Shown here: positions 1 to 64,000 of the stretch, in pieces
Layout: every line of letters starts with the position of its first letter
Numbering within the stretch: the first letter of the stretch is position 1
IMG/VR virus record: IMGVR_UViG_3300021422_000208
Coordinates: 716 to 64,715 of that record
Length of the DNA stretch: 64,000 bases
Strand: one strand, 5' to 3'
From: a virus
The notes under the pieces: model-generated
Seen by the model: only the letters and a program-made list of their open reading frames with translations
Database searches by the model: none
What the model was told of the DNA's origin: nothing
Program-made: the position numbers and the translations under genes

Positions 1-357
1 GCTGCTAGAATGTCGAAAGGCATCGTAACTAAATTATTACAACTAATAGGCATTAAATCAACTGGGTTAATTTCTACCGCATTATCTGGTACTACGGGTA
101 TTGCAGTTTGGGCAGCATTGATGTCATATATCGCTTCGGAACACGGTTCTAAACTTATCAGTGAAGTTTTATTGAAGCCATTATTTGATGACATACCTCG
201 TAGCAGTTTGGCTTCATTGGCTGCGAACGCCGGTGCGACAATCGAATCTGAACTGCTTGATCTTATTAAAGGTGCTACTACTCAAAGTAATGCTACTCAA
301 AGTAATATAGTACCAGATACGACATCGTCTGGTACTACTGAACCACCGGTAGTTTAG
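1..357 (+). CDS. Hypothetical protein, probably the 3' part of a gene starting before the window
   Basis: The frame is open from base 1 (GCT GCT AGA ATG...). There is no RBS before ATG 10. It ends at a hairpin shared with the convergent ORF. Confidence 0.5.
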   Translation, partial: AARMSKGIVTKLLQLIGIKSTGLISTALSGTTGIAVWAALMSYIASEHGSKLISEVLLKPLFDDIPRSSLASLAANAGATIESELLDLIKGATTQSNATQSNIVPDTTSSGTTEPPVV

Positions 358-362
358 TATTA

Positions 363-400
363 ATTAACCCAGATAATTACAATTAAGTAGCTGGGTTAAT
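363..400. terminator. Hairpin between convergent genes
   Basis: ATTAACCCAG (363-372) / CTGGGTTAAT (391-400), 10-bp arms. Confidence 0.5.
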
Positions 401-404
401 CAGT

Positions 405-644
405 TTACAACAATGGCATTTGTGAAACTTTGGTTGTTTCTATATTATCTTTTATTATGCTATATAACAATTCACGATCTTCGTGACTATAACGATCAAA
501 CAAGTCATTGACACTTACTCCACCTCGCATATACCAACTAATTCTAAAAAATTCTTCTTTTAATTGTTTAACATTGTTACCAAGCCTAACAAGATATTCA
601 TGTATGTCATGTATTGATAATCCAATTAGGCTTTGGCGAAAAAA
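405..644 (-). CDS. gp51-like baseplate hub/tail assembly ORF lacking an ATG; probable -1 frameshift extension of the gp26-like gene
   Basis: Not in the ORF track. It reads FFRQSLIGLSIHDIHEYLVRLGNNVKQLKEEFFRISWYMRGGVSVNDLFDRYSHEDRELLYSIIKDNIETTKVSQMPLL*. It opens exactly at TTTTTTC (644-638), directly after an in-frame TAA. Confidence 0.7.
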   Translation of the reverse strand, partial: FFRQSLIGLSIHDIHEYLVRLGNNVKQLKEEFFRISWYMRGGVSVNDLFDRYSHEDRELLYSIIKDNIETTKVSQMPLL

Positions 645-1450
645 TTAGAATAATCTAAATCAACAGTTAATGATGCTTCAACTCCGCATTCACACATTAC
701 TTTATATGGCGGGATTGTCCATTGCGTCTTTGTTTTATCAATCTGCCCCTTAATAGCAGCAATGACATCTTTGTCACAGTTGCTAATCCATTCAGTGATA
801 TGTTCACGTTCCGTTACTGTACTTTCTGGTGTTTGAACTGAATCAACTGTTGTCACATATAATTCATTTTGAATAATTGACAAATCCAGCCATAATTTAG
901 TTATTGCTGTTTGTTGCTCTTCTTGTGATGCCAATTTTTCAACTTGTGATAATTTCTGTTGGAGTTCAAAATTTCTAATATTAAAACCAGTAAACTGCTT
1001 GTATGATAATGGCTTAGTTTTAATAGTCAATTTGCCCAATTTTATTGTATTGTCATATTTACATGCTGTAAAATGATCAATTATTACATTCAAATCTAAC
1101 GCGTAATCATTAAATGTATCACATGCCGTACATTTGTTAGTTACGTCCATAGTATTGCCATATGTGGCAATTTTGATGGCAGCAAATGTCATTTCGCTAT
1201 CGAGAACTGAAAGATCCCACGCATCCGTGATATTTGGGCAACAACTTTCAATAACTCGGACTGAGCTTTCACCTGACAACAGTGCGTCTGGGGTGCTCAT
1301 TATAATTTCATCCATACCAGTCATGCCATATACTGGTAGTTTGGTAACTTCTCCATTAATCGTTGAAGGCATATTGTACATGCCTTTACTAGGTAGATTT
1401 ATGTAAATCTTTGGTTGTCTAAAGTATTGTTGTAATGGGTTTGTTGACAT
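626..1450 (-). CDS. gp26: T4 gp26-like baseplate hub subunit / assembly chaperone
   Basis: Starts MSTNPLQQYFRQPKIYINLPSKG, with MTGMDEI..TPDALLSG and CxxC-like pairs, and ends ..DYSNFF. Divergent from the tape measure gene. Start moved from 1528 to ATG 1450. Confidence 0.75.
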   Translation of the reverse strand: MSTNPLQQYFRQPKIYINLPSKGMYNMPSTINGEVTKLPVYGMTGMDEIIMSTPDALLSGESSVRVIESCCPNITDAWDLSVLDSEMTFAAIKIATYGNTMDVTNKCTACDTFNDYALDLNVIIDHFTACKYDNTIKLGKLTIKTKPLSYKQFTGFNIRNFELQQKLSQVEKLASQEEQQTAITKLWLDLSIIQNELYVTTVDSVQTPESTVTEREHITEWISNCDKDVIAAIKGQIDKTKTQWTIPPYKVMCECGVEASLTVDLDYSNFFAKA

Positions 1451-1503
1451 AATTCTCTTCCAGATGATGATTTGGTGTGTGGATTTAGGTGACTTATTTC
1501 TCC

Positions 1504-1521
1504 TAAATATAGTAGTATTTA
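1504..1521. promoter_or_regulatory. Divergent pair of T4-type late promoters (TAAATA)
   Basis: TAAATA on + at 1504-1509 and on - at 1521-1516, between the divergent gp26-like and tape measure starts. Confidence 0.6.
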
Positions 1522-1547
1522 TATTCACATTTTACTGGAACTTTTTT

Positions 1548-4500
1548 ATGGACAACACTGACATTGAAAACCTTGGCAAAATAATAGCCGCATCACTAAC
1601 ATCAAAACTTGGCATCGGCAATTCGACGGCGCCAGCTGCTTCCGCACCAGCCTCCACGAGTGCAGCAACCGATGATTATCTAGCCAGTATAGGCAAGCTC
1701 ATATCTTCGGCTAAGGAATTAGGACAGGAATATATTCCACTAGCAGCTGGTATGTTGAATTTTGCAAATTCAACAACTGCGGCATCAAATTCCCTTCAGG
1801 CATTAAATCTCACTAACAACAAGGCTATTGCATCTATCACGAAGTCTTTGGAAACTAGCCGTGCGCAACTTAATGAGGCTGGTAAAGTTGGTATTGGTGG
1901 TGGTAGTCCATCTGCGTTAGGTTTAGAAGCAGCGAAATCTGGATTGACCATTGCTGAATTCACAAAAACTATAGCGGATTCGAATGGGGCATTGGCTGGA
2001 CTTGGTCGAACTGCCAAGGTTGCTGTAGAAAACTACTCAGATATTACCAGTCGAGTTTTAGAATCGACTGCCGGTAAACAATTAATTGCCTCCGGTATGC
2101 AAACTGCCGAAATGGCTAAGTTAACTGCCATTGTTAGTATGAGCACCAAAGTCAATGCGAGTGACATAAAAGGGCGTGAACAATTGGCAGCATCAACGCT
2201 GTCATTGGCAACCCAACTCGATGAAACCGCCAGACTTACTGGCCTTAATCGAGAAACAATGGCAAATGAGATTGCGGAACGGAATAAAACCGCCGAAAGC
2301 ATTGCTTGGCAGCGTACACTATCAGTAGACCAGCGAACTGCTTACACAGAGATGCAAGGCACCCTTGCGGACTTGGGTGACGAGGTAGGTAATGCCATGT
2401 TAAATGTAGTAGCAGGCGCTCGAATGACTGATTCGACCATAGCTACCAAGATTGCGCTGGGTGAAAGCTGGACCGAACTTGAAGCAGCAATGGTTCAACG
2501 GAAGAATGCCGTCGGGGAAGCGGAGATTGCAGCTGCTAAGGACAGGTTGGAACAGGCACGGATTGGCGCATTAGAATACCAAAAGACGAGTCAATTCCAA
2601 AACCAAACCCTGTACAATACCTCCGAGATCGGTACCAAGAGTTTAAAAATTGCAAAAGACAGCGATGCAGCATTCAACGCCTTACAAAGCGGTGCCAAGG
2701 AACTTAAAAAACCATCCGAGGTAAAAACAGAAGTACAGCAGAATCAATTAGGCTTGGATGCATCTGGTAAGCCGTTGGCCGGTGCGGCGGTTATGACTGA
2801 AATTAATAAAGGATTCGAAGGGATTCGACTGGCTGCGGTCGGTGGTGCAGGTGCGGTTGATAAACTCAACAATACACTAAGTGCCACTCCTGCAGTGGTT
2901 AACTCAGTGACTGAATCCTTTAAAATGTTAGGTAATTTTAATAAAACTAGTGCACAATATACTGATGAAATGGCGGCAATGCCTAAGAAAGTGGCTAGTG
3001 TACTCAGTGGATTAGTAACACCTGGTGCCACAGTTGCTCCTATCAGTGGCCCTGCTACTGCTACTCCTTCGTCTGCCTACATCGATGTAGGCAGACGATT
3101 GGATGAGCAAGTGGCACTTAATCCAAATCCACATCCACTTAAACGCAAAGAAGGTTCGCTAGGTGCTACTGGTTCGATGATTGAAGATTTTGGTACCGAA
3201 ACCCCTGCGCTATTGCATGGAAAAGAGGGGGTTATTACTGAGAATCAATTTAACGATATAAAATCACAATTTAAATTATTACAGGCAAATGTTCGTGAAG
3301 TTCCAGCTCATGCTAATAAAGTTGGAAATAGTGGATTTACTGATTTTGAAAAACCGTCCAATGAACTTCAAAATCAAACAAAAGCAATCGAAAGCAATGC
3401 CGATCGTGATATATTTGGCGATGCCACTAAGCAATTATCATCATTGTTTACCAATAATGAAAAATCCATTAAGGATCAATTAGGTAATTTTCAAAATCAA
3501 ACAAAAGCAATCGAAAGCAATGCCGATCGTGATATATTTGGCGATGCCACTAAGCAATTATCATCATTGTTTACCAATAATGAAAAATCCATTAAGGATC
3601 AATTAGGTAATTTTCAAAATCAAACAAAAGCAATCGAAAGCAATGCCGATCGTGATATATTTGGCGATGCCACTAAGCAATTATCATCATTGTTTACCAA
3701 TAATGAAAAATCCATTAAGGATCAATTAGGTAATTTTCAAAATCAAACAAAAGCAATCGAAAGCAATGCCGATCGTGATATATTTGGTACCAGTAATGAC
3801 TTTTTAGAAACTGCTGGTGAAAAAATAACGACTATTTTTTCCAATACTGATAAATTAGCCAAGGAGCAATTGGGTGTATTCAATAACCAAGTAAAAGACC
3901 TCGGTGGAAAAAAAGAGCATGGTATATTTGAAGAAATAACTAAGCAAATTTCGTCGATTTCATCGATATTCCTAGATGAAAAGAAGACAAATCAGGATCA
4001 ATTAGCCGGGGTAAAAGTTCAAGTAAAAGACCTCGGTGGAAAAAAAGAGCAACCGTATAATCCAGGAAATGTTAAGTACCAATTGAAACCTGAGACTTAC
4101 AATGAAAAACCAATAGGTGGGTCATCTGGTCATGGACACGTTGAATTGGGTCCTCGTTACCGACATGAAGAACGTGATCCAGTCGTTAGTGGCATTAGTA
4201 AGTTAGATCAGGAATTGAGAAAATTAACAAATATGGCGTCAAATACTGATAATATCAGTAAACAGGCATCTGAATATTTATCGAAAATTAACATCAAGTA
4301 TACTGACACGAAGGTTGGGAATGCGCCGGTAATTAACAAAATTCCCGAGGTTGGCCGAATTGAGAGTAAAATACCAACCAGGGACGTAATGGCACCGCAT
4401 GTTCCATCTGACGAATATAAAAATAAGCCAGTAGTAAGTAAAGAACCTCCGGTTATTTCCCCAATTGCGCCAGTTGGGGAAATAACTATAAAAGATTTAC

Positions 4501-4622
4501 ATACCGCACTGATTAACTTAAATACCAACATGATGCGCATGGTGAGTTATACTGAATCAATTAGTGAATCTAGTCACAAAACGGCTAGACATACTAGGGA
4601 ATCAACTGGCTTACGAATGTAA
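1548..4622 (+). CDS. Tape measure protein
   Basis: Long Ala/Leu/Thr-rich helical protein (~1024 aa from MDNTDIEN at 1548), next to the hub gene and upstream of portal, with internal tandem repeats. Confidence 0.7.
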   Translation: MDNTDIENLGKIIAASLTSKLGIGNSTAPAASAPASTSAATDDYLASIGKLISSAKELGQEYIPLAAGMLNFANSTTAASNSLQALNLTNNKAIASITKSLETSRAQLNEAGKVGIGGGSPSALGLEAAKSGLTIAEFTKTIADSNGALAGLGRTAKVAVENYSDITSRVLESTAGKQLIASGMQTAEMAKLTAIVSMSTKVNASDIKGREQLAASTLSLATQLDETARLTGLNRETMANEIAERNKTAESIAWQRTLSVDQRTAYTEMQGTLADLGDEVGNAMLNVVAGARMTDSTIATKIALGESWTELEAAMVQRKNAVGEAEIAAAKDRLEQARIGALEYQKTSQFQNQTLYNTSEIGTKSLKIAKDSDAAFNALQSGAKELKKPSEVKTEVQQNQLGLDASGKPLAGAAVMTEINKGFEGIRLAAVGGAGAVDKLNNTLSATPAVVNSVTESFKMLGNFNKTSAQYTDEMAAMPKKVASVLSGLVTPGATVAPISGPATATPSSAYIDVGRRLDEQVALNPNPHPLKRKEGSLGATGSMIEDFGTETPALLHGKEGVITENQFNDIKSQFKLLQANVREVPAHANKVGNSGFTDFEKPSNELQNQTKAIESNADRDIFGDATKQLSSLFTNNEKSIKDQLGNFQNQTKAIESNADRDIFGDATKQLSSLFTNNEKSIKDQLGNFQNQTKAIESNADRDIFGDATKQLSSLFTNNEKSIKDQLGNFQNQTKAIESNADRDIFGTSNDFLETAGEKITTIFSNTDKLAKEQLGVFNNQVKDLGGKKEHGIFEEITKQISSISSIFLDEKKTNQDQLAGVKVQVKDLGGKKEQPYNPGNVKYQLKPETYNEKPIGGSSGHGHVELGPRYRHEERDPVVSGISKLDQELRKLTNMASNTDNISKQASEYLSKINIKYTDTKVGNAPVINKIPEVGRIESKIPTRDVMAPHVPSDEYKNKPVVSKEPPVISPIAPVGEITIKDLHTALINLNTNMMRMVSYTESISESSHKTARHTRESTGLRM
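3367..3787 (+). repeat. Perfect in-frame 123-bp tandem repeat, ~3.4 copies (41 aa FQNQTKAIESNADRDIFGDATKQLSSLFTNNEKSIKDQLGN)
   Basis: Copies start at 3367, 3490, 3613 and 3736 and are identical at nucleotide level. Confidence 0.95.
3888..4051 (+). repeat. 32-bp direct repeat CAAGTAAAAGACCTCGGTGGAAAAAAAGAGCA
   Basis: Copies at 3888-3919 and 4020-4051, in frame (132 nt apart). Confidence 0.9.
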
Positions 4623-4650
4623 AAATTAATACATTTAATGGAGAACTAAT

Positions 4651-7600
4651 ATGAGTTGGCGGAAATATTTTACCCCAGTTGACACTGAACTAAGTCCTAT
4701 TTCTGGACTTAGTAATTTGACCAAAGCAGGTCCAGCTAGAACTAACTATTCCAGCTATCTACCTGATGTGTACACGGGTAGTCCCAACCGAGTGGAACGG
4801 TACCAGCAGTATGAAGTTATGGATAGTGATCCAGAAGTAAATGCTGCCCTTGACATTCTAGCAGAATTTTGTACACAAAAATTAAAGGATGGAAAAAGCC
4901 CCTTTACTGTGAAATGGAGAAGCAAAGCTACGAATTCTGAAATTCGTATTCTGGGTGAATATCTACAGCAATGGAATAAATTGCAACAATTTGATACTCG
5001 TATTTTCCGTGTAATTCGTAATGTTTACAAATACGGTGATGCTTTTTTCATCAGAGATCCAGAAACACAAAAATTAAGTTGGGTTGACCCCAGTAAGATT
5101 GTTAAAATTATTGTCAACGAAAGTGATGGTAAAAAACCTGAACAATATATCATAAAAGATCTAGCGCCAAATTTTGAAAATTTAGTGGTAACACAAATTA
5201 CACCTAATATTAATTCAAGGCAAGCAGGTGGCGGCATGACTTCCGGTGCTGGTGCCTTGGGTTCACAAAGTGCACAACGAGGTGCGTCAGGTCCATACCC
5301 AAGTAGCAGTACTGGTAGTAGATTTGGATTGGCTGAAACTGAACATGCCATAGATGCAGCGCATGTTGTCCATATATCATTATCCGAAGGTCTCGATAAC
5401 AATTATCCATTTGGCAATAGTTTATTGGAAAATGTCTTTAAGGTTTATAAACAAAAAGAATTGCTTGAAGATGCTGTATTGATATATCGCATTCAACGGG
5501 CACCTGAGCGTAGAGTATTCCACATAGACACTGGTAATATGCCTAGTCATATGGCAATGGCATTTGTTGAACGTGTCAAGAATGAAATACATCAACGAAG
5601 AATACCTAGCCAATCCGGCGGTGGATGTTTTGAAATGAGCACTCGAATTCCATTGTTGGATGGCAGGATACTTTCAATTTCAGAATTGGCACTTGAATAC
5701 TCAGCCGGTAAGGAAAACTGGGCATATAGTTGTGATCCAATTAATCTGACAATTGTTCCTGGTATAATTTCATGGGCGGGTATAACACAACAATCCGCAC
5801 AGGTAATTGAGCTTATTCTTAGTAATGGGTCAATCATTGTGTGTACACCTGAACATAAATTTCCAACAGTTAATCGCGGTGAAGTCGTGGCATCTGAATT
5901 AATTTTACACGATGATAGTTTAATTGGCTTTAATGGTGAATTAAATCCACTTGGTAACGACACAATACATACAGTCGTATCTAGTCGCATATTAGATGAC
6001 TTAATTGAAGTTGGTACGTTAACTATCGATGGTGATGAAAAACAACATGCACATCATACATTTGCGATAGAACAAGGTGTCTATACATATAATTCAAATG
6101 TCATTGATTCCGCCTATAATCCACTCTGCTTAGACCTGTTAACCGAGATCCCATTACTAGATGGTAGAATTTTGACATTATCTGAATTAATATCTGAATT
6201 TGAAGCAGGCAAGGAGAACTGGGCATATAGTTGCGAACCTACAACTGGTAAAGTTGTACCAGGAATCATTAATTGGGCAGGCGTTACTCGTAAAAATGCG
6301 GACGTTATTAAGATAACATTCGATAATGGTAAGACTTTAACCTGCACACCTGATCATAAAATACCTGTATTTGACAAGGGTTTTGTTGAAGCAAGTGAAT
6401 TGACCATTGATGATGTTTTAATGTCATTTAATACTAGGTTGGAGTCAGTTAATGCTTCGCAATTGCAGCAGGTATGGGATCACGAAGCTAAATCTTGGGT
6501 ATGGACACGTCAATTAGTTGGCGATTTTTTCAAAGCCATTAGTAAACACCAGGAATTTACTTACCTGGAAGAAAATATAAATGCTGTCAAAACTGTAATT
6601 CATAACAAAGACGGTGATATATCCAATAATGACCCACGTAATTTATCATACATGAATAAAAAAGATCATATTTCGTATTTTAATGAGCAATTTGATTTTG
6701 ATGTCACCGGCGATATTGAATATTTGGAAGAGAACATTTTACCAATCGGGAAATCTGTCAGTAACATTAGGATCGCTAGTATTGAAAAAGTTCAATGTAT
6801 GGATGTTGGTACAATTACAATTGATGGCACTGGTAGATGGCATTCATATCATACATTTGCTATTAATAGTGGTATTTTTGTCAAAAATTCAATAAATGAA
6901 GATTATTTTTTCCCAATGACTGCCGATGGTCGTGGTAGCAAGGTAGATGTGTTACCGGGTGGATGTTTCGCGATGGACACTCAAGTATCATTACTAGATG
7001 GCCGTGAATTATCCATTACCGATATTGGGCATGAATTAAAATCTGGAAAAGAATTATGGACATACTCATGCCACCCAACGACCGGTGCTATTGTACCTGG
7101 GTTAATTAGTTGGGCAGGGGTTACACAAGCATCAGCCAAGGTTATGAAAATAACACTTGATAACGGCGAGGCTATTATATGTACCCCATGTCATAAATTT
7201 CCGCAGTATGCAAATGAATATAAACGCGCAGGGAATTTTGCGGTAGGTGATAGTCTTATTCCGATGTATCGGAAACATGAAACATTATCCAATGATAGTA
7301 ATCACGAATATGAACAAATATTCGATAACGCAACAAATAATTGGGTATTTACCCACATGATGGTGGCTGAAAATCTCAAAGATACCAGAATTAGTTATAA
7401 TATACACAATACCAATGTCCGTGAAGTCGGTACTGTTAAATTTAAAAAATTAGCAGATACAACGATCCTATCGAAAAATGGAATCGGTGATAGCCGCATG
7501 AAATATTGGTCTGGTAAACATCGTAAAAGTCGAATTAATTTATCAGCTTCACAATCAAAGATAGTTTGGTCAGATAAATTGGGGTCGTTAAAATGTAAAT

Positions 7601-8637
7601 CACCACGTCCAGTCGAGTATTCTCATGCTATACTACTGGCAGTTATTGATATGATCAAAGATACAACCGCTCATAGTTTTACCTGCAATGATGTCATCAA
7701 TGAATTAAATAACAGACCAGAACTATTGGCAAAATTGCGTGAATTAAATAAATTTTCACAAACTAATAATTGGTCAATCAATGATGGATTCACTGCGGTT
7801 GGGATAGTCGATATGATCACTCAATTTGGGTATGACAATTGGACTGATTTTAGAAATAAAGAAAGTACACATAATCATCGGATAATTGCAATTGAACATT
7901 TAGATGAAGAAATTGAAGTTGGTACATTAACTATTGATTTTGATGAAGAATTTCATAATTACCATACATTTGCGTTGTCAGCTGGTGTTATGACTTTCAA
8001 CAGTAACCTCGGCGAAATTGATGATTTAAAATATTTTACTAATAAATTATTCCGTGGTTTACGAATTCCTAGTAGTTATTTACCAACCGGTGCAGATGAT
8101 AGCCAAGCCAGTTTCAATGATGGACGGGTCGGGACTGCTTATATTCAAGAATTGCGGTTTAATAAATATTGTGAACGATTGCAATGGTTGATGACATCAG
8201 TATTTGATGATGAATTTAAACTATACATGAATTCACGTGGTGTGAATATTGATGCTAATTTATTTGAGTTAAACTTCAATCCACCCATGAATTTCGCGAG
8301 TACTAGACAGAGTTCATTGGATAGTGAACGCATTAATACATTTTCAACTATTCAAGCGATTCCATTTATGAGTAATCGATTTGCTTTAAAACGATTTTTA
8401 GGATTAACTGATGATGAAGTTGCTGAAAATGAACAATTATGGGCGGAGGAAAATGGTAAAGGTCAAGCAACCCATACTGATGCCGCCGGTGAATTGCGTA
8501 GTGCTGGATTATCCGCAGCCGGTATAGCTGGTGATTTGGACATGGCCACTGATATGTCTGCCCCAGATGATATGGAAGGGGATATAACTGGTGAATCAGG
8601 GGCAGCGCCAGCGCCAGTAATTCCACCGATGACATAA
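4651..8637 (+). CDS. gp20: Portal protein (gp20-like) precursor containing three inteins; predicted spliced product 572 aa
   Basis: Portal motifs LEDAVLIYRIQRAPERRVFHIDTGNMP, SINEDYFFP..GRGSKVDVLPGG, NLGEIDDLKYFTNKLFRGLRIPSS. First gene of the head cluster. Confidence 0.92.
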   Translation: MSWRKYFTPVDTELSPISGLSNLTKAGPARTNYSSYLPDVYTGSPNRVERYQQYEVMDSDPEVNAALDILAEFCTQKLKDGKSPFTVKWRSKATNSEIRILGEYLQQWNKLQQFDTRIFRVIRNVYKYGDAFFIRDPETQKLSWVDPSKIVKIIVNESDGKKPEQYIIKDLAPNFENLVVTQITPNINSRQAGGGMTSGAGALGSQSAQRGASGPYPSSSTGSRFGLAETEHAIDAAHVVHISLSEGLDNNYPFGNSLLENVFKVYKQKELLEDAVLIYRIQRAPERRVFHIDTGNMPSHMAMAFVERVKNEIHQRRIPSQSGGGCFEMSTRIPLLDGRILSISELALEYSAGKENWAYSCDPINLTIVPGIISWAGITQQSAQVIELILSNGSIIVCTPEHKFPTVNRGEVVASELILHDDSLIGFNGELNPLGNDTIHTVVSSRILDDLIEVGTLTIDGDEKQHAHHTFAIEQGVYTYNSNVIDSAYNPLCLDLLTEIPLLDGRILTLSELISEFEAGKENWAYSCEPTTGKVVPGIINWAGVTRKNADVIKITFDNGKTLTCTPDHKIPVFDKGFVEASELTIDDVLMSFNTRLESVNASQLQQVWDHEAKSWVWTRQLVGDFFKAISKHQEFTYLEENINAVKTVIHNKDGDISNNDPRNLSYMNKKDHISYFNEQFDFDVTGDIEYLEENILPIGKSVSNIRIASIEKVQCMDVGTITIDGTGRWHSYHTFAINSGIFVKNSINEDYFFPMTADGRGSKVDVLPGGCFAMDTQVSLLDGRELSITDIGHELKSGKELWTYSCHPTTGAIVPGLISWAGVTQASAKVMKITLDNGEAIICTPCHKFPQYANEYKRAGNFAVGDSLIPMYRKHETLSNDSNHEYEQIFDNATNNWVFTHMMVAENLKDTRISYNIHNTNVREVGTVKFKKLADTTILSKNGIGDSRMKYWSGKHRKSRINLSASQSKIVWSDKLGSLKCKSPRPVEYSHAILLAVIDMIKDTTAHSFTCNDVINELNNRPELLAKLRELNKFSQTNNWSINDGFTAVGIVDMITQFGYDNWTDFRNKESTHNHRIIAIEHLDEEIEVGTLTIDFDEEFHNYHTFALSAGVMTFNSNLGEIDDLKYFTNKLFRGLRIPSSYLPTGADDSQASFNDGRVGTAYIQELRFNKYCERLQWLMTSVFDDEFKLYMNSRGVNIDANLFELNFNPPMNFASTRQSSLDSERINTFSTIQAIPFMSNRFALKRFLGLTDDEVAENEQLWAEENGKGQATHTDAAGELRSAGLSAAGIAGDLDMATDMSAPDDMEGDITGESGAAPAPVIPPMT
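5626..6093 (+). mobile_element. Intein 1 (mini-intein, 156 aa)
   Basis: Begins CFEMSTRIPLLDGR after GGG, has block B CTPEHKF, ends HHTFAIEQGVYTYN followed by Ser. Confidence 0.9.
6127..6888 (+). mobile_element. Intein 2 (254 aa) with a degenerate HNH-like insert
   Basis: Begins CLDLLTEIPLLDGR, block B CTPDHKI, insert VIHNKDGDISNNDPRNLSYMNKKDH, ends YHTFAINSGIFVKN followed by Ser. Confidence 0.9.
6964..8001 (+). mobile_element. Intein 3 (346 aa) with a basic, probably decayed endonuclease insert
   Basis: Begins CFAMDTQVSLLDGR, block B CTPCHKF, ends YHTFALSAGVMTFN followed by Ser. Confidence 0.9.
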
Positions 8638-8644
8638 ATACATT

Positions 8645-8881
8645 ATGATTTTACGAGAACTATTTTATATTGACCCAGATACTAGGAAGGTAGCTAACGA
8701 CATGCGGTATAATCCCGAGCGTGATGTGACTACTATGCATCGAAATGATACTAGGAAAACACGACTTACATTAAGGCAACTTAATGAACTGCGTAAGGGT
8801 AGTGAAGCACACATTGTGGAACAAGAGGGTGAGCTAGAATTTATCCATGCAATGTACGCAAACCCAGCGGCGCCTGTCTAA
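8645..8881 (+). CDS. Small head-cluster protein (possible prohead core component)
   Basis: 78-aa ORF between portal and the acidic core gene, with late promoter TAAATA at 8635-8640. Confidence 0.65.
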   Translation: MILRELFYIDPDTRKVANDMRYNPERDVTTMHRNDTRKTRLTLRQLNELRKGSEAHIVEQEGELEFIHAMYANPAAPV

Positions 8882-8898
8882 ATACTAGAATACTTGGT

Positions 8899-8930
8899 AA
8901 TAGCTACAAAATGGGCATTTTGTAGCTATT
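8899..8930. repeat. Inverted repeat, 15-bp arms, 2-nt loop
   Basis: AATAGCTACAAAATG gg CATTTTGTAGCTATT. Confidence 0.9.
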
Positions 8931-8944
8931 TGGGTGCTAAAATT

Positions 8945-8952
8945 TATAAATA
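8945..8952 (+). promoter_or_regulatory. T4-type late promoter TATAAATA
   Basis: Full consensus upstream of the head core gene. TAAATA cores also occur at 8635, 8879, 17663, 18681, 24748, 30112, 34960, 55866, 60834, 61560, 63359 and 63780 (+) and at 51868, 55237 and 55860 (-), each just before a structural or nuclease gene. Confidence 0.75.
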
Positions 8953-8996
8953 ACGTAAATATAATACAGCCTTATAACAAATTACAGGAGATTGAC

Positions 8997-9860
8997 ATGA
9001 GTGATAGAGTACAATTTGAAGCTATGCTTGAAGCTTTGATCAATGAGGATCAAGCAGCAGCAAAAGAGATTTTCCATAACATCGTGGTCAATAAATCTCG
9101 CGAAATTTATGAAGAATTATTAGAATCTGACTTTGGTCCTGAAGAAGACGAAGATGAGGACGAAGATGAAGATGAAGACGAAATTGCTGATGATTCAATC
9201 GACACCAGTAATCCATTTGGCGCAACTGATGACGACGAAGAACCTGAAGAAGACGAAGACGAAGGTGAATTATCAGATAGAGTTATGGATTTAGAAGATG
9301 CTCTGGAAGACTTGAAACAAGAATTCGAAGAATTGATGGCTGGCGAAGAAAATGAGCCAGAACATGCTGATATGTTTGGCGGCGAAGAAGAAGAAGGCGA
9401 AGACTTCGATACTGAAGACGATGAATTTGGCGGCGAAGAAGACGAATTTGGTAGTGAATTGCCCGATGACGAAGATGAAGTAAAAGAAGTCCATATGTAT
9501 CATCACGATGGCGATAAGAATAAAGAAAATGATGAATTTGAACAATTTATGGAATACGTGAACAAAGTTTCTTTACCAACACATGGTGACAATGGTGTTC
9601 AAACACGTAGTGCTATCGCGGGTAAAAATGATATGGGCGGTACCACTGCTAATATCACTAAAAGCTTCGCTACCCAAAAGGGTGGTACACAAGGTGGCTT
9701 ATTGAATCCAAGTACACGACCACAAACTGGTGGCAATATCAATGTACCAGGTGCTAAAAGTGCTTCAAAATTAAAACCAGTTGGTAAAGGTCATGGCGCT
9801 GAAAAGAAAGGCACTAGTGATAAACCTGCTAATGACAGAAGCATGATAGGCAGTAGATAA
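8997..9860 (+). CDS. Highly acidic prohead core protein (gp67/gp68-like position)
   Basis: GGAG RBS then MSDRVQFEAMLEALINED; long D/E tracts; upstream of the protease. Confidence 0.7.
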   Translation: MSDRVQFEAMLEALINEDQAAAKEIFHNIVVNKSREIYEELLESDFGPEEDEDEDEDEDEDEIADDSIDTSNPFGATDDDEEPEEDEDEGELSDRVMDLEDALEDLKQEFEELMAGEENEPEHADMFGGEEEEGEDFDTEDDEFGGEEDEFGSELPDDEDEVKEVHMYHHDGDKNKENDEFEQFMEYVNKVSLPTHGDNGVQTRSAIAGKNDMGGTTANITKSFATQKGGTQGGLLNPSTRPQTGGNINVPGAKSASKLKPVGKGHGAEKKGTSDKPANDRSMIGSR

Positions 9861-9863
9861 GAA

Positions 9864-10490
9864 ATGTTACATCTCCGGGAACATCTTAGTTTTAATGAAG
9901 CTAAAATGATCGTTGAATCGGATGATAAGGATGGCAAAAGTTTGTATATGAGTGGTATTTGTATACAAGGTGGCATCCGAAATGCCAATCAACGTGTATA
10001 CCCCGTTAATGAAATTGGCAAGGCTGTCAAAACACTGAATGACCAAATACAAAATGGCTATTCAGTGCTCGGCGAAGCCGATCATCCAGATGATCTTAAA
10101 ATTAACCTAGATCGTGTGTCACATATGATAACAAGCATGTGGATGGACGGTCCAAATGGTTATGGTAAATTAAAAATTTTACCAACCCCAATGGGCCAAC
10201 TCATAAAAACTATGCTGGAAAGCGGTGTTAAATTGGGGGTCTCATCACGGGGATCAGGAAACGTCAGTAGTGACGGTTCAAATGAAGTATCAGATTTTGA
10301 GATTATCACAGTGGATATGGTAGCACAACCATCCGCTCCAGGCGCATACCCAACGCCTATTTATGAACATTTATTGAATAGCCGTGGTGGATATAATGCA
10401 ATGCGAGTGGCAGGTGAAGTCACCGGTGATCCAAGAGCACAGAAATATCTCAAAGAAACCCTATTGTCACTGATAGGTAATCTAAAATGA
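9864..10490 (+). CDS. gp21: Prohead protease (gp21-like)
   Basis: NANQRVYP, LGEADHP, LGVSSRGSG and DMVAQPSAPGAYP motifs. Confidence 0.92.
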   Translation: MLHLREHLSFNEAKMIVESDDKDGKSLYMSGICIQGGIRNANQRVYPVNEIGKAVKTLNDQIQNGYSVLGEADHPDDLKINLDRVSHMITSMWMDGPNGYGKLKILPTPMGQLIKTMLESGVKLGVSSRGSGNVSSDGSNEVSDFEIITVDMVAQPSAPGAYPTPIYEHLLNSRGGYNAMRVAGEVTGDPRAQKYLKETLLSLIGNLK

Positions 10491-10506
10491 ACAGGGAGAA
10501 TCACAC

Positions 10507-11595
10507 ATGTTGGATGCATTAAATAAATTATATGAAGGCAATGTGATTTCAGGGGAGATCAAAGAGACGATAGTAGCAGCATGGGATACTCGGGTAACCG
10601 AAAATCGTGAACAAGTTGCTACACAATTGCGAGAAGAATTTGCCCAAAAATACGAACACGACAAAAATACTATGGTTGAAGCAGTAGATCGTATGATCTC
10701 TGAACAATTGGTTAGTGAAATTGGCGAGTTTGCTGATGATCGTAAGCAATTAGCAGAAATGAAACTTAAATATGCTAGGAAAATTTCAGAAAGTGCTGGA
10801 GTTATGAAAAAATTCGTAACTCGTCAGTTAGCCAACGAAGTTAAAGAATTGCACGAAGATCAACAACAAATGGTTAGTAGATTTGGCAAACTTGAAAATT
10901 TCGTAGTTGAAGCTCTTGCTCAGGAAATTACAGAGTTTTATACAGACAAAGAAGATTTAGCCGAAACTAAAGTTCGTCTACTCCGAGAAGGTCGCCGCGA
11001 AATTAAAAAAGTAAAAGAACAATTCGTTCAACGCGCAGCAAAAATGGTCGAAAACGTAGTCGGAAATGGCCTTAGATCCGAAATTACCGCACTCAAAGAA
11101 GACATAGAAGCAGCTCGTCGTTCTGAATTTGGCCGCAAGTTATTCGAAGCATTTGCCTCAGAATACCAAACTAGCTACCTAAATGAAAAATCAGAAACTG
11201 CCAAACTACTTTCAGTAATTTCTATGAAAGACCTGGCCATGCAAGAAGCAGCTACTGCCGTGGTTAAAGCAGGTCAAATCCTAGAAAGTAAACAAGCAGA
11301 AATTCGCAAGTTAAAAGCAGTACAGGAAAGAAAAGAAATCATGGGCGAACTATTATCTCCGTTAAACGCAGAGCAACGTTCAATTATGGGTGAATTAATG
11401 GAAAGCGTAAAAACCTCGAAACTTAATGAAAGTTTTGAAAAGTATCTACCAGCAGTCGTTGCTGGAAAAGCCCCCGTAAAGAGGCAAGTGCTTTCAGAAG
11501 CTAAAGAAATAACTGGAAATAAAATTTCCAAAACTACTCGTAGCAGCGAAACGGAATCAAATATTTTTGATATTCGTAGACTCGCTGGGCTTTAA
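10507..11595 (+). CDS. gp22: Prohead core scaffold (gp22-like)
   Basis: Coiled-coil E/K-rich protein between protease and major capsid, ending IRRLAGL. Confidence 0.8.
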   Translation: MLDALNKLYEGNVISGEIKETIVAAWDTRVTENREQVATQLREEFAQKYEHDKNTMVEAVDRMISEQLVSEIGEFADDRKQLAEMKLKYARKISESAGVMKKFVTRQLANEVKELHEDQQQMVSRFGKLENFVVEALAQEITEFYTDKEDLAETKVRLLREGRREIKKVKEQFVQRAAKMVENVVGNGLRSEITALKEDIEAARRSEFGRKLFEAFASEYQTSYLNEKSETAKLLSVISMKDLAMQEAATAVVKAGQILESKQAEIRKLKAVQERKEIMGELLSPLNAEQRSIMGELMESVKTSKLNESFEKYLPAVVAGKAPVKRQVLSEAKEITGNKISKTTRSSETESNIFDIRRLAGL

Positions 11596-11612
11596 ATTTA
11601 AGGAGAAATTAA

Positions 11613-12779
11613 ATGTCAGAACTACTTAATGGCCGTTGGGCGGAAACTAAAGAAGCCCTATTAGAAGGTCTACAAGGCACTAAAAAATCAGTAATGGGTG
11701 TAACATTAGAAAACACTCGTAAATATTTGCTAGAATCACCAACGGCAGGTGCTACTTCTGCTGGCAATGTCGCAACATTGAATCGCGTTATTTTGCCAGT
11801 TATTCGTCGTGTGATGCCAACCGTCATCGCTAATGAATTGGTTGGCGTACAACCAATGACTGGCCCAGTTGGTCAAATCCACACTTTGCGGGTTCGTTAT
11901 TCTGATACATCAGCATCAGCTGGCGTTGTGTCCGGTGAAGAAGCATTGAGTCCATTTAAAATTGCCGAAGCCTACTCCGGTAGCGCAGCTGGTAAAGCAG
12001 CGTCAACTGCCACTTTAGAAGGTCAAGCTGGAAACAGGATGAGTATCCAAATCTTGAAACAAACTGTCGAAGCAAAAACTCGTAAATTGAGTGCTCGTTG
12101 GACATTTGAATCAGCGCAAGATGCCCAAGCTCAGCAAGGTATCGATGTCGAAGCAGAAATTATGGCTGCTTTGGCCCAAGAAATCACTGCTGAAATTGAC
12201 CAAGAAATCTTAGCTTCATTGAGTTCATTAGCTGGTTCAGCTTCGCAAACTTATGACCAAGCTAATGTTTCAGGTACTGCTACTTTCGTCGGTGATGAAC
12301 ATGCTGCTTTGGCTATCCAAATCAATCGTGTTTCTAACTTGATTGCACAACGTACACGTCGTGGCGCAGGTAACTGGGCAGTCGTTAGTCCGTTTGCTTT
12401 GACTATCCTGCAATCTGCTACTACTTCGGCTTTTGCTCGTACTACTGAAGGAACTTTTGAAGCACCTACAAATACAAAATTTGTCGGTACATTGAATAAC
12501 GCACTGAAAGTATACGTAAATAGCTATGCTAACGATTCAACTCCTATCCTAGTCGGTTATAAAGGTGGTTCTGAATCTGATGCTGCTGCTTTCTACTGCC
12601 CATATATCCCATTGATGTCAAGTGGTGTAGTATTAGACCCATCTACATTTGAACCAACTGTTAGCTTCATGACACGTTATGGCTATGTTGAATTGTCTAA
12701 TGTTGCAAGTAGTCTTGGGAATGCTGCAGACTACTTGGGTAAAGTCGCAATTACTGATGGAAATGTTAGATTTAGTTAA
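11613..12779 (+). CDS. gp23: Major capsid protein (gp23-like, compact 388 aa)
   Basis: ILPVIRRVMPTVIANELVGVQPMTGPVG, VEAKTRKLSARWT, FYCPYIPL and FMTRYG motifs; AAGGAG RBS. Confidence 0.95.
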   Translation: MSELLNGRWAETKEALLEGLQGTKKSVMGVTLENTRKYLLESPTAGATSAGNVATLNRVILPVIRRVMPTVIANELVGVQPMTGPVGQIHTLRVRYSDTSASAGVVSGEEALSPFKIAEAYSGSAAGKAASTATLEGQAGNRMSIQILKQTVEAKTRKLSARWTFESAQDAQAQQGIDVEAEIMAALAQEITAEIDQEILASLSSLAGSASQTYDQANVSGTATFVGDEHAALAIQINRVSNLIAQRTRRGAGNWAVVSPFALTILQSATTSAFARTTEGTFEAPTNTKFVGTLNNALKVYVNSYANDSTPILVGYKGGSESDAAAFYCPYIPLMSSGVVLDPSTFEPTVSFMTRYGYVELSNVASSLGNAADYLGKVAITDGNVRFS

Positions 12780-12806
12780 TTAAATTATTTTAATAATTTA
12801 ACCCAT

Positions 12807-12830
12807 AAAAGCCACCCTTGGGTGGCTTTT
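12807..12830. terminator. Bidirectional intrinsic terminator
   Basis: AAAA GCCACCC tt GGGTGGC TTTT, between gp23 and the convergent minus-strand ORFs. Confidence 0.9.
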
Positions 12831-12841
12831 ATGTTTCCTAC

Positions 12842-13015
12842 TTATTTTAATTTACAATTATCACCGTACCATCTGACATGCATGCCAATACTTGTAAGTT
12901 TCCCGCAGTGAACACACGTTGCTTTTTGTTGTGATGGATGTGTACCATTAGCTAACATCTTAAGGTTTGTAGCAGCCCCTGTGACATTATGAGTACCTGC
13001 TGAAAATTTACTCAT
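12842..13015 (-). pseudogene. Homing-endonuclease C-terminal fragment (CxxC zinc-ribbon-like tail)
   Basis: 57-aa ORF MSKFSAGTHN...NGTHPSQQKATCVHCGK...RWYGDNCK, similar in pattern to the tail of the 55195-55437 remnant. Confidence 0.55.
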
Positions 13016-13016
13016 G

Positions 13017-13268
13017 TTAGTTGCCTATTCGTTGATATTTAAAAAAGTCTCCTGATCTCATGGCTTCGTGATCTGAAATATCAGGACAGTAACCGTAACA
13101 ACTACGGTTGTTCTTCAGATACTCCCCCGCACTGACCATCTTGCTTAATGCTTGTTCTTGCTTTGGGGAACACCAACCTTGCTTCTCAACACTACAGCCG
13201 AACAATCTATAACCAAAGCCAAGGTTTTTTGCTTTTTCTATTGTATCTATCTGATATTCTGTAAACAT
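13017..13268 (-). CDS. Hypothetical protein (83 aa)
   Basis: GGAG RBS before MFTEYQIDT at 13268. Confidence 0.6.
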   Translation of the reverse strand: MFTEYQIDTIEKAKNLGFGYRLFGCSVEKQGWCSPKQEQALSKMVSAGEYLKNNRSCYGYCPDISDHEAMRSGDFFKYQRIGN

Positions 13269-13339
13269 GGCGTATTCTCCAGGTTTGTTTACCATAATGA
13301 TCACGCAGATATCGTCATTCTAATTAATGCCGGTTCATC

Positions 13340-13469
13340 TATTGCATATTCAAGAATTTCTCTGGTGAGAGTGGATTTATCTAATATGGATCTAGGCCAT
13401 TTCTGTACCATGCCTACCGATGTAATACTTTCCATTTACATGAGTTGTTTTGTAAATAATGCACTTCAT
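13340..13469 (-). pseudogene. GIY-YIG endonuclease N-terminal remnant
   Basis: MKCIIYKTTHVNGKYYIGRHGT then stop (13392); DKSTLTREILEY continues in another frame. Confidence 0.65.
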
Positions 13470-13541
13470 TTCACTTATTACTTTTTTCCGTATTTTCATA
13501 TATTCAATAATCCTAATTAAATAATAATTTAGATGATGTTA

Positions 13542-13570
13542 ATTATAACGTGATTATCAAACAAATACAA
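13542..13570 (-). promoter_or_regulatory. Possible sigma70 promoter
   Basis: TTGTAT-17-TATAAT pointing at the GIY-YIG remnant. Confidence 0.45.
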
Positions 13571-13754
13571 GGGGAAATTATATTATTAGAAGGTGTGATA
13601 ATTAGATCTCCATCCTATATTAGTGGGTGGTTATGTGAGGGAACTAAAGTTCCCTAGTGGCATCGCATAGTTCTACCAGAATCGCTATCGCTCACTGGTT
13701 TCACTATTGCTCTCCCACATTTCTTTTCTTTTAATTTTTTAAAGATAATAATGC

Positions 13755-13825
13755 TGTTATAATAATCTCTAAAGTAATTTCTATGATGATCTCTATGATG
13801 ATGTTATAATAATTTCTAAAGTAAT
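13755..13825 (+). repeat. AT-rich direct repeats TGTTATAATAAT(C/T)TCTAAAGTAAT x2 enclosing TCTATGATGAT x2
   Basis: Copies at 13755-13778 and 13802-13825 (23/24 identical); 11-mers at 13780 and 13792. Confidence 0.85.
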
Positions 13826-14350
13826 AATGGTAGAAGTGGTTTCTTTACCACTATCTTCATGTAGATTACGAGCACTACTTTGCCTATGAAAGACAAAGTA
13901 ATAAAATTTTTTGCTTCGTTCCTCATGTGAGTTGACTTCGCACTAGCGTTAGGACTACTATATATCACACGTCTATTACTGGTATTAATATAAACTACTG
14001 ATTTGTAATTTCCTATTAACCATTTTTAATACATGTATTTAAATGATATATAACGCAGGCGGTCATCCGGTACCTGCTCATCCCGTCTTTGAATATGACG
14101 GCGGCTATTATACAAACGCTAAGTTCTTGCATAATAACGTAGGGCATTGATTGCCCTTCTTTTAGCCTTTTTTAGTACCAAATACAACTAAAACCAATTA
14201 ATATGAAGGCATATCTGGTCGTCGTCCTGTTAAGGATAGTTAGTTGCATCACTGCTACAGCGCAGCATTCCCTCAATGCGGAGTACATCCCATTGCCAAG
14301 GGCACCTATTTGAATTACCGGTGCGAGTTTTATCTGTAGTAAATTAATCA

Positions 14351-14471
14351 GCCTAAGTTTGTTCGTTTCTTGCCTGGGTTTTTTGTACTGCTGCCTAGAG
14401 TTTTTGTCTTGCTTCCCTGATATGCCACCGCGACTAGTTGTTCGTGCCTAGAGTTTTTGTCTAACTGCCTA
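14351..14471. repeat. Phased GCCT(A/G) repeat array, including an exact 18-bp repeat TGCCTAGAGTTTTTGTCT x2
   Basis: Motif starts at 14351, 14372, 14393, 14446 and 14467 (spacings 21, 21, 53, 21); exact copies at 14392-14409 and 14445-14462. Confidence 0.85.
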
Positions 14472-14480
14472 TAAGTACCG

Positions 14481-14509
14481 ATTATACATGAAAGCATAAT
14501 CGGTGTCAA
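14481..14509 (-). promoter_or_regulatory. Perfect consensus sigma70 promoter overlapped by a 9-bp inverted repeat
   Basis: TTGACA (14509-14504), 17 nt, TATAAT (14486-14481); ACCGATTAT (14477-14485) / ATAATCGGT (14496-14504). Confidence 0.85.
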
Positions 14510-14564
14510 GCTTTATTTTAAATTATTTTGAATTAAGTTGAATTAAGTTCATAATAGGTATGTA

Positions 14565-16133
14565 TTATTTCACCCATCGTTTTTTACCGCAGTCCCATAT
14601 TTTTAATAATCCTAATTCTTTAGTAATTTCTATTACTGATTTGTTGATGGTGTCATGACCTTTATCTTTTAGTTTTTGTTTTGAAAAGTTAAATCGGTGG
14701 TATAGATGTTCACTGCGTGGGGTCACGTACCAATAGCTAGGTGGTATTTCTCGTTCTAGGGTAAATCCCAGTATTTTGTATAAATTCCCATCACTCCATT
14801 CGTTATCTGAGTATGAGACTATTTTTGTTGGGTTATGTAATTTTATAAAGTGGTGTAATAATCGACTGGCGCCACCCATTACTCTATGTGATGAGGCATA
14901 TCTTATTAATTCGACACCATCTTCGAAATTGCCTATTCCTATTCTAGATTTGCCAAAGGTCATTAGGCTGACTAATTCATCATTATATACTAGGCCATAC
15001 TTGAATGAGCTAGCGGCGTATCCTTGAACGTGATTAGCGGTTAAGAACTGTTTCGCGATGGTTGCATCTATTGATTTAATTTTACATTTCCTAGCATGTA
15101 TGGCAGTTGGTGATATTCCTATTTTATTGACAAGTGCTTGTTTAACTATTGGTTTTTTAAGATTCCAGAAATTAGAAAATATTGTTATTAATTGGATGTT
15201 TAGATCTGCGCATTCTTTGAATTTTTCATAGTGGTATGTTTTGGTTATGTGTGAAATTGCTTCATGATGCCAGTATACGCCGTTATATTCTATTGCGATA
15301 TTAAAATCTGGGAGGTATATATCAATCTCCCGTCTACTTGGTAATAATTTTCTAGTATTTTGTATGATATTAGTAACGCCGAGTTCATTTAAAAATCTTA
15401 TGATTTCCCGTTCTGGTTCACTTTTAAAAGGTTCTCGTAATTTATGTAAATTTAGGTATCGATATATTGTTTGTACATGAACCTCCAGTAAGGTGGCTAA
15501 TTCATATGGGTTCATTGTTTGGTATAATTTTTCTAATTCGGCTTTGTCATTTAAAATAAATAGATTTGGGTTATTATAACGTTCGACCCAGTATGCTGTT
15601 TTATATTTTTCTTTATATGTTGCCTTCATTTTATCTGCGTTATTGTATGAAGCATTGCCATATTTGATTAATTTAGTATTAGCTACTTTTTTGACAATAT
15701 TAGCAACTTTCCCGGCATTGGTATATGTGGCATTGTGTGATTGAATGGCATTGATTGATTGGCCAACGTTGGGTACGCCGTATTTTTCAAGGTTAGTGGT
15801 AGATCGTTTGTTATTAGTTATTAATTTATTGGCGATGGTAGTTTTTGATTTTGTAATTGAAACGCCATTGCTGACTAATTCATTAGTGCATTTGCATACA
15901 CTTGCTCTGCCGCATCCAATAAATCCAGTTGATATTGAATTAAATTTTTTAACGTTTCCATATTTACAAATATTTGATTGTTGGTATATGGCACTGAATA
16001 TATTTGCTGGTAGGTAGTCGGATATTATTAACGAATGTTCTGTAACCCAGTTTAGTAAATCGGCATTGTTAGTGATTAGTTTAGCGTAATGTTTTGGTTT
16101 ATTGGTTATTAATGTTATGATTTCAGCCTTCAT
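14565..16133 (-). CDS. Hef-like putative homing endonuclease (PD-(D/E)XK nuclease plus GNAT/Mom-like C-terminal domain)
   Basis: EKYGVPN/KYGNASYNN repeats, EIDIYLPDFNIAIEYNGVYWH, IHARKCKI..FLTANHVQG, GGASRLL..VSYSD..YKILGF, IWDCG. Confidence 0.75.
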   Translation of the reverse strand: MKAEIITLITNKPKHYAKLITNNADLLNWVTEHSLIISDYLPANIFSAIYQQSNICKYGNVKKFNSISTGFIGCGRASVCKCTNELVSNGVSITKSKTTIANKLITNNKRSTTNLEKYGVPNVGQSINAIQSHNATYTNAGKVANIVKKVANTKLIKYGNASYNNADKMKATYKEKYKTAYWVERYNNPNLFILNDKAELEKLYQTMNPYELATLLEVHVQTIYRYLNLHKLREPFKSEPEREIIRFLNELGVTNIIQNTRKLLPSRREIDIYLPDFNIAIEYNGVYWHHEAISHITKTYHYEKFKECADLNIQLITIFSNFWNLKKPIVKQALVNKIGISPTAIHARKCKIKSIDATIAKQFLTANHVQGYAASSFKYGLVYNDELVSLMTFGKSRIGIGNFEDGVELIRYASSHRVMGGASRLLHHFIKLHNPTKIVSYSDNEWSDGNLYKILGFTLEREIPPSYWYVTPRSEHLYHRFNFSKQKLKDKGHDTINKSVIEITKELGLLKIWDCGKKRWVK

Positions 16134-16141
16134 ATATTCTC

Positions 16142-17581
16142 CTATGTGTGTAAAATAAAGATTTCATTGCCGCAGTCCCAGTAGCGTCTATAATTTGCGT
16201 TGAACATATTTACTGCTTCGGATAAGTTAGGGTCGAAGGTAGTCAGCCATTTTTGTAAATTTGATTTTTGACTTTTGTATCTACTGATTACATTATTGCC
16301 ATTGGTCCAAATATAGCCTGGTTTTGTTGTTCCGATTGAATTGAATCCAGCTTTTGTATATCCAATGCCAGTGCCCTTGGCTAGATCGCAATAGCTGACG
16401 ATGACTGACGATGGGTATAATTTTTTTAAGTAGGATATTAACTTACTGACCCCGCCATTTACTGTTGTATCAGATTTGGCGCACATTCGCAATAATTCAT
16501 AATCATATGCTGTGTTAAATCGTGATTTTCCGATGGACATCATCATTACTAATTCAGATTTATAAAATAGGCCAAATGCTGATGTGGATGCGATGAATCC
16601 TTGGATATGATATTTTTCTAGGAATTCTCGTTCGATTTTTTTATCTATAATTTGGATAGTGCATTGTCTTGCGTGAATTCTTGAATTCAGACCGGTTCGT
16701 GAACGGATGATTGATTTAATTATGTCTTGTTTAAATTTCCATTCGTAGTCGGTTATGTGAAGCAGTGTGACACCATTTTTGGCAGCATTGATTGTTTTGT
16801 TTATATGTTGATTTCTATCTTCTTTTTTCCCACTTGATGGATGATGACTATGCCATCTTAGTCCATTCACTTCAAATGCTAGGTTTAATGATGGAATTAC
16901 TATATCCAATTCTTTGGGTGCAATAATTAATCTATTTGATGCTTCGATAGTCAGCCCCATGCTTGTTATATATTTACCGATATGAATCTCATCGAGTGAT
17001 TTCAATGCGGTTGGTCTTATAATAAATTCAAATTTTCGACAATATTCTGCGACAGTTGAGTAATAAATATTTAATTCATCGGCTATATCTGTCAATGACC
17101 GTTTGTTAATGTTATATTCAGTGTTTAGCCAATGGTAATCAGTTAATTTTTCATGTGTGGATGACAATATTTTTGGTTTATTCCATATGTGTTTTTTATC
17201 TACGCGTTGGCTATTGAATGCAACTCCGTATTTTGACAGCATGGTAGCAATGCGTTTGGTATTTGAATTATTTTTATCTTCGTTGGTAATTTTTGATTTT
17301 GTCATTGTCATTGAAGATGAGATACTTTCGGCGGTACATTTGCAAACATTGGCTGGCCCGCATCCTAAAAACCCAGTGCTTATTCTATCAAACTTTTTGA
17401 GGTTTCCATATTGGCAAATATTTGATTGCTGGTATATGGCGCTAAAAATATTTGATGGTAGATGATCGGACATTATCAATGAGTTCTCGGTGATCCAATT
17501 GAGATATTCAGCATTTTTAGTAATTATTTTAGTGTAGTGTTTTGGTTTATTGGTTATTAATGTTAGAATTTCAGCCTTCAT
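16142..17581 (-). CDS. Second Hef-like putative endonuclease, paralogue of 14565-16133
   Basis: Near-identical N-terminus; ELDIVIPSLNLAFEVNGLRWH, IHARQCTI, GGVSKLI..VSYCD, YWDCG. Confidence 0.75.
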   Translation of the reverse strand: MKAEILTLITNKPKHYTKIITKNAEYLNWITENSLIMSDHLPSNIFSAIYQQSNICQYGNLKKFDRISTGFLGCGPANVCKCTAESISSSMTMTKSKITNEDKNNSNTKRIATMLSKYGVAFNSQRVDKKHIWNKPKILSSTHEKLTDYHWLNTEYNINKRSLTDIADELNIYYSTVAEYCRKFEFIIRPTALKSLDEIHIGKYITSMGLTIEASNRLIIAPKELDIVIPSLNLAFEVNGLRWHSHHPSSGKKEDRNQHINKTINAAKNGVTLLHITDYEWKFKQDIIKSIIRSRTGLNSRIHARQCTIQIIDKKIEREFLEKYHIQGFIASTSAFGLFYKSELVMMMSIGKSRFNTAYDYELLRMCAKSDTTVNGGVSKLISYLKKLYPSSVIVSYCDLAKGTGIGYTKAGFNSIGTTKPGYIWTNGNNVISRYKSQKSNLQKWLTTFDPNLSEAVNMFNANYRRYWDCGNEIFILHT

Positions 17582-17601
17582 ATATTCTCCTATTTCTAAT
17601 A

Positions 17602-17630
17602 ATTATACCACTTTGGGTAATAATAGTCAA
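17602..17630 (-). promoter_or_regulatory. Sigma70 promoter for the Hef-like pair
   Basis: TTGACT-17-TATAAT, followed by an AGGAG RBS. Confidence 0.75.
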
Positions 17631-17683
17631 ATAAGTCTGGTCTATTTTGTAATCTAAAAGGCTAAATACCTTTGTCTATTAAC

Positions 17684-17736
17684 CTTGCTTCGGTGAGTAT
17701 TATGCTGTACCCCCACAGCGTAGACGAAAAAACGTC
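17684..17736 (+). promoter_or_regulatory. Three-hairpin 5' leader
   Basis: CTTGC-TTCG-GTGAG; TATGCTGT-acccc c-ACAGCGTA; GACG-aaaaaa-CGTC; between TAAATA (17663) and the RBS. Confidence 0.55.
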
Positions 17737-17753
17737 AACTAAGGAGAAATCAA

Positions 17754-18683
17754 ATGGGACGACCTTTAAATAAAAAATATTTCGGGAATCGCAATGTCGG
17801 TTCACTGAGCGTAACAACTGACAATGGTATTGGTGGTGCAAGTGTAGCAAGTGCGGCGATTGCCACTCCAAGTTCCTATACTGCTAGACCTACTTTTGCA
17901 TTTTCCACACCATCCTTGCCAACTGGCGTACTTGCGACTGGCGGTATTGTGTCTGAGGTTTTAAGTGCTGCTGTAAGTGGTACTCAGACCGGTACTTATG
18001 TTATTGGTGATTTGATAACAATATCAACTGCTGGCGGTTCTGCAATTGCTTATGTGGCTGATGTATTAGTAGGTGCTGTAGTTTCGGTGAATTTCACTGG
18101 CACTGGTGCTACTCGTGGTAGTTTTACAACACTGGGCACTGTCACTACTACTGGTGGTTCTGGTGTTGGTGTAGTATTGGCACCAACTTATCAGGCATTA
18201 TCGGTAACAATTACTGAGCCTGGAAGTGGGTACGTGGCTGCACCAACAATTGCGACTGGTCCAAGTCAGGGTGTTGCTATTAATCTAATTATATTAACTG
18301 TTGATTCTGGTTTTGTTGGTACAGTTTTGAATCAAGAAAATGCAATTGTGGCATATGCTTACACTGGGTCGAGTAGCAAGATAGCTGATATCGTTAAGCA
18401 AGTGGCAAGTCGTCGTTATTTGGTAAACACGGTAGATACTGCTGGTGTTGCAGTAGCGGCAAAACTGAAATCATCTGCTGCGATTGCTGCTGGTGAGATG
18501 ACTGTAATGGCAACTGATGCGAATGGTAACACTTATTTTGTCACGAAGTTAACTTCGCATAAAGCATTGCTTACTCAAGGTGTGCAAAGTGGTAGTAATG
18601 CTTGGTTGTATGCCACTGGTGAGACAGCTCCGTGGAAATTTGCAGTGGCAGCTGGTGTATATGTTCAGATAGAAAATAATTAA
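17754..18683 (+). CDS. Virion structural protein (T/G/V-rich)
   Basis: Late promoter and AAGGAG RBS; MGRPLNKKYFG start; beta-rich composition. Confidence 0.65.
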   Translation: MGRPLNKKYFGNRNVGSLSVTTDNGIGGASVASAAIATPSSYTARPTFAFSTPSLPTGVLATGGIVSEVLSAAVSGTQTGTYVIGDLITISTAGGSAIAYVADVLVGAVVSVNFTGTGATRGSFTTLGTVTTTGGSGVGVVLAPTYQALSVTITEPGSGYVAAPTIATGPSQGVAINLIILTVDSGFVGTVLNQENAIVAYAYTGSSSKIADIVKQVASRRYLVNTVDTAGVAVAAKLKSSAAIAAGEMTVMATDANGNTYFVTKLTSHKALLTQGVQSGSNAWLYATGETAPWKFAVAAGVYVQIENN

Positions 18684-18693
18684 ATAAGACTAC

Positions 18694-18716
18694 AGAGTGG
18701 GTTAATCGCCCACTCT
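18694..18716 (+). terminator. Hairpin after the 17754 gene
   Basis: AGAGTGGG / CCCACTCT. Confidence 0.5.
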
Positions 18717-18730
18717 ATCAAGGATTAAAA

Positions 18731-19708
18731 ATGTCAAGAATATTAAAAATTAGTCAGGCTGATTACCGAGTTCAAGTACAATCTGGCGGAAATATAACGT
18801 TAGATACTGGACTTAACGCAGGTACTGTTGTGATTACTGGTAACCTTGATGTACAAGGTACTTATTCAACTGTTGAATCTACAAATACTACTATTGCCGA
18901 TAATATATTGCAATTGAATTATGGACAAACTGGCAGTGGTATTAGTGGTGCATTAAATTATAGTGCTGGTATTCAGGTTGGGCGTGGAGTTTTGTCAGCT
19001 GCCGAATTTGCGTTTGATGAAAGGATAACTCATTATAATCAAATATCAGCCACTGATGTTGCTGGTACATTTGCTGTGCGTACAGCAGATGGGATATTGA
19101 GTGGGTTACAACTAACTACTATTACCATTGATGGTAATACTGATCTTAATTTTGATTTAAAAAATCAACCGAAGGTGTTAAAACTTGCTAATGTTGATCC
19201 AGTGGCATATGCCAATCTTTTATTACAAGCTTCACCGGAACGGAACTATGCTATTCCTAACAAATTATTTGTGACTACCTACGTTCAGGCTGGGGCAATG
19301 ACTCCTGGCGTGGCTGATGTTGACAGCATTTATAAGAATGATGGGTCTGGGTTAGAACGTACTAAAGTTCAGGCAGGGTTATATAATATAGATTTTTCTA
19401 TATTATCCAATTTACGCGCCCAAATAAACGCGGCTGGTATGAAAATAGACAACATCAATATTAACGGTGACACTATTTCGAATACATTAGGTACTATGGT
19501 ATTAACTGCTGTCACTAATCTAATAACATTGAATTCAGTCATTGGATTGGCAAATCAATCTAGTACACCTAGTTATATATCAGGACAAAACAAATTATAC
19601 TCATCAACAGTTGGTGCTGGTAAGAGTGGTGTATTTTTTACTAACAATACTAACGCTGATGAATTGATAGCTAAAAATAGAGCATTACTATTTAGTATGC
19701 TTTTTTAA
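18731..19708 (+). CDS. Virion structural / fibre-associated protein
   Basis: GNITLDTG..VVITGNLDVQG, DNILQLNYG motifs typical of phage fibre N-termini; in the late cluster. Confidence 0.65.
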   Translation: MSRILKISQADYRVQVQSGGNITLDTGLNAGTVVITGNLDVQGTYSTVESTNTTIADNILQLNYGQTGSGISGALNYSAGIQVGRGVLSAAEFAFDERITHYNQISATDVAGTFAVRTADGILSGLQLTTITIDGNTDLNFDLKNQPKVLKLANVDPVAYANLLLQASPERNYAIPNKLFVTTYVQAGAMTPGVADVDSIYKNDGSGLERTKVQAGLYNIDFSILSNLRAQINAAGMKIDNININGDTISNTLGTMVLTAVTNLITLNSVIGLANQSSTPSYISGQNKLYSSTVGAGKSGVFFTNNTNADELIAKNRALLFSMLF

Positions 19709-19718
19709 AGGATAATAC

Positions 19719-20063
19719 ATGGCAATTTCAAATACGGCAATAGATTCAACCAACACATCAATTTATGCGAGTGTTGGTAATAATGCAATAACATCACTTA
19801 TTGTATGCAATGTAGTAGTTTTTGATCCGGCTAATCCATTAGCTGGTCAAACTGAATTATACTTATATGTAGTACCAAGTGCTGATGTAAATGAATTAAT
19901 AACTTTACCAAGACACACTATAGTAAATGGCTTACCAATTCCAGCCGGTGAAACGGTAATGTTCGACCAAGAAAAAATGGTATTATCAAATGGTGATCAT
20001 ATATTTGCTAAGAGTGGCAGTTTAACTAATTTGGTAGTAACTGTGAGTACATTGGCGGTATAA
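19719..20063 (+). CDS. Small beta-rich virion protein
   Basis: 114 aa, ITSLIVCN...IPAGET...EKMVLSNGD; same pattern as 29364-29693 and the termini of 34994-43828. Confidence 0.65.
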   Translation: MAISNTAIDSTNTSIYASVGNNAITSLIVCNVVVFDPANPLAGQTELYLYVVPSADVNELITLPRHTIVNGLPIPAGETVMFDQEKMVLSNGDHIFAKSGSLTNLVVTVSTLAV

Positions 20064-20064
20064 T

Positions 20065-21072
20065 ATGCGATATTTACGAAAACAAGTTTTGAATAGGCGT
20101 TCGCCATTCGACCAACGGTTATCAGTTGATATCAATGATGCAATTGTTATGAAAACTACTAACAATGTAACGTTACCATCTGGTACGACTGCGCAACGGC
20201 CAGTATCTCCAGTAAATGGCATGTTACGATATAATACTGATATAGTTGCCGGTGGAGAGATGGAAATATACCAATCTAATACCTGGCGTAGTTTACGTTT
20301 CAAAGAATCAACTCAGATTGTACAACAAAATCTTGGTGCCGGTGATAGTATTAATGTGTATTTTGGGCCATTAAATCCAGCTCCGCCAGTTACTACACAA
20401 AGTAATACTACTTGGGGAGCGCAAAATTTATTAGTTGTAGTGGAAAATGTAATTCAATTATCTAATACTAATTATACAATAGTGCAAAATCCGACAACTG
20501 CGTCTGAGGTATATGTGGGGACTAACAGTGTTGACTCATCAATTGACTCAACAGTTATTTATTTTAACACCCACCTGATTGCAAATGGTGCTAGTGGTAA
20601 TGGCACAGTAGTGACATTAACTTTCATCGAGAATACTCAGGTACCATTTTCGGTAGGATCTTCCATTATAGTTACTGGATTCAGTCCATATGGATATAAT
20701 GGTACTTATGTAGTAACTGCTTCTACTAATACTTCGGTAAGTTTTTTAAGTGATATAATTTCAACTATGGTAACTGCTGGAAATATTAAATCTAGTAATG
20801 TAATCTATCCCTCGGTGGACATTACTGGTGCGGTCGTTACTGATTCTAGTTTTCAACCAAATACTGTTATTGTCTCATATGTAATTGATCCTATAACTGA
20901 CGCATTAATTAGTATTACCATTGATAAGCCTACTATCACTGCGATTATATCGGCGAATACAGCTATCACCATTACCGAAACTAGTCATTCAAATACTGGT
21001 TATTATTTAATGTTTAGTTCACCAGTACCAGTGGGTAAACCAGTTACTGTATTACATGGGTTTGACAGGTAA
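20065..21072 (+). CDS. Virion structural / fibre protein
   Basis: PSGTTAQRP..NGMLRYNT motif shared with the downstream giant fibres. Confidence 0.65.
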   Translation: MRYLRKQVLNRRSPFDQRLSVDINDAIVMKTTNNVTLPSGTTAQRPVSPVNGMLRYNTDIVAGGEMEIYQSNTWRSLRFKESTQIVQQNLGAGDSINVYFGPLNPAPPVTTQSNTTWGAQNLLVVVENVIQLSNTNYTIVQNPTTASEVYVGTNSVDSSIDSTVIYFNTHLIANGASGNGTVVTLTFIENTQVPFSVGSSIIVTGFSPYGYNGTYVVTASTNTSVSFLSDIISTMVTAGNIKSSNVIYPSVDITGAVVTDSSFQPNTVIVSYVIDPITDALISITIDKPTITAIISANTAITITETSHSNTGYYLMFSSPVPVGKPVTVLHGFDR

Positions 21073-21087
21073 CTGAGGGAGATACCA

Positions 21088-24000
21088 ATGGGTTTAGAAT
21101 TGGGTAGGGTAAGTGGTAATCTATTATCTAGTAATTTACTGCGTAATGGTGAAAATTTAGCATTTGATACTGAACTGCTGTATTTAGATGTAGCAACTGG
21201 TAAGATTGGTATTAATACTGATATGCCATCACGTGAATTGTTGATTAATGATACTATTCGTAGTTCTAATGTACTAGTTGATACGCAATTGGATATTGGT
21301 AATTTCAATATTACCACTAATGTGATACAACACGTGACTGGTAGTATATTTTTATATCCAGCCCAAGTTGATAATCCAGTTATTAATGTAATCGGTGGGT
21401 TAAACACTGCTAATTTATCATTGGTTAACAATTCAATAATTAATATCATCATCGATGATGATATTAATTTATCACCAATAGGTGATGTGGTTGACATAAC
21501 ATCCATTAATACTTTGGTGAATGGTGATTTACATGCCACTGGTGATGTGACCTGGGATGGTGATGTCATTTTGGGTGATGACAACACTGATGGTATCATA
21601 TTTAACGCATATGTTAAAAGTGCTATAATTCCTACCGTTGATGATGTGTATGATCTAGGTGCGTTGACTGCGACATGGCGGAAATTAATTTCAGTTAATG
21701 CCATTGGCAATTCATTGGTATCAAATACCGCAGTTGTTAATAACATTGATTTATTATTAGTACCTGGTAGTACCATATATGTGTCGGTGAGTGGTGATGA
21801 TACGAATCAAGGTACTCATTTACATGCCACCTATCGGACAATCAAACATGCGTTATCGATGGCTACCGTTGGCGATGAAATTGTCATATTGCCAGGGATA
21901 TATTCTGAAATATTTCCATTAATAGTGCCAGTGGGCGTTAGTGTTAAAGGGACAAGTATCAGGTCAGTTATAATACGACCAATTGTGTCCACTAATCATT
22001 GTGACGCATTCTTATTGAATAGTGGCACTACTATTTCATTTTTAACAATTCAAGATTTTTTTTACAATGCGATAACTAACGTCGGTTATGCTTTTCGGCT
22101 TGCGCCTGGGTATATTGCCGGGGGTAGTTCATATGTATATAATGTCACCGTTATTACCCGAGGTTCGGTAACCAGTGTTGATGATCCGTATGGTTTTGAT
22201 AGTGGTGATGCTGGAGGTGGGGCATACTTAGATGGTAGTGTCGTTAATATTATTTCAGCCGAACCACTGGTATTATTTTATTCTGTTACATTCATAGTAC
22301 CTAATCAAACTGGAATAATGGTGACGAATGGTGTGAGTGTTGAATGGGTTAATTCATTTACTTATTATGCTAGTCGTGGTATATACCTAATCACTGGTGT
22401 ATTAGGACTTGCTAGTCAGGGTCTCAAATGTGGCGCTTCATTGATTGGGATTAATAGTGCTAATATATATGGCACATATGGTATAATTGCTGAAGGTGTA
22501 AGTACCATTGCTAGATTATCCAGTCATAATTTTGGATTTATTGGTTCTGGAAAAATATCAACCGATGACGAAAGTTTGGTCATCCAAGCTAATGAAGTAG
22601 TTGCTATTGATGCTGGTATTATATATTATGAAAGTGTGGATCAACTTGGTGATTATCGCATCGGTGATATATTTTTTGTTGACCAATCTACCGGCAGTGT
22701 TTCGTTAAATGCCCAAAGTATTGGTTTCACTGCGAATGGTAGCATTGTTATCGAAGGTATCAGTGGGGTTACCAGCATATATGATCATGCTGTGCAAACT
22801 GGAAATATACGAATACATCAGAATACAATTGATTCATTAATCGGACCAGTAAATTTATTAGCATCGACTAATGTCACTACATTCACTACTGATGTTATTA
22901 TTACTGGATTGATAAATTTATCAGGTGATATGATCGTTGATGGTGATGTGCATATTGGGGATAGTCCATTTGACGTGCTGACTATTGTTCCTACTTTATC
23001 ACAAACTATATCACCTAACGCAAATAATTTATACACATTAGGTACTGATTTAAAAATTTGGCGAACTGCTTTTTTAACATCATTACTTATTGACAATCAG
23101 ATACAAATAACGGCGAATACTATAACAACACTCACTGTTGATACTGATTTGCAATTATTGGCATCTGGCGTTGGAAAAATTCAAATATCGTCAACCGACG
23201 TGACATTAATGCATGATTTAACAGTTGAAAAATATTCAACTGTTAGCGATGTAGCAATATCTGGTGATGTTTTACAAATCGGTGATGTATTGCTTACTGG
23301 GTTTTCTCGCCGTACTGGTTCTGCTGAAATAATTGGTAATTTAACTATTACTAATGACGTATCATTTGCTGATGTTAAAATTTCTAGTAATAAGTTAATT
23401 ACTACCTTTGCTAATGCTAATTTATTATTTACGGCATCAGGAATTGGTCGCATATCAATCCCCTCTAATGATGTAATTATTGACACTAATATTATCAACT
23501 ATGGTAATTCATATTTTACTAATGTGGAAGTACCAACCGTAACTTCTTTAACTTTAGTTACTACTGATATAACTATTGATAATAACATTATACTTACCAA
23601 TGGGACAAATCATGATTTATTAATTGGGGCAAATAACCTTGGTAAAATTTCAGTACCGGCCAACGATATTAATGTCAGTAATGATTTGACGGTCGTTGGT
23701 GTAATGCGCTTAGCTGGTATTTCATCATTACTTGATACTGAAATTATTGGTTCGTTAACTGTATTGGGTAATGTTACCGCAGTTGGGGCAATTGATATTA
23801 TTGGGCGGTTTGCTAATCATAATATTTCTATAATTGGCAATTCTGCTTATTTGTCCATTCCTAGCATTAAAATACAGGCTAGCGCAATTTCGATATCTGC
23901 CATTGATACTGATTTACTCATTGACACAGGTGGTAATGGAGCTATTGTATTAGATCAGAGGCTGACCATAATCGGTCAAGAAATTAAGAATAGATGGATT

Positions 24001-24732
24001 GCAGCAACTACTGATGAGCAAAAAAGTATTATATTGGCATCCAATAATGGCAATGTTGTTATTGATGCCACAAACTTTTTAACGATACCACATACTGATA
24101 TTGCTAGTCTTAATCTTACTGATGCTGGTGCTATACGATATAATCATCACAATAATATTTATGAAGGGTATACTGTTGCTGGGATAGTTAGTTTTACTGA
24201 TATATATAGTACTGACAAATTAACTCATATTACTGCTGAATTAAGTCCTGGTATTGCAGACAATATCCTGCGCTTTTCCATTAATGGCACCCTTAAAGTT
24301 TCTATTACGAACGAGGTATTGGTTGCTAATTCATTAATGATCGATGATATTAGCATAGTCAATAATACTATTAGCAATAATGTAACATCTCATGATTTGG
24401 AATTTATGCCGGATGGTATTGGTGAGATTAACATAAATGGGCTTTTAATCCATGATACTACCGTAACTAATTATGCTGACTGTGCGTTAATTATTAACAG
24501 TACTGAACATGGATATGTAAAATTTGGTGGTAGTAGTGCGGTAATGTTTCCGTATGGAACTGAATCAGAACGGCGCGATCTACCTGAACTTGGTGAAACA
24601 CGCTATAATACCACCAGTGAATTTATGGAAATATTCAATGGCAATGCGTGGCAACTTGTAGTAGCAACTAATTTGGCAACTTTGACAGAGATAGAAGATG
24701 AACTTAATTTATGGAGTATGCTGCTTGGTTAA
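21088..24732 (+). CDS. Large fibre/spike protein with a parallel beta-helix-like domain
   Basis: VSGNLLSSNLL..LAFDTELLYLDV start; YVSVSGDD..YRTIKHAL..EIFPLIVPVGV beta-helix entry motif; paralogue of the next gene. Confidence 0.7.
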   Translation: MGLELGRVSGNLLSSNLLRNGENLAFDTELLYLDVATGKIGINTDMPSRELLINDTIRSSNVLVDTQLDIGNFNITTNVIQHVTGSIFLYPAQVDNPVINVIGGLNTANLSLVNNSIINIIIDDDINLSPIGDVVDITSINTLVNGDLHATGDVTWDGDVILGDDNTDGIIFNAYVKSAIIPTVDDVYDLGALTATWRKLISVNAIGNSLVSNTAVVNNIDLLLVPGSTIYVSVSGDDTNQGTHLHATYRTIKHALSMATVGDEIVILPGIYSEIFPLIVPVGVSVKGTSIRSVIIRPIVSTNHCDAFLLNSGTTISFLTIQDFFYNAITNVGYAFRLAPGYIAGGSSYVYNVTVITRGSVTSVDDPYGFDSGDAGGGAYLDGSVVNIISAEPLVLFYSVTFIVPNQTGIMVTNGVSVEWVNSFTYYASRGIYLITGVLGLASQGLKCGASLIGINSANIYGTYGIIAEGVSTIARLSSHNFGFIGSGKISTDDESLVIQANEVVAIDAGIIYYESVDQLGDYRIGDIFFVDQSTGSVSLNAQSIGFTANGSIVIEGISGVTSIYDHAVQTGNIRIHQNTIDSLIGPVNLLASTNVTTFTTDVIITGLINLSGDMIVDGDVHIGDSPFDVLTIVPTLSQTISPNANNLYTLGTDLKIWRTAFLTSLLIDNQIQITANTITTLTVDTDLQLLASGVGKIQISSTDVTLMHDLTVEKYSTVSDVAISGDVLQIGDVLLTGFSRRTGSAEIIGNLTITNDVSFADVKISSNKLITTFANANLLFTASGIGRISIPSNDVIIDTNIINYGNSYFTNVEVPTVTSLTLVTTDITIDNNIILTNGTNHDLLIGANNLGKISVPANDINVSNDLTVVGVMRLAGISSLLDTEIIGSLTVLGNVTAVGAIDIIGRFANHNISIIGNSAYLSIPSIKIQASAISISAIDTDLLIDTGGNGAIVLDQRLTIIGQEIKNRWIAATTDEQKSIILASNNGNVVIDATNFLTIPHTDIASLNLTDAGAIRYNHHNNIYEGYTVAGIVSFTDIYSTDKLTHITAELSPGIADNILRFSINGTLKVSITNEVLVANSLMIDDISIVNNTISNNVTSHDLEFMPDGIGEININGLLIHDTTVTNYADCALIINSTEHGYVKFGGSSAVMFPYGTESERRDLPELGETRYNTTSEFMEIFNGNAWQLVVATNLATLTEIEDELNLWSMLLG

Positions 24733-24757
24733 AACTCTTTCATTAGCTAAATACTAG

Positions 24758-24840
24758 CACAGTGAGATTGACAATCTTACGATACGAAACTGTGGTAAAC
24801 CCGCAATGCAAGGTGGTTAACCGTGTAACTCGGTGGTTAA
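24758..24840 (+). promoter_or_regulatory. Structured 5' leader
   Basis: CACAGT/ACTGTG enclosing AGATT/AATCT; ACCG/CGGT; TTAACC/GGTTAA abutting the GGAG RBS. Confidence 0.5.
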
Positions 24841-24849
24841 GGAGAGCTA

Positions 24850-27800
24850 ATGGCTATTGGTCGAATTTCTGGTCCGCTCTTAAAGGCAAATTTACTTCGT
24901 GATGGAGTTGATCTTGCGTTTGAGTCGGATTTATTATATCTAGATGTTATAAATAGGCGAATTGGTGTTAAGACAAAGACGCCATCCCATGACTTAACCA
25001 TCGATGGTACCACCCGCACTACGAATTTGCTTGTTGATACTGCTGCTACTATTGCCACTATTTCTATCAGTGGTAATACTATTGCTAGTAGTAATTCCAT
25101 TATTAATTTATCCCCTAGTGGCAGTAATCCAGTAGTCTATCAAGGGACTATTGTAGTTGACCAATTGCATTTATCCAACAATACAATCCAAACAGTTGGG
25201 ACTGCGACGGATTTAAATATCAGTACGACTGGTACTGGTAAGGTCATAGTCAATGCTGCCGTGATGATACATGGTAATTTACATGCAACTGGTACTATTA
25301 CCGCCGATGGCAATATTACAATTGGCAATACCACTACTGATAGTGTTACTTTCAATTCAGATGTAGCTAGTGACATATTGCCAGATTCTCCCAATTCGTA
25401 TGATTTAGGCAGTGATCCATTACTTGGCGGACATGCTTGGAAAACATCTTATATCAATGACATGCATGCCACTAATATAGTTTCAGACACCATTGTGGTA
25501 AATGATATTAATTTAGTATTGCCAAATGGGCATATCAGATATGTTGCAACTACTGGAAATGACACCAACCTGGGCGTTCATGAGCACAATCCATATCTAA
25601 CAATTAAACATGCATTAAGTCAGGCAGAAGTTGGTGATGTCATTTATATATACCCAGGTACTTATATTGAAATATTTCCATTAACGGTGCCAGTGGGTGT
25701 GACGATACACGGGTCTGGTTTGCGAACAGTTACCATTCAGCCTACCATTGGTACGATTGATAATGATGCATTTTTATTGAATGGTGAGACCACTATCGAA
25801 GATTTGACTATTAGTGGTTATCGATTCAATTCAACTAATAATACCGGTTACGCATTTAGATTTGCTAATAATTTCACAGTAACGATTCGCAGTCCATATG
25901 TACGGAATGTTACGATTATTTCTCGTGGATCAGTTGTTACGAGTGATGATCCATATGGATTTGATAGTAATGATGCCGGGAAAGGAGCATTTTTAGATGG
26001 CAGTATTGCAAATTCGGCAAGTAAAGAAGCAACTTTATTATTTCATTCAGTTACATTTTTCACACCTAATCAAGAAACGATAATTGCTACTAATGGCATT
26101 AGATGTGAATTGATAAATTCATTTACATATTTTGCTGATAAGGGAATATACGCATATTCAAGTTTAAGTGGCTTTGCTGGGGAAGGATTAACTCGCTTGC
26201 GAATTGATGTTAAACTTGGTTCTTGGATGGTAGGAGACACCGTGTCATATTATGATATTGATGGCTCAACTGTGTTGGGATTTGGTGTTGTAGCCAGTTT
26301 GGTTGGTGATTATGTTAATTTGATTGGTCGCCAATTGGGATTTAATACAATAATTGACCGGTCAACTAAATTTATCTACGCCAATGGCAATGCTCATCAA
26401 TCAACTGCGCATTTTAAATTTGGAACTGCTAGTTTATACCTAGATGGTATTAATAGTTTTATAAATGTTGCCAGTCAACCTGATTTCAATTTTGGAACTG
26501 GTGATTTTACTATCGAATTAAATATCTATAGAACGACTGATTCGGTATCACCGCAGACGATACTTGACATGCGGACAGCAGCTCCGCAAGTTGCGCCATT
26601 GCTTTATTTAAAATCAACAAATGTATTAGCATTAACTGTTAATGGGGTAGAGGAAATAGTTGGTAGTAGCATACCAATGTCATCATGGATTCATATTGCG
26701 TTAGCTCGGCATGGAACTTCTACTCGGTTATTTGTCAATGGTTACCAAGCTGGCTTGACTTATACTGACACAAATGTTTACATTCAAAGTCCGGTGCGGA
26801 TAGGCGCTGCGTATGATATAAGTGATCTATTTACCGGTTATATTGATGATTTTAGTATTAGCAAGGGTATTGCGAAATATACTACTACTTTTGTGCCACC
26901 GACTGTTGCGTTGCGTGGTGACACTTCAACTGTTTTGCTCTTACATTTAAATGGGGGTAACAATTCAACTGCTATATTAGATGATGGCATAACAATTCAA
27001 GATATTCGGGCTAGTTCCGGCGGTACTGCTTCTATTATAAATTTTGCTGATTATTCAGATTTTGGTGCTGAAATTAGGGTTATTGGGTCCGCTAACATGT
27101 ATGGTAATCATGGTGTGTATGCTACTGGCATTGGTGTAACAATACATCTAATTGCGCATACATTTTCATTTATTGGTACTGGAAAAGATTCATCAAATAC
27201 AAGTAACCCACTTGATAATTACGAGCAGTATGAAATTACTAAACTGGATGATGCAGTTATTTATTACACTAGTACTAACGAACATGGTGATTTTAGGGTA
27301 GGTGATAATTTTTATATAGATCAACGCAGTGGTGAGGTTTTATTTAATAATCAAAATCTAACAATTACTAGTGCCACTGGGGTGACTTTCACCAATGGGA
27401 TTGATACTACTACCATTACGTATGAGGATATTACCACTGGTAATATCAGAATTAGTGGTAATACAATTGCGAGTATGCTGGGTGATGTGAATATTACTGC
27501 GGCAAGTGGTATTATTAATCTACAAAATGACACGATTATAACTGGTGATTTGACGGTGACTGGTGATGTAAATATTGGCGGTAATATTACAGTTGGCAAT
27601 CAAACAAGTGACACTGTGACATTTATTGCAGGGATTGGCAGTAATCTGGTGCCATCAACTACATCCTTATATGATTTAGGTACACCTGATCTACGGTGGA
27701 ATGTTGCTCATCTAAGTAGAGTTGAGGTAGATTCATTGGTCATTGATGCTAATACAATCAGTACTACTTATGGCAATGACGATTTAATATTGACTGCTCA

Positions 27801-29358
27801 TGGCACTGGTAGGATTTATCTTCCTGGGAATAATTTACAGATAGACCAAGCTATGACAGTTACCGGCACAACATCACTGCATGGTGTTGGTATTACTGGT
27901 GCTATTACCCAGACTGGCAGCGTAACTCAAACTGGTGATTACACCCAGACTGGTAATGCCACTATAACTGGTGATTTGGTAGTTAGTACATGGGGACAAT
28001 TCCAAAAAATTCGCATTGATGGAAATGTAATTTCTACCACTGTCATTAATACTGATTTGATAGTATCTGCTAATGGTACTGGTATTATATATATACCAGA
28101 TAACAATGTCCAAATTGATCATGATTTAACTGTAAATGGGTTAACAACCTTAAATGTACTGGGCGTGACAACTGCGATTACTGCTGGTATATTCAATACT
28201 AGTGATATATCCATTACTGCTAATATTATTACAACAATTGGCATTAATCATGATTTAATAATTAAGGCTAATGGAACTGGTGTAATATCTATTCCATCTA
28301 ATAATGTTCATCTAGAACATGATTTGACAATTGAGCAAAATTTAACAGTTACGACAGGTACTACATATTTAAAAAATACCAATATAACTGGTACAATAGC
28401 ACATACTGGTGATATTAATCAAACTGGTAATTTCACCAGTAGTGGTAATACTAATATTACTGGTAACATAACTGGTACTGGGTATTTACAATTATCTCAT
28501 ATACGATTAGAAAATAATACGATATCATCGATTGTAGATACCGATATGGAATTGTATGCCAATGGGATTGGGTCTGTGATATTGGATGGAATTGGTATCA
28601 AAGATAATGCTATACGTAGTATGGCCATTGATTCTGATATAATATTAACACCGCAGGGAACTGGTGGTGTGATAATGAATAATAACCAAAGTCTAATATT
28701 GCCATCTGGTACGACTGAACAGCGTCCTGTGTTGCCAACTAATGGGATGATTCGATATAATACCACGCTGTCTAGGTATGAAAGCTGGAATGACATCATT
28801 TGGTTACAACTGGGTGGTGTCATTGATGTCAGTGGTAAGACTAGGATATTGGCGGAAGTAACACCTGGTGCCAATGATAATGTCATCTATTTTTACGCTG
28901 ATAATAATCTAACTGCAACGATTGATAGTACTAAATTGTTTACTCAAAAGTTACAAACTAATAATTTAGACATTGATGGTAATACAATCAGTTCAATTTT
29001 TGCTAATAGTGATATAAATTTAGTGACTAGTGGAACCGGTAAGGTAAAATTTGGAAATTTAAGCATTCATGCTAATACTATTACTAATGAAGTTGCCGGT
29101 GCAGTTACTAACTTTGTCAATGCAGGTACTGGTTATGTGAAAATAGCAGGTGTTAATGGGGTGGTAATCCCAAGTGGTGATTCATATTATGATCGACCAT
29201 TGGTGGCAGAATTGGGTATGATTAGATTTAATACCGTTATTGGGTATGTGGAAATATTTAACGGAGTATCATGGATTGGCGTTGGTGGCGAATCTATAGG
29301 TATCACACTTGCAGTAGCTACCGACCTTGGTGTTGGTTCAGCATTAATTTTTGGATAA
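24850..29358 (+). CDS. Large fibre/spike protein with beta-helix and LamG/ConA-like lectin domains
   Basis: ISGPLLKANLLRDGVDLAFE start; KFGTASLYLDG..FGTGDFTIE..WIHIAL.R..LFVNG..GYIDDFSISKGIAKY LamG pattern. Confidence 0.75.
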   Translation: MAIGRISGPLLKANLLRDGVDLAFESDLLYLDVINRRIGVKTKTPSHDLTIDGTTRTTNLLVDTAATIATISISGNTIASSNSIINLSPSGSNPVVYQGTIVVDQLHLSNNTIQTVGTATDLNISTTGTGKVIVNAAVMIHGNLHATGTITADGNITIGNTTTDSVTFNSDVASDILPDSPNSYDLGSDPLLGGHAWKTSYINDMHATNIVSDTIVVNDINLVLPNGHIRYVATTGNDTNLGVHEHNPYLTIKHALSQAEVGDVIYIYPGTYIEIFPLTVPVGVTIHGSGLRTVTIQPTIGTIDNDAFLLNGETTIEDLTISGYRFNSTNNTGYAFRFANNFTVTIRSPYVRNVTIISRGSVVTSDDPYGFDSNDAGKGAFLDGSIANSASKEATLLFHSVTFFTPNQETIIATNGIRCELINSFTYFADKGIYAYSSLSGFAGEGLTRLRIDVKLGSWMVGDTVSYYDIDGSTVLGFGVVASLVGDYVNLIGRQLGFNTIIDRSTKFIYANGNAHQSTAHFKFGTASLYLDGINSFINVASQPDFNFGTGDFTIELNIYRTTDSVSPQTILDMRTAAPQVAPLLYLKSTNVLALTVNGVEEIVGSSIPMSSWIHIALARHGTSTRLFVNGYQAGLTYTDTNVYIQSPVRIGAAYDISDLFTGYIDDFSISKGIAKYTTTFVPPTVALRGDTSTVLLLHLNGGNNSTAILDDGITIQDIRASSGGTASIINFADYSDFGAEIRVIGSANMYGNHGVYATGIGVTIHLIAHTFSFIGTGKDSSNTSNPLDNYEQYEITKLDDAVIYYTSTNEHGDFRVGDNFYIDQRSGEVLFNNQNLTITSATGVTFTNGIDTTTITYEDITTGNIRISGNTIASMLGDVNITAASGIINLQNDTIITGDLTVTGDVNIGGNITVGNQTSDTVTFIAGIGSNLVPSTTSLYDLGTPDLRWNVAHLSRVEVDSLVIDANTISTTYGNDDLILTAHGTGRIYLPGNNLQIDQAMTVTGTTSLHGVGITGAITQTGSVTQTGDYTQTGNATITGDLVVSTWGQFQKIRIDGNVISTTVINTDLIVSANGTGIIYIPDNNVQIDHDLTVNGLTTLNVLGVTTAITAGIFNTSDISITANIITTIGINHDLIIKANGTGVISIPSNNVHLEHDLTIEQNLTVTTGTTYLKNTNITGTIAHTGDINQTGNFTSSGNTNITGNITGTGYLQLSHIRLENNTISSIVDTDMELYANGIGSVILDGIGIKDNAIRSMAIDSDIILTPQGTGGVIMNNNQSLILPSGTTEQRPVLPTNGMIRYNTTLSRYESWNDIIWLQLGGVIDVSGKTRILAEVTPGANDNVIYFYADNNLTATIDSTKLFTQKLQTNNLDIDGNTISSIFANSDINLVTSGTGKVKFGNLSIHANTITNEVAGAVTNFVNAGTGYVKIAGVNGVVIPSGDSYYDRPLVAELGMIRFNTVIGYVEIFNGVSWIGVGGESIGITLAVATDLGVGSALIFG

Positions 29359-29363
29359 TAATT

Positions 29364-29693
29364 ATGGCAACTTTTTTACGAACACATGTACAACCAAATA
29401 TAGGATTGACACCTATTGCGGTATTATCACCAGCGCCGACTAGTTCTTTTACTATAGTTGGCTGTAATCTATCAAATACTACTGATTATGAGGTAATTGT
29501 TGATATAACTATCACTGATACCGCAGGACATACTGGGAATTATATTAATAAATTAATAATAAATCCATATACTAGTTCAAAAGTGATCACTAATGGTGAA
29601 AAATTGATTATAGCAGGTGCTTCAATTATGACAATAGTCAGTGATACAGTAGATAGCATTGATGCAACTATAAGCTACGCTGAAATAGTGTAA
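29364..29693 (+). CDS. Small beta-rich virion protein
   Basis: Start moved to MATFLRTH; TIVGCNLSN...EKLII pattern shared with 19719-20063. Confidence 0.65.
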   Translation: MATFLRTHVQPNIGLTPIAVLSPAPTSSFTIVGCNLSNTTDYEVIVDITITDTAGHTGNYINKLIINPYTSSKVITNGEKLIIAGASIMTIVSDTVDSIDATISYAEIV

Positions 29694-29703
29694 GGGATAT
29701 AAA

Positions 29704-30072
29704 ATGAATAATAATGTTTTTGGACAAACTGTCAGTGAAGCACTTGGAAATAACATCAGGTATCTTTATGGATTACGCAGAACAGATGAAGGCGATTTGT
29801 ATTTTGTTAGCGTGGACCAACTAAGTCGGGCGGATTCTATACAGCTAGATTTATCAAGCATATCTGGCAATTATGATGAAACAGGCATCATGAGCGGTTC
29901 TGACTTTATGACCGGACGTGATGCCACTCATAATTTAATAAATCAAAATATAACGTGGGAACAATTGCGATGGGATGATCGCCGAATTTATTATTATATG
30001 GATGCCAATGGCGAATTTGTAGCTAGGGTTAACCAAAAATATAACTACAATTCTGAGGATAACAGGCCATAG
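29704..30072 (+). CDS. Hypothetical protein in the fibre cluster
   Basis: GGGA RBS, 122 aa, co-oriented. Confidence 0.65.
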   Translation: MNNNVFGQTVSEALGNNIRYLYGLRRTDEGDLYFVSVDQLSRADSIQLDLSSISGNYDETGIMSGSDFMTGRDATHNLINQNITWEQLRWDDRRIYYYMDANGEFVARVNQKYNYNSEDNRP

Positions 30073-30150
30073 TGAGATGTGATATGCGGCTTAGAAGCGG
30101 TGAATATATACTAAATAATACTATTATGTTGAAATCAAGGAATTATTAAA

Positions 30151-33100
30151 ATGGCTGAGTTTAAATTAGGACGATTACGATTTGTATGGCAAGGTGCCTG
30201 GGTAACTGCTCATACTTATGTTAAAGATGATATTGTACGATATGGGTCGCATACATACGTATGTTTAGTGGGTGGTACCAGTAGTGCTGATTTTTACACC
30301 GATTTAAATGCGTCAACTCCAGTGTGGAGTTTGATGTCATCTGGTATTGCTTGGCGAGGTAATTGGTCAATTAGTACTTATTATAAAATTGGTGATGTCA
30401 TTAAGTATGGTTCTAATACATATGTATGTTACACTGGTCATACTTCAAGTGCTGCCGTTGATAGTGGTTTTTACACTGATTTAACAGCGCATTGGCAAAT
30501 ATTTACAACGGGTCAATCATGGTTAGGTAATTGGTCAATTAGTACTTATTATAAAATTGGTGATATTATTAAGTATGGTGCCAATACATATACATGTTAC
30601 ACTGGTCATACGTCTAGTGCCACTGTAAATGGTGGTTTTTATACTGATATGGCAGCGCACTGGCAGCTATTTGTAACTGGTCAGGTATGGTTGGGTAATT
30701 GGACAACTAGTACTTATTATAAAATTAGTGATATTATTAAATATGGCGCTAAAGATTATATTTGTGTAATCGGGCATACTTCCTCTGGTACTATCGCTGG
30801 TGGTTTTTATTCAGACTTAGCGTTGTCTAATTGGACGTTGATGGTTGATGGCGTTGCGTGGAATGGTACTTGGGCAAATTCTAATTATTATAAAGTCGGT
30901 GACATTGTTAATTACGGTGGTATTACTTATATCTGCGTGACTGGTCATTCCAGCCAATCAACTTTAGAATTGGATCAGGGTAATTGGTCGGTTTTTGTGC
31001 GTGGGATTGATTATACGGGTATATGGTCATCAGCTAATGTAATTTACAAAATTAATGATTTGGTTCATTATGGTGCAAATATTTGGATATGTGTTGATGC
31101 TCATACTTCAACTGTTGTGTTTGAGACCAATAAATTTAGTATATTTGTACAAGGCTTGGAGTATGTCAATACTTGGGATTCAAGTTCGTCATATATCATT
31201 GGTGATATTGCTACGTTCGGTGGTTACACGTATACATCATTGACTACTGGGAACGTGGCAAATACTCCAGCTACGAGTCCTGCTTCATGGGCACCGTTTA
31301 CAACTGGTTTTACTATGGGCGGTTCCTGGGATGATGTGACTGCTTATTTAGTTGGTACGGTCGTTAATTATGGTGGTTATACTTACGTGGCGATGCTTGA
31401 CAGTGTTGCGGTAAGTCCGCCATCTAGTCCTACTGCCTGGTGTTTGTTGAATACTGGGTTGTATAATCGGGGTAATTGGACATCCGGTGATGTATATCAT
31501 CTAGGTGATATAGTTTCATTTATGTCTAGTTCGTATACTTGCGTGGCCGAGCATACTGCGTCTACGCCTGTTGATCCAGTGAATGATACACTTGGGGTAT
31601 ATTGGCACATACTGGCACAAGGTAGTGCTAATAGTTTTAATACTACTACTGGTGACATTACGTATCGAGCAGCATCCGGTTCAGACGCACGATTGCCGCT
31701 GGGAACAGACGGACAAGTTTTGCGAGTTACTGCTGGATTGCCCACTTGGGAATATTATGGTGTTATCACCAATGTGCATTATGTTTCAATTACTGGCACC
31801 GATGCTGTTGGTTACGGGCACACGTTAGATAAACCGTGGCGAACTATTCAATATTCATGCCAACAAATTAGTAATGGTACTCACAATCAGAGTGCTGCGT
31901 ATTTATTAAAAGCCAACAGATCATGGGCAGTGGCTGAAATGTATTATTGGATGTTAGATCAAATGGCACATAATATTCCACCATTTAATGCCTCATCAGT
32001 TTGGTCAGCCACACAGGCACAGTTGGATGCCAGTTATATAGTTGACGCGATAGTATTTGATATGACACGCGGCGGTAATAGTCAGACAGTTGAGACAGCT
32101 CTTGCGTATTTTAATCCAACTGATCCAACTCAGTATTATAATGCAGCTACTGCATCGGCGATCGCGTATTTTAATCCTGCTATTAACAAATTACTAACTT
32201 TGTTGACTAACGCAATGAGTAATAGTGCGCCTGTTACTTCTTATCAATCGTTATATCTTCCAATGACCCCAGTTTCTATCACTGGTATTGTCGGAAATGG
32301 TGCAGTAGTTACTGTTAGCTTTGCGACTGAGCCTAATGTACTATTTGACATAGGTGGCAATATCACAATTGCTGGCGTAGCTGCATATAATGGTACTTAT
32401 ACGGTAATTGCCGCTACTACCACCGGGGTGAGTTTTAATAGTAGTGTTACTACTGCTTGGGTTAGTGGCGGTACGGTAGTGGGTGTGCCATTTACTCAAA
32501 CTATAAATTTAAGTTATACCACTGAATCTGGTTCTGTTGCGCTTGCGACATCGTTGGTTGGAATCATAACTTCCGCAATAACTGCTGGAAATACGTCAGC
32601 TATTCCATTGCCGAATCAAGGTGAGACTGTTACATTATTTGTTAAAAATGGTACATATGCTGAAATATTGCCAATTAGTGTACCAAATAATGTATCACTA
32701 GTCGGTGATGAATTGCGTGGTGTGATAGTGGAGCCAATGAGTGGGTACTCTGGGAGTAATATGTTTTATGTCCGAAATGGATCTATTATTCGCAATATGA
32801 CATTGACTGGATTGCATGGCGTATTAAGTGCTCCCAATGCGTATGGTACTAAGCGACCGACTGGTGGTTCATTTATAAGTTTAGACCCAGGTACTGGTCC
32901 AACTGATACTACTGTATGGATTAAAAATAGATCACCATATATTCAAAATGTCACGAGTACTAATTCATCTGGTACCGTTGGCATGAAAATTGATGGTAAA
33001 TTGCATAATGGTGGTAATAAATGTATTTTAGCCAATGATTTCACTCAAATATTAAATGATGGAATTGGGGTATGGTGTACTGGTACTAGTGCACGGGCCG

Positions 33101-34959
33101 AATGTGTGTCAGTATTTACTTATTATAATTACATAGGGTATTTAAGTGAGGCTGGTGGGAATATACGAGCTGCTAATAGTAATCATACATATGGTACATA
33201 CGGCGGCGTGTCAGAAGGGTATGATGTCACCGAAACTCCTGCAACCGGGGTAGTCACCAACCAAGCTAGTCAAGCTATTGTGACAAATGTATTAACTAAT
33301 GGTAATAACATTCTATGGTTAGAATACTCCAATGCCGGACAACTATATACCGCAGCAACTTATTCAATATCAAGTTCCAATGGATTTGGTGCTTTTGTTA
33401 GTTCAATTAATACTTACAGTAATGCCGTATGTGAAGTACGTATAACATCAGGTGGATCAGGCTACATCAGTACTATAAATTCGGCACAAACTGGTACTGG
33501 AACTAGTATTATTTTATCAGCCGCTGATACTTCAACTACTGGCCAATATATTGGTATGCGTATTATAATAACGGCAGGTACTGGTGCTGGCCAATATGGA
33601 TATATTCAAGCATATAATGCCGGTACTAAAGAGGCTATTATATATTCTAATGGCATACTTGGATGGAATATCGCAGTTGCTGGTACGCTAGTAGTGCCAG
33701 TATTGGATCAAACTACTACTTATTCAATTGAGCCACGGGTAACTTTTACCGGAGTTGGAACTGGTGCGTTAGCTAGAGCATCGGTCGTGAGTGGTGTTAT
33801 AACTGCCATCCGGATAATAAATCCAGGCAGTGGATATACAAATGTCCCAACTATTGGTATTATTGATCCCAACGCAACTACTGTTGGAACATACACGCCT
33901 AGAATACAAAATGGTGTATTAGGTCAGCCAACCTGGAGTAGTCGAGGTACTAATTATAATACTGCCGTGGTAACTGTTGCTGGCGACGGGTATGCTGAAT
34001 TTTTGCAAATTGGATTTTATTTAAATATTCGCTCATTAACAGCCATACCAACTGCTGGTGCATCCATTACTATTGCTGGGAATGCCAATCATTATGCGGT
34101 AGTTGCGGTGAGTAACCAAACAGGTTCTGCTGGCAATTATACTGCGACACTTCAAATTAATCCAATGATAGGTAGTGCGTTAGCACCGGTTCACGGAGCT
34201 AGTGTTACTATGCGTTCACGGTATAGCCAAATGCGATTGACCGGGCATGATTTCGCATATGTTGGAACTGGTAATTTGGTAAGTACCAATTATCCAGGTA
34301 TCCCATTGATTCCTGGCTCGGCATCGGCTCAAGTGCGTGAAAATAATGGCGGAAGAGTATTTTACAGCGCGACCGATCAGGATGGTAATTTTAATGTTGG
34401 CAATTTATTCACTATTCAGCAAGCTACCGGGGTGGCATCATTAAATGTGAGTAATTTTAATTTATCTGGTCTATATAGTTTGCAATTGGGCGGTAGTGGT
34501 GCCACTGTGACACAGTTTAGTACAGATGGTACGTTCACTGCAAATAGCGATGGATTATTGCCAACTCAAAAAGCAATTAAAACTTATATTGCCAGTCAAT
34601 TAGGCGCGGGTGGTGCTAATTTGGCGGTCACGAGCTTGAGTGCCGGTAATGTGGTAATAAATGGTAATACTATAGTTAGCATAAATGGGGTTGATCTAAC
34701 AATTCAAGCATCGGCTGGCCGTAGTGTGCAATTTCCAACGATGGTGACTCATGGTATAGGGTCACTTACTACGTATACCACTAATTCATCTATCGTTCAT
34801 GATAGTGGTTCGACTGATACCTATTCAACTGGATCTAGTTTAGTTCTAAATGGTACAACAGTGCTACCGGTACTGCCTGTGAATCCAACTGACCTTACTA
34901 ACAAAAAATATGTTGACCGGGTATTGTCACTTAACAACCTATGGACGTCTGCTTGGTGA
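30151..34959 (+). CDS. Large fibre protein with Trp-rich carbohydrate-binding-like repeats and a beta-helix
   Basis: About 8 WxGxWxxxxYYKxGDxxxYG repeats (first ones 168 nt apart, similar at nucleotide level); YAEILPISVP..GDELRG beta-helix motif. Confidence 0.75.
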   Translation: MAEFKLGRLRFVWQGAWVTAHTYVKDDIVRYGSHTYVCLVGGTSSADFYTDLNASTPVWSLMSSGIAWRGNWSISTYYKIGDVIKYGSNTYVCYTGHTSSAAVDSGFYTDLTAHWQIFTTGQSWLGNWSISTYYKIGDIIKYGANTYTCYTGHTSSATVNGGFYTDMAAHWQLFVTGQVWLGNWTTSTYYKISDIIKYGAKDYICVIGHTSSGTIAGGFYSDLALSNWTLMVDGVAWNGTWANSNYYKVGDIVNYGGITYICVTGHSSQSTLELDQGNWSVFVRGIDYTGIWSSANVIYKINDLVHYGANIWICVDAHTSTVVFETNKFSIFVQGLEYVNTWDSSSSYIIGDIATFGGYTYTSLTTGNVANTPATSPASWAPFTTGFTMGGSWDDVTAYLVGTVVNYGGYTYVAMLDSVAVSPPSSPTAWCLLNTGLYNRGNWTSGDVYHLGDIVSFMSSSYTCVAEHTASTPVDPVNDTLGVYWHILAQGSANSFNTTTGDITYRAASGSDARLPLGTDGQVLRVTAGLPTWEYYGVITNVHYVSITGTDAVGYGHTLDKPWRTIQYSCQQISNGTHNQSAAYLLKANRSWAVAEMYYWMLDQMAHNIPPFNASSVWSATQAQLDASYIVDAIVFDMTRGGNSQTVETALAYFNPTDPTQYYNAATASAIAYFNPAINKLLTLLTNAMSNSAPVTSYQSLYLPMTPVSITGIVGNGAVVTVSFATEPNVLFDIGGNITIAGVAAYNGTYTVIAATTTGVSFNSSVTTAWVSGGTVVGVPFTQTINLSYTTESGSVALATSLVGIITSAITAGNTSAIPLPNQGETVTLFVKNGTYAEILPISVPNNVSLVGDELRGVIVEPMSGYSGSNMFYVRNGSIIRNMTLTGLHGVLSAPNAYGTKRPTGGSFISLDPGTGPTDTTVWIKNRSPYIQNVTSTNSSGTVGMKIDGKLHNGGNKCILANDFTQILNDGIGVWCTGTSARAECVSVFTYYNYIGYLSEAGGNIRAANSNHTYGTYGGVSEGYDVTETPATGVVTNQASQAIVTNVLTNGNNILWLEYSNAGQLYTAATYSISSSNGFGAFVSSINTYSNAVCEVRITSGGSGYISTINSAQTGTGTSIILSAADTSTTGQYIGMRIIITAGTGAGQYGYIQAYNAGTKEAIIYSNGILGWNIAVAGTLVVPVLDQTTTYSIEPRVTFTGVGTGALARASVVSGVITAIRIINPGSGYTNVPTIGIIDPNATTVGTYTPRIQNGVLGQPTWSSRGTNYNTAVVTVAGDGYAEFLQIGFYLNIRSLTAIPTAGASITIAGNANHYAVVAVSNQTGSAGNYTATLQINPMIGSALAPVHGASVTMRSRYSQMRLTGHDFAYVGTGNLVSTNYPGIPLIPGSASAQVRENNGGRVFYSATDQDGNFNVGNLFTIQQATGVASLNVSNFNLSGLYSLQLGGSGATVTQFSTDGTFTANSDGLLPTQKAIKTYIASQLGAGGANLAVTSLSAGNVVINGNTIVSINGVDLTIQASAGRSVQFPTMVTHGIGSLTTYTTNSSIVHDSGSTDTYSTGSSLVLNGTTVLPVLPVNPTDLTNKKYVDRVLSLNNLWTSAW

Positions 34960-34993
34960 TAAATAATAATAACGATTTAGGAGTATTAAAAAT

Positions 34994-37900
34994 ATGACAA
35001 CAGCAGCAAAATACGGTGCGCAGGATCTGAATGGTAATCCATTCAGTTATCAACAAATAGTTGCCCCAGTCTCATCGAACAATATAGTAGTCAATGCCAC
35101 ATTTGCTAATCGAAATGGCGCAGACGCAAAGGTACGATTAGCCGAAACATCAGTGCCATTAGTATCACAATCGGTGGCAAGTACTCAAGGATTATTTCCA
35201 TTTGCCGCAACTGCTAGCGCAAATTCAATGATTATACCAACTGCACAAGCATTGACAGTAACTGACACGAGCTTTGGTAGTAACCTAATAACAACTGCTA
35301 GTTATGCTGTTTTTAGTACAATGGTTAATACTAATATAATCACATGTGTGGCTACCAAATCCTTTAATCTAGGTGAACCAGTTGTATTTGTTGGTTCGCT
35401 TGGTAATTTAATTTCAGGTAATATTTATTATGTGTTGACTATTAATAGTGCCACTACTTTTACCGTTTCGACTTCATTGGGTGGCATTCCATTTGCATTA
35501 ACTACCGCCACCGGTACTATACTTGTGCAAGAAACGGTGACCAATTTAGTAATAAATGAACCAATAATGTTTTCAGGTACTGGATTTGGTGGTATTACAA
35601 GTGGACTTTCCTATTACGTATTGACCATAACTGATATGACATCATTTACTATCTCGACATTTCCAAGTGGTCCACCGGTATCAATGTTTACCGCGACTGG
35701 TAATCTTTCAGTTGGGTATAATCCAATGGTATCGACATTGAATCTATCATCAACCGCAGTTGGTACCAATGTTAAGACATTGCAGACACTGACTATTTCT
35801 ACTGCAGATGTTGGTACTAATGTATTCACTTCTGCTAGCATTGCTGTTACCGCGACTACTTTGTCTACCAATTTAATAACTTCGGCTAGCACTGCCACGT
35901 TGACAGTTGGACAACCAGTTGTATTTACTGGTTCGTTGGGTAATTTAGTTAGTGGTACACTTTATTATGTACGAAGTGTTATCAGTAGTACACAGTTTAC
36001 TGTGTCGTCAATCATTGGTGGTGTTGCTGTAATTTTGACAACAGCATCTGGTAATATCGTTGTTCAGCAATCAACTACTACTTTGGCAGTGAATCAGCCA
36101 ATAGTATTTAATGGTACCGCATTTGGTGGAGTGGTATCTGGAGTTAACTATTATATCTCGGCAATTTCCAGTAATACTACCTTCAAGGTGTCTTCTGTGC
36201 CAGGTGGTTCCGTATTTCAATTATATACCGCATCCGGTAACATGGTATTAGGAACAGCATCCTTGCCAGCCACATTAAGTATCGTTAATACTGCCGCAAC
36301 AGCAATGCTTGGCACTGTTGCAGTAACTGCTACCACAACTGGTACGAATTTAATAACCGCAGCGACTACTTCATCATTGGCGATTGGTCAACCAATTGTA
36401 TTCAGTAGTGCCATAGGCAATTTACTAGTAGGTACTACCTATTACGTATTGGCTATTCCAACGCTCACGACATTCAGTGTGTCGGCATATGTTTCTGGAT
36501 TAGCATTTCCATTGAGTGATGCCATTGGTAACGTTACACTAAGTACACAGCAATCATTAAATATTGCAAGTGCCACGACTGGTAGTAATCAATTGACTAC
36601 TGCCGTTGTTCAAACAACTAATACTACCGTTACTACTAATTTAATTACCGTGGTGTCTACTGCTGGATTTTATGTTGGTATGCCAGTTGTTTTTGCAGGA
36701 ACGGTATTTGGTAATATTGTGGCCAACCAACTTTATTACATATTAACGGTCAATAGTTCAACTACTTTTGCGGTATCTATTAATATTAATGGCCCAGTGC
36801 TAGTACTATCTACCGCAAGTGGCAGTTTATTAACTGTTCAGCAATCGACCACTGACGTTGGTGTTAATCAACCGGTTGTCTTTTCTAGTAGTACTCCAGC
36901 GCAAACATATAACATAGCCAATACTACAACTGGTACCAATGTAGTAACTACTCGTGCGATACCGATTACTGCAACTACTACTGGTACAAATGTCATCACT
37001 GCAACTGATACGACCTCATTATTTATCGGTCAACCGGTTGTATTTAATGGATCATTAGGAAATTTAATTGGTAGTACAATTTATTATGTTCAAAGTATCC
37101 CTACTAGTACTCAATTTACTGTATCTGCCACCTTTAGTGGAGTGGTATTTGCGTTAGATACTGCTGCTGGTAGTATTAATTACCAAGAGGCAACTACTAA
37201 TTTAATTGTAAATGAATTGGTTACATTTAGTGGATCGGTATATGGCAATTTAATAGCAGGCACTAATTATTATATACAAAGTGTGGTTTCAAACACATCA
37301 TTTACTGTATCTTCTACTGTAAATGGTAGTATTACTTCGTTGGCAACTGCTACTGGTGTTATGGTAGCAAGTGTCACAATTCCAACTTATTCATTAACGC
37401 TTGGTAATACGACAGTTGGCACTAATGTTATAACTAATTCAATAGTGGCAGTTACTGCCACTGCCGTTGCTACCAATTTAGTGACAATGAGTAGTACTGC
37501 CACCCTGACAGTTGGGCAACCCATTGTGTTTAATGGTACTGCATTTGGTAATATTGTAGCTGGTACTATTTATTATATACAAGCAATCCCATCTAGTACC
37601 ACACTTGTCATATCAGCCACTTTGAATGGTGAAATTTTTGTATTAAGTACCGCTAGTGGCACAATGAGTGTATCTGGTGCTACTACTGGGTTAGTTTTAA
37701 ATCAGCCAATTGTATTTGCTGGTACTACCTTTGGTAATATCATTGCTGGTGCTATTTATTATATACAAAGCGTACCAACTGCACAGACATTTACCGTGTC
37801 AATTATGCCAGGTGGTTCTGCGTTTGCCTTAGTGACCGCAACTGGTACAATGACTAGTAGTATGCCAATTTTTGGCGGAGTATCTGCTAATATTACGTAT

Positions 37901-40900
37901 TACGTTAACAGCGTTGTGTCTAATATCGCCTTCACTGTTAGTACTACCCCAGGTGGATCGCAATTTTCATTAACATCAGCAACTGGGTATATGCGAGTGA
38001 TAGTTGGCCCATCAGTAACTGCCAATACTAATATTTTAACTATTGGTGCACTTGCTGTCACTGCTACTACTGCTGTGACAAATGTAATAACTGTTGCAAA
38101 TGCAAGCACACTGGCTATCGGACAAGCTATTGTATTCAATGGCAAATTGGGCAATTTGGTTACTGGTACTATATACTACGTATTGACCATACCATCTACT
38201 ACAACATTTACTGTATCTGCAATATCGGGTGGTTCGATCTATTCATTGGCGACTGCCACTGGTAATATCACTGTGTCGCAGTCAACTGGTGGGTTGTCGC
38301 TGAATCAGCCTATTATATTTGCGTCGGCGGCATTGCCATTGACGATTGGTAATACGACACATACAACTAATGTAGTTACTAGTGCAATAGTGGCAGTAAC
38401 TGCCACCACGACTGGTACTAATTTGATCACGGTAACTGATACCGGCACTTTAGTGGTAGATCAACCGGTTGTGTTTAGTGGATCATTGGGTAACTTAATT
38501 GGCGGAACTGTATATTATGTTCGAGGTATTTCAAATTTAACCAAGTTCACCGTGTCAACTGTGGTTTCTGGTACTGTATTTGAATTAGCGACTGCCACTG
38601 GTAGTATTAATGTTCAACATGCGACCAGCAGTTTAGCAATCAATCAGCCAGTTGTTTTTTCAGGTTCTACTTTTGGTAATATAGTTGCTGGTACTACGTA
38701 TTATGTTCAAAATTTGGTGTCAAGTACTTCGTTCAGCGTGTCAACTTCAATTAATGGAACTGTGTTCGTATTAGCAACTGCTAGTGGAACGATGTCGGTA
38801 AATTTATCAACTGTTGGCGGCATAATTGCTGGAACTACTTATTATGTTCAAAATATTACGAATGATACCTCTTTTAGTATATCCGCGACGTATGGTGGTG
38901 GACCATTTATTTTGACTAATTTTAATGGCCTGATGACCGCGAATGTAACTGCCGTTGTGCCTGTTATAACTATTTCGAATACTACTGTTACCGCCAATGT
39001 ATTAACGACTGCGTCAATAGCAGTGTCTGCGACTACTACTGGTACTAATTTAATTACTGCTACTAGTACGCTAACATTGGCGATAGGTCAGCCAGTGGTA
39101 TTCAGCGGGGCGTTAGGTGGACTGGTTGCTAATGTATCATACTATGTATTAACTATTAATAGTATAACGCAGTTTACCGTGTCGTCTACGTTTAATGGTG
39201 TGGTATATTCAATAACAACTGCCACTGGTAGTATTACCGTGTCACAGTCAACCGCAGCACTTGTAATAAATCAGCCATTATTTTTTACTGGAACGGGATT
39301 TGGTAATCTTGTTACTAGTACTACGTATTATGTACGATCGATTGTGTCATTGACACAGTTATCTGTGTCGCAGTCATTTGGTGGGTCAGTATTTATATTA
39401 ACGACTGCAACTGGTACTATGGCATTTGGTGGCCCAGCACAAACGATGGTTGCTAGTAATACTACAATTACTACCAATGTTATTACGTTATATGCTATTA
39501 CCGTTTCTGCAACAGCTGCTGGTACTAATATCATAACCTGTGCTAGTACTTATTTCATGTCAGTTAATATGCCAGTGGTATTCAATAGCACGTATGGTGG
39601 GATAACTAGTGGGGTAATTTATTATGTTCAGAGTATACCTAGTTCCTTAACATTTACTGTTTCAATGTTGCCAAACGGGCCACAGGCTATATTGAGCACT
39701 GCAGTAACTACATCTAGTGTTCAGCAAGCAACTACGAACTTATTACTTAATCAGTCAATTATATTTAGTGGTACCACGTTTGGTAATATCATTGCTGGCA
39801 CGACCTATTATGTATTAAATATTGTATCTAGTTCGACGTTTACAGTATCAACTGTGCCTGGTGGAAGTGTATTTGTATTGGCAACTGCGACTGGGTTAAT
39901 GCCATACTCCCCGATGTCCACTAGTGTGATTTCTATAAATTCGATTACTACTACACCTATTGCAATATCGAGTACATCCACTGTGACTAATCTAATCACT
40001 TGTATCAGTACTAGTACGTTGGTTATTGGGCAAGCTGTTGTTTTCAGTGGTAATTTGGGTAATTTATTGGGAAATACTATCTATTATGTATTGACTATTC
40101 CTAGTAGTACTATGTTCACTGTTTCTATTGCATTATATGGTACAGCGGTGTCATTAAGCTCTGCTAGTGGGGTTATTAATGTTCAACAATCAACCTCATC
40201 TTTAACGATAGGCCAGCCAATTATATTTTCCAGTACATTGGCTCCTGTTACTATAGCAAATGCTAGTAGTTCTGGTAATGTTATCACATTAGCTGCCGTG
40301 ACAGTTACTGCCACGACAATAAGTACTAATACAATTACTGCCAGCAGTACTGCTACTTTATTAGTTGGTCAGTCCGTCGTTTTTAGTGAATCATTGGGTA
40401 ATTTATTAGCAAATACTATATATTATGTTCAAACTATTGTGAATTCTACCCAATTTACGGTGTCGCTGCTATTAAATGGAGCAGTAGTTTCATTGGTAAC
40501 TGCGAGTGGTAGTGTTACTGTGACGCAATCAACTACTGGTTGGATAATTAATCAGCCGATTGTATTTACTGGAACGGGCTTTGGTAACATAGTTTCTGGT
40601 ACTACTTACTATATTAACAGTGTACTATCCAGAACAACGTTTGTTATCTCAGCTGGGTATAATGGTACAGCATTTGTATTAGGTACAAGTGGTGGTACGA
40701 TGACTGGCACTTTCGTCGCTTTTGGTGGATTGACGGTAAATTCTATATATTACATACAAAGTATACCAAGTCTCACCTCTATTATCGTTTCCAACATAAT
40801 AGCAGCGCCGAACAATGGTAATACAAATATAGTGGCATTGACTGCTGGGACTGGTTCACTTAATGCCACTGTCATATCACCGGTTCCATCATTGCCAATT

Positions 40901-43828
40901 TCGGCAACTACCGTGACGACTAATGTACTTACTACGTCACCTATTACGATTAGTGTCACGGCCATTGGTACAAATTTTATCACTTGTAATGCGACTGATG
41001 TATTGGTATATGGACAGCCGATCGTATTTACCGGTACGGCATTTGGTAATATCGTGGCTGGAACAATCTATTATGTATTAAACATCGTGAATAGTACTAC
41101 ATTTACAATGTCAACTACTTATGGTGGTGCTGTTTTTGCATTAGTGACGGCATCGGGTACCTTGACAATGAATCCATCTACTACTAACTTAGTAATTGGT
41201 CAACCAATTGTGGCATTTGGAGCAGTTTTTGGTAATGTTGGGTATTCAACTACTTATTATGTTAATTCGATAGTTAGTACTACTACCTTTACTGTGTCAG
41301 TGGCTCAGTCAATTGGATATTCTGGTACTGCATTGACGTTGGCAACATCGTCTGGTACTATGGTAATGGCTTATGGGCCGATCCAATTGTCATTGATATC
41401 TAACACTACTACTACCAGTAATTTATTAACTGTTCAGTCAACAATTGTTACATCTACCTCCTACTATGGTACAAATTTAATTGGTTGTTATAATACTTAT
41501 ATGTTAGCACTTGGTATGCCAGTTACGTTTGGTACTACTGCTAATGGGTTGGTCATTGGTACTATTTATTATATTGCCAGTGTACCATCTGCTACTACGT
41601 TTACCGTGTCAGCTGTGTTAGGCGGTCCAACATTATCGCTGACTTACGGTAGTAGTTTGTCGATATCAATGTATCAAGCAGTTACTAACTTGTGGATCAA
41701 TCAGGCTATTTCATTTTCAAGTAATGTTTCAGGCAGTACAGTCTTCGGTGGCATAGTTGCTGGCATGACATATTACGTTCAGAGTATACCATCATTGTAT
41801 ACCTTTACTGTGTCAACTCAGCCATTTGGTGCGGTTTATCCATTGGCGACAGCCGCATACAGTTCGTATCAAAAACCCATGAGTTACACAGTGGGTACAT
41901 TGCCTATCCAAGTATCAAATGTTTTTATTAATCAATCATTTCCGATAGTTGGTTCTTCGGCAGCTGGAAATATATTAACAGTTGGCAATTTATTAACTGC
42001 TGGTAATATTCCGATCGTAATTACTGCTGCATCTTCAACTACTAATATCTTGACGTGTACTTCGACCGCAACTTTATCAGTTGGCTTGCCGATTGTGTTT
42101 AGTTCTGGCTTTGCTGGATTGACAAATGGTATGACGTATTATATATTGTCTATTTTAAATAATACCCAATTTACTATTGCTAATAGTTGGGGTGGGCAGC
42201 AGGCCATTCTAAATGTGCAGGGAGTAACTTCTGGTAGTACTACAATGCTTACGATCACTGGGACTAATCAAATGTTTACCAATTCAATTACTACTACCGG
42301 TAATACTTATAATATATATACTGGATTACCAATTGTGTTTACTGGAACGTCATTTGATTCTGCGTTGGTTATCGGAGTTACTTATTATGTCTTACAAGTA
42401 ACGAGTGTAACTACATTTAGTGTGAGTGCTACATCCGGTGGCACTGTATTGACATTGACTGGTGCAACTGGTAATATGACTATGGTATCGGCTGCGCAAT
42501 TAACTAACATAGGTGTTACTATACAACCGTCAACGGCTAATTTAACGATTGGTATGCCAATGTATGCTACTGGTACCACATTTGGAAATATATTAGCGAA
42601 TGCCACGTATTATGTCAATACGATATTAAGTCCAACTACATTCACTGTTACTACTGCTCAATATTCTGCTGTTGCTTTTACATTAACTACCAATTTTGGT
42701 TACATGACACTTATGGCCAGTACTGGTCAAACTGGTACTGGTAGTACTGGTACTACCAGTTTAATTGCAGCAGCTCCAATTATTTTTACTGGAGCAACTA
42801 TTATTGTTACGAGTTGTAATGGAACGTTGTTGACTACTACTGGAAACACCGGTGTATTAGTCATTAACCAAGCATTGATGTTTACCGGCTATACTATTGG
42901 CGGTATCCAACCCGATGTATATTATTATGTACAAAGTATTCCTTCATTTAATACATTTACACTTAGTGCGACCGTTGGTGGGGTGGCTATTAGTTGGGGA
43001 ACTACTTCTAACATAATGACAGCGCAAGTTGTGACTAGTGATAGTACGGCTATTTTACCGTACAATGTATATTATGTACAATCAGTTCAGAGTCCATATA
43101 CATTTAGTATCACCCCAGTCATTGGTGGTGCCGCAACTACTGTGTCAACAGTGAATGGGGCAGTTATAATACAAAGTAATATTTGTACATTATCAACTGG
43201 CGGTTCAACTGCATATTTAGCGGCAAACCAATTAGTGACATTTACCGGGGTGGGTTTTGGAAATCTTCAAACATTTCCAGTGACTAATTTGCCATTTATC
43301 GTAACGAATACGACAATCACTTCCAACTATGTGACAGTGTCAAATACTGCTACGTTATTGGTCAATCAACCTGTCGTGTTTTTGGGTACGACGTGGGGTG
43401 GATTAACCGCTTTTCAGACATATTATGTTTTGGCAGTAGCGAGTAACACTCAATTTACTGTTAGTTTGACGCCTGGTGGGACTGCAGTGGTACTAGCCAC
43501 GATTGCTGCTGCGGCTGCGACCCCTTCATTTTTCATGGTGTCGGCTTATTATGTTAAAGCAGTTGTTAGTAATAATCAATTTGTGTTGAGTTCAACGCCA
43601 GGTGGTAATATTCAGCAGTTAACTTCCGCATATGCAATAGGCGGTAATGTTTTACTGGCAAATGGTCAACCAGTCTTTACTGATTTCTTAGAATATGATG
43701 CGTTAATTGCCGGTACTGGGGTATTAGAGCGAACCGGCATTATCGTGCCGCCTAATACATATCTATATGCTTCTAGCAATATTTCACAAGTTACCGCATT
43801 GGCAATTGGTATTCAGGAGGGCGTGTAA
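34994..43828 (+). CDS. Giant 2944-aa T/S/V/G-rich repeat fibre (~34 repeat domains)
   Basis: Recurring xQPxVFxGxxGNxxxGxxYYVxxxxSxTxFxVS units; very few charged residues; late promoter at 34960 and AGGAG RBS. Confidence 0.85.
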   Translation: MTTAAKYGAQDLNGNPFSYQQIVAPVSSNNIVVNATFANRNGADAKVRLAETSVPLVSQSVASTQGLFPFAATASANSMIIPTAQALTVTDTSFGSNLITTASYAVFSTMVNTNIITCVATKSFNLGEPVVFVGSLGNLISGNIYYVLTINSATTFTVSTSLGGIPFALTTATGTILVQETVTNLVINEPIMFSGTGFGGITSGLSYYVLTITDMTSFTISTFPSGPPVSMFTATGNLSVGYNPMVSTLNLSSTAVGTNVKTLQTLTISTADVGTNVFTSASIAVTATTLSTNLITSASTATLTVGQPVVFTGSLGNLVSGTLYYVRSVISSTQFTVSSIIGGVAVILTTASGNIVVQQSTTTLAVNQPIVFNGTAFGGVVSGVNYYISAISSNTTFKVSSVPGGSVFQLYTASGNMVLGTASLPATLSIVNTAATAMLGTVAVTATTTGTNLITAATTSSLAIGQPIVFSSAIGNLLVGTTYYVLAIPTLTTFSVSAYVSGLAFPLSDAIGNVTLSTQQSLNIASATTGSNQLTTAVVQTTNTTVTTNLITVVSTAGFYVGMPVVFAGTVFGNIVANQLYYILTVNSSTTFAVSININGPVLVLSTASGSLLTVQQSTTDVGVNQPVVFSSSTPAQTYNIANTTTGTNVVTTRAIPITATTTGTNVITATDTTSLFIGQPVVFNGSLGNLIGSTIYYVQSIPTSTQFTVSATFSGVVFALDTAAGSINYQEATTNLIVNELVTFSGSVYGNLIAGTNYYIQSVVSNTSFTVSSTVNGSITSLATATGVMVASVTIPTYSLTLGNTTVGTNVITNSIVAVTATAVATNLVTMSSTATLTVGQPIVFNGTAFGNIVAGTIYYIQAIPSSTTLVISATLNGEIFVLSTASGTMSVSGATTGLVLNQPIVFAGTTFGNIIAGAIYYIQSVPTAQTFTVSIMPGGSAFALVTATGTMTSSMPIFGGVSANITYYVNSVVSNIAFTVSTTPGGSQFSLTSATGYMRVIVGPSVTANTNILTIGALAVTATTAVTNVITVANASTLAIGQAIVFNGKLGNLVTGTIYYVLTIPSTTTFTVSAISGGSIYSLATATGNITVSQSTGGLSLNQPIIFASAALPLTIGNTTHTTNVVTSAIVAVTATTTGTNLITVTDTGTLVVDQPVVFSGSLGNLIGGTVYYVRGISNLTKFTVSTVVSGTVFELATATGSINVQHATSSLAINQPVVFSGSTFGNIVAGTTYYVQNLVSSTSFSVSTSINGTVFVLATASGTMSVNLSTVGGIIAGTTYYVQNITNDTSFSISATYGGGPFILTNFNGLMTANVTAVVPVITISNTTVTANVLTTASIAVSATTTGTNLITATSTLTLAIGQPVVFSGALGGLVANVSYYVLTINSITQFTVSSTFNGVVYSITTATGSITVSQSTAALVINQPLFFTGTGFGNLVTSTTYYVRSIVSLTQLSVSQSFGGSVFILTTATGTMAFGGPAQTMVASNTTITTNVITLYAITVSATAAGTNIITCASTYFMSVNMPVVFNSTYGGITSGVIYYVQSIPSSLTFTVSMLPNGPQAILSTAVTTSSVQQATTNLLLNQSIIFSGTTFGNIIAGTTYYVLNIVSSSTFTVSTVPGGSVFVLATATGLMPYSPMSTSVISINSITTTPIAISSTSTVTNLITCISTSTLVIGQAVVFSGNLGNLLGNTIYYVLTIPSSTMFTVSIALYGTAVSLSSASGVINVQQSTSSLTIGQPIIFSSTLAPVTIANASSSGNVITLAAVTVTATTISTNTITASSTATLLVGQSVVFSESLGNLLANTIYYVQTIVNSTQFTVSLLLNGAVVSLVTASGSVTVTQSTTGWIINQPIVFTGTGFGNIVSGTTYYINSVLSRTTFVISAGYNGTAFVLGTSGGTMTGTFVAFGGLTVNSIYYIQSIPSLTSIIVSNIIAAPNNGNTNIVALTAGTGSLNATVISPVPSLPISATTVTTNVLTTSPITISVTAIGTNFITCNATDVLVYGQPIVFTGTAFGNIVAGTIYYVLNIVNSTTFTMSTTYGGAVFALVTASGTLTMNPSTTNLVIGQPIVAFGAVFGNVGYSTTYYVNSIVSTTTFTVSVAQSIGYSGTALTLATSSGTMVMAYGPIQLSLISNTTTTSNLLTVQSTIVTSTSYYGTNLIGCYNTYMLALGMPVTFGTTANGLVIGTIYYIASVPSATTFTVSAVLGGPTLSLTYGSSLSISMYQAVTNLWINQAISFSSNVSGSTVFGGIVAGMTYYVQSIPSLYTFTVSTQPFGAVYPLATAAYSSYQKPMSYTVGTLPIQVSNVFINQSFPIVGSSAAGNILTVGNLLTAGNIPIVITAASSTTNILTCTSTATLSVGLPIVFSSGFAGLTNGMTYYILSILNNTQFTIANSWGGQQAILNVQGVTSGSTTMLTITGTNQMFTNSITTTGNTYNIYTGLPIVFTGTSFDSALVIGVTYYVLQVTSVTTFSVSATSGGTVLTLTGATGNMTMVSAAQLTNIGVTIQPSTANLTIGMPMYATGTTFGNILANATYYVNTILSPTTFTVTTAQYSAVAFTLTTNFGYMTLMASTGQTGTGSTGTTSLIAAAPIIFTGATIIVTSCNGTLLTTTGNTGVLVINQALMFTGYTIGGIQPDVYYYVQSIPSFNTFTLSATVGGVAISWGTTSNIMTAQVVTSDSTAILPYNVYYVQSVQSPYTFSITPVIGGAATTVSTVNGAVIIQSNICTLSTGGSTAYLAANQLVTFTGVGFGNLQTFPVTNLPFIVTNTTITSNYVTVSNTATLLVNQPVVFLGTTWGGLTAFQTYYVLAVASNTQFTVSLTPGGTAVVLATIAAAAATPSFFMVSAYYVKAVVSNNQFVLSSTPGGNIQQLTSAYAIGGNVLLANGQPVFTDFLEYDALIAGTGVLERTGIIVPPNTYLYASSNISQVTALAIGIQEGV

Positions 43829-43829
43829 C

Positions 43830-44594
43830 ATGGCTCGGTATCAACAACTGCCGGATAGAATAGATACTTTCTGTTCTTATATACCGGATCAAGCAATGTG
43901 CATGAGTTATGGTATGACACAGGATTGCTGTGTCATACCAGCAAATGGCAAATGTCAGGCAAATATCACTACTGCGTGTGCGTGGACAGTGCCGCCAGGT
44001 GTGTCGTCGATATTTGTTGAATTATGGGGACCAGGTGGCGGTGGTGGTGGCGGCGGTTCTGGTGCTACTTGCGTATCTGGTACCGGCGGCAGTAGTGGTG
44101 GTTATTCTGCAGCTACTATTCCAACTGCGCCAGGGTGTGTTTATACGGTGTGTGCCGGTATTGGCGGCTGTTATGGATGCTGCGGCACTGCTGGCACAGC
44201 CGGAACTACCGCCTACATGTCTGGCTATAATACTAGTACATTTTTATGCGCGGCAGGAGGAACGCCTGGGTGTTCAGTAACGCCGCAAGGATCAATTGGG
44301 CTTAATACGTTAACAACTCCATCGGCGGTTAGTACCAATTGGTTGGGATACAGTAATAATTATATAGTAACTGGGGGACAAGGTGGTAATGTTATTAACG
44401 CAAGTAGTTGCGCATTAATGTCTAATAGAGGTGGATCATCATCATTTAATGGTGGTATTGGTGGGTATTTTTTCTTATCTGCTACCGCAGATGGTGGTGG
44501 TTTCCCAGGTGGTGGTGGTTCAGCAGCCTGTACAACTACTACCGCTAGTTGCGGCGCATGTGGCGGTAGCGGGTTAGTCAGGATATGGTATTGA
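43830..44594 (+). CDS. Gly/Cys-rich adhesin-like protein 1
   Basis: Start moved to MARYQQ; WTVPPGVSSIFVELWGPGGGGG...FPGGGG...GLVRIWY. Confidence 0.7.
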   Translation: MARYQQLPDRIDTFCSYIPDQAMCMSYGMTQDCCVIPANGKCQANITTACAWTVPPGVSSIFVELWGPGGGGGGGGSGATCVSGTGGSSGGYSAATIPTAPGCVYTVCAGIGGCYGCCGTAGTAGTTAYMSGYNTSTFLCAAGGTPGCSVTPQGSIGLNTLTTPSAVSTNWLGYSNNYIVTGGQGGNVINASSCALMSNRGGSSSFNGGIGGYFFLSATADGGGFPGGGGSAACTTTTASCGACGGSGLVRIWY

Positions 44595-44603
44595 GGAATA
44601 ATT

Positions 44604-45437
44604 ATGGGAAGATATAATACACAAGTGGTTTATACTGATGGTACCGCACATACTCAGTGGACCTGTCAACAAACTAGTTTACAAACGCAAGGAACATGTG
44701 TTCTTCAGCTTACGGGTGGGTTAGGAGGTACTGGCACATGTGGGCCAGGATCTGGCGTATCCTGTCAATGGAATGTTCCAGCTGGTGTGTCATCAGTTGT
44801 CATTGAAATATGGGGTGGCGGTGGCGGTGGCGGTTCGGCAGTTATGTGCCAATGCGATACGATTGGTAATGGTGGCGGTGGCGGCGCGTATGCTAGGAAA
44901 ACATTGGCCGTTACTGCTGGCACATGTTACACCATATGTGTTGGTGCCGGAGGTGCCGGAGGTGGCTTAGGTACATTATTAAGTAATGCTACGAGTGCGA
45001 CGTGTTGTTGTGGTGCAAGTGGTGGTACTACTTATATTACTGGTACTGGACTAGCTAATTTATGTGCCGAAGGTGGGTATGGTGGGGAATCACGGATATC
45101 TAGTATGACGACAGTTTCACCAAATGGTGGATGGGCAGGTACTGGTGGCGATGTTAATGTCAGGGGGTCTGATGGTGGCTCTTATAACGATACCTATTTG
45201 AATAGGTATACATGGGGTGGCAGTTCACCATTTGGTGGCAGAAATATATATCTAGCATATGATTGTGCTAGTAAATATCAAGATTTATGCTGCACTGGCC
45301 GAGCAGGTGGTATTTGTGGCTATTATGGAGTATTTCCAGGCGGTGGCGGGACAGGCGGGTTTGCAAGTTGCTGCTGTATTGGGATAGCACCATGCGGTGG
45401 CAATGGTGCACCTGGCGCAATAAGAATTTGGATGTAA
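44604..45437 (+). CDS. Gly/Cys-rich adhesin-like protein 2
   Basis: WNVPAGVSSVVIEIWGGGGGGG...FPGGGG...GAIRIWM. Confidence 0.7.
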   Translation: MGRYNTQVVYTDGTAHTQWTCQQTSLQTQGTCVLQLTGGLGGTGTCGPGSGVSCQWNVPAGVSSVVIEIWGGGGGGGSAVMCQCDTIGNGGGGGAYARKTLAVTAGTCYTICVGAGGAGGGLGTLLSNATSATCCCGASGGTTYITGTGLANLCAEGGYGGESRISSMTTVSPNGGWAGTGGDVNVRGSDGGSYNDTYLNRYTWGGSSPFGGRNIYLAYDCASKYQDLCCTGRAGGICGYYGVFPGGGGTGGFASCCCIGIAPCGGNGAPGAIRIWM

Positions 45438-45443
45438 GGACAC

Positions 45444-46079
45444 ATGATGAATAATTTAGAATTGAATATACCCAGTGATGAAGCTGAGCAGCTTGAGCTG
45501 GAAAATGAACAGTTATATAAGATAATATGGTTTGCTGATAGCCCAAATCCAGGATATATTGAACCTGTGACATTTAAAAAATCAGAATTGCCAGTGCATA
45601 ATCGAGCAGAAGTACTCGGTATGTATCGAGATTACGTCGAAGTATTGCCGGGATCTAATCTATGGCATTTGTGCGTTGATGGGTCATTGGTGGATCAAAC
45701 GCATGAGTTGTGGGACATGAAAGTCATTGGATGGGATTGGGACAAACAAGAAGTGATAGTTGAGCCATTGCCGCCTATTACGTGGGATGATATTAAACTT
45801 CGCCGAAATGGAATGTTGGCCATAAGTGATACTATGTTTAATTTTGACACCCCAGATCCGCTGAAAACACAATGGCTGGAATATCGTCAATTATTGCGTG
45901 ATTTACCAGCTAGAGAAAGTGCGGCAGGAAATACGCCAACTACGGTCTTTTGGAATGATTATATACCGCCATATCCAGTGAGTGCACGAGCAGGTATTGC
46001 GATTGCTGATGCTAAGAAATGTGTGTGGTATACGGCAGAACCAATTGCTAGTAAAACTAGTAAAAATAAATTGAATTAA
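45444..46079 (+). CDS. Tail fibre assembly chaperone-like protein
   Basis: WDDIKLRRNGML..SD..D.P..W..YRQLLRDLP motif. Confidence 0.7.
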   Translation: MMNNLELNIPSDEAEQLELENEQLYKIIWFADSPNPGYIEPVTFKKSELPVHNRAEVLGMYRDYVEVLPGSNLWHLCVDGSLVDQTHELWDMKVIGWDWDKQEVIVEPLPPITWDDIKLRRNGMLAISDTMFNFDTPDPLKTQWLEYRQLLRDLPARESAAGNTPTTVFWNDYIPPYPVSARAGIAIADAKKCVWYTAEPIASKTSKNKLN

Positions 46080-46089
46080 AGGAATTAAT

Positions 46090-47109
46090 ATGGCTTATCA
46101 AATTTGCATCGTTAAACGGTCTGCCTGTTGTGCTATGCCATTTCAATGCTGTAATTTATCTGGTGGTAGTGTTTGCACTACTGTACCACAATGTATGCGG
46201 TCATTGGAGATATATGGATGTACTCCAAATTTGACACAGGGTGAATTTAACGACCGCTGTGTTCAGGGCGTATATGTGCCATCTGGTTCGTGTTGTGCAT
46301 GGACGGTACCCGCTGGTGTATGTAGTATCACAGTTGAATTGTGGGGAGCTGGTGCAGGTGGCGGTAGTGGATCATCAACGGTCATTACAAATCCAAGTCG
46401 CGGTGGTGGTGGTGGTACATATGTAAAACGTACAATTCCAGTACTACCGGATGATTTAATAACATTGTGCGCTGGCGCTGGTGGAGTGATGGGTCAGAGT
46501 GGTGGTTCATCAAACAATTACGTTGGGTGGTCATGTGCGACTCCGCAAGGTAGCTGTTCTTATGTAAAACGAAATGGTAATTTTTGTATAGATGCAGGTG
46601 GTGGCAGTGCTGCTACATTTACTACCCCACTTGCGTCACCTGGATGCGGCACTTCTACGATCACCGGTGACAGTGGCTTAGCATATGGACAAACCAATTA
46701 TTCGGTTGATCTACGAGCTAAGCCGACCGTGACTTTTGCAAATTGCAGTTCCAACCTTGTGAACAATCAGCATAATTCATCAGGTGGCACAGCGTTCGGT
46801 GGTGATCGGACTATGTGGGGCACTGTTTTAAATTGCGGCCAATATTTAAAATGGAATACTACTTGTCGAAATTCTGATGGGGTATATGGACCAGGTGGTG
46901 GTTCATGCAGTAATAGCACTGCGTATAACGTTGGTATGAATTATAGTTGTTCGACTAATGCTAGTAATTTATTGTGTGAACGTGGAAAAGCAGCGCCGCC
47001 TGGTAATTTCCCAGGGGGTGGCGGTGGCGGTGGTACTGCTACCTGCTGCACTGGCTTGGCAACGGCTGGTGGCAATGGCGCCCCAGGGTATATACGGGTG
47101 TATTACTGA
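46090..47109 (+). CDS. Gly/Cys-rich adhesin-like protein 3
   Basis: WTVPAGVCSITVELWGAGAGGG...FPGGGGGGG...GYIRVYY; about 25 Cys. Confidence 0.7.
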   Translation: MAYQICIVKRSACCAMPFQCCNLSGGSVCTTVPQCMRSLEIYGCTPNLTQGEFNDRCVQGVYVPSGSCCAWTVPAGVCSITVELWGAGAGGGSGSSTVITNPSRGGGGGTYVKRTIPVLPDDLITLCAGAGGVMGQSGGSSNNYVGWSCATPQGSCSYVKRNGNFCIDAGGGSAATFTTPLASPGCGTSTITGDSGLAYGQTNYSVDLRAKPTVTFANCSSNLVNNQHNSSGGTAFGGDRTMWGTVLNCGQYLKWNTTCRNSDGVYGPGGGSCSNSTAYNVGMNYSCSTNASNLLCERGKAAPPGNFPGGGGGGGTATCCTGLATAGGNGAPGYIRVYY

Positions 47110-47375
47110 TGACTATAGGAAATGAAAAACCACTGGCTGTGACATGGATTGATGTGCGTAATCACCGAGATGAATTATTACTTCAGGCTGAAACATTCTA
47201 CAATTTTGATAGTCCGGCAAGTATGCGACTATTATGGACTGATTACAAGCAATTGCTTAGGGATATTCCAAGTGTAAATAGTGAACTTAGTGACTTGCGG
47301 TTAATACAATGGCCGCAGTTGCCAACTGAGCATTTGCAATTATTATATCTATCTAGGTTAGCGCCAAATAGTTAG
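47109..47375 (+). CDS. Tail fibre assembly chaperone-like protein (short)
   Basis: WIDVRNHRDELL..FDSP..W.DYKQLLRDIP; TGATG overlap with the preceding stop. Confidence 0.7.
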   Translation: MTIGNEKPLAVTWIDVRNHRDELLLQAETFYNFDSPASMRLLWTDYKQLLRDIPSVNSELSDLRLIQWPQLPTEHLQLLYLSRLAPNS

Positions 47376-47383
47376 CTGTCAAC

Positions 47384-47414
47384 ATAGGGAACTATTATTA
47401 AAATAGTTCCCTAT
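47384..47414. terminator. Hairpin at the end of the fibre operon
   Basis: ATAGGGAACTATT / AATAGTTCCCTAT, 13-bp arms. Confidence 0.65.
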
Positions 47415-47457
47415 CTATCATAAAATATCATAAAATAAACTACCTTAATTTTAGTCC

Positions 47458-47465
47458 TATAAATA
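47458..47465 (+). promoter_or_regulatory. Late promoter TATAAATA
   Basis: Exact consensus upstream of the glycosyltransferase cassette. Confidence 0.7.
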
Positions 47466-47501
47466 GATTTATAATCATAAACACTTATAGGACTAAAATT
47501 T

Positions 47502-48428
47502 ATGCACAAAGTTTTTTTTATTAATGGCGGAACTGGTCGAGTTGTCAGTGCGTTACCCGCGCTAGAGCTATATGCTACTTATCATGATGATTTTTATATA
47601 GTATGTGAATCAGGTTTAGATTTATTTTTCGGTAATCCACTATTGCAGGACAAAGCTTTTGATGTAAATCACAAGGGATTATTTGAGACAGTAATAAAAC
47701 ATGGTGAAATTATCACCACTGAGCCATATCGCGATTATGATTATTATAATCAACGCTGTAGTATATCACAATCATTCGACAAACAAATTAATAATCACAA
47801 AGAAATCAGAGACTTGCCTCTTCCTAAAATTTATTTAAGCAAAGAGGAAGAATTATACGCAATAGCAACCATAAATATTGCCAAAAAAGATCATGGCAAA
47901 GACCGGACTATTGTCATTCAGCCATATGGTAGGGGTGCTGTCAGTAGTGATCAAACTGATATAATTGCCGATATTGGGTCTAGAAGTTTAGAACAAAAGG
48001 ATTATTTAAAACTTGTTGAAAAATTGCGAGAAGATTATAATGTATTATGCATGAGTGAATTTCCGACTACTGGTGATACATTTGCTATAAATCCTAAGAA
48101 TCTTGATTTGAGAAAGTGGGCAGCAGTTATTGAAATTGCTGATTATTTTATCGGATGTGATAGTGTGGGGCAACATTTTGCTTATGCCTTTGGAACTCCG
48201 GGAACCGTAATATTGGGAAGTACCTATGCGGTAAATGTTACATATCCAAATTACTTTAATATTTGGAAAAAGCCAAATTTTGTTAAACGATATGCGCCTA
48301 TACGAATTAGTGATTTTAACGTATGTATGGCAGATAGATTAAATGATCAAGCACTGTCATTGACTGATGCGGAATTTGAAAATTTGTACACTAATATAAC
48401 GAACGATATTGCGAGGAAACTTAAATGA
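47502..48428 (+). CDS. GT-B glycosyltransferase, GT9 (heptosyltransferase)-like
   Basis: FFINGGTGRVVSALPALE N-terminus; IVIQPYG; AAVIEIADYFIGCDSVGQHFAYA. Confidence 0.7.
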   Translation: MHKVFFINGGTGRVVSALPALELYATYHDDFYIVCESGLDLFFGNPLLQDKAFDVNHKGLFETVIKHGEIITTEPYRDYDYYNQRCSISQSFDKQINNHKEIRDLPLPKIYLSKEEELYAIATINIAKKDHGKDRTIVIQPYGRGAVSSDQTDIIADIGSRSLEQKDYLKLVEKLREDYNVLCMSEFPTTGDTFAINPKNLDLRKWAAVIEIADYFIGCDSVGQHFAYAFGTPGTVILGSTYAVNVTYPNYFNIWKKPNFVKRYAPIRISDFNVCMADRLNDQALSLTDAEFENLYTNITNDIARKLK

Positions 48429-50197
48429 CACAATGGATTGCAGGTATTACACGCGGGCATAACGGGGCTACCTGTTTATTAAAAGATGGTGAAATTGTTT
48501 TTTATATTGAGGAAGAACGGTTATCTAGACGAAAATATGATGGTGGCCCATTGGCTGGTATGTTGAAAATTAAAGAATATACTGATAAACTTGATTATTT
48601 AGTAGTGGCACATACTCAACCATTGGAGCAAGCTGGAAAAATTGACTTTACTGGTGATGACATGTATACTGGGTGGGCAAGAAAATTAGGTCTTATAAGT
48701 CAAAATATTACTGGAACAACTCATCCACAGGTTATTGATTTAGGGCATATTCATCATGAATTGCATGCTGCGTGTGCATTCTACAATAGTGGATTTGAAA
48801 CAGCAGCTTGTTTGATAATAGATGGTGCGGGGACATTTATTCCACTTGGTGATTCTGGTGATACTGGTTGGGAATTGGAAACAATTTTCTCAGCAAAATA
48901 CCCAGCTGAATTTTCAACTAAGTATAAACATATAGGTGTGCGTGGGCCACGGGTAGCTTACGCAAAATATAATGTACCTCATGATAACAGAGGAAAACCT
49001 GAAGACTTGCATGATGTATTATTTTCTGACCATGCTGGTATTACTAAATGTTATGAAGCAATGACTGATTATTGTGGATTTGGCTTTATTGAAGCCGGTA
49101 AGGCAATGGGATTATCTTCATATGGACAACCAAATGATAAAATTCCAGAAATATTCATGGGAGAAGCAGGACGTAACTTAAGTAATCGCAATTTATTTAC
49201 GCCTAATTATCCAAATGGTGCATATATTGATAAAGTTACCTTCCCAGCATTAGATAATGACACACTTGAAGCTAAAATGGATTTGGCATACGCAGTTCAA
49301 CATGAATGTGAAAAACAAATAGTCAAATTAATTTTAGATGCTACTGTGAGAACTGGTGAAAAAAATGTTGTTATTGCTGGGGGATTCGGTCTCAATTGTG
49401 TTGGTAATTATGAGTATTTGGCAAATTTACCGGCTGGTATTAATTTATATATTGAACCAATTTCGCATGATGGTGGTACTTGTATTGGTGCCGCAAAATT
49501 AGTGTATCATGATAGTACCAATGATAATGTCATACGTCCACATAAGCATATCTATTATGGACCCAATTATTTTGAAAAATATGGCAGCTATGCTATTGAT
49601 TTGCTAGATGGTGAATCAAGTATTGATGTTACCGCCATTGATATTGCCAAGCTGTTGAGTGAAGAAAATATCGTATGCATGTACCAAGGTGGTTCTGAAG
49701 CCGGACCTCGTGCCCTGGGAAATCGTAGTATTTTATTTGATCCACGAGTTAAAGATGGTAAAGACATAGTTAATGAAGTTAAACATCGAGAATGGTTTCG
49801 GCCATTTGCTGGTACTATTTTGGAAGAAAATGTTCATGAGTGGTTTGATTTGCGCGGGATGAAAAATACGCCATATATGATGTATGCAGTAAATTGTGTT
49901 GATGGCGTAGCGGAAAGTATCCCAAGTATCATTCACGTTGATGGAACATGCCGGATTCAGACAGTTACCGCAGACCAAAATTCTCACTATTACTCGTTAA
50001 TTACTGAATTTAAAAATATTACTGGGGTGCCAATCTTATTTAATACTAGTTTTAATTTAGGTGGTGAGCCGTTGGTTGAGACAATTGCTGATGCATTGGA
50101 TACATTACGCAGGAGTGAATTGATGTACCTATATCTACCAGAGATTGGTAAATTACTAACTATTCCACGAGTGACCGCTGACGTAGTTGCGCCGTAA
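48425..50197 (+). CDS. O-carbamoyltransferase (NodU/CmcH/TobZ family)
   Basis: EEERLSRRK, HHELHAACAF, IIDGAG, GKAMGLSSYG, AGGFGLNCVGN, DGGTCIGAA, GPRALGNRS, HREWFRPFA, HVDGTCRIQT, LFNTSFN. Confidence 0.92.
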   Translation: MTQWIAGITRGHNGATCLLKDGEIVFYIEEERLSRRKYDGGPLAGMLKIKEYTDKLDYLVVAHTQPLEQAGKIDFTGDDMYTGWARKLGLISQNITGTTHPQVIDLGHIHHELHAACAFYNSGFETAACLIIDGAGTFIPLGDSGDTGWELETIFSAKYPAEFSTKYKHIGVRGPRVAYAKYNVPHDNRGKPEDLHDVLFSDHAGITKCYEAMTDYCGFGFIEAGKAMGLSSYGQPNDKIPEIFMGEAGRNLSNRNLFTPNYPNGAYIDKVTFPALDNDTLEAKMDLAYAVQHECEKQIVKLILDATVRTGEKNVVIAGGFGLNCVGNYEYLANLPAGINLYIEPISHDGGTCIGAAKLVYHDSTNDNVIRPHKHIYYGPNYFEKYGSYAIDLLDGESSIDVTAIDIAKLLSEENIVCMYQGGSEAGPRALGNRSILFDPRVKDGKDIVNEVKHREWFRPFAGTILEENVHEWFDLRGMKNTPYMMYAVNCVDGVAESIPSIIHVDGTCRIQTVTADQNSHYYSLITEFKNITGVPILFNTSFNLGGEPLVETIADALDTLRRSELMYLYLPEIGKLLTIPRVTADVVAP

Positions 50198-50199
50198 CG

Positions 50200-50946
50200 A
50201 TGGGTGTTAAATGGCTCAGTAGTGAAAGACCTAATACTAAGTTTGCACCTAATTTACAAGCGCCATTTTACATTGCCGCTGATGGGAATGATGAATTAAT
50301 TGGTGAACTTGTAACTGAGATATTAGAGTTAGAAGAACAGATAACAAATGAAACATTGGTATCAGAAGTTCCTCGAAGTGTGTTGGACCCATATCCATAT
50401 ACGCAGCATTGGAAACAGCATAGCATATTTTGGGATAAATCGGTACTTGATGGTGAACATTTGGTTAGGTTTGCTATGACATCCACTATGGAAAAATTAT
50501 TTCACATAATACGAAAACAATATTTAATATTTCTTAAAGAAATGAATTACCCAAGAGTAAAAATATACATACATGGTTGGGCAAATGTGTTGCGAAATAG
50601 TCAATGGATATCACAACATTATCATCAAAATAGTGCAGATGCGTATCTTAGTGGGACATATTATTTAACAACGGTCGATACTCATTTAAAATTAATCAAC
50701 CCACTTAAGCTTGATTTCGCTGATATGATACCAACAAAAAAAGGAACAATTGTGATGTTTCCAAGTTATGTTCCACACGAAAGTTCTGTGTATAATGGCA
50801 CAGCTTTGCGAATTAGCATTGCGTTTGATTTGGTAACTAGTGCGTTTGCCAAGACAAATCCGTGGCGTCCTTATTGCTTATTTGATGATCCAGCTACTAT
50901 GGATGGTTTGGATATGTATCTTACTAATCGGTCATTGACTAATTGA
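50200..50946 (+). CDS. Putative 2OG-Fe(II) oxygenase
   Basis: WANVL..QHYHQ..LSGTYYL ... VMFPSYVPHE..RISIAFD (HxH...H...R pattern). Confidence 0.7.
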   Translation: MGVKWLSSERPNTKFAPNLQAPFYIAADGNDELIGELVTEILELEEQITNETLVSEVPRSVLDPYPYTQHWKQHSIFWDKSVLDGEHLVRFAMTSTMEKLFHIIRKQYLIFLKEMNYPRVKIYIHGWANVLRNSQWISQHYHQNSADAYLSGTYYLTTVDTHLKLINPLKLDFADMIPTKKGTIVMFPSYVPHESSVYNGTALRISIAFDLVTSAFAKTNPWRPYCLFDDPATMDGLDMYLTNRSLTN

Positions 50947-50949
50947 TTG

Positions 50950-50972
50950 AAAAGGGGCATTGCGCCCCTTTT
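50950..50972. terminator. Bidirectional intrinsic terminator
   Basis: AAAAGGGGC attgc GCCCCTTTT, between convergent genes. Confidence 0.85.
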
Positions 50973-50978
50973 TTGTAA

Positions 50979-51512
50979 TTATTGTTGTTGGTCAATCCAA
51001 TCTAATATTGAATTATATGATTGCCATTTAACATGCGGCTTGCCAATATAAACAGGGGTTGCTTGTACTTCACTGGCTGCTAACAAATCATCATCATTAT
51101 CTGAAAGTACATCTATGTTATCCCATACGAGGTTGGTGTTTTCAGATACTCGATGAAACATGCCTGGGTTAGGTACCACGAATGGATCAGTCTTTTCATA
51201 TCCGGGTGACCAATACATACCAGATATTGATACGCCTTGTTGTGAAATATATCCCTCAACTGCTTCAATGAATTTTTTTAACTCATCAAAGCTTGCTGGT
51301 TGTTTTTTAAATTGGTTAATAAACAATACCACTGATATATTTTTTTCTATTAATTTTTTAAAAAATTCAGTGCTATTATCAAAAAATGTTAGTTGTTCAT
51401 TTTTTATACTAGAATTAGTGGGATCTATCAGTAATCCGTATGGAAACAATCCAATAATTTTTTTTGGTACAATGGCATTTTTTATTTTTAGTACGTAACT
51501 GTATCTATTCAT
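50979..51512 (-). CDS. GmhB/HisB-like HAD-fold protein with a degenerate motif I
   Basis: VVLFINQ, MYWSPG..PFVVPNPGMF and DDDLLAA resemble GmhB; the DxD motif is missing. Confidence 0.55.
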   Translation of the reverse strand: MNRYSYVLKIKNAIVPKKIIGLFPYGLLIDPTNSSIKNEQLTFFDNSTEFFKKLIEKNISVVLFINQFKKQPASFDELKKFIEAVEGYISQQGVSISGMYWSPGYEKTDPFVVPNPGMFHRVSENTNLVWDNIDVLSDNDDDLLAASEVQATPVYIGKPHVKWQSYNSILDWIDQQQ

Positions 51513-51835
51513 GATAGGTAATCTGTTTTTTCAACAATAAAACCAGCTAATTTTTGTAATTCAGTTGGTGATGCTTCGGAGCGTTTGCCAGTAAGTGGAT
51601 TTAATAATAGTACAATTTCAGCATTAGTCAAAGTTTCATGAAGATTTTCAGTCAATTTTTGATTGACATAGTCAATTTGCTGCTGTTCATGTACACTATA
51701 TGCTATTTTTGAATCAGGCCAGTTAAAGTCGTCATCATAAATTTCGTTAGCAATTCCATCTTCATTCATTACCATGATGTATGCTTCTTCTTTAAAATCA
51801 TTTGTGTATTTGAATGTTAAATTAATTCCCCTCAT
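51509..51835 (-). CDS. Hypothetical protein
   Basis: TAAATA at 51868-51863 and an AGGA RBS; overlaps the next start. Confidence 0.6.
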   Translation of the reverse strand: MRGINLTFKYTNDFKEEAYIMVMNEDGIANEIYDDDFNWPDSKIAYSVHEQQQIDYVNQKLTENLHETLTNAEIVLLLNPLTGKRSEASPTELQKLAGFIVEKTDYLS

Positions 51836-51894
51836 TATTTAATTCCTTATTGTGGTATTGAATATTTAGTTGATGCGTCGTACTGCTGGTATTT

Positions 51895-52344
51895 TTAAAG
51901 ACACTCAATTATATCAATGATTGTTTGTATTTTTGTTTGGATAATTCTATTGCGTAAGCTGAGTTCTAATCCACGGTGTACTGGTTTTGGTAATGCTGCT
52001 AGATTGAACCACCCCCAGGCAAAATGTTCTTCACTCAGTATTGGCATAAATTCATGTTCTAGTATACAAAAATATGTATGAAAATTGAATATACTGTCAT
52101 TTGAAACAAACTTCTCCAACGGAAGGGTTTTTGAAATGTCGGGTAAAAATCCAATTTCTTCTTCGATTTCTCGTTGTAATCCCTGCCAAGGATTTTCATT
52201 GATCAAATTCGTGCCACCGACAAGTCCCCATCGCCCTTGGTGCTTACCGGTGGCTTTTTGAATCAACAAAATTCTATGTGTATCTTTGGCATATAACAAT
52301 GCTCCACTGCATACTATTGCGTCAGTTATAGTTCTAATCGCCAA
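51895..52344 (-). CDS. NUDIX hydrolase
   Basis: WGLVGG....ENPWQGLQREIEEEIG Nudix box. Confidence 0.85.
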   Translation of the reverse strand: MAIRTITDAIVCSGALLYAKDTHRILLIQKATGKHQGRWGLVGGTNLINENPWQGLQREIEEEIGFLPDISKTLPLEKFVSNDSIFNFHTYFCILEHEFMPILSEEHFAWGWFNLAALPKPVHRGLELSLRNRIIQTKIQTIIDIIECL

Positions 52345-53822
52345 CTACCTTTCATATAAGTGCCCTCAAATGATTTAACCCATGCAATGCCATTCCATAC
52401 ATATTGTACTCCCGTGTACGTATTTGTTTGCCAAATCATGGTGTCGGCCTCTTGCGCAGCGTTAAATATAATGTGCCATGTGATGCCATTCCATTCAATT
52501 ATATCATTGGTATGCGCAATAAGATCAGTGTTGGCTATTGATTTCCATGAGTCTGCGCCATCGGAGTTGGTAATATCACCGATGTCTTCAATTAACAAAT
52601 ATCTAATGCCAATTATAATTGCTTGGTCTATAGCTTCTTTCAATGGTCTTTTTGGATTATACTTAGTTGGGTCAATAATTGCATCAAATGTGCCTGGACT
52701 AGCTGGTCTAACACTAGTTGACAGATTGAAATTAACATCAGTGTCTAGGTTACCATTTGAATCAATGCCAGTATTTGGGATTAGTGAATCAATGTCCCAT
52801 GATGCTAGTAATGTGGTATTATCTAACGCATCAAGTGTCACGGTTCCAGAAATTGATGAACCATTTGGTTGTGTGAGAAATATTCTGCTGGAACCACCCG
52901 CGAATTGACCGGGGTATTGATCTAATAATACTTGCCAATTTAATGGCGGACCTTGCCGTATGCCAATGTGAATTGATGGTTCTCGTGGGATAACACTTTC
53001 GGTTGGATTTATTAAGACTACTTTATTATCATATACCTGAATGTTAAAATTGCTAATTGTAGTAGGTATAACTGCGATAAGGTCGCTAAGTAGCGCATTT
53101 TGACCAGCTGCCGTTGCACCAGCTAGGTCAAGTCCCTCGATGTATGTTGAGCTATTGTCAAAGGTACTAAACACGTTGGCGATTATGTTAGTGATAACAC
53201 CTAAATGTTTAAGTTTAGCTGGTGGACTAATCCATATTGGTGTGCCTAATGTCAGTGTGCCTATGTCAATTGGTGTGTCTACTCCAATTGGTACTTGTTT
53301 ACTACTCCAAGTAATGTCATTTAACGCCAGTATTGTCAAACTAGTCCAATCGATATAGTTGTCATTTGTTTGTAATTCTAGATTGGGGTTAAATAATACT
53401 AAAATTTGTTCTAATAATTGTAATTTTTGGTCAGTATTGGCAGTCCATATATCAACCTTCATTGATAACTTAAATGGGGTAGGCATTAGACGTTCTACTG
53501 TGTAATTTCTACCTTGAGTATTATTGTAACTAGTGTCATCAACACCGCGTTCCCTGATATGAACTTTGCTTACGAAAGTGGCATCTGACAATCGTTCACG
53601 ATCAAGTGCCAATCCGGTAATATATACACTTATTCTTGGTACTGAGTTTATTTTATTTTCAGAATTTTGCCTAATTATACTAGCAACTTGTCTATCAGCA
53701 TCACCGTATATCACTGGTACTCGATGCAATGAGCCATCACCATGTTTAACAGTGAAATTACTGAAGACTCGGATTGTTTGTGTTAGATATCTTCTTATTT
53801 GTGAATCGTAAAAATGTTGCAT
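52326..53822 (-). CDS. gp15: Tail terminator / sheath stabiliser (gp15-like) with a C-terminal extension
   Basis: MQHFYDSQIRRYL..VPVIYG, ERLMPTPF..VDIWT..QKLQLLEQILVLFNP; start in a TAATG overlap with gp14. Confidence 0.8.
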   Translation of the reverse strand: MQHFYDSQIRRYLTQTIRVFSNFTVKHGDGSLHRVPVIYGDADRQVASIIRQNSENKINSVPRISVYITGLALDRERLSDATFVSKVHIRERGVDDTSYNNTQGRNYTVERLMPTPFKLSMKVDIWTANTDQKLQLLEQILVLFNPNLELQTNDNYIDWTSLTILALNDITWSSKQVPIGVDTPIDIGTLTLGTPIWISPPAKLKHLGVITNIIANVFSTFDNSSTYIEGLDLAGATAAGQNALLSDLIAVIPTTISNFNIQVYDNKVVLINPTESVIPREPSIHIGIRQGPPLNWQVLLDQYPGQFAGGSSRIFLTQPNGSSISGTVTLDALDNTTLLASWDIDSLIPNTGIDSNGNLDTDVNFNLSTSVRPASPGTFDAIIDPTKYNPKRPLKEAIDQAIIIGIRYLLIEDIGDITNSDGADSWKSIANTDLIAHTNDIIEWNGITWHIIFNAAQEADTMIWQTNTYTGVQYVWNGIAWVKSFEGTYMKGSWRLEL

Positions 53823-55207
53823 TATAAATCTGCCTGTGGTTTTAATATTTTTGATAAACTTTGACGTTGCATTTCGCGATGGTTGTAAAACGTAATCGTC
53901 CATTGACCATTTTCCGGGATAGTTTGTTCATCCGGTAAATTAATTTTAAGTTTATTCGTGTTGTAAATCTCGATTATATTATCATAATCGGAAATGACAT
54001 AATCAAGCACCATTGGGCCTAATTTCAACACAATATATAATGCATCCACTACGATCATATTTGTTTCAATAATTGAATCTCCCTTAGTTAGGAAGATTAA
54101 ATCGCTGCCCATTGCTTCAACGTATGTAAAATTGGTATTATTGATAAAGCCTGTTTTAAGAGTATCTCTAGTATCAGTGTTGGTCATAGTTGTCCTAGTG
54201 ACATCTTCTACATTAACCCAGCTAATGTCATCAAACCTGAATAATCTATTTGGTATAAAATCAGTTCGTAAAAAGAAATCATCCTTTCCAGCTGACATGG
54301 GAAATTGTATTCCATGACCAAAATCATAACCATTGTCTGGAAAACCATCTCCCAATAGATATCCAGTATAACCGGATCTAACAGGTCTTCCGTTGTTTTC
54401 ACTGGCATGGTATGAAGCATTGCTAGCATCAAGTGTTGTCATATCTGTTGTATTGATAACTGGTAATCCGGTTAGTGGATCTACTGCTAATGTGTAAAAT
54501 TGTCTAGTTTCGTAACCGCTTTTGGGTGCCTCAGCTTCGGCTTGGTTCAAAATAGCATCATTAATTTCTAATTCTTTATTTCTAGTGCTTAGCAATTCAC
54601 GTAATGTTACGTCGGTTGCTTCTCCAGCTGGTTGATCAAGGATATCGGAAAATTGTTGACTATCCGTTACTTTTTTAATTTTTAATCTATATAAATGTGG
54701 ATACCAAGTAGCAGAAAAACCTTCACTTGCTCTACCTACATCTTCTATGACATAATATCTAGGCAAACTTATGTCAAAATCATTAAGCGCAAAATCATCT
54801 TTTAGGTGAGGTAGTTCTATAACATCACCGCTTATTGGTTTTCTGCCTATATATGTGATAAAATCATTGATATGAACTGACATGTATAATGTATCATTAT
54901 CTATAAATAGTCCAAACTGACTTAAGTTAAAATCAACATTTTGTACATTATAAATTCCGCGAATCTTATATATTTCTTGATCATATTTTCTATCACGGTT
55001 TTCTAAAAATAGTAAATCTTGGATGTTTGTTTCCCTGACCGCATCGTATACCGGTTGGTCGGCAGTGCCATCTGTCATTAATTTTGGTCCTAGAAATTTA
55101 TGAATGTATACATCAGTTCCGCCAACTTGAAACATTCTAGATATGTTTCTGTCAATAAATCGATAATTGTTTCCTTTCTCTGGCTGGTATAGACTTAATC
55201 TGGGCAT
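53822..55207 (-). CDS. gp14: Neck protein (gp14-like)
   Basis: DFNLSQFGLFIDND, GDVIELPHL, WYPHLYRLK; directly upstream of gp15. Confidence 0.75.
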   Translation of the reverse strand: MPRLSLYQPEKGNNYRFIDRNISRMFQVGGTDVYIHKFLGPKLMTDGTADQPVYDAVRETNIQDLLFLENRDRKYDQEIYKIRGIYNVQNVDFNLSQFGLFIDNDTLYMSVHINDFITYIGRKPISGDVIELPHLKDDFALNDFDISLPRYYVIEDVGRASEGFSATWYPHLYRLKIKKVTDSQQFSDILDQPAGEATDVTLRELLSTRNKELEINDAILNQAEAEAPKSGYETRQFYTLAVDPLTGLPVINTTDMTTLDASNASYHASENNGRPVRSGYTGYLLGDGFPDNGYDFGHGIQFPMSAGKDDFFLRTDFIPNRLFRFDDISWVNVEDVTRTTMTNTDTRDTLKTGFINNTNFTYVEAMGSDLIFLTKGDSIIETNMIVVDALYIVLKLGPMVLDYVISDYDNIIEIYNTNKLKINLPDEQTIPENGQWTITFYNHREMQRQSLSKILKPQADL

Positions 55208-55797
55208 TTGTTAATTCCTGTAGTGTTATGATATTTATCAATTTTTTGCTTACATTTATTAAAATGATATCGTGTCATGTTGCTACCTTTGCCAGCTATC
55301 TCGCAGAATGGACATGTTATTGTTGCATAGACTCTTTCTTTGGCCGCCTTATACATCCTTAACTTAGTTTCTGCTGATTTAGGTTTAGACATTTTAGCTT
55401 TGGTTTTTGCTGATATGTTTGGTTGTGCAGCAGACATTCTTGCACGGGATTCTGCTGATGGTATAATTCCGGGACTTCCTTTTATTCCACGATCAGCTAA
55501 TCCATTTTCTAATATTAAATTAGCCCATTCAGTGGAATCAACTATATTATTTTCTTTTGAAAAAAGTTAAGGCGTGTTAAGTTATTAATTTTTTATCGGT
55601 ATATGGTTCAGATAACCAAATAGTTTCCACAAACACTATTCCGTGCTTATTGATATGTTTTTTCCAATATGTTCCTGGAACCTTTGTATTTGATAGGATC
55701 TTTTGATTTAGTCTTGTCGAAGTATTTTAGTTTTATAACTGCGTGTTGTTTTATATAAAACTATGTTGGGGGTAGTGGTATTATCATAAATATTCAT
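55195..55797 (-). pseudogene. Frameshifted GIY-YIG (Seg-like) homing endonuclease with NUMOD3-like repeats and a CxxC tail
   Basis: Across three frames: YIKQH..KYF.KTKSKDPIKYKGS / GTYWKKHINKHG / ENNIVDS.EWANLILENG..SAESRARMS..TCPFC..RYHFNKCK, with several stops. Confidence 0.8.
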
Positions 55798-55819
55798 AGC
55801 GTATTCCATATACGCTAGT

Positions 55820-55860
55820 GTAGATGGGAATTACAGTTCCGTGAACTACATTCTTATTTA
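55820..55860 (-). promoter_or_regulatory. Late promoter plus hairpin leader of the endonuclease gene
   Basis: TAAATAAGAATGTAGTTCACGGAACTGTAATTCCCATCTAC; matches the element at 63359. Confidence 0.7.
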
Positions 55861-55890
55861 TCAGATAAATATAGTTGGAGAACTAATAAT

Positions 55891-56661
55891 ATGTCTGAAA
55901 GCACATCACTGATAGAACGAAATAAAGTATTTGAATATGTAAGAGCTATGTTGGGCGACGGTATGATTTCAATCGATTTAGATCCAATACATTATGAAAC
56001 CGCATTAGACAGGGCATTGACTCGGTATCGGCAACGTAGCTCAAATGCAGTTGAGGAAAGTTATTGTTTTATAGAATTGACACAAGACCAGAATGAATAT
56101 CGATTACCTGATGAAATCATTGAGGTCCAGAGTATATTTCGTCGCTCAATTGGTTCACGATCTGGAATGGGTGCCGGTGGTACATTGTTTGAACCATTTA
56201 ACTTGGCATATACCAATACTTACCTGATGAGTGGTAGTATGATGGGTGGATTGGCAACTTATGAAATGTTTGCCGGGTATCAAAAATTAGTTGGTCGGAT
56301 GTTTGGTAGTTATATCGAATTTAAATGGAAACCACAAAGTCACATCCTTACTATTCTCCAACGTCCATTTGCTCAAGGTGAACAAATATTACTAAAAACG
56401 CATAATTATCGTCCAGATTTTGTGTTACTTACTGACATATATGCCAAGCAATGGTTGCGTGATTATACATTGGCGACATGTAAAATTATGCTCGGTGAAG
56501 CTAGAAGTTTATTTGCTAGTATCGCTGGTCCGACTGGTGGTGGCATTACCCTAAATGGTGCTGAGATGAAAACTTCTGGTAAGGAAGATTTATTGGCACT
56601 CGATAAAGAATTGGAATCATATGTCTCGGGCGGAACGCCTGTGTCATTTATTATTGGTTGA
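55891..56661 (+). CDS. gp13: Neck protein (gp13-like)
   Basis: LGDGMISIDLDP.HYE.A; KQWLRDYTLA..K..LGEAR; ITLNG; ends SFIIG. Confidence 0.85.
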   Translation: MSESTSLIERNKVFEYVRAMLGDGMISIDLDPIHYETALDRALTRYRQRSSNAVEESYCFIELTQDQNEYRLPDEIIEVQSIFRRSIGSRSGMGAGGTLFEPFNLAYTNTYLMSGSMMGGLATYEMFAGYQKLVGRMFGSYIEFKWKPQSHILTILQRPFAQGEQILLKTHNYRPDFVLLTDIYAKQWLRDYTLATCKIMLGEARSLFASIAGPTGGGITLNGAEMKTSGKEDLLALDKELESYVSGGTPVSFIIG

Positions 56662-56685
56662 CAATTTTTTGAAATAGTGTATAAT
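56658..56685 (+). promoter_or_regulatory. Sigma70 promoter for dNMP kinase
   Basis: TTGACA-16-TATAAT overlapping the gp13 stop. Confidence 0.7.
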
Positions 56686-56710
56686 AACAATTTTAATTTA
56701 TGGTGTTATT

Positions 56711-57355
56711 ATGACAAATAAAAAATGTATTATTGGAGTAGTGGGTTTGATAGGTTCTGGTAAAGATACCGTGGCTGATTATCTTGCAAATTTTCATAAT
56801 TTTAGACGTGAATCATTTGCGTCGAGTTTAAAAGATGCTATTTCTGTTATTTTTGGCTGGGATAGGGTATTATTGGAAGGCCGGACTAAACAATCTCGTG
56901 AATGGCGAGAACAGATCGATGGTTGGTGGTCGGAAAGATTACAAATGCCAAATTTAACACCTCGGTGGATCTTGCAATATTGGGGCACTGATGTATGTCG
57001 TAAATCATTTCATGATGATATATGGATTGCCAGTCTAGGGCATAAGTTATCAACCAGCGCAGATAATATAGTTATTTCTGATTGTAGATTCCCAAATGAA
57101 TTTAAGGCTATTCATGAAGCCGGTGGCATATTGATTAAGGTGGTGCGCGGTGACGCCCCTGTCTGGGTTAATGATGCTATTATTGCCACTAGTTCATTAT
57201 CTGCCGATGAAGTCATTGCTGCTACTACACGGCTGTCTGAACTTGGTATACATCATAGTGAATGGGCGTGGGTAGGATTGACTGTTGATACTGTGATATA
57301 TAATAATGGGACAATTGATGATTTGTATAACCAAGTAGCTACTATAGTTGGTTAA
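56711..57355 (+). CDS. Deoxynucleoside monophosphate kinase (T4 gp1-like)
   Basis: GVVGLIGSGKDTVA P-loop; SFA..LKD; PRWILQYWGTD; ISDCRFPNE; HHSEW. Confidence 0.9.
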   Translation: MTNKKCIIGVVGLIGSGKDTVADYLANFHNFRRESFASSLKDAISVIFGWDRVLLEGRTKQSREWREQIDGWWSERLQMPNLTPRWILQYWGTDVCRKSFHDDIWIASLGHKLSTSADNIVISDCRFPNEFKAIHEAGGILIKVVRGDAPVWVNDAIIATSSLSADEVIAATTRLSELGIHHSEWAWVGLTVDTVIYNNGTIDDLYNQVATIVG

Positions 57356-57463
57356 TAAGTTCACTTGATATGCGTAAAATTCATGACTTACTGGCAGTAA
57401 CGTGAGTTAAATGGGTCAAAAATTATAAATACAATCAGAACTTGTATTTTAGGAGATTATAAT

Positions 57464-60400
57464 ATGGCTCAACTTAGCTCACCAGGAGTAAGTGTAACAG
57501 TTGTCGATGAAAGTTTTTATACCCCGTCGGCACCGGGAACTGTCCCGATGATTGTTATTGCTTCAGAGGAAAATAAAACAAACGGAGCTGGTACTGGTAC
57601 CGCATCCGGTACATTAAAAATAAATGCAGGAAAGGTATATTTACTTACTAGTCAAAAAGATTTATCAGATACTTTCGGTACTCCAAAATTCATAACCGAT
57701 GTGAGTAATAATCCAATACACGCAGGTGAACAGAATGAGTATGGCTTACAAGCGGCATACAGTTATTTAGGAGTTAGTAATCGTGCATATGTAGTACGAG
57801 CGGATGTTGATTTGGCTCAGTTGACAGCACGTACAACACCACCAAGTGGCAATCCTACCAATGGCACTTTTTGGTTTGAAACTGCTGCTACTAAATTTGG
57901 CATTTTTGAATGGAACGCCGCGTCCGCTTTGGTGATAGGTGGTCAAACATTTACTGTCAAACAGCCAGCTGTTATTACATCATCGGTGTATGTTGATAAT
58001 TATCCATCGGCGCCTGTTCCAAAATCTAGCTTTGGCGCTACTGGTAGTTATGCAATTGTGGCAGTTAGTACACTACTTAAATTGTGGTACAAAAAACCAA
58101 TTACCGCAACTCCTGTTAGTTGGGTAGAGGTTGGTACTACAGAATGGGCAGCTAGTTGGCCAGTTGTGTTAGGTACGGTATCGGCTCCAGTGTTAACATC
58201 CGGTGATACGATTAGTATTAATGGCACTTTTGTAACTGGTGGTACACTTGATGCTTTAATATCCGACATTAATACTAAGTTAGTTTTAGTTGGTATTACC
58301 GCAGCTGCTCCGCGTGGTAAACTAGAATTGTATTCGGGTAGTGAATCAATTGTAGTTGCTGGCGATGTTGTGGTGCTTGTGAAACTTGGATTAACGGCAG
58401 GTACATACGCTGCTGTTGCATTGAGTATTGGGTCACATACGCAAGTGCCTCAATATAAATCAAGTGCTGGCAATCGACCAACTGGATCAATTTGGGTCAA
58501 GACTACCTCACCTAACTTGGGCGCTGATTGGATTATTCGTCGTTATAACAAAACTTCCGTTATCTGGGAAAATCTACCAGCGCCAATGTATTCCAGTAAT
58601 GCAGCGGCATTGGCAGGTATTGATTCAACTGGTGGTGGTATTAATTTACCAGCAAACACTATATATATTAAAACAAATGATTCAGAATCAAATCCACCGT
58701 TGGTAAACTTTAAGTTATATCGCCGTAGTACAGTAGGGACAACTACTATTGTATCTGCGCCAATAACTGCTAGTACATTGGCGGCAAACGCTACTTATTC
58801 TTTTACGATTTCTGAGACCAAGTTAGGCACTGCGGAATATTCAACTCCGGTAACTATTAGTGTTACGATTGGTAGCACCCCAAGTGCCATTGTTACAGCT
58901 GAGTTAATTTTGGCTAGTTTGCAAAATTCACTGAGCGATTCAAATATCGTTGCGACGATGCTTAATGCGACTAATCAAATATCAATAAGTCATGAAAATG
59001 GCGGTGATTTTAAATTGGTTGATGGTGCGGTTCATCCATTGTTATCTCATTTGTTTTTGACTTCAACTACTGCAAATTATTTTGTTGATCCATCCGGTAT
59101 TCCTAACTCATATGTTGCAAGTTTGTGGACATCATTATCTGATGATAAATTAGGTGGATTTGCAATTGCAACTGGTGATGCCCCAGTTTCATCAACTCCA
59201 GACGGTGAATTGTGGTATGATAGCATCGTTGATGAAGTTGATATATTAATTCATAATGGTACTACTTGGGTTGGTTATTTAGATGCTACTGCTGTGACGA
59301 TGAATCATGCGGGTATTTCTGGTGAGACAGATACAGACCCGGCTGGTCCATTAGTTAAAGCTGTGCCACCAACTACTCAAAGTGATGGTACGCCGTTGGC
59401 AAATGGTGATATATGGGTCAGTACTGCTGATACTGAGAATTATCCAATGATATATCGGTATAATAGAGTTATTGCTAAGTGGGTATTGCTTGATAATAGT
59501 GATCAAACTACTGAAAATGGCGTATTATTTCATGATGTGCGTTGGGATGTGACTGGTCAATCAGCTACTGCTAGTCCAATTCGTGAATTACTATCTAGTA
59601 ATTTTATTGATTTTGATGCACCAGATCCTGCGTTATACCCAATGGGTATGTTATTGTGGAATTTGCGCAGAAGTGGTAACAATGTAAAGAGATTTGTGGT
59701 TAATTATGTAGATGTACTAGGTAGAAATATAAGATTCAATAATAATGAACCTATGCACGATTACTATCCACATAAATGGGTTACTGAAGCAGGTAATCAA
59801 GAAGACGGTTCCGGTACGTTTGGCCGTAGATCACAGCGTAAAGTGGTTGTACAAGCATTGCAAGCATTGGTTAACAGTAATCAGCAAATTCGGGATGAAG
59901 ATAGTCGAGTATTTAATTTGTTAGCATGTCCTGGATATCCAGAATTGGTCGGTGAATTGATTGGGCTTAATACGGATCGTGGATTGACCGCATTTGTTGT
60001 TGCGGATGCCCCAGCTAGATTAACTGCCGACGCTACTTCACTGAGTAATTGGGGCAATAACACTAGTTTGGCGCTTGAGGATAATGATAAAGGGTTGGTA
60101 TCATACGACGAATATATGAGTTTCTTCTATCCTTGGGGTTATTCCAGTGACAATCTTGGTAATAATGTAGTAGTTCCACCTAGTCACATGATGTTACGGA
60201 CGATTGCGTTAAGTGATAACGTAAGTTATCCGTGGTTTGCGCCTGCTGGGACACGTCGTGGTGGTATAAACAATGCTAGTTCGGTTGGTTATGTTGATGC
60301 TGGTGGTGAATTCCAAGCAGTTGCTTTGAATACTGGACAACGTGATACATTAGCTAGTATAAAAGTTAATCCATTATCATTTATTACTGGCAGCGGCTTG

Positions 60401-60766
60401 GTTAATTATGGCCAACTTACTCGTGCTAGAAATGCAAGTGCTTTAGATCGTATTAATGTAGCTAGACTGGTTATATATTTACGTAGACAATTGTCACAAT
60501 TGTCTAAACCTTATATCTTTGAACCCAATGACAAGATAACTAGGGATCAATTAAAACAAGCAGTTGAAAGTTTAATGCTTGAATTAGTTGGACAACGTGC
60601 TTTGTATGACTTTATTGTCGTATGTGATACTAGTAATAATACACCTGCTAGAATTGATCGCAGTGAATTATATTTAGATATTGCAATAGAACCAGTAAAA
60701 GCAGTGGAATTTATTTACATTCCATTACGATTACAAAACACTGGCGAAATTAAAGGTAAGGTATAG
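57464..60766 (+). CDS. gp18: Tail sheath protein (gp18-like), 1100 aa
   Basis: LSSPGVSVTVVDES; WFAPAG.RRG; RINVARLVIYL..FEPND..TR; DIAIEPVKAVEFIYI; late promoter TATAAATA at 57424-57431. Confidence 0.93.
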   Translation: MAQLSSPGVSVTVVDESFYTPSAPGTVPMIVIASEENKTNGAGTGTASGTLKINAGKVYLLTSQKDLSDTFGTPKFITDVSNNPIHAGEQNEYGLQAAYSYLGVSNRAYVVRADVDLAQLTARTTPPSGNPTNGTFWFETAATKFGIFEWNAASALVIGGQTFTVKQPAVITSSVYVDNYPSAPVPKSSFGATGSYAIVAVSTLLKLWYKKPITATPVSWVEVGTTEWAASWPVVLGTVSAPVLTSGDTISINGTFVTGGTLDALISDINTKLVLVGITAAAPRGKLELYSGSESIVVAGDVVVLVKLGLTAGTYAAVALSIGSHTQVPQYKSSAGNRPTGSIWVKTTSPNLGADWIIRRYNKTSVIWENLPAPMYSSNAAALAGIDSTGGGINLPANTIYIKTNDSESNPPLVNFKLYRRSTVGTTTIVSAPITASTLAANATYSFTISETKLGTAEYSTPVTISVTIGSTPSAIVTAELILASLQNSLSDSNIVATMLNATNQISISHENGGDFKLVDGAVHPLLSHLFLTSTTANYFVDPSGIPNSYVASLWTSLSDDKLGGFAIATGDAPVSSTPDGELWYDSIVDEVDILIHNGTTWVGYLDATAVTMNHAGISGETDTDPAGPLVKAVPPTTQSDGTPLANGDIWVSTADTENYPMIYRYNRVIAKWVLLDNSDQTTENGVLFHDVRWDVTGQSATASPIRELLSSNFIDFDAPDPALYPMGMLLWNLRRSGNNVKRFVVNYVDVLGRNIRFNNNEPMHDYYPHKWVTEAGNQEDGSGTFGRRSQRKVVVQALQALVNSNQQIRDEDSRVFNLLACPGYPELVGELIGLNTDRGLTAFVVADAPARLTADATSLSNWGNNTSLALEDNDKGLVSYDEYMSFFYPWGYSSDNLGNNVVVPPSHMMLRTIALSDNVSYPWFAPAGTRRGGINNASSVGYVDAGGEFQAVALNTGQRDTLASIKVNPLSFITGSGLVNYGQLTRARNASALDRINVARLVIYLRRQLSQLSKPYIFEPNDKITRDQLKQAVESLMLELVGQRALYDFIVVCDTSNNTPARIDRSELYLDIAIEPVKAVEFIYIPLRLQNTGEIKGKV

Positions 60767-60775
60767 TACCATTAT

Positions 60776-60807
60776 CTGGGAGAGTGTAGTTAACTACACT
60801 CTCCCAG
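60776..60807. repeat. Perfect 32-bp palindrome
   Basis: CTGGGAGAGTGTAGTT|AACTACACTCTCCCAG. Confidence 0.95.
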
Positions 60808-60860
60808 TACACGTAATTCAGGAATAGGTATGATAAATATAACACAGCAAGGAGTATGCA

Positions 60861-61493
60861 ATGTCAGTAATAGCATCATTAAGTAATTTTACGGTTCCAT
60901 TAGCCTCAGACCAAAGTACTGGTACCCAAGGCGTATTAATGCCTAAATTTAAAAATAGGTTTAGAATCACGTTTGAGGGGTTTGGACTTGGGACAGCTGA
61001 AAATGTCGAACTTACAAAACAAGTTGCGGAAGCAGCTAGACCAACTGTCACCTATGGTGATGGTAAAATTGAAATATATAATTCTACTATTAATTTGGTA
61101 GGTAAGCCTACATTTGGCCCAATTACTATTAAATTGCGTGATGATATTTTAGGTAATGTCAACAAGATAGTTGGGGCACAAAATCAAAAACAATTTGATT
61201 TTTATGAACAAAGTTCAGCTGCTTCCGGTGGTGATTACAAATTTTCCATGCGAATTGAAATGCTAGATGGTGGCAATGGTAGGCATACTCCAGTCGTTCA
61301 AGAAACCTGGGAATGTGCAGGATGTTTTATTAAGTCAACTACATATGGTGCATTGGCATATGCGGGGCAAGAAATGGTAATGATTGAATTATCAATCCAG
61401 CCAGATAATTGCATTCAAACGGGTACTGTTGCAGGATTTGGCGTAACAAATACCGTAAGAACAGAAGGTACAATGGCTACTGGTGGTGGTTAA
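60861..61493 (+). CDS. gp19: Tail tube protein (gp19-like)
   Basis: Directly after the sheath; LMPKFKNRFR..F, ITIKLRDD, WECAGCF. Confidence 0.85.
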   Translation: MSVIASLSNFTVPLASDQSTGTQGVLMPKFKNRFRITFEGFGLGTAENVELTKQVAEAARPTVTYGDGKIEIYNSTINLVGKPTFGPITIKLRDDILGNVNKIVGAQNQKQFDFYEQSSAASGGDYKFSMRIEMLDGGNGRHTPVVQETWECAGCFIKSTTYGALAYAGQEMVMIELSIQPDNCIQTGTVAGFGVTNTVRTEGTMATGGG

Positions 61494-61503
61494 CTAAATT
61501 AAC

Positions 61504-61531
61504 AATGAGGTATGATTAATCATACCTCATT
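61504..61531. repeat. Perfect 28-bp palindrome
   Basis: AATGAGGTATGATT|AATCATACCTCATT. Confidence 0.95.
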
Positions 61532-61570
61532 TTCACAATCAAGTGTGTGACTTATTTACTAAATAGTAAT

Positions 61571-62560
61571 ATGGCATTTACTCCAACTAATCAATTAACT
61601 CCAGATCCACATATCTGGCTTAGAAATCAGCAACATGCGTCACGCATGTTTACTGATGATCAATTTAGGCTAGCTCCAAAAGCAAAATTTTCATTTCATG
61701 TATCATTTGGTATAAATCCTAACGCATTGCAGGATGTGCAATTAATTCAACGCCATACAAATGAAATCAATATGCTAGTTAAAAGTGTTCAATTGCCAAC
61801 ATTTACTATGACGAATGAAACCATGAATCAGTATAATAGAAAAAAAGTTATACAAATACAGCATAAAATTGACAATATTAATATTACATTTCATGATGAT
61901 AATATGGGGATAATTAACGCATTATGGCGTAATTATTATACATATTATTATGCTGATTCCGCATCTGCTGCGAGTGGCAATGCGTATGCCAGAAATGCAA
62001 CTAAAATTAGTACATATATCCATGGAAATTATGGATTGGATAATGGCAGTACCGATCCGTTTTTTACTTATATTAAAGTCTATCAGATGGGCAGACATGA
62101 ATATATCAGTTATCAATTAGTTAATCCAGTGATAGCAACTTGGGTGCCATCTGCGTTATCTTATGCTAGTTCATCTGGTGGCGACTTTGCTGAATATACT
62201 ATGGGTATTTCATGCGAGGCCGTTTCATACGCAAATGGTCAGGTAACACCCGGGACCGTGGAAGGATTTGGCGTGGAACATTATGATACAACGCCCTCTC
62301 CGTTGGGGGAGTCAGCTACTGCGTCAATTAACGCAGGGTCGTTAAGCCCATCATTAGTATCATCAGTGAGGTCACCGGGCAATGCGACCACCGTAACCTC
62401 ATTAGTCCAAAATGCATCGGTGTCATCAGGTACAAGTGGTATTTTGGGCAATATAATGGCATCATCGGTTCAGGGTGTGTCGGGATTACAAGGGGTGGCA
62501 TTTCCGTTGGTATCCGGCAGTACCACAACTCAAGCAACACCAGTTACATTAGGTAATTAA
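61571..62560 (+). CDS. Tube-like baseplate protein (gp48/gp54-like)
   Basis: PKAKFSFHV, NQYNRK..INITFHDDN tube-fold pattern; start moved to MAFTPT. Confidence 0.6.
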   Translation: MAFTPTNQLTPDPHIWLRNQQHASRMFTDDQFRLAPKAKFSFHVSFGINPNALQDVQLIQRHTNEINMLVKSVQLPTFTMTNETMNQYNRKKVIQIQHKIDNINITFHDDNMGIINALWRNYYTYYYADSASAASGNAYARNATKISTYIHGNYGLDNGSTDPFFTYIKVYQMGRHEYISYQLVNPVIATWVPSALSYASSSGGDFAEYTMGISCEAVSYANGQVTPGTVEGFGVEHYDTTPSPLGESATASINAGSLSPSLVSSVRSPGNATTVTSLVQNASVSSGTSGILGNIMASSVQGVSGLQGVAFPLVSGSTTTQATPVTLGN

Positions 62561-62562
62561 CT

Positions 62563-62928
62563 ATGTCATTAAATCTTCCAATCCAGTCAGCCGATACCAC
62601 TATTGATGTTAAGCAATTCTTTGATAAATTCTTTATTAATCAAATTAGTTTTCCCAGTGGGCAAATTGACGCGGTAGTTGGGTTTTTTTTAAAAAGATCA
62701 TTTGATGTAGAAAGTGCCAGATCAACTGCTATTGTATTATTGAATCAAGCTAGGACAGATAATGTAAATGTTTTTGAATTACTTGATACCTTAACCGGAT
62801 TAACTGATCTACAATTAAGTCAGGTTGTGGCTCAGGTATTGAATGTATATCGAGAAAACGTTAGTTTATTGGGGTATCGAATTGCGCCATTGATTGATAC
62901 CTATGAAGTTAGGAATATATTAATATGA
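62563..62928 (+). CDS. Hypothetical protein
   Basis: 121 aa, tightly coupled to its neighbours. Confidence 0.65.
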   Translation: MSLNLPIQSADTTIDVKQFFDKFFINQISFPSGQIDAVVGFFLKRSFDVESARSTAIVLLNQARTDNVNVFELLDTLTGLTDLQLSQVVAQVLNVYRENVSLLGYRIAPLIDTYEVRNILI

Positions 62929-63365
62929 GTCATAAATTTGCTAGGGGTAAATTCACCCCAAAGAATCCAGGTAAGTACATTGGTACTAAGATACCGCAAT
63001 ATAGAAGCTCATGGGAATTGAATTTTTGTATGTTTTGTGATACGAGCAACAGTATTCAAAAATGGGCTAGTGAAGCAATATCCATACCGTATCGTGATCC
63101 ATTGACTGGTAGAAATACCGTTTATGTGCCGGACTTTTTCATTCAATATTTGGATAAGAATAATAAAATTAATACTGAATTGATAGAAATAAAACCATCC
63201 AGTCAGCAATTGTTGGAGAAGGTTGGGAAGAGTAAATTCAATCAAGCGCAGTTTATAAAAAATCAAGCAAAATGGAGTGCCGCGTCAAATTGGTGCAAAC
63301 AGCAAGGTATTGTATTTAGGGTGCTAAATGAAACTGATTTGTTTATGAATGGCAAGGCTAAATAA
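62925..63365 (+). CDS. gp4: Head completion nuclease (gp4-like, PD-(D/E)XK)
   Basis: YRSSWE..FC.FCD....WASE.I.IPY..YVPDF..IEIKP..NQAKW.AA..WC. Confidence 0.88.
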   Translation: MSHKFARGKFTPKNPGKYIGTKIPQYRSSWELNFCMFCDTSNSIQKWASEAISIPYRDPLTGRNTVYVPDFFIQYLDKNNKINTELIEIKPSSQQLLEKVGKSKFNQAQFIKNQAKWSAASNWCKQQGIVFRVLNETDLFMNGKAK

Positions 63366-63399
63366 AGATGTAGTTCACGGAATGGGGATTCCTAACTAC
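63359..63399 (+). promoter_or_regulatory. Late promoter plus hairpin leader of the HNH gene
   Basis: TAAATA then GTAGTT-cac-GGAAT-gggg-ATTCC-t-AACTAC. Confidence 0.75.
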
Positions 63400-63424
63400 T
63401 TTAATGTCACTGATGACATCAACG

Positions 63425-63655
63425 ATGATATTTATCGATAACAAAGATACCAGATGGTATTTCAATATAATTAATAGAGCTAAACCCAGACATCTCACGG
63501 AATATTCTGAAAACCACCATATTGTACCAAAATCACTGGGTGGAAATAACAGTAAAGAAAACCTAGTTCAGTTAACTGCCAGGGAACATTTTATATGTCA
63601 TCGATTGTTGATTAGAATGCTAGTTGGTGAAAATAAAGGAAAAATGGTATATTAA
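63425..63655 (+). pseudogene. Truncated HNH homing endonuclease
   Basis: ENHHIVPKSLGGNNSKENLVQLTAREHFICHRLL; stops right after the nuclease core, at a long hairpin. Confidence 0.7.
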
Positions 63656-63706
63656 TTTTTGAAATAGTGGATAGTGGAATAAGTAACATATCTACTATTT
63701 CAAAAA
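63656..63706. terminator. Long hairpin following the HNH fragment
   Basis: TTTTTGAAATAGTGGATA / TATCTACTATTTCAAAAA (one G-U pair). Confidence 0.6.
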
Positions 63707-63790
63707 AGATATGGATATCTTGGGATAGAATACGATTGATTTTGGACAGACGAACATTATTCGCCGAATAATGAAACGATAAATAATAAC

Positions 63791-64000
63791 ATGAAGAAAC
63801 TAGAAGATATACTCAATTTACCTACCAGTCAAGTGATCATGCGTACTGCCCGTCAGAAGGTACCGCCAGTGATTATCCCTGCTACTAATTTTAGAAATGT
63901 ATCAGATTTTGATAAAATATCAGCGGCATTGCCCCCAGTGACTGGGTTAGGTGACATCAGTGATACCGAATTTGATGAATTATCACAACGGGCAACATCT
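63791..64000 (+). CDS. Partial protein running off the window (possibly small terminase-like)
   Basis: MKKLEDILNLPTSQ...FDKISAALPPVTGLGDISD... open to the end; TAAATA at 63780. Confidence 0.5.
   Translation, partial: MKKLEDILNLPTSQVIMRTARQKVPPVIIPATNFRNVSDFDKISAALPPVTGLGDISDTEFDELSQRATS

Follow-up and report, generated by a model that had tools for sequence, protein, structure and literature searches.

Organization of the gp26-like gene and its 3' end

The window analyzed here, i.e., the whole stretch of 64,000 nucleotides, belongs to an uncultured freshwater giant T4-like phage whose record is 72.8 kb long, partial and about 20% complete. A gp26-like baseplate hub assembly gene lies on the minus strand at 626..1450, from an ATG at 1450 to a TAA at 628..626, and its reading frame, referred to below as the 0 frame, encodes 274 aa. 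The product matches the Pfam family PF12322 (T4_baseplate) over residues 63–271 (3.4e-11, 43.7 bits for a cut-off of 24.5) as well as phrog_150, "baseplate hub" (5e-15). PF12322 is the sole significant Pfam match of this protein, which has no match to Phage_TAC, and the gene is the only PF12322 gene of the 72.8-kb partial record. Its divergent neighbor, at 1548..4622 on the plus strand, encodes 1024 aa, carries a 123-bp tandem repeat and is a putative tape measure gene. This assignment is inferred from size, position and repeats, without a family match. The gene occupying this position is annotated as similar to tape measure protein in RaK2, as "virion structural protein" in 121Q and GAP32, and as hypothetical in MIJ3. 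When positions 300..1600 of the window were compared by blastn with cultured phages, nothing matched.

The gp26-like gene ends with the codons AAT TTT TTC GCC AAA GCC TAA. Three codons ahead of the stop, these include a heptamer T TTT TTC of the slippery type X XXY YYZ (638..644, minus strand), which is read directly in the sequence and comprises the codons of Phe270 and Phe271. In the –1 frame, a TAA at 647..645 stands immediately 5' of TTT TTT, and an extension then occupies 405..644 (minus strand), with 79 codons counted from the first TTT and a TAA at 407..405. The earliest ATG, GTG or TTG of this ORF is the ATG at 530, i.e., residue 39 when the first TTT is residue 1, and no Shine-Dalgarno-like motif was seen ahead of it on inspection of the window sequence. 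Joining both frames at the heptamer yields a predicted long form, join(1450..638, 638..405) on the minus strand, of 271 + 77 = 348 aa with the trans-frame junction ..YSNFFRQSLIGL... All these sequence features had been listed in the original prediction (gene end, heptamer at 644–638, TAA before the run, 79 codons, ATG at codon 39, no RBS, 274 aa) and all held, while the frameshifted form of about 350 aa that it announced is supported, as a prediction, at 348 aa.

Downstream of the heptamer, a spacer of 5–6 nt (633..637, minus strand; columns 18–22 of A2, the alignment of junctions) leads to an RNA stem. The 5' arm of this stem, AGCCTAATTGG (622..632, minus strand; columns 23–33 of A2), contains the 0-frame stop. 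It is followed by a loop of 28 nt (621..594, minus strand) and by the 3' arm, CTTGTTAGGCT (583..593, minus strand; columns 62–72 of A2), which, in the –1 frame, is part of the codons for L-V-R-L. A terminator scan returned just a weak 6-bp hairpin within the extension (486..472), no more than chance expects.

Conservation of the heptamer, the stem and the –1 frame

Related loci were collected with an alignment as the query, a search with a single protein having given none that could be confirmed. The resulting set of 89 junctions includes 80 related IMG/VR metagenomic loci and 8 cultured relatives, namely RaK2, 121Q, MIJ3 (PA5oct-like), GAP32, XacN1, Vibrio 2.275.O, Atu_ph07 and Phosso, and reduces to 73 unique sequences. 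This comparison shows that the anatomy of the cassette is conserved. A heptamer T TTT TT(C/T) was present in the 0 frame, in identical phase and 1–10 codons ahead of the stop, at 89/89 junctions, and each was accompanied by a –1 ORF of 72–81 codons opening at the heptamer or slightly before it. The extension was exactly 79 codons long in 66/73 unique relatives. The codon preceding the heptamer specifies N, S, T, H, R, Y or A, yet its final base is T in every case. At third codon positions, the relatives share an identity of only about 0.48. In 72/73 unique sequences, TTC serves as the second Phe codon of the run, whereas Phe is otherwise encoded in these genes by 82% TTT and 18% TTC. Because the C of this TTC opens an Arg codon that is invariant in the –1 frame and overlaps the heptamer, TTC is used there against the codon bias. 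The heptamer alone is nevertheless weak evidence. With the amino acids fixed, the chance of NNT TTT TTY in these AT-rich genes is about 0.5 for each sequence. The FF dipeptide, moreover, is a conserved feature of the protein even in T4, where it is encoded by TTC TTT and no extension exists, and one two-gene relative has preserved the run in its short gene despite an immediate closure of the –1 frame.

The possibility that the two frames result from an artefact or from decay was considered, i.e., from a sequencing or assembly indel in the homopolymer or from the recent breakage of a long gene. In its favor, homopolymers are error-prone and in-frame long forms do exist in other lineages. This explanation is all but excluded by several observations. 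The same stop and phase recur at all 89 junctions, from many samples and from cultured phages; the best 120 of the 901 gp26-like homologues found in a large protein collection are all 272–290 aa long; and the 0-frame tail 3' of the run is kept at 1 or 3 codons in 70/73 unique sequences. Besides, the T run is free of indels in three independent lake-metagenome assemblies that span positions 380..1500 with 2–15 SNPs, and it is therefore not a sequencing error. The SNPs of these assemblies located in the gp26-like gene all fall at third positions of the 0 frame, as reckoned from their listed positions, and both of those in the extension (498 and 540) fall at third positions of the –1 frame.

A conserved stem of 10–11 bp begins 5–6 nt 3' of the run, inside the range of 5–9 nt expected for a structure in a –1 frameshift cassette. 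Over the 65 junctions aligned in A2, 95.2% of the cells are paired, vs. 11–55% when the 3' arm is slid by 1–3 columns, and 5/11 pairs covary, being altered on both sides, for example from A-U to G-C or from G-C to A-U. None of 500 shuffles matched the observed pairing or covariation, and RNAalifold independently predicts the identical stem. In the window, the 75 nt starting 4 nt past the run fold at –15.3 kcal/mol (z = –2.7 vs. shuffles). In the cultured jumbo phages, folding at equal spacing was also found, with unrelated sequences. It was more stable than that of shuffles in Atu_ph07 (z = –6.4), XacN1 (–3.7), Phosso (–3.7) and 121Q (–3.1); it was moderate in MIJ3 (–1.6) and Vibrio 2.275.O (–1.5) and weak in GAP32 (–0.8), and RaK2 showed no folding above shuffles at the stem position (z = +0.1). 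For the cyanophage-type junctions (n = 42), RNAalifold gave no consensus structure, though single sequences fold. Since the 0-frame stop lies inside the 5' arm, GCCTAA is kept even in relatives that have an earlier 0-frame stop.

These observations bear on a second explanation, transcriptional slippage, according to which RNA polymerase would occasionally insert an extra U at the T6 run and thereby generate a minor fraction of mRNAs encoding the same 348-aa fusion in a single frame. Such a one-base insertion gives the identical ..NFFR.. protein, the run is a homopolymer, which reaches T7 in XacN1, and all the comparative evidence for a fused product fits equally well. However, 72/73 unique sequences have a run of exactly 6 T, which is short, productive slippage of bacterial RNA polymerase usually needing runs of about 8–9. 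Moreover, a covarying stem 5–6 nt downstream is a hallmark of ribosomal –1 frameshifting without a known role in polymerase slippage, and the X XXY YYZ phase is under selection, as illustrated by the T-final preceding codon, although a polymerase does not require it. Transcriptional slippage is hence considered very unlikely.

The coding signal changes frame at the heptamer. With the 0 frame marked, codon-position entropies 5' of the run are 1.23, 1.02 and 1.54 for positions 1, 2 and 3, respectively; 3' of the run, they are 0.96, 0.59 and 1.19 for codons 3–38 of the –1 frame, and 0.85, 0.45 and 1.46 for codons 39–79. The switch of coding periodicity from the 0 to the –1 frame is thus shown by the alignment itself. 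The extension is conserved from its first residues, FFR on, with the consensus FFRxSLIxLSxxEI..LVRLD.E.K.FK.ELFRISWYMRGGV... In contrast with this continuous conservation, no conserved start codon for the –1 ORF exists among the 89 junctions. The first canonical start is a Met at offset 38 (residue 39) in 41/73 unique sequences, this Met being invariant in the clade of the window; the other first starts are scattered over offsets –15 to 32, and MIJ3 has none. Atu_ph07, Phosso, 121Q, KVP40-like vibriophages and most cyanophages have an ATG 3–6 codons past the run, at or overlapping the stop, and independent initiation remains possible in these phages and cannot be excluded.

The third explanation is a separate small gene, in which the downstream ORF would be translated alone as a free gp51-like peptide. 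Translation would begin at the ATG at 530 (giving 41 aa) or at a near-cognate codon, for example the ATT overlapping the stop, or would depend on termination-reinitiation. This explanation is supported by public records that annotate a small gp51 ORF behind gp26, by ATGA or TAATG overlaps in several relatives and by the invariance of the residue-39 Met in the clade of the window. Against it, the window offers neither an ATG, GTG or TTG before residue 39 nor a Shine-Dalgarno motif at that residue, and residues 1–38 are conserved as protein with –1 periodicity. Start positions vary between relatives and are lacking altogether in MIJ3. The conserved Arg codon overlapping the heptamer forces TTC against bias, and the natural fusions described below, together with T4 gp51, show that the tail functions attached to the PF12322 domain. 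A separate gene is consequently judged very unlikely. The pattern that would have refuted the original prediction, i.e., relatives having their own ATG and RBS for the downstream ORF and no heptamer, was absent from the junction alignment that it had proposed as a check, where heptamer and –1 phase are found in 89/89 and no downstream start is conserved.

Natural fusions and the proposed frameshift

The existence of natural in-frame long forms is shown by a search with a profile built from 64 extensions against 1.84 billion proteins. This search returned 280 matches, mostly short ORFs called from assorted internal starts, and about 25 of the best 150 were proteins of 319–351 aa carrying the extension at their C-terminus. 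The N-terminal part of these fused proteins is PF12322, and their junction, ..LD.S.xFRxKLI.., is in agreement with the predicted trans-frame peptide ..NFFRQSLI... In two fusion lineages, the long gene directly follows a short tail-less PF12322 gene (294 or 329 aa). A word-index search for longer proteins containing the extension found none; as the profile search later found the fusions, this blank reflects a limit of sensitivity. An AlphaFold model of one long form (pLDDT 90.9, pTM 0.86) predicts that the tail is made of four helices. Using Foldseek, this model had no match in the PDB at E <= 0.001 and none in AlphaFold Swiss-Prot. In a viral structure library, it matched T4-like baseplate hub assembly proteins of the same family.

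Taken with the comparative sequence evidence, and in the absence of expression data, the likely reading of this locus (probability of about 0.78) is that a single gp26/gp51-family (PF12322) gene carries, at its 3' end, a cassette for programmed –1 ribosomal frameshifting. The original prediction, that such a shift joins the gp26-like gene to a start-less ORF, is therefore supported by the heptamer, the covarying stem, the frame switch, the lack of a conserved start and the fusions. According to this model, most ribosomes would read AAT TTT TTC GCC AAA GCC TAA and release the 274-aa short form, counterpart of T4 gp26. Some of them would pause with two tRNA-Phe on UUU UUC, because the RNA stem begins 5–6 nt downstream, slip one base back onto UUU UUU, take CGC (Arg) as the next codon and proceed through 77 further codons. 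These slipped ribosomes would produce the 348-aa long form, counterpart of the T4 "hub assembly catalyst" gp51. The ribosomal nature of the shift and its efficiency are inferred, as is the joint action of the two forms as non-structural chaperones in the assembly of hub and tape measure, at a ratio that would be set by the shift as in lambda G/GT. It should be kept in mind that, among the slippery sequences known in bacterial recoding, U UUU UUC does not rank with the most efficient. As for RNA data, the only metatranscriptome contig found covers 459..608 and does not include the run.

Relation to T4 and lambda, and occurrence in other phages

In T4, gp26 (208 aa) and gp51 (249 aa) are hub assembly chaperones (Leiman et al., 2010, PMC3004832, Table 2), and gp51 is required in assembly while missing from the virion (PMC3004832). 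Both match PF12322 over their full length. The match of gp51 covers residues 1–201 (3.9e-52) and leaves a C-terminal tail of 48 aa, from which gp51 is inferred to be a paralogue of gp26 with a C-terminal extension starting right past the conserved F. T4 gene 26 ends ..KEFFELL with the codons TTC TTT, lacks the heptamer and is directly followed by gene 25, whereas gene 51 is divergent from gene 26 and not downstream of it. The gp26–gp51 order described in the original prediction thus does not apply to T4 itself. T4 has two PF12322 genes, while LPCS28, S-WAM1, OLIVR5 and RaK2 each have a single one, in which the heptamer is present.

The link between the extensions and gp51 differs in strength among phages. 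The family phrog_634, "baseplate hub assembly catalyst", matches residues 147–246 of gp51 (1e-23), the extension of LPCS28 (6e-11) and that of cyanophage S-WAM1 (4e-31). The extension of LPCS28, a member of Straboviridae, aligns collinearly with gp51 residues 200–244, and the joint alignment is coherent. The extension of the window had no direct match to phrog_634. By hhalign profile-profile comparison, its similarity to the gp51 tail was modest (E 6e-4, probability 28%), and neither the gp26-like alignment nor the extension alignment of the window clade was significant by hhalign against the single T4 gp51 sequence. The equivalence of the window extension with the gp51 tail consequently rests mainly on position and architecture, and in this sense the label "gp51-like" of the original prediction was right. 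The window gene resembles its T4 counterparts in belonging to PF12322, in specifying a short form and a predicted long form whose helical tail starts after a conserved F near the C-terminus, and in lying, divergently transcribed, beside hub and tape measure genes. It differs in that T4 uses two diverged genes, whereas here one gene and a –1 shift would give two forms sharing an identical 271-aa body, and in that the tail has 77 aa vs. 48 in gp51 and is only weakly similar in sequence.

Long-tailed phages are typically marked by programmed frameshifts in their tail-assembly genes, to which the T4 lineage has been the exception. The reference cases are lambda gpG/gpGT, together with the frameshift conserved in tail assembly chaperone genes of phages with long tails (Levin et al., 1993; Xu, Hendrix and Duda, 2004, cited in PMC5009743), and P2 E/E+E' in myoviruses. 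The present cassette shares with lambda G/GT a –1 shift (here predicted) at X XXY YYZ near the 3' end of a tail-assembly gene adjoining the tape measure gene, a short and a long form with a common N-terminal body, and a T4 counterpart, gp51, that is needed yet absent from the particle (PMC3004832), as are G and GT. By contrast, the protein family and the fold are others (no Phage_TAC Pfam match, no PDB match), the gene is transcribed away from the tape measure gene instead of lying on the same strand between tube and tape measure genes, and the short form has 274 aa vs. about 140 aa. The resemblance is hence one of expression logic alone: neither sequence nor fold makes this protein a member of the tail-assembly-chaperone family, and there are no data showing the binding expected of G/GT-type chaperones, of the tape measure by the short part and of the tube protein by the extension. 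The lambda analogy of the original prediction held to that extent and failed for family, fold and gene position. No report of a gp26/gp51 baseplate-hub frameshift was found in the open-access literature searched, subscription-only papers being outside its scope. The first two-thirds of the text of a 2016 recoding review (PMC5009743) contain no mention of "baseplate" and name no T4-like case.

Should gp51 be the long isoform of gp26, the role of gp51 becomes testable as that of a stoichiometric, G/GT-like partner set by the recoding ratio. The main reading, if true, would further mean that a core gene has to be re-annotated in hundreds of genomes of cyanophages and jumbo phages, and would provide a natural example of gene duplication taking the place of a frameshift, on at least two occasions. 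A bolder reading, which we favor by a narrow margin only, is that the –1 shift is ancestral and still the prevalent route to the hub chaperone pair in the T4 superfamily, including RaK2-like jumbo phages, freshwater giants, cyanophages, KVP40-like vibriophages, Pootjesviridae and some Straboviridae. Under this bolder reading, the small "gp51" ORFs annotated in cyanophage genomes by the hundreds would in fact be tails of a frameshift product, wrongly called as genes, and the long-enigmatic, "catalytic" gp51 of T4 would be the fixed-frame descendant of such a product after gene duplication. The gp26:gp51 ratio would then be the T4-lineage counterpart of lambda G:GT in the assembly of tape measure and hub.

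Arrangement and heptamer are alike in cyanophages and other T4-like phages, where the small ORF is called as a separate gene from an ATG of varying position, whereas the clade of the window has no such start. A small "gp51 / baseplate hub assembly catalyst" ORF is annotated in public records behind gp26 in P-SSM2, OLIVR5, Vibrio 6E35-1b, 121Q and others. Among marine cyanophage-type IMG/VR loci, NNT TTT TTC G was found in the same phase in 79/79, and the first start lies at codon 5, 6, 10, 11 or 21 of a conserved –1 ORF. The S-WAM1 extension matched 582 phage records (cyanophages, KVP40-like vibriophages, Aeromonas, Rhizobium and other phages). The matches begin at FF in at least 40 of these records, and most of those 40 overlap both the annotated end of gp26 and the small gp51 ORF. 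This arrangement is illustrated by P-SSM2 (PSSM2_014/015), which reads AGT TTT TTC GTA TAA and then ATG, and by a KVP40-like phage, in which stop and start overlap as TAATG.

The slippery run and its variants in relatives

The slippery run (T TTT TTC, window positions 644-638, minus strand) is retained in a two-gene relative, in which a short PF12322 gene is followed by a separate long in-frame one carrying the extension. In this relative (locus L105, positions 1270-1295), the short gene still ends with ACT AAT TTT TTC ACT.., although the -1 frame is shut one codon past the run. Hence, the run can survive without the extension. In the Xanthomonas phage XacN1 (L087, near position 2280), the slippery site takes a variant form, T TTT TTT A, beyond which the 0 frame goes on for 10 codons and a strong hairpin is found downstream (z = -3.7).

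Besides, the conserved -1 ORF that follows the baseplate hub gene is left without annotation in the records of two cultured jumbo phages, i.e., the PA5oct-like Pseudomonas phage MIJ3 (L085, about 2330-2570) and RaK2 (L083, about 2325-2560). In MIJ3, no ATG, GTG or TTG is present anywhere in this ORF. T4 illustrates a third way for the gp26/gp51 family to derive multiple products from its genes, gene 26' (L089, 3803-4090) being annotated as an in-frame internal start leading to the C-terminal 95 aa of gp26.

Inverted repeat downstream of the extension

Directly past the extension stop (TAA, 407-405), a 10-bp inverted repeat with an 18-nt loop, ATTAACCCAG ... CTGGGTTAAT, lies between convergent genes (window 400-363, minus strand). 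It could act as a bidirectional terminator, a role that would be consistent with a transcript in which no coding sequence follows the extension.

The putative tape measure gene

The putative tape measure protein (window 1548-4622, plus strand) gave no significant family match besides a weak one (2.5e-5) of residues 570-641 to phrog_4464, named "tail assembly chaperone" (window 3255-3470, plus strand). This match, located at the beginning of a tandem repeat array, may mean either that the family is mis-named or that a segment is shared. The array consists of 3.4 copies of a 123-bp (41-aa) unit inside the gene (window 3367-3787, plus strand). Because these copies are perfectly identical to one another, a recent expansion is suggested, as inferred from sequence alone, and with it a recent change in how long the ruler protein is.

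Follow-up and report, generated by a model that had tools for sequence, protein, structure and literature searches.

In an uncultured freshwater jumbo myovirus, the portal gene is interrupted by three class-1 inteins (HINT superfamily), which very probably derive from separate HNH lineages, have become immobile passengers and are spliced from an essential portal protein. The gene lies in a 64,000-nucleotide stretch of DNA, here called the window, taken from a metagenomic fragment that CheckV places at approximately 20% completeness, corresponding to a whole genome of about 360 kb (IMG/VR record IMGVR_UViG_3300021422_000208). The window gene is one example of a recurrent and little-described intein hotspot, and its triple occupancy is not unique.

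The portal precursor and its three inteins

The portal gene (4651..8637, + strand) is a single unbroken frame of 3987 nt, comprising 1328 codons and a stop with no internal stop, and encodes a precursor of 1328 aa. The precursor matches the Portal_T4 family (PF07230; E 1.4e-90, profile positions 2–433, in pieces) and phrog_213 (E 1.1e-95), and its exteins match the gp20 sequences of the PDB with E values of approximately 1e-22. At the DNA level, the Portal_T4 profile is divided into blocks 2–247, 253–277 and 278–433 and is thus continuous across the intein junctions. In the precursor, the Pfam profile Intein_splicing (PF14890) is found three times. A profile search of the DNA returned this gene as the sole portal match within the 72.8-kb record. 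Genes for a prohead protease, a scaffold-like protein and the major head protein are found downstream, and the full-length profile match in pieces, together with this synteny of the head module, identifies the portal as one of the T4 gp20 type.

A preliminary description of this DNA had placed three inteins in the portal, and our own parse arrived at exactly the same boundaries. The N-extein (aa 1–325; 4651..5625, + strand) covers Portal_T4 positions 2–247 and, in the alignment to T4 gp20, contains the wing, the stem and the first half of the clip. Intein 1 (aa 326–481, 156 aa; 5626..6093, + strand) is a mini-intein at extein site 325|326 (GGG|SNV). It is followed by an 11-residue extein piece, SNVIDSAYNPL (6094..6126, + strand), which is collinear with intein-less relatives and equivalent to T4 residues 321–328 or thereabouts. 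Intein 2 (aa 493–746, 254 aa; 6127..6888, + strand) is located at site 336|337 (NPL|SIN) and contains a decayed HNH motif. The next extein piece, of 25 residues (SINEDYFF...LPGG; 6889..6963, + strand), corresponds to Portal_T4 positions 253–277 and to T4 residues 329–353, including the inner clip loop. Intein 3 (aa 772–1117, 346 aa; 6964..8001, + strand) has lost its HNH core and occupies site 361|362 (PGG|SNL), in the equivalent of the T4 channel loop. The C-extein (aa 1118–1328; 8002..8634, + strand) covers Portal_T4 positions 278–433 and T4 gp20 residues 354–512, and aligns with the channel loop, the stem helix, the tunnel loop, the wing and the crown. The inteins account for 756 of the 1328 aa, only 36 extein residues separate them, and the spliced product would be 572 aa in length. 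Their removal had been said to restore a contiguous gp20-like sequence, which is borne out both by the continuous profile and by the collinearity of relatives. The GC content of the inteins is 35–36.5%, versus 39% in the exteins.

Each intein begins with Cys1 and is followed by Ser+1. Block B is TPEH in intein 1 (5845–5856), TPDH in intein 2 (6346–6357) and TPCH in intein 3 (7183–7194), and the respective C-terminal ends are YTYN, FVKN and MTFN. The block B Thr and His are invariant among 50 inteins from site 361, and further conserved Cys residues (YSC, and a Cys ahead of the TPxH block) are present in all three window inteins. The terminal Asn is likewise found in all three, preceded by Tyr, Lys and Phe in inteins 1, 2 and 3 rather than by the canonical His. 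Inteins that lack the penultimate His are known to splice. In the wider family, HN endings occur in 54 of 294 mapped inteins and KN is the most frequent ending, with KN, FN and YN dominating the lineages represented in the window.

Inteins 2 and 3 match Intein_splicing above the Pfam gathering cut-off, with 41.8 and 39.1 bits. Intein 1 scores 27.7 bits (E 2.8e-6), below the cut-off of 35.8, but is alignable block for block with the other two. An AlphaFold model of intein 3 reached a pLDDT of 86.9 with an alignment of 50 sequences, against only 32 from the single sequence, and Foldseek matched this model to the HINT domains of PI-PfuI, Mtu RecA, Ssp DnaB and DnaE with a probability of 1.00. The in-frame insertions in the portal are no chance pattern.

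By alignment to T4 gp20 (143 identical residues in 467 aligned columns), the three sites fall at approximately 320|321, 328|329 and 353|354. The clip domain of T4 gp20 comprises residues 279–358 (PMC4493910). The three sites are set on both sides of the inner clip loop (R338, K342), the last of them inside the channel loop (350–359). They are accordingly assigned, on this alignment, to DNA-channel elements, namely to the second half of the clip, which faces the channel, and to the channel loop. The preliminary description had placed them in the clip region that contacts the terminase. The clip assignment stands, but the terminase-contacting tip of T4 (N291, M292, R295, K296; peptide 288–311) is upstream of all three sites. 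The region equivalent to this tip is contained in the N-extein.

Site occupancy, endonuclease decay and intein lineages

Intein-less relatives with 60–84% identity across the complete extein, and as much as 89% within the N-extein, are collinear with the window portal through all three sites. Within this segment, the sole differences are at two +1 positions, where the relatives have Gln or Thr versus Ser in the window. Among the 70 nearest IMG/VR portals, 69 are free of inteins. The nearest cultured relatives are the jumbo phages PA5oct, Atu_ph07 and Rak2-like phages, whose portals are 44–50% identical and intein-less over the portal query; no INPHARED record of a cultured phage covers at least 80% of the precursor. 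Intein 2 has only remote relatives in INPHARED (up to 34% identity), and its annotated matches there fall in other genes, for example those for DNA polymerase, helicase and RNR.

The residue at +1 follows occupancy throughout the family. Ser+1 is present at every occupied copy of the major sites (25/25 at site 325, 125/125 at 336, 45/45 at 347 and 57/57 at 361), and 293 of the 294 mapped inteins start with Cys, with 293 followed by Ser. At empty sites the +1 residue is mostly Gln (325), Ser, Ala or Gly (336), Ala (347), and Thr, Glu, Gln or Asp (361). Site 347|348 is empty in the window (nt 6921|6922, PMT|ADG) and has Ala at +1, as do most unoccupied alleles, while the approximately 45–46 inteins mapped to this site elsewhere always have Ser+1. 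This covariation argues for active splicing.

An independent study yielded a lake contig that contains the whole gene and all three inteins with approximately 99% identity. Within the inteins, the differences from this lake variant are 15 synonymous and 6 non-synonymous, a count from one contig and 21 sites; the synonymous excess in this small sample is consistent with purifying selection, and differences of this mostly synonymous kind likewise argue for active splicing. The gene stretch, whole or in part, is found in 20 listed runs from nine studies. Its presence in several lakes and the unbroken frame are further indirect support for splicing. At the RNA level, three short identical contigs are present in one metatranscriptome and could represent carried-over DNA. 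A comparison of contigs from four runs with positions 4300–9000 gave no joints that would indicate variants of this phage with empty or differently filled sites. The sole sign of another occupancy is one loose end, which belongs to a related phage with an empty site 361 (PGG-QNL).

None of the three inteins retains an intact HNH motif with DNA-binding modules, as an active homing intein would. Intein 1 has no insert and hence no endonuclease, as opposed to full-size site-325 inteins in other phages, which are 483–511 aa long and contain an HNH domain. In intein 2, the HNH remnant (6595–6681) has HN in place of HH and Phe in place of the final His (IHN...DHISYF versus IHH...DHxxYH), its HNH_3 match is weak (16.4 bits), and the C-terminal DNA-binding part of the endonuclease, approximately 170 aa, is deleted relative to the full-size site-336 inteins of 418–421 aa. 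Intein 3 lacks approximately 140 aa, including the HNH catalytic core, relative to site-361 inteins of 453–481 aa, and retains a helical endonuclease remnant. Judged from these motifs, endonuclease function has been lost in all three. A single type of HNH endonuclease is common to the full-size homologues of all major sites. Two free-standing HNH homing-endonuclease genes downstream of the portal gene, at 14565–17581 (− strand), were considered as trans-acting kin of the intein endonucleases and rejected, as BLASTP gave no significant similarity.

In the intein tree, each window intein clusters with inteins that occupy its own site in other phages, with SH-aLRT support of 98% for the grouping of intein 1 with site-325 inteins and 97% for the placement of intein 2. 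Site labels require 25 changes on this tree, versus 105 when shuffled. Since each intein groups with same-site inteins elsewhere, the tree points to three old, site-specific HNH-intein lineages rather than a recent duplication.

Altogether, 294 inteins were mapped to 12 portal positions, 11 of them inside 45 residues, and this segment is the most conserved stretch of approximately 45 residues in gp20-type portals. Portal genes with one to five inteins in the same segment are numerous in public metagenomes, and their occupancy is patchy, with 36 different combinations of sites. Three inteins are found in 24 protein clusters, four in one and five in one. The window had been put forward as an unusually dense cluster, a claim whose novelty was to fall if triple occupancy proved common; with these counts, it does.

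Origin and persistence of the inteins

In the explanation that we favor, each lineage would have spread by homing into its own target among related phages, and all three would then have lost endonuclease function in this phage, leaving immobile passengers. Since the portal is essential, a working protein would require either exact protein splicing or exact deletion of the inserts, and the inteins would therefore persist. Per subunit, three autocatalytic reactions (attack by Cys1, transfer to Ser+1 and Asn cyclization) would be completed before entry into the dodecamer, as 756 aa of inserts at the subunit interface and the channel entrance should be incompatible with ring assembly. Splicing is thus predicted to occur, to be constitutive and to precede assembly. 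A different role had been suggested in the preliminary description, namely that splicing gates head assembly or packaging. Such a gate, in which redox state, metal, temperature or stage would time portal maturation and the steps that follow, is in our judgment very unlikely. Splicing would indeed have to come before a functional clip and channel, so that a slow or conditional step would delay assembly, and a redox trap built from Cys1 and the further conserved Cys residues is conceivable. Some other inteins are also documented to splice conditionally, an example in the available text of PMC7360933 being the mycobacterial DnaB intein, which is inhibited by zinc. However, 69 of the 70 nearest relatives do without any intein, occupancy is patchy, the inteins come from homing-endonuclease lineages at differing stages of decay, and no feature specific to regulation was found in the three. 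Sporadic occupancy, intein-free relatives and decayed endonucleases are together the signature of selfish elements. Even more improbable is a dead gene or an artefact, with inteins that do not splice in a pseudogene or a chimeric assembly. The decay of all endonucleases, the missing penultimate His and the incompleteness of the metagenomic fragment could be read in this way, but the stop-free frame of 3987 nt, the intact splicing residues, the independent assembly of the same three-intein gene with mostly synonymous differences, and the recurrence of the stretch across runs and studies all speak against it.

The inteins could also have arisen from one another, through recent duplication of a single intein into the look-alike neighboring sites GGG|S and PGG|S. 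The three are clearly paralogous, have their N- and C-terminal splicing blocks in common and are 65–79% identical in DNA over a 75-nt block; both site 325 and site 361 are set between Gly-Gly and Ser-Asn, and the tree joins the lineages of these two sites as sister groups (96%). Against this, the window inteins are nearer to same-site inteins elsewhere (65–74% over the splicing blocks) than to their neighbors in the gene. A recent intragenic duplication is contradicted by the tree and hardly credible, and the placement of each intein in a same-site clade means that any ectopic jump would be ancient and would predate this phage. A further process would add to separate homing rather than replace it, and we regard it as possible but doubtful: a double-strand break made by the HNH endonuclease of a full-size neighbor, 33–120 bp away, could carry the mini-inteins beside it into the recipient by co-conversion, in which case whole clusters would travel as a block. 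The sites are only 11–40 codons apart, and mixed states are found at the same three sites, for example full/decayed/full in P0002, with full-size inteins of 490 and 477 aa, and mini/decayed/full in P0004. An intact HNH motif is present in 77% of inteins in singly occupied portals, 48% in doubles and 28% in triples, a trend that is partly an artefact, since the main protein search (set A) could return only proteins of at least 730 aa and so missed portals whose sole insert is a small mini-intein. In T4, defunct elements are known to home in trans, and the same question has been posed for inteins (PMC10643990). In that study, however, two active neighboring inteins of haloarchaeal MCM co-home poorly and their phylogenies are without a sign of co-homing, and in the window gene there is no active endonuclease left to provide the break.

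Relation to known intein systems and significance of the hotspot

Inteins have been described in portals of actinobacteriophages and prophages (PMC5050341, PMC4760082, bioRxiv 10.1101/2025.01.02.630785), among them 14 in portals of the SPP1 gp6 type (Novikova et al. 2016, PMC4760082). As far as the available text of these sources goes, those inteins resemble the ones in the window in being class-1 inteins in an essential portal gene, with a sporadic distribution, polyphyletic groups and an interpretation as selfish homing elements. On the same basis, they differ in that the portals belong to other families (SPP1 gp6 type, IPR009279) rather than to T4 gp20 (PF07230), and the endonuclease named in the ICE-BLAST survey (bioRxiv 10.1101/2025.01.02.630785) is LAGLIDADG, unlike the HNH type of the gp20 hotspot. 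Neither multiple inteins per portal nor a clustered hotspot was found in the available text of the three sources. Our literature search likewise returned no description of a gp20 intein hotspot or of multi-intein gp20 portals, although this is not proof that they are unpublished. T4 gp20 itself (PDB 3JA7, 6UZC; Sun et al. 2015, PMC4493910) is homologous to the exteins over their whole length and contains no intein, as opposed to three in the window portal, and the order of the head genes (prohead protease, scaffold, major head protein) is T4-like.

The closest parallel outside portals is haloarchaeal MCM (Turgeman-Grott et al. 2023, PMC10643990), in which close-set sites in a conserved gene are likewise occupied by site-specific lineages, and alleles with and without an intein have different +1 residues (at MCM-d, Ser when invaded and Pro when not). 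The possibility that endonuclease-less inteins ride on their neighbors is raised there as well. MCM is a cellular replicative helicase, whereas the gp20 portal is a viral structural protein, and MCM has four sites, commonly with two filled, versus 11 mapped positions in a 45-residue span of gp20, with as many as five inteins per gene and many mini or decayed forms.

On its own, the window is of little weight: it is a well-preserved case of a structural phage gene that contains selfish elements. Annotation pipelines ought to give the mature portal of this phage as 572 aa. The family offers more. Its lineages yield related mini-inteins of 136–160 aa at Gly-Gly|Ser-Asn-type junctions, which may interest protein engineers, and its alleles could reveal how the +1 residue works as an immunity or compatibility switch. 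We tentatively propose, as an idea with a modest chance of being right, that the clip/channel-loop segment may be among the densest natural intein hotspots and that endonuclease-less inteins may persist and spread there as blocks, through co-conversion from breaks by a neighbor's HNH enzyme. If so, the gp20 portal family, with hundreds of natural alleles in all combinations of empty, full-size, decayed and mini states at no fewer than six major sites in 135 bp, would provide a natural system for testing intein co-homing, suited to determining whether neighboring inteins aid or hamper each other's homing, the question posed for MCM.

Architecture of the portal gene

The portal gene is an uninterrupted ORF of 1328 codons (4651-8637, + strand) that harbors three inteins: Intein 1 (156 aa; protein aa 326-481, nt 5626-6093), Intein 2 (254 aa; aa 493-746, nt 6127-6888) and Intein 3 (346 aa; aa 772-1117, nt 6964-8001). 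Together these make up 756 of the 1328 residues of the precursor, the extein pieces between them measure 11 and 25 residues, and the predicted spliced portal is 572 aa long. In PHROGs the precursor matches phrog_213 (portal). Its Pfam hits are a fragmented Portal_T4 match (PF07230; E 1.4e-90) and three Intein_splicing domains (PF14890). At the DNA level, Portal_T4 profile positions 2-247, 253-277 and 278-433 are covered, so the match is continuous across the junctions. A script locating junction motifs in the precursor returned coordinates identical to those of the preliminary description, whose triple intein observation was borne out in every detail. Its proposal that intein removal restores a contiguous gp20-like sequence also holds, as intein-less relatives are collinear and continuous through the insertion segment (…GGGQNVIDSAYNPLSINEDYFFPQTAEGRGSKVETLPGGTNLGEIDD…). 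At the insertion sites, the window exteins differ from these relatives only by Gln to Ser after residue 325 and Thr to Ser after residue 361.

Insertion sites, numbered on the window exteins, were mapped by alignment with T4 gp20 from NC_000866, in agreement with a PDB sequence search. Occupied sites 325/326 (T4 about K320/I321) and 336/337 (T4 M328/S329) lie in the second half of the clip, site 347/348 (T4 R339/D340), empty in the window, in the inner clip loop, and occupied site 361/362 (T4 A353/D354) in the channel loop. In T4 gp20, the clip domain comprises residues 279-358, with a terminase-contact tip (N291, M292, R295 and K296; peptide 288-311), an inner clip loop (R338 and K342) and a channel loop at residues 350-359 (Sun et al. 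2015, PMC4493910). The inteins had been placed in a clip region contacting terminase; the clip assignment stands, but the sites lie downstream of the tip that contacts terminase, on the side facing the DNA channel.

Each of the three inteins contains Cys1, a block B TxxH motif, a terminal Asn and Ser+1, the first extein residue after the intein. The penultimate His is absent from all three, and the endings KN, FN and YN predominate in their lineages. The model of intein 3, predicted from a 50-sequence alignment, is confident (pLDDT 86.9), and solved HINT domains of inteins match it with a probability of 1.00. The entire gene with all three inteins is also found at ~99% identity on a contig of a different lake study, where 15 of the 21 differences within inteins are synonymous. 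Three identical short metatranscriptome contigs, one of which falls within intein 1, hint weakly at transcription of the region.

Site-specific intein lineages in gp20 portals

The precursor was searched by word index against 5.8 billion protein clusters, giving 896 matches; the best 120 are without exception gp20 portals containing intein domains, with lengths of up to 1939 aa. Iterated HMMs of the N- and C-terminal splicing blocks, seeded with the three window inteins, were used to parse all of these matches as well as 150 representatives obtained by searching exhaustively with the N-extein in HMMER. This mapped 294 inteins to 12 positions, of which 11 fall within residues 321-366, chiefly sites 336 (n=125), 361 (57), 347 (46), 325 (25), 365 (14) and 362 (9). 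One intein is found in 107 proteins, two in 53, three in 24, four only in portal protein cluster P0021 and five only in P0003; the window's combination (325, 336, 361) recurs in clusters P0002, P0004 and P0050. Triple occupancy is therefore recurrent rather than unique, and the earlier impression of an unmatched dense cluster was not sustained. These cluster-search samples are skewed to long proteins and to cluster diversity. In a length-unbiased sample, the 80 IMG/VR loci with the most similar N-extein (61-89% identity), 69 of 70 complete portals are intein-free and one carries a single intein, indicating that intein alleles are a minority by frequency, yet very diverse. A contig of X13, another lake sequencing run from a similar habitat, represents a related phage with site 361 empty and Gln at +1; its C-extein (window about 8011) is joined directly to ...VEVLPGG-QNL.

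The residue at +1 covaries with occupancy. Ser follows the intein at every occupied site 325 (25/25; usually Q when empty), 336 (125/125; S, A or G), 347 (45/45; A) and 361 (57/57; T, E, Q or D), and at 13 of 14 occupied sites 365 (the other Thr; usually E when empty), a pattern predicted for a required splicing nucleophile. At the window's empty site 347/348 (nt 6921/6922) the +1 residue is Ala, whereas Ser is always found there in occupied alleles (46 mapped inteins elsewhere). An allele of this kind would be unable to support splicing by the site-347 lineage, and the site-347 endonuclease may still cut it, a situation comparable to the Pro/Ser case of PMC10643990.

The three window inteins are paralogous: they have the same splicing blocks, and their DNA is 65-79% identical over 75 nt. 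When 172 splicing domains were placed on a tree, each window intein grouped with same-site inteins of other phages (support of 98% for site 325, 97% for site 336 and 96% for sites 361 and 325 together), and site labels require 25 changes, versus 105 when shuffled. This same-site grouping contradicts a recent duplication inside the portal gene. The inteins are thus three old site-specific lineages, and any jump between look-alike Gly-Gly/Ser-Asn sites would be ancient.

Source genome and neighborhood

The 72,780-base IMG/VR record is ~20% complete (CheckV), implying a genome of several hundred kilobases. Window DNA, whole or partial, is present in 20 listed freshwater/lake-water runs from nine studies. 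The closest cultured portals, from the jumbo myoviruses PA5oct, Atu_ph07 and Rak2-like phages (44-50% identity), show no intein over the precursor query. The portal gene is followed by genes for an acidic protein, prohead protease, scaffold-like protein and major head protein (11613-12779), with baseplate wedge genes further on. The very acidic 308-aa protein (8934-9860, +), with long Asp/Glu runs and a GAAGAC-type repeat at 9144-9182, lies between portal and protease and has no PHROG match. Directly upstream of the portal, a 1052-aa ORF (1464-4622, +), also without a PHROG match, contains a 123-nt unit repeated 3.4 times at 100% identity (3367-3787) and encoding perfect 41-aa protein repeats; the lack of divergence between copies points to an expansion in the very recent past or to an effect of assembly. 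Among the tail and baseplate genes is a 2944-aa ORF (34994-43828, +) with no PHROG match at E 1e-5. The interval 44001-46000 has 46.5% GC and a strong GC skew (0.28), against ~34-41% GC elsewhere in the window.

Two tandem free-standing HNH homing-endonuclease genes (14565-16133 and 16142-17581, both -; phrog_3339/phrog_559) lie a short distance beyond the major head protein gene. Their products are 36% identical, with the first 60 residues nearly identical; comparison showed them to be unrelated to the intein endonucleases.

Probable homing and splicing in the portal hotspot

At every major site, full-size inteins (~375-530 aa) encode the same type of HNH endonuclease, which has helical DNA-binding modules. 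Of the window inteins, the first is a mini-intein with no endonuclease, the second retains an HNH motif remnant with two key His replaced and the C-terminal modules missing, and the third lacks ~140 aa, including the catalytic core. All three are defective as mobility enzymes, and in 13 of the 24 triple alleles none of the inteins has an intact HNH motif. Inteins of the hotspot that lack an endonuclease may be mobilized through co-conversion with active neighbors, a question left open for inteins (Turgeman-Grott et al. 2023, PMC10643990); given the sampling bias, our data are suggestive at best.

The three are best read as selfish homing inteins that have reached a late point in the homing cycle. 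On this view they sit in the gene's most conserved stretch of DNA and persist because the portal is essential and works only if splicing is precise. Each subunit would have to splice itself three times, autocatalytically, before the ring assembles, since the 756 extra residues would otherwise occupy the intersubunit sheet and channel entrance. The preliminary description had instead raised the idea that splicing gates head assembly or packaging; this is unlikely, as nothing observed specifically favors it and almost all close relatives lack inteins altogether.

Phage portals with inteins have been described before (PMC5050341, PMC4760082 and bioRxiv 10.1101/2025.01.02.630785), and neighboring intein sites within one gene are known from haloarchaeal MCM; our literature search found no description of an intein hotspot in the gp20 clip. 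The window portal is a real feature and one of many natural examples of multi-intein gp20 portals, of interest mainly as a way into this family-wide gp20 intein hotspot.

Follow-up and report, generated by a model that had tools for sequence, protein, structure and literature searches.

Inteins at several neighbouring sites of a single protein have been described in the haloarchaeal MCM helicase, which has four such sites, MCM-a to -d (PMC10643990). When a protein has inteins at different sites, published surveys usually see them cluster by site, and this has been read as independent acquisition (PMC4760082). Portal proteins of actinobacteriophages and prophages are also known to host inteins, which fall into several separate groups (PMC4760082, bioRxiv 10.1101/2025.01.02.630785), and in phage inteins the penultimate His is often missing; such inteins still splice, and a block-F His can stand in for it (PMC5050341). 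No account of inteins in T4 gp20-type portals turned up in our literature search.

Here we analyze three inteins that interrupt such a portal gene in a viral DNA window of 64,000 nucleotides (positions 716 to 64,715 of IMG/VR record IMGVR_UViG_3300021422_000208). We consider it very probable that they are class-1 inteins of one old portal lineage, acquired site by site and now decaying, and that they splice conventionally to leave a 572-aa portal.

The portal gene and its three inteins

The 1328-aa ORF encodes a T4 gp20-type portal of an uncultured T4-like phage, scoring 304.6 bits with PF07230 and 94.3 bits with PF14890 (cut-off 35.8) in a Pfam profile search. Its collinearity with T4 gp20 is seen through an intein-less relative, which matches PDB 3ja7 and 6uzc at E 1e-32. 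All three insertion sites fall within the clip domain, in its second half; the intein-less targets of sites 325 and 361 look alike (GG/xN). Once the inteins are removed, the sequence aligns gaplessly with 70 intein-less portal homologues, which have Q, S and T/K as +1 residues where this portal has S. In annotation, the 1328-aa ORF should yield an ordinary 572-aa portal.

Table 1 Features of the portal gene in window coordinates
Feature	Coordinates	Strand	Description
Portal precursor gene (T4 gp20 family)	4651..8637	+	Intact ORF, 1328 aa, with three inteins inside
N-extein	4651..5625	+	aa 1-325, terminal ...SGGG; 62-89% identity to 80 IMG/VR portal loci
Intein 1	5626..6093	+	Site 325 (GGG/S), aa 326-481, 156-aa mini-intein, terminal YN, without endonuclease
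17-mer copy 1	5716..5732	+	In intein 1, codons N-W-A-Y-S-C
Mini-extein 1	6094..6126	+	11 aa, SNVIDSAYNPL; T4 gp20 ~320-328, clip domain
Intein 2	6127..6888	+	Site 336 (NPL/S), aa 493-746, 254 aa, terminal KN
17-mer copy 2	6217..6233	+	In intein 2, equal codon offset
HNH-motif remnant in intein 2	6595..6669	+	aa 649-673; HNH_3 14-16 bits; aligned to HH..NN..N..H of the full-size allele
Mini-extein 2	6889..6963	+	25 aa, SINEDYFFP...LPGG; T4 gp20 ~329-353, inner clip loop (R338, K342) and channel-loop start
Intein 3	6964..8001	+	Site 361 (PGG/S), aa 772-1117, 346 aa, terminal FN
C-extein	8002..8637	+	Begins SNLGEIDD..., stop codon included

The original prediction had placed the inteins at 5626-8004, and these limits are right to the base: 5626 is the first base of the intein 1 Cys1, 8001 is the last base of the intein 3 Asn, and 8002-8004 encode the +1 Ser. 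Every intein starts with Cys and has a block-B TxxH (TPEH, TPDH and TPCH, respectively); C1, T74 and H77 are invariant among 24 members of the portal intein family. All three end at an N/S junction, and the arrangement C...N/S recurs family-wide in 366 of 399 extracted inteins. Scanned singly, inteins 1, 2 and 3 score 27.7, 41.8 and 39.1 bits with PF14890, intein 1 falling under the 35.8 cut-off. The AlphaFold2 model of intein 1 has the HINT fold with pLDDT 94.7, and Foldseek matches it to DnaE, NrdJ-1, DnaB and RecA inteins with probability 1.00. By their sequence features (Cys1, TxxH, block-F His, terminal Asn and Ser+1), all three are assigned to class 1; class-2 or class-3 identity is contradicted by the N-terminal Cys in each. 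Incidentally, a fourth, weak intein-like match was seen in a 1502-aa ORF at ~25078-25314, where Pfam shows Laminin_G_3 only, and was taken as chance.

The family is large, with 551 intein-bearing portals found. Among 1.84 billion representative proteins, the best 149 relatives are all portals. For site and clustering analysis, 374 inteins from 265 portals were extracted. Five main sites, all inside a stretch of 40 extein residues in the clip domain, are occupied along with ~20 rarer ones; a single portal gene in relatives can have up to five or six inteins, with intervening exteins down to 4 residues. No close relative was found in 50,697 GenBank phage records, which gave two weak matches only: a 484-kb uncultured phage, whose portal matches at 34%, and a Bacillus phage, whose helicase matches at 30%. 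When portals were excluded, look-alikes in the ESM Atlas were generic intein fragments only, all with scores <0.9.

In class-1 inteins the penultimate His of block G is usual, not obligatory, and DnaE inteins are also without it. As originally predicted, it is absent in all three portal inteins and block-F histidines are present (H-x-x-H-T-F-A); the motifs LLDGR, GKE.W.YSC.P, VPG.I.WAG.T and G-T-[LI]-T-I-D ... H-T-F-A ... N, said to be common to the three, were all found. Family-wide, the penultimate residue is K in 55%, H in 22% and F/Y in 13%, so that 78% are non-His. Thr, HxxH and non-His occur together in 248 inteins versus Asp, no extra His and penultimate His in 78, an association with few independent changes behind it; after phylogenetic correction only 3 independent pairs are left on supported branches, giving no power. 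The extra His precedes the conserved His by three residues, and Thr replaces the usual block-F Asp. Asn cyclisation could be aided by this extra His, paired with Thr, when the penultimate His is missing. Within the family the non-His C-termini go with the site, and such termini are already known from phage inteins (PMC5050341).

Full-size alleles of sites 325, 336, 347 and 361 match PF13392 HNH_3 at the same relative position in all, with 14.5-21.7 bits, below the cut-off of 24.8, and homology between the site families extends to their endonuclease domains (E 9e-22, 6e-18 and 2e-6). Intein 1 corresponds to a full-size same-site allele (490 aa) minus ~334 aa, and the whole endonuclease is gone. 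Intein 2 keeps the HNH core with HH changed to HN, and ~167 aa of its endonuclease, about two thirds, are deleted. Intein 3 has lost the HNH catalytic core (~130 aa) and retains the C-terminal endonuclease part, giving no HNH profile match. The endonuclease thus appears lost or damaged in all three, because of which they would be immobile passengers, decaying in this genome and retained because a working portal needs exact splicing.

Endonuclease-less inteins could instead be kept as regulators, with redox- or time-dependent splicing setting when assembly-competent portal appears. Mobility is lost in all three with splicing residues intact, and Kelley et al. suggest that variation of the penultimate residue tunes phage splicing rate (PMC5050341). 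However, retention is explained just as well if an essential gene product must be spliced exactly. Of the 80 nearest IMG/VR loci, 71 have a complete portal ORF and 70 of these are intein-free, which argues against a needed function. We regard such retention as unlikely.

Mini-exteins and the course of splicing

The two mini-exteins measure 11 and 25 aa, as stated in the original prediction, which had also conceived that an N-half could pair with the C-half of the next intein, skip them and generate portal isoforms. The C-halves are similar enough (37-55% identical) for some cross-compatibility to be conceivable, and domain-swapped intein structures are known (PMC8175363). On the other hand, intein-less homologues show almost no variation in the mini-exteins, which are among the most conserved portal segments and map to the clip domain of T4 gp20, with its inner clip loop and the channel-loop start. 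The corresponding clip loops of T4 gp20 are essential and contact DNA, and changing R338 and K342 of the inner clip loop to Ala abolishes packaging (PMC4493910). Because of this conservation and location, skipped forms would probably be defective.

Other observations also disfavor skipping. Missing extein residues at a junction were found in 0 of the 120 closest intein-bearing portals. The own C-half of each intein would be translated before that of the next, and in the AlphaFold2 model the halves of intein 1 are joined by a short linker of ~15 residues in a compact 156-aa fold. Furthermore, the site families have long been separate (40-55% identity), which fits mutual insulation.

As up to five or six closely related inteins can lie a few residues from one another in this essential structural protein, occasional cross-pairing of neighbouring halves is conceivable, giving subunits without clip-loop segments that modulate or poison dodecamer assembly or DNA packaging. 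It is given only a very slim chance, although it would, if true, be a viral case of alternative protein splicing by inteins. Functional portal isoforms made by skipping are hardly to be expected. Conventional splicing is the preferred course: each intein would fold with its own halves, and the 572-aa portal left behind would be collinear with those of intein-less relatives.

Origin of the three inteins

Pairwise BLASTP of the N-terminal parts gives 50%, 48% and 39% identity over ~115-139 residues (E 7e-43, 2e-34 and 5e-38), and that of the C-terminal 42-49 residues gives 37-55%. Judged on these alignments, the likeness among the three inteins is far beyond chance. Inteins 1 and 2 had been taken to match still at the nucleotide level, and the 17-mer behind this is real, with two exact occurrences (5716 and 6217). 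As a signal of kinship it was dropped: when codons were resampled from window codon usage for both proteins, a run of at least 17 appeared in 25.5% of trials (P=0.26), which makes the 17-mer unremarkable. Identical codons at identical degenerate residues number only 19/50 for inteins 1 and 2, on a par with 20/44 and 17/42 for the other pairs.

A tree of the inteins was built on 142 columns, with the Bacillus phage helicase intein, the nearest non-portal intein found (only ~30% identity), as the sole outgroup. Family inteins cluster by site, with 6 label changes on the tree, the minimum possible. IQ-TREE support is 95/93 for intein 1 in the site-325 clade, 97/82 for intein 2 in the site-336 clade and 98/88 for intein 3 in the site-361 clade, with site 361 being monophyletic in only 87% of bootstrap trees. 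The nearest relatives are same-site inteins of other phages, with 67-78% identity (for example, 77% between the splicing domain of intein 2 and the intein of portal P0009), versus 45-52% among the three. Forcing the three into one clade costs 105.9 log-likelihood units (AU test, p-AU 0.0082). Co-resident inteins are no more alike than non-co-resident ones, and slightly less alike for two site pairs. Intein identity correlates only weakly with extein identity (Spearman 0.12-0.53).

The phylogeny thus places each intein in its own site-specific clade, and the site families are homologous. The idea that one lineage colonised neighbouring portal sites is borne out, as whole elements are homologous, endonuclease included, and the best 149 relatives are all portals. 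The searches indicate a single HNH-intein lineage, portal-specific as far as they reach; because there is a single non-portal outgroup, the portal family can be called monophyletic only to that extent.

The local part of the predicted spread did not stand. If one intein had been recently duplicated or transposed within the gene, or if gene conversion in this phage lineage had made the three alike, the 39-50% identity among them and the common 17-nt run would be accounted for. However, a clade of the three fails the AU test (p 0.008), closer same-site relatives exist in other phages, co-resident pairs are no more alike than others, a 17-mer is expected by chance, and a working endonuclease is absent in all three, so that recent local spread is extremely improbable. 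Therefore, an old lineage would have spread across sites, none of it locally in this genome, as supported by the site clades, the AU rejection and the unremarkable likeness of co-residents.

Three independent invasions by unrelated inteins with only the general intein fold in common, in line with surveys that group different-site inteins by site and take them as independently acquired (PMC4760082), have next to no chance, considering the pairwise E-values (1e-34 to 1e-43), the homology of endonuclease domains across sites, the 149 nearest database relatives that are all portal inteins, and the low identity of the closest non-portal intein.

In the favored history of one old lineage, a single HNH-endonuclease intein of T4-like portals would have spread long ago over many neighbouring sites. 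This phage lineage would then have gained its inteins site by site, by homing or descent, with no copying between its own sites. Each intein would be an allele of the same-site intein in other phages and an old resident.

Comparison with known intein systems

Alternative protein splicing by Haloquadratum walsbyi inteins was reportedly described by Yalala, Lynch and Mills in 2022. These inteins would be a precedent for alternative products from several inteins; for the portal inteins such products are hypothetical.

The best structural matches to the intein 1 model are the NrdJ-1, Npu/Ssp DnaE and DnaB mini-inteins (PDB 8ubs, 4kl5, 1zd7 and 1mi8; TM 0.73-0.82), which are also the only sequence matches among solved structures (E 0.002-0.006). 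Intein 1, however, is only ~20% identical to them, contiguous rather than split, and resides in another host protein. The many short, apparently self-contained mini-inteins of the family may interest protein engineers.

Mycobacteriophage class-1 inteins likewise have Lys, Gly or Ser for the penultimate His, with portals among their hosts (Kelley et al. 2016, PMC5050341), and there a block-F His was proposed to take over and the residue to tune splicing rate (PMC5050341). Both the inteins and the portal family are others, and in the portals analyzed here non-His comes with Thr for Asp and an extra block-F His in a site-specific manner. Portal inteins of actinobacteriophages and prophages differ in residing in SPP1 gp6-like portals and having LAGLIDADG-type endonucleases.

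With hundreds of alleles, the portal inteins make a natural data set for studying how new targets are gained by an intein with its endonuclease, what keeps related inteins of the same chain from interfering with each other, and how the catalytic centre is rebuilt after loss of the penultimate His.

The MCM helicase inteins are alike in occupying several close sites of one essential nucleic-acid-handling protein, in their patchy presence and absence, in that endonuclease-less mini-inteins are common, and in co-conversion of the +1 residue on invasion. They are unlike the present ones in that the host here is a phage portal, with its five main sites within 40 residues, and that the portal inteins demonstrably form one family across their sites, down to the endonuclease. 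Whereas different-site inteins are usually treated as independent arrivals, here one HNH lineage would extend over many adjacent clip-domain sites.

Three inteins in a T4-like portal gene

The window belongs to a 72.8-kb IMG/VR viral contig and carries a T4-like structural module with the gp23 major capsid protein, tail sheath and a gp15-like tail sheath stabiliser. Its ORF at 4651-8637 (+), 1328 aa long, matches the T4 gp20 portal family with 304.6 bits and an intein splicing domain with 94.3 bits. Three inserts, delimited from the translation and motif positions, each start with Cys, contain a TxxH motif and end with Asn followed by Ser, and their splicing residues are intact. They are spaced by exteins of 11 residues (inteins 1 and 2) and 25 residues (inteins 2 and 3), here called mini-exteins. 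The end coordinate of the original prediction, 8004, included the +1 Ser codon. Modelled with AlphaFold2 from 24 family members, intein 1 reaches a pLDDT of 94.7 and resembles DnaE, NrdJ-1, DnaB and RecA inteins (TM 0.73-0.82). In sequence comparison, NrdJ-1 and a DnaE intein are the only relatives with a solved structure (E 0.002-0.006).

Inteins of the window portal and the look-alike insertion targets (insertion point marked by a slash)
Feature	Amino acids	Nucleotides in window	Strand	Length	Further loci
Intein 1 (site 325)	326-481	5626-6093	+	156 aa	
Intein 2 (site 336)	493-746	6127-6888	+	254 aa	
Intein 3 (site 361)	772-1117	6964-8001	+	346 aa	
Site-325 target		5605-5625 / 6094-6108			intein-less portal loci L007-L086
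Site-361 target		6943-6963 / 8002-8016			intein-less portal loci L007-L086

Among the 80 nearest IMG/VR portal loci (N-extein identity 62-89%), 71 have a complete ORF. Seventy of these are intein-less with about 562-593 aa, and the remaining ORF carries one intein, at a site other than the three of the window portal. When the three inserts are taken out, the window portal (572 aa) aligns without gaps with the 70 intein-less portals, in which both mini-exteins are almost invariant. The inserts are inteins within a normal portal.

Two neighboring ORFs were also observed. Upstream of the portal, a 1052-aa ORF at 1464-4622 (+) has no Pfam match; within it, a ~41-aa repeat (NQTKAIESNADRDIFG...) recurs in tandem in three or more nearly identical copies. 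An extremely acidic, Asp/Glu-rich ORF of 308 aa at 8934-9860 (+) follows the portal gene and comes before the ORFs preceding the gp23 capsid gene, a position occupied in T4 by prohead core and scaffold genes.

A portal intein family sorted by insertion site

The motifs, YN, KN and FN termini and block-F histidines listed in the original prediction are all present. The inteins are clearly homologous: pairwise, the N-terminal 115-139 residues are 39-50% identical (E about 5e-38 to 7e-43, with 2e-34 reported for one pair), and the C-terminal 42-49 residues are 37-55% identical. Homology across site families extends to the endonuclease domains (identity 25-28%, E from 9e-22 to 2e-6), and the paralogy holds. 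The 17-mer common to inteins 1 and 2 is indeed found at 5716 and 6217 with the same codon offset, but it adds nothing, because a run of at least 17 appears in 25.5% of trials when codons for the same two proteins are redrawn from window usage. Identical residues with an identical codon are 19 of 50 between inteins 1 and 2, not above the other two pairs.

A length-restricted search returned 551 portal homologues of 730-2324 aa. Exhaustive phmmer search with intein 1 against 1.84 billion representatives gave 605 matches at E<=1e-10, and all 149 listed of these 605, the window's own protein aside, are portals; among GenBank phages, no close relative was found. Extraction with N-half and C-half HMMs gave 374 clean inteins in 265 portals, and their sites were placed on the extein alignment. 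The five predominant sites are 321 (PSQ|S), 325 (GGG|S), 336 (NPL|S), 347 (PQT|S) and 361 (PGG|S); they lie inside 40 extein residues, and about 20 other sites are rarer. One 1784-aa homologue (P0031) has inteins at all five, with just 4 extein residues (SGGG) between the first two. Site 347 maps to the T4 inner clip loop (R338, K342), where changes to Ala abolish packaging, and site 361 maps into the channel loop (350-359) (PMC4493910). Overall, this is an HNH-intein family that, as far as the searches reach, is restricted to portals; its members crowd into the clip domain and show a coordinated variation of the catalytic centre. No description of this family was found in the literature searched.

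Distant portal homologues of 2296-2930 aa (P0168, P0202, P0183, P0210) have four to six inteins each, some starting with Pro or Ser, not Cys, with Cys then following (WxRNL|P...N|CKYGD). These would therefore lack an N-terminal nucleophile and may belong to a different splicing class. Separately, a portal-like ORF at 144734-151072 of a 484-kb uncultured phage (L088, LR756508.1) carries a pair of inteins at other sites, both from the same broad family (...LEGK|C...KN|STL and ...YGK|C...HN|TLLED).

Trees were built on 142 splicing-domain columns with FastTree (n = 334 inteins) and IQ-TREE (LG+C20+F+G4, n = 75), and both group inteins by insertion site; in the 75-intein tree, label changes are the minimum possible. 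There, inteins 1, 2 and 3 fall within the site-325 (95/93), site-336 (97/82) and site-361 (98/88) clades, respectively, and the site-325 and site-361 families are sister groups (95/98). The closest inteins are at the same site in other phages (67%, 77% and 78%), with 45-52% among the three themselves, and constraining the three to one clade costs 105.9 log-likelihood units (p-AU 0.0082). Compared with the same two sites from different genes, no excess likeness of co-resident inteins was found, and in two of the site pairs their likeness is slightly lower; there is therefore no sign of within-gene duplication or conversion. Thus, one lineage did colonise neighboring sites as predicted; it did so long ago and in many phages rather than locally.

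Intein identity correlates weakly with extein identity (Spearman 0.12-0.53), and portals whose exteins are 89%, 78% and 63% identical to that of the window portal all carry inteins with 77% identity to intein 2. The inteins have therefore moved between phages. Endonuclease domains have diverged more than splicing domains between site families, as would be expected from changed target recognition. The targets of the sister families 325 and 361 look alike (protein GG|xN; DNA GGnGGn|nnnAAc), which, the motif being short, is only suggestive of a trace of ectopic homing.

Full-size alleles measure about 490 aa at site 325, 421 aa at site 336 and 477 aa at site 361, with a weak HNH_3 signal at a position common to all. 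Relative to these, the endonuclease is missing entirely from intein 1 (about 334 aa). Intein 2 retains an HNH core in which HH has become HN but misses about 167 aa, and intein 3 misses about 130 aa, the catalytic core among them. Homing ability should be absent in all three.

Penultimate residue and block F

The non-canonical termini are site-specific across the family: the penultimate residue is Y/F at site 325, K at site 336 and H at site 347, and at site 361 it is in most cases K or F (overall K 55%, H 22%, F or Y 13%). Over the family-wide set of 374 inteins, 248 combine block-F Thr, an extra His 3 residues ahead of the conserved His (HxxH) and a non-His penultimate residue, and 78 combine block-F Asp, no extra His and penultimate His. 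The raw block-F/penultimate association (Fisher 1e-58) is phylogenetically clumped, resting on about a dozen tree changes, with only 3 independent pairs on supported branches. The co-varying active-site residues are T131, H141, H144 and Y155 in intein 1, with equivalents in inteins 2 and 3. Because phage inteins often lack penultimate His, one of them splicing better without it, and block-F His may substitute for it (Kelley et al., PMC5050341), its absence has precedent. What may be new is the three-position pattern (Thr/HxxH/non-His).

Proposed alternative splicing and possible co-conversion

Alternative protein splicing by Haloquadratum inteins is the subject of a published paper. For the window portal, nothing in the sequence data speaks for the proposal that cross-paired intein halves would skip mini-exteins and give portal isoforms. 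The segments to be skipped, nearly invariant among intein-less portals, correspond to DNA-contacting clip loops in T4 (PMC4493910), and none of the 120 closest intein-bearing portals is a natural gene without them. Moreover, each intein's own C-half would be made ahead of any foreign one. Mis-spliced products may occur as a minor side fraction.

In intein-less genes the +1 residue is Q (site 325), S (site 336) and T or K (site 361), whereas it is always S in the window, which fits co-conversion on invasion. Such co-conversion has been described for haloarchaeal MCM inteins (PMC10643990).

What the first reader, a model, noticed from the sequence alone, without database searches (positions are those of the whole stretch)
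13600..14474. ~0.9-kb promoter-driven, hairpin-rich non-coding locus: candidate new large phage RNA
Seen: the only long ORF-free stretch in a densely coding window. It starts just downstream of a perfect TTGACA-17-TATAAT and is GC-richer than its flanks. Stems: GCAGG/CCTGC with nested CGG/CCG (14055-14077), CCGTC/GACGG, AGGGCA/TGCCCT, GCATT/AATGC, GCACC/GGTGC, AGTGGT/ACCACT (13835-13852), ACTTTG/CAAAGT (13877-13899) and AGGGAACT/AGTTCCCT (13638-13655). Known: phages carry large ornate RNAs (GOLLD, ROOL) and RNA-primed origins. It shows no tRNA, tmRNA, RNase P or intron hallmarks I can recognise. It lies directly downstream of two nuclease genes, so an RNA-protein partnership is possible but speculative.
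Basis: partly seen in the sequence, partly recalled or inferred. Interest (0 to 1): 0.76.

Follow-up and report, generated by a model that had tools for sequence, protein, structure and literature searches.

The report
Relocated Polynucleobacter-1 large phage RNA
The gene-free stretch encodes a real, large, doubly knotted non-coding RNA of an uncultured freshwater giant T4-like phage; its first part is the catalogued but unexplained Polynucleobacter-1 motif, and the only unusual thing here is that it sits away from its usual nuclease-gene neighbour, behind its own perfect promoter.

Summary
A perfect TTGACA-17-TATAAT (14509-14481) points into an ORF-free stretch, and seven of the eight listed stems are conserved helices. 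It is not a new class. Rfam 15 places Polynucleobacter-1 (RF01718; 68.4 bits, threshold 37) at 14329-14182.

Comparison with about 60 phage and metagenome loci shows that the RNA is much longer than the Rfam model:
- a 5' pseudoknot strand at 14339-14334;
- a covarying 3' tail to 14049;
- a second pseudoknot (14121-14115 with 13950-13944);
- two modules with identical boxes;
- a GAGCGAUAGCGAU hairpin and a terminal hairpin (13655-13638).

The locus is about 700 nt, or about 840 nt from the predicted start. This scan has already met the same extended RNA in over 100 genomes.

What is special here is the context. Everywhere else the RNA starts on the stop codon of a small GIY-YIG gene after gp47/gp46. 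Here it lies behind two Hef-like homing endonuclease genes, in an island after the capsid gene, with its own promoter. The Hef partnership is not supported.

Caveat: the last 55 nt of the locus are repeated, inverted, at the contig's first base, so the downstream join or the copy number is uncertain. Function is unknown.

The parts
14481..14509 (-). Perfect sigma-70-type promoter TTGACA-17-TATAAT. The predicted start is near 14474. An AT-rich, UP-like stretch with 10-nt tandem repeats lies upstream at 14510-14564.
   Evidence: The best promoter-like site in the same position of 37 other loci scores only 7-9 of 12.
14340..14474 (-). Leader peculiar to this copy. It is C/A-rich and holds three 25-nt direct repeats (14371-14395, 14392-14416, 14445-14469). 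It is unusually unstructured.
   Evidence: family D2. (z = +2.84; all 200 shuffles fold better). An 18-nt core of the repeat was not found in viral contigs.
14334..14339 (-). 5' strand CUACAG of pseudoknot 1. It pairs with CUGUAG (14260-14255) in the loop of the third hairpin of the Rfam model. It lies outside the Rfam model.
   Evidence: 100% of 138 cells paired on a sequence-only alignment. One pair shows GC, CG, UA and AU. Slid controls pair 11-69%.
14182..14329 (-). Match to Rfam RF01718, the Polynucleobacter-1 RNA. It covers the full model, positions 1-141.
   Evidence: 68.4 bits, gathering score 37, E = 6.5e-14.
14049..14183 (-). Conserved 3' tail: GGC/GCC closing helix; hairpin 14157-14141; long hairpin about 14138-14106; hairpin 14101-14083; hairpin 14077-14055 with the invariant loop GGUAC..ACCGCC.
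   Evidence: Model R1 finds the tail full-length next to the core in every true locus. 94% of cells pair, 21 of 30 pairs have compensatory changes, slid controls pair 33-51%.
13944..14121 (-). Pseudoknot 2: loop UAGCGUU (14121-14115) pairs with AACGCUA (13950-13944). A lineage-specific hairpin lies in between, closed by 14052-14044 with 13967-13959.
   Evidence: 92% paired, 4 of 7 pairs with compensatory changes, slid controls 16-54%. for coordinates.
13855..13945 (-). Twin modules around the hairpin 13899-13877. Box UAGUGC occurs at 13945-13940 and 13877-13872. Box ACAUGA occurs at 13928-13923 and 13862-13857.
   Evidence: the second box is identical in both modules of each genome and differs between genomes (AGAUAAU, AGAUGAU, AGAUGAG, GAAUAAU, GGAUAAU; here ACAUGA). 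for coordinates.
13835..13852 (-). Hairpin AGUGGU/ACCACU after module 2. Relatives have a UUCG-type hairpin at the same place.
13699..13834 (-). AT-rich spacer with two 31-nt direct repeats (13748-13778, 13795-13825). It is not conserved. Relatives have a shorter variable spacer here.
13636..13698 (-). 3' end of the locus: hairpin CCAG..CUGG (13698-13676) presenting GAGCGAUAGCGAU, then the terminal hairpin AGGGAACU/AGUUCCCU (13655-13638).
   Evidence: a GAGC..GCGA motif followed by a terminator-like hairpin lies 419-496 nt from the RNA start in 26 of 37 other unique loci. In several of them an ATAAATA late-promoter-like box follows. In the window the motif is 632 nt from the start.
13625..13679 (.). 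55-nt stretch that is repeated exactly, in inverted orientation, at the first 55 nt of the contig (G000:C1:1-55). It marks a repeat or an assembly junction.
   Evidence: Another record (G004) ends with the same 55-mer, preceded by tandem copies of the 37-nt unit seen once at 13579-13624.
13468..13530 (-). Decayed remnant of a Hef-like C-terminus, with stops. It is 75% identical to the last 21 codons of the 522-aa gene (14629-14567).
   Evidence: (family D1).
14565..17581 (-). Two paralogous Hef-like homing endonuclease genes (522 aa at 14565-16133; 479 aa at 16142-17581) upstream of the RNA on the same strand. They are context, not part of the RNA.
   Evidence: 36% identity; PHROG 3339/559; 40% to the 'Hef-like homing endonuclease' of phage PA5oct.

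Best explanation
The stretch is a gene, on the minus strand, for the extended form of the Polynucleobacter-1 RNA. This is a large, doubly pseudoknotted non-coding RNA typical of uncultured freshwater T4-like jumbo phages.

Shown:
- The RNA body runs from 14339 to about 13636, roughly 700 nt.
- It keeps every family element: the Rfam core, the tail, two pseudoknots, the twin-box modules, the GAGCGAUAGCGAU hairpin and the terminal hairpin. It is therefore an intact copy, not a relic.

Inferred:
- It is transcribed early by host RNA polymerase from the perfect sigma-70 promoter at 14509-14481, as a free-standing transcript with a 135-nt unstructured leader.
- In relatives it is probably co-transcribed with a small GIY-YIG gene, whose stop codon overlaps its 5' pseudoknot strand.
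- Because it occurs here without that gene and with its own promoter, it most likely acts in trans, as a folded scaffold.
- My best guess at the mechanism is that the scaffold displays two identical, genome-specific short boxes to a reader that is still unknown (a dimeric protein, or two copies of a nucleic acid). I give that roughly 0.3.

This copy lies in a roughly 5-kb island of homing-endonuclease genes between the capsid gene and the next structural gene. It probably arrived there by recombination.
For: Identity:
- RF01718 matches at 68.4 bits against a threshold of 37.
- The tail model scores 107 bits, but the window was one of the nine sequences the model was built from, so this match is by construction.
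- Tail covariation: 94% of cells pair and 21 of 30 pairs have compensatory changes.
- Pseudoknot 1 is 100% paired, with four pair types at one position, on an alignment not fitted to structure.
- Pseudoknot 2 is 92% paired, with 4 of 7 pairs compensatory.
- The twin boxes are identical within genomes and differ between them.
- The 3' hairpins are conserved in position.
- The strand is fixed by invariant U-G pairs.

Phage origin:
- gp23 capsid protein and gp21 protease. The capsid protein is 71% identical to that of Sinorhizobium jumbo phage Phosso.
- The RNA is present once above threshold in each of three metagenomic records of 223-259 kb.

Canonical context, in 31 viral loci and every metagenome locus with enough upstream DNA: gp47, gp46, an 88-aa gene, the GIY-YIG gene, the RNA, then the baseplate-hub gene. 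The GIY-YIG protein is 46% identical to PSSM2_218, the neighbour named by Weinberg et al..

Context here: Hef genes upstream. No GIY-YIG family match in the 72.8-kb record, though that search rang in no control genome either, so it is not validated. tblastn with the GIY-YIG proteins found nothing in the window.

The promoter is unique to this copy.
Against: - No transcript data could be obtained, so the promoter, the ends and the unity of the transcript are inferred.
- About 360 nt of the 840-nt unit are not conserved anywhere and may be mere spacer or DNA-level sites: the leader, a 95-nt hairpin insert and a 135-nt AT-rich repeat spacer.
- No classical terminator follows the terminal hairpin.
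- The 55-nt exact inverted repeat with the contig start makes the downstream neighbourhood and the copy number uncertain.
- The function is untested. The 'reader of twin boxes' idea has no direct support.
- Three isolated phages lack the RNA: two with related capsid genes (Phosso, Vibrio phage 2.275.O) and Melnitz, which encodes the closest GIY-YIG homologue among isolates. No cultured system is therefore at hand.
Confidence: 0.8

Rival explanations
1. The unusual position is an assembly ambiguity. The genome has one RNA locus whose 3' end runs into the 306-aa gene and the baseplate-hub gene at the contig's left end, which is the canonical downstream neighbourhood. The join at 13625 to the small ORFs and the capsid gene would then be a false path through a 55-nt repeat.
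For: - The contig's first 55 nt equal window 13679-13625 exactly, in inverted orientation. 55 is a usual de Bruijn k (my own knowledge).
- At the contig start the 55-mer is followed by CATAAATA and a gene, as in relatives, where the terminal hairpin is followed by ATAAATA and a gene.
- A second record ends at the same 55-mer.
Against: - That path would put g17754 and g18731 about 20 kb from the capsid gene and inverted. In G003, L008, L004 and L020 they follow the capsid gene directly or after a short island.
- Hef-like genes lie right after the capsid gene in L002, L003, L004 and L008.
- A decayed Hef 3' end at 13530-13468 mirrors the intact one at 14629-14567, so the RNA cassette is bracketed as the contig has it.
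- Even on this path the upstream side (Hef gene, promoter, RNA) stays non-canonical.
Confidence: 0.15
2. Only the first 300-500 nt are RNA. The leader repeats, the AT-rich repeats and the 55-mer are DNA-level elements that merely adjoin the RNA gene: operators or iteron-like sites, recombination cassettes like the promoter/stem-loop shuffling elements of T4-type phages, or a replication origin primed from the promoter.
For: - These parts have no counterpart in about 60 other loci.
- The 37-nt unit next to the 55-mer is tandemly amplified in another record.
- The leader avoids RNA structure.
Against: - The conserved 3' hairpins (13698-13638) lie beyond the AT-rich spacer, in the same order as in relatives, so the spacer sits inside the conserved locus.
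- Nothing shows origin function, and no replication genes lie nearby.
Confidence: 0.3
3. The RNA is a cis-acting leader (riboswitch-like or attenuator) for the small minus-strand ORFs at 13435-12842. In relatives it would regulate the next gene.
For: - Weinberg et al. 2010 scored the motif as possibly cis-regulatory.
- Three abutting small ORFs follow on the same strand.
Against: - In one large group of relatives nothing follows on the same strand; the next genes are on the opposite strand. In the other group the next gene has its own late-promoter-like box after a terminator-like hairpin.
- The downstream gene differs from genome to genome (families F17, F35, F39; the 306-aa gene here).
- About 200 nt separate the terminal hairpin from the first small ORF.
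Confidence: 0.07
4. One reading: the RNA is a partner (guide or cofactor) of the adjacent Hef-like nucleases.
For: Adjacency on one strand in this window only.
Against: - No Hef-like gene lies within the loci of about 60 other copies of the RNA.
- Nine loci with relatives of the Hef gene lack the RNA.
- Hef-like genes are common next to the capsid gene in this clade without it.
Confidence: 0.03

Closest known systems
Polynucleobacter-1 RNA motif (Rfam RF01718; Weinberg et al. 2010, Genome Biol 11:R31, PMC2864571)
   Same: - Full-length match above threshold.
- The same core helices and invariant stretches, such as ACUAUCCUUAACAGGACG.
- The same tail with a loop-to-downstream pseudoknot as in the authors' original alignment.
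- In relatives, the same neighbour gene family, PSSM2_218-like.
   Different: - The Rfam model holds only 141 positions.
- This RNA has a further 5' pseudoknot strand upstream of the model and about 400 nt more at the 3' end: the twin modules and the terminal hairpins.
- Weinberg et al. found it in no purified phage. Here it lies on jumbo-phage contigs.
- In this window the defining neighbour gene is missing.
Extended Polynucleobacter-1 phage RNA with twin boxes, as described by earlier reports of this scan on other genomes (for example e1-5411554, e1-5322448, e1-5389716). These are AI notes, not publications.
   Same: Two pseudoknots, twin identical co-varying boxes, occurrence in freshwater T4-like giant phages. 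I re-derived all of these here.
   Different: - Those copies are 390-530 nt and sit directly behind the GIY-YIG gene.
- This one is about 700 nt because of two insertions.
- It has its own consensus promoter and lies in a homing-endonuclease island after the capsid gene.
GOLLD and ROOL large ornate RNAs (Weinberg 2009/2010; cryo-EM in bioRxiv 10.1101/2024.12.08.627333, also held as PMC12286853)
   Same: Large, elaborately folded RNAs of unknown function, often phage-borne.
   Different: - No sequence or structure match in Rfam at E up to 10.
- No self-complementary loops that would suggest RNA-only multimers.
- Half the size or less.
HEARO / omega-RNA of IscB, an RNA associated with an HNH endonuclease
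   Same: A structured RNA next to a nuclease gene.
   Different: The association with either nuclease family is dispensable: the Hef genes are here only, and the GIY-YIG gene is absent here. No variable guide segment was seen. There is no Rfam match.

Membership tests
Polynucleobacter-1 RNA (RF01718) | Covariance-model score at or above the curated gathering score (37 bits) over the whole model | tested here: met
   68.4 bits, model positions 1-141 of 141, E = 6.5e-14.
Polynucleobacter-1 RNA (RF01718) | 3' tail with extra hairpins and a pseudoknot, as in the discoverers' full alignment | tested here: met
   The tail model R1 matches in full at 107 bits (the window was among its nine training sequences). 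Covariation. Pseudoknot.
Polynucleobacter-1 RNA (RF01718) | Position immediately downstream of a GOS11034 / PSSM2_218-like (small GIY-YIG) gene | tested here: not met
   The upstream gene is a Hef-like homing endonuclease gene. The 72.8-kb record gave no PF19835 match, though that search rang in no control genome. tblastn found nothing in the window. This feature is contextual, not structural, and the record is only about 20% of a genome.
Extended twin-box form of the RNA (earlier reports of this scan) | Two modules carrying the same short box, identical within a genome and variable between genomes | tested here: met
   ACAUGA at 13928-13923 and 13862-13857; five other box sequences in nine relatives.
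Extended twin-box form of the RNA (earlier reports of this scan) | GAGCG-N-GCGA hairpin plus a terminal hairpin at the 3' end | tested here: met
   13698-13676 and 13655-13638. The motif was found in 26 of 37 other unique loci with a strict pattern.
GOLLD / ROOL / other catalogued large RNAs; group I or II introns; tRNA, tmRNA, RNase P | Match to the family's covariance model | tested here: not met
   No Rfam match up to E = 10 in 13000-15000 other than RF01718 and chance snoRNA hits. ARAGORN found nothing.
Nuclease-guide RNA (HEARO/omega-RNA-like) | Obligatory linkage to one nuclease gene family | tested here: not met
   Hef-like genes are absent from all other RNA loci. The GIY-YIG gene is absent here.

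The most novel reading that the evidence does not exclude
The extended Polynucleobacter-1 RNA is a new functional class of phage ribonucleoprotein or guide-like RNA. A rigid, doubly knotted scaffold would show one genome-specific short code twice to a reader. This window's self-promoted copy, detached from the GIY-YIG gene, would be natural proof that the RNA works in trans and on its own. It could also be a second, differently timed copy produced by endonuclease-driven recombination.
Probability: 0.15. Interest if true: 0.75.

Novelty: new variant of a known kind. Interest (0 to 1): 0.42.

Why it matters
Polynucleobacter-1 has been an orphan motif since 2010. This window adds a natural experiment: an intact copy of the full-length RNA separated from the small GIY-YIG gene that otherwise always precedes it, and equipped with a consensus host-type promoter. 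That argues that the RNA is an independent gene product, not a 3' UTR or a regulator of that gene, and it offers a defined transcription unit for cloning and expression.

It also shows that the catalogued model covers only about a fifth of the locus (148 of about 700 nt) and misses a well-supported 5' pseudoknot.

The gain is modest. The same extended RNA has been found repeatedly in this scan, its function remains unknown, and the position of this copy needs read-level confirmation.

Tried and rejected
- **Decayed coding gene.** tblastn of both Hef proteins and the capsid protein against 12780-14564 found nothing beyond a 63-nt remnant, and all frames are full of stops.
- **Homologues among isolated phages.** blastn of the region found none. 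RF01718 is absent from Phosso, Vibrio phage 2.275.O and Melnitz.
- **Link between the Hef genes and the freshwater-2 motif.** This motif follows Hef relatives in L002 and L004. It turned out to belong to the leader of the next structural gene, so it is not a nuclease-RNA pattern.
- **tRNA neighbourhood.** None in the window or in 31 loci.
- **Promoter inside the GIY-YIG gene of relatives.** Only 7-9 of 12 matches.
- **Exact search for the leader repeat in viral contigs.** No match.
- **First pattern searches.** Two attempts with two variable gaps failed on the server. A simpler pattern worked. L016 and L032 of the viral scan, and many of the 85 metagenome matches, were chance hits: 29 of the 80 metagenome loci scanned matched the tail model.
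- **Right end of the contig and record G004.** They gave no clue to the missing neighbour.
- **My own first reading.** I first took the RNA to be 290 nt, ending at 14049. I dropped this after the earlier notes of this scan made me align further downstream.

Full report
**What the window is**

The window comes from a 72.8-kb IMG/VR record, estimated at about 20% of a genome. It carries a T4-type head module: prohead protease gp21 at 9864-10490 and major capsid protein gp23 at 11613-12779. The capsid protein is 67-71% identical to those of the 345-470-kb Rak2/GAP32/Phosso group of jumbo phages. It is 88-90% identical to those of uncultured contigs L008 and G003.

**Checking the observation**

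- No ORF of 60 aa or more lies between 13521 and 14564.
- The perfect TTGACA-17-TATAAT is real but on the minus strand, at 14509-14481. It is one of two in the window against 0.34 expected.
- Read on that strand, the two genes upstream (14565-16133 and 16142-17581) are paralogues, 36% identical. They belong to the Hef-like homing endonuclease group: PHROG 3339/559, and 40% identity to the 'Hef-like' gene of phage PA5oct.
- GC is raised only in 14100-14500.

**Identity of the RNA**

Rfam 15 gives one match above threshold in the whole window: Polynucleobacter-1 (RF01718) at 14329-14182, minus strand, 68.4 bits against a gathering score of 37, over the full model.

The discoverers reported the following (Weinberg et al. 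2010, PMC2864571, supplement):
- The motif occurs in Polynucleobacter and in lake and marine metagenomes.
- It lies mostly downstream of genes of family GOS11034, which resemble PSSM2_218 of cyanophage P-SSM2.
- It was found in no purified phage.
- A 3' half with extra stems and a pseudoknot is 'not always detected'.

**Collecting relatives**

A pattern from the invariant core (GTAGC-N13-ACTATCC-N4-6-GGACG) found 33 stretches in viral contigs, of which L016 and L032 did not align as relatives. It found 85 in metagenome contigs; a model of the tail confirmed 29 of the 80 metagenome loci scanned. Several lie on contigs of 160-260 kb. Each of three such records searched has one copy above threshold, and G001 has a second, sub-threshold match.

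**Extent and structure**

Similarity to the window first appeared to end at 14049.

The 3' tail (14183-14049):
- A covariance model built from nine sequences, the window among them, finds it full-length beside the core in every true locus.
- 94% of cells pair and 21 of 30 pairs show compensatory changes, against 33-51% pairing when partners are slid.
- This alignment was fitted to the model, which favours the structure.

Pseudoknot 1:
- Upstream of the Rfam model, CUACAG (14339-14334) pairs with CUGUAG (14260-14255) in the loop of the third hairpin.
- On a plain MAFFT alignment of 23 sequences all 138 cells pair. One position shows G-C, C-G, U-A and A-U, and the next shows G-C and A-U.
- This helix is outside the Rfam model and outside the motif limits in the original alignment.

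After earlier notes of this scan reported longer forms, I aligned further downstream. The window keeps the whole extension. In order:
- A lineage-specific hairpin, closed by 14052-14044 with 13967-13959.
- Pseudoknot 2: AACGCUA (13950-13944) pairs with the long-hairpin loop UAGCGUU (14121-14115). It is 92% paired, 4 of 7 pairs are compensatory, and slid controls pair 16-54%.
- Two modules around the hairpin 13899-13877. Each carries the box UAGUGC and the box ACAUGA.
- A hairpin at 13852-13835.
- An AT-rich spacer with two 31-nt repeats.
- A hairpin at 13698-13676 presenting GAGCGAUAGCGAU.
- The terminal hairpin at 13655-13638.

In nine relatives the second box reads AGAUAAU, AGAUGAU, AGAUGAG, GAAUAAU or GGAUAAU. 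It is always the same in both modules of one genome.

The locus is therefore about 700 nt against about 480-560 nt in relatives. The excess comes from the 95-nt hairpin insert and the roughly 135-nt spacer.

**Context**

In 31 viral loci, and in every metagenome locus with enough upstream DNA, the order is the same:
1. gp47 (SbcD-like)
2. gp46 (SbcC-like)
3. an 88-aa gene
4. a roughly 142-aa protein that is only a GIY-YIG domain (PF19835, PHROG 447)
5. the RNA, on the same strand
6. the baseplate-hub gene, on the other strand

The capsid gene lies 8-10 kb further on. The GIY-YIG protein is 46% identical to PSSM2_218, so this is the neighbourhood Weinberg et al. described. Its stop codon falls at or within a few nucleotides of the 5' pseudoknot strand, overlapping it in several loci. 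I found no good promoter in its 3' part.

The window differs:
- No GIY-YIG gene was detected in the record. The Pfam search rang in no control genome, so that result alone does not show absence.
- The RNA lies in a 4,974-nt minus-strand island between the capsid gene and g17754. The nearest long relative, G003, has 927 nt there and keeps its RNA in the canonical place.
- Relatives L002, L003, L004 and L008 also have Hef-like genes right after the capsid gene, but no Polynucleobacter-1 RNA there.
- None of the other RNA loci has a Hef-like gene.

The Hef genes belong to the capsid-gene neighbourhood, not to the RNA. A functional Hef-RNA pair is not supported.

A decayed copy of the Hef C-terminus at 13530-13468 mirrors the intact end at 14629-14567. 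The promoter-RNA cassette is therefore bracketed by a 63-nt duplication, as if it had been inserted at the 3' end of a Hef gene.

**A caveat on the assembly**

The first 55 nt of the contig are identical, in inverted orientation, to window 13679-13625, the last 55 nt of the RNA locus. At the contig start this 55-mer is followed by CATAAATA, a 306-aa gene and the baseplate-hub gene. That is what normally follows the RNA.

Another record, G004, ends with the same 55-mer. There it is preceded by six tandem copies of a 37-nt unit that occurs once at 13579-13624.

Three readings are possible:
- The genome holds two copies of at least the RNA's 3' end, one canonical and one in the island.
- Only a remnant remains at the canonical site.
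- The path through the repeat is wrong.

Synteny of the capsid gene with g17754 and with the Hef genes, and the bracketing duplication, favour the contig as assembled. I give the false-path reading about 0.15. Either way, the upstream side (Hef gene, promoter, RNA) lies in unique sequence.

**How it probably works**

What is shown is a strongly constrained fold: two pseudoknots, invariant loops, and twin boxes that change together.

What is inferred:
- It is expressed early from the sigma-70 promoter.
- The primary transcript is about 840 nt, and its 135-nt leader is unusually free of structure (z = +2.84).
- It acts in trans. I infer this for two reasons. The RNA is intact here without its usual upstream gene. 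And no consistent gene follows it on the same strand in relatives.
- I favour a scaffold that shows two identical short sequences to a genome-specific reader, but only at about 0.3.
- A cis-regulatory role, an origin-like role for the repeats, and an RNA-only assembly like GOLLD or ROOL are less well supported (see rivals).

**Novelty**

- The family is known, but its catalogued model covers only 148 of the roughly 700 nt.
- The extension is unpublished as far as the one paper that names the motif shows.
- This scan has already reported the extension many times on other DNA: 180 notes in at least 107 genomes.
- What this window adds is the relocated, self-promoted copy, the 5' pseudoknot measured on an unfitted alignment, and the repeat junction.

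Noticed in passing
window 17683-17756 (+); L008 7830-7900; L004 3754-3840; L002 9028-9113: A freshwater-2 RNA motif (RF02980) lies directly upstream of, and reaches into, the start of gene 17754-18683. In the window it scores 43.6 bits, below the gathering score of 49.9. It scores 45.9 bits in L008, also below threshold, and is above threshold in L002 and L004. In L008, as in the window, it sits just before the homologue of this gene, so it looks like a conserved leader of that structural gene.
   Followed up: partly
G000:C1:1-55 and window 13625-13679; L140 12244-12552: An exact 55-nt inverted repeat links the contig start and the end of the RNA locus. Record G004 ends with the same 55-mer, after about six tandem copies of a 37-nt unit (GTGTGATAATTAGATCTCCATCCTATATTATTAGCAG) that occurs once in the window. 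It is either a repeated, possibly recombinogenic, element or an assembly junction.
   Followed up: partly
window 4651-8637: The 1328-aa ORF matches a 564-aa protein of relatives in three separate pieces (residues 1-315, 327-351, 353-559). It therefore carries large in-frame inserts. Earlier notes of this scan read them as portal inteins.
   Followed up: no
L051 (G001:C1:60700-60848): One 259-kb relative has a second, very divergent match to RF01718 (24 bits). It keeps the invariant CACUAUCCUUUACAGGACG hairpin but lies in a different neighbourhood. It may be a distant paralogue of the RNA.
   Followed up: no
window 12804-12833: A perfect 14-nt inverted repeat (CATAAAAGCCACCC/GGGTGGCTTTTATG) sits between the capsid gene and the converging minus-strand small ORFs (12842-13435). 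It looks like a bidirectional terminator.
   Followed up: no
window 12842-13435 (-): Three abutting small ORFs (44, 95 and 57 aa). The 95-aa ORF has no Pfam or PHROG match, and none of the three has a relative in the related loci. They overlap a 122-aa plus-strand ORF. Which of these is real was not settled.
   Followed up: partly
L052 (Methylophilales phage Melnitz-3, MZ577098.1 30449-30889): The closest isolate homologue of the small GIY-YIG protein (66% identity) is in a cultured marine methylophage that lacks the RNA. That phage could serve as a test bed for the protein without the RNA.
   Followed up: partly
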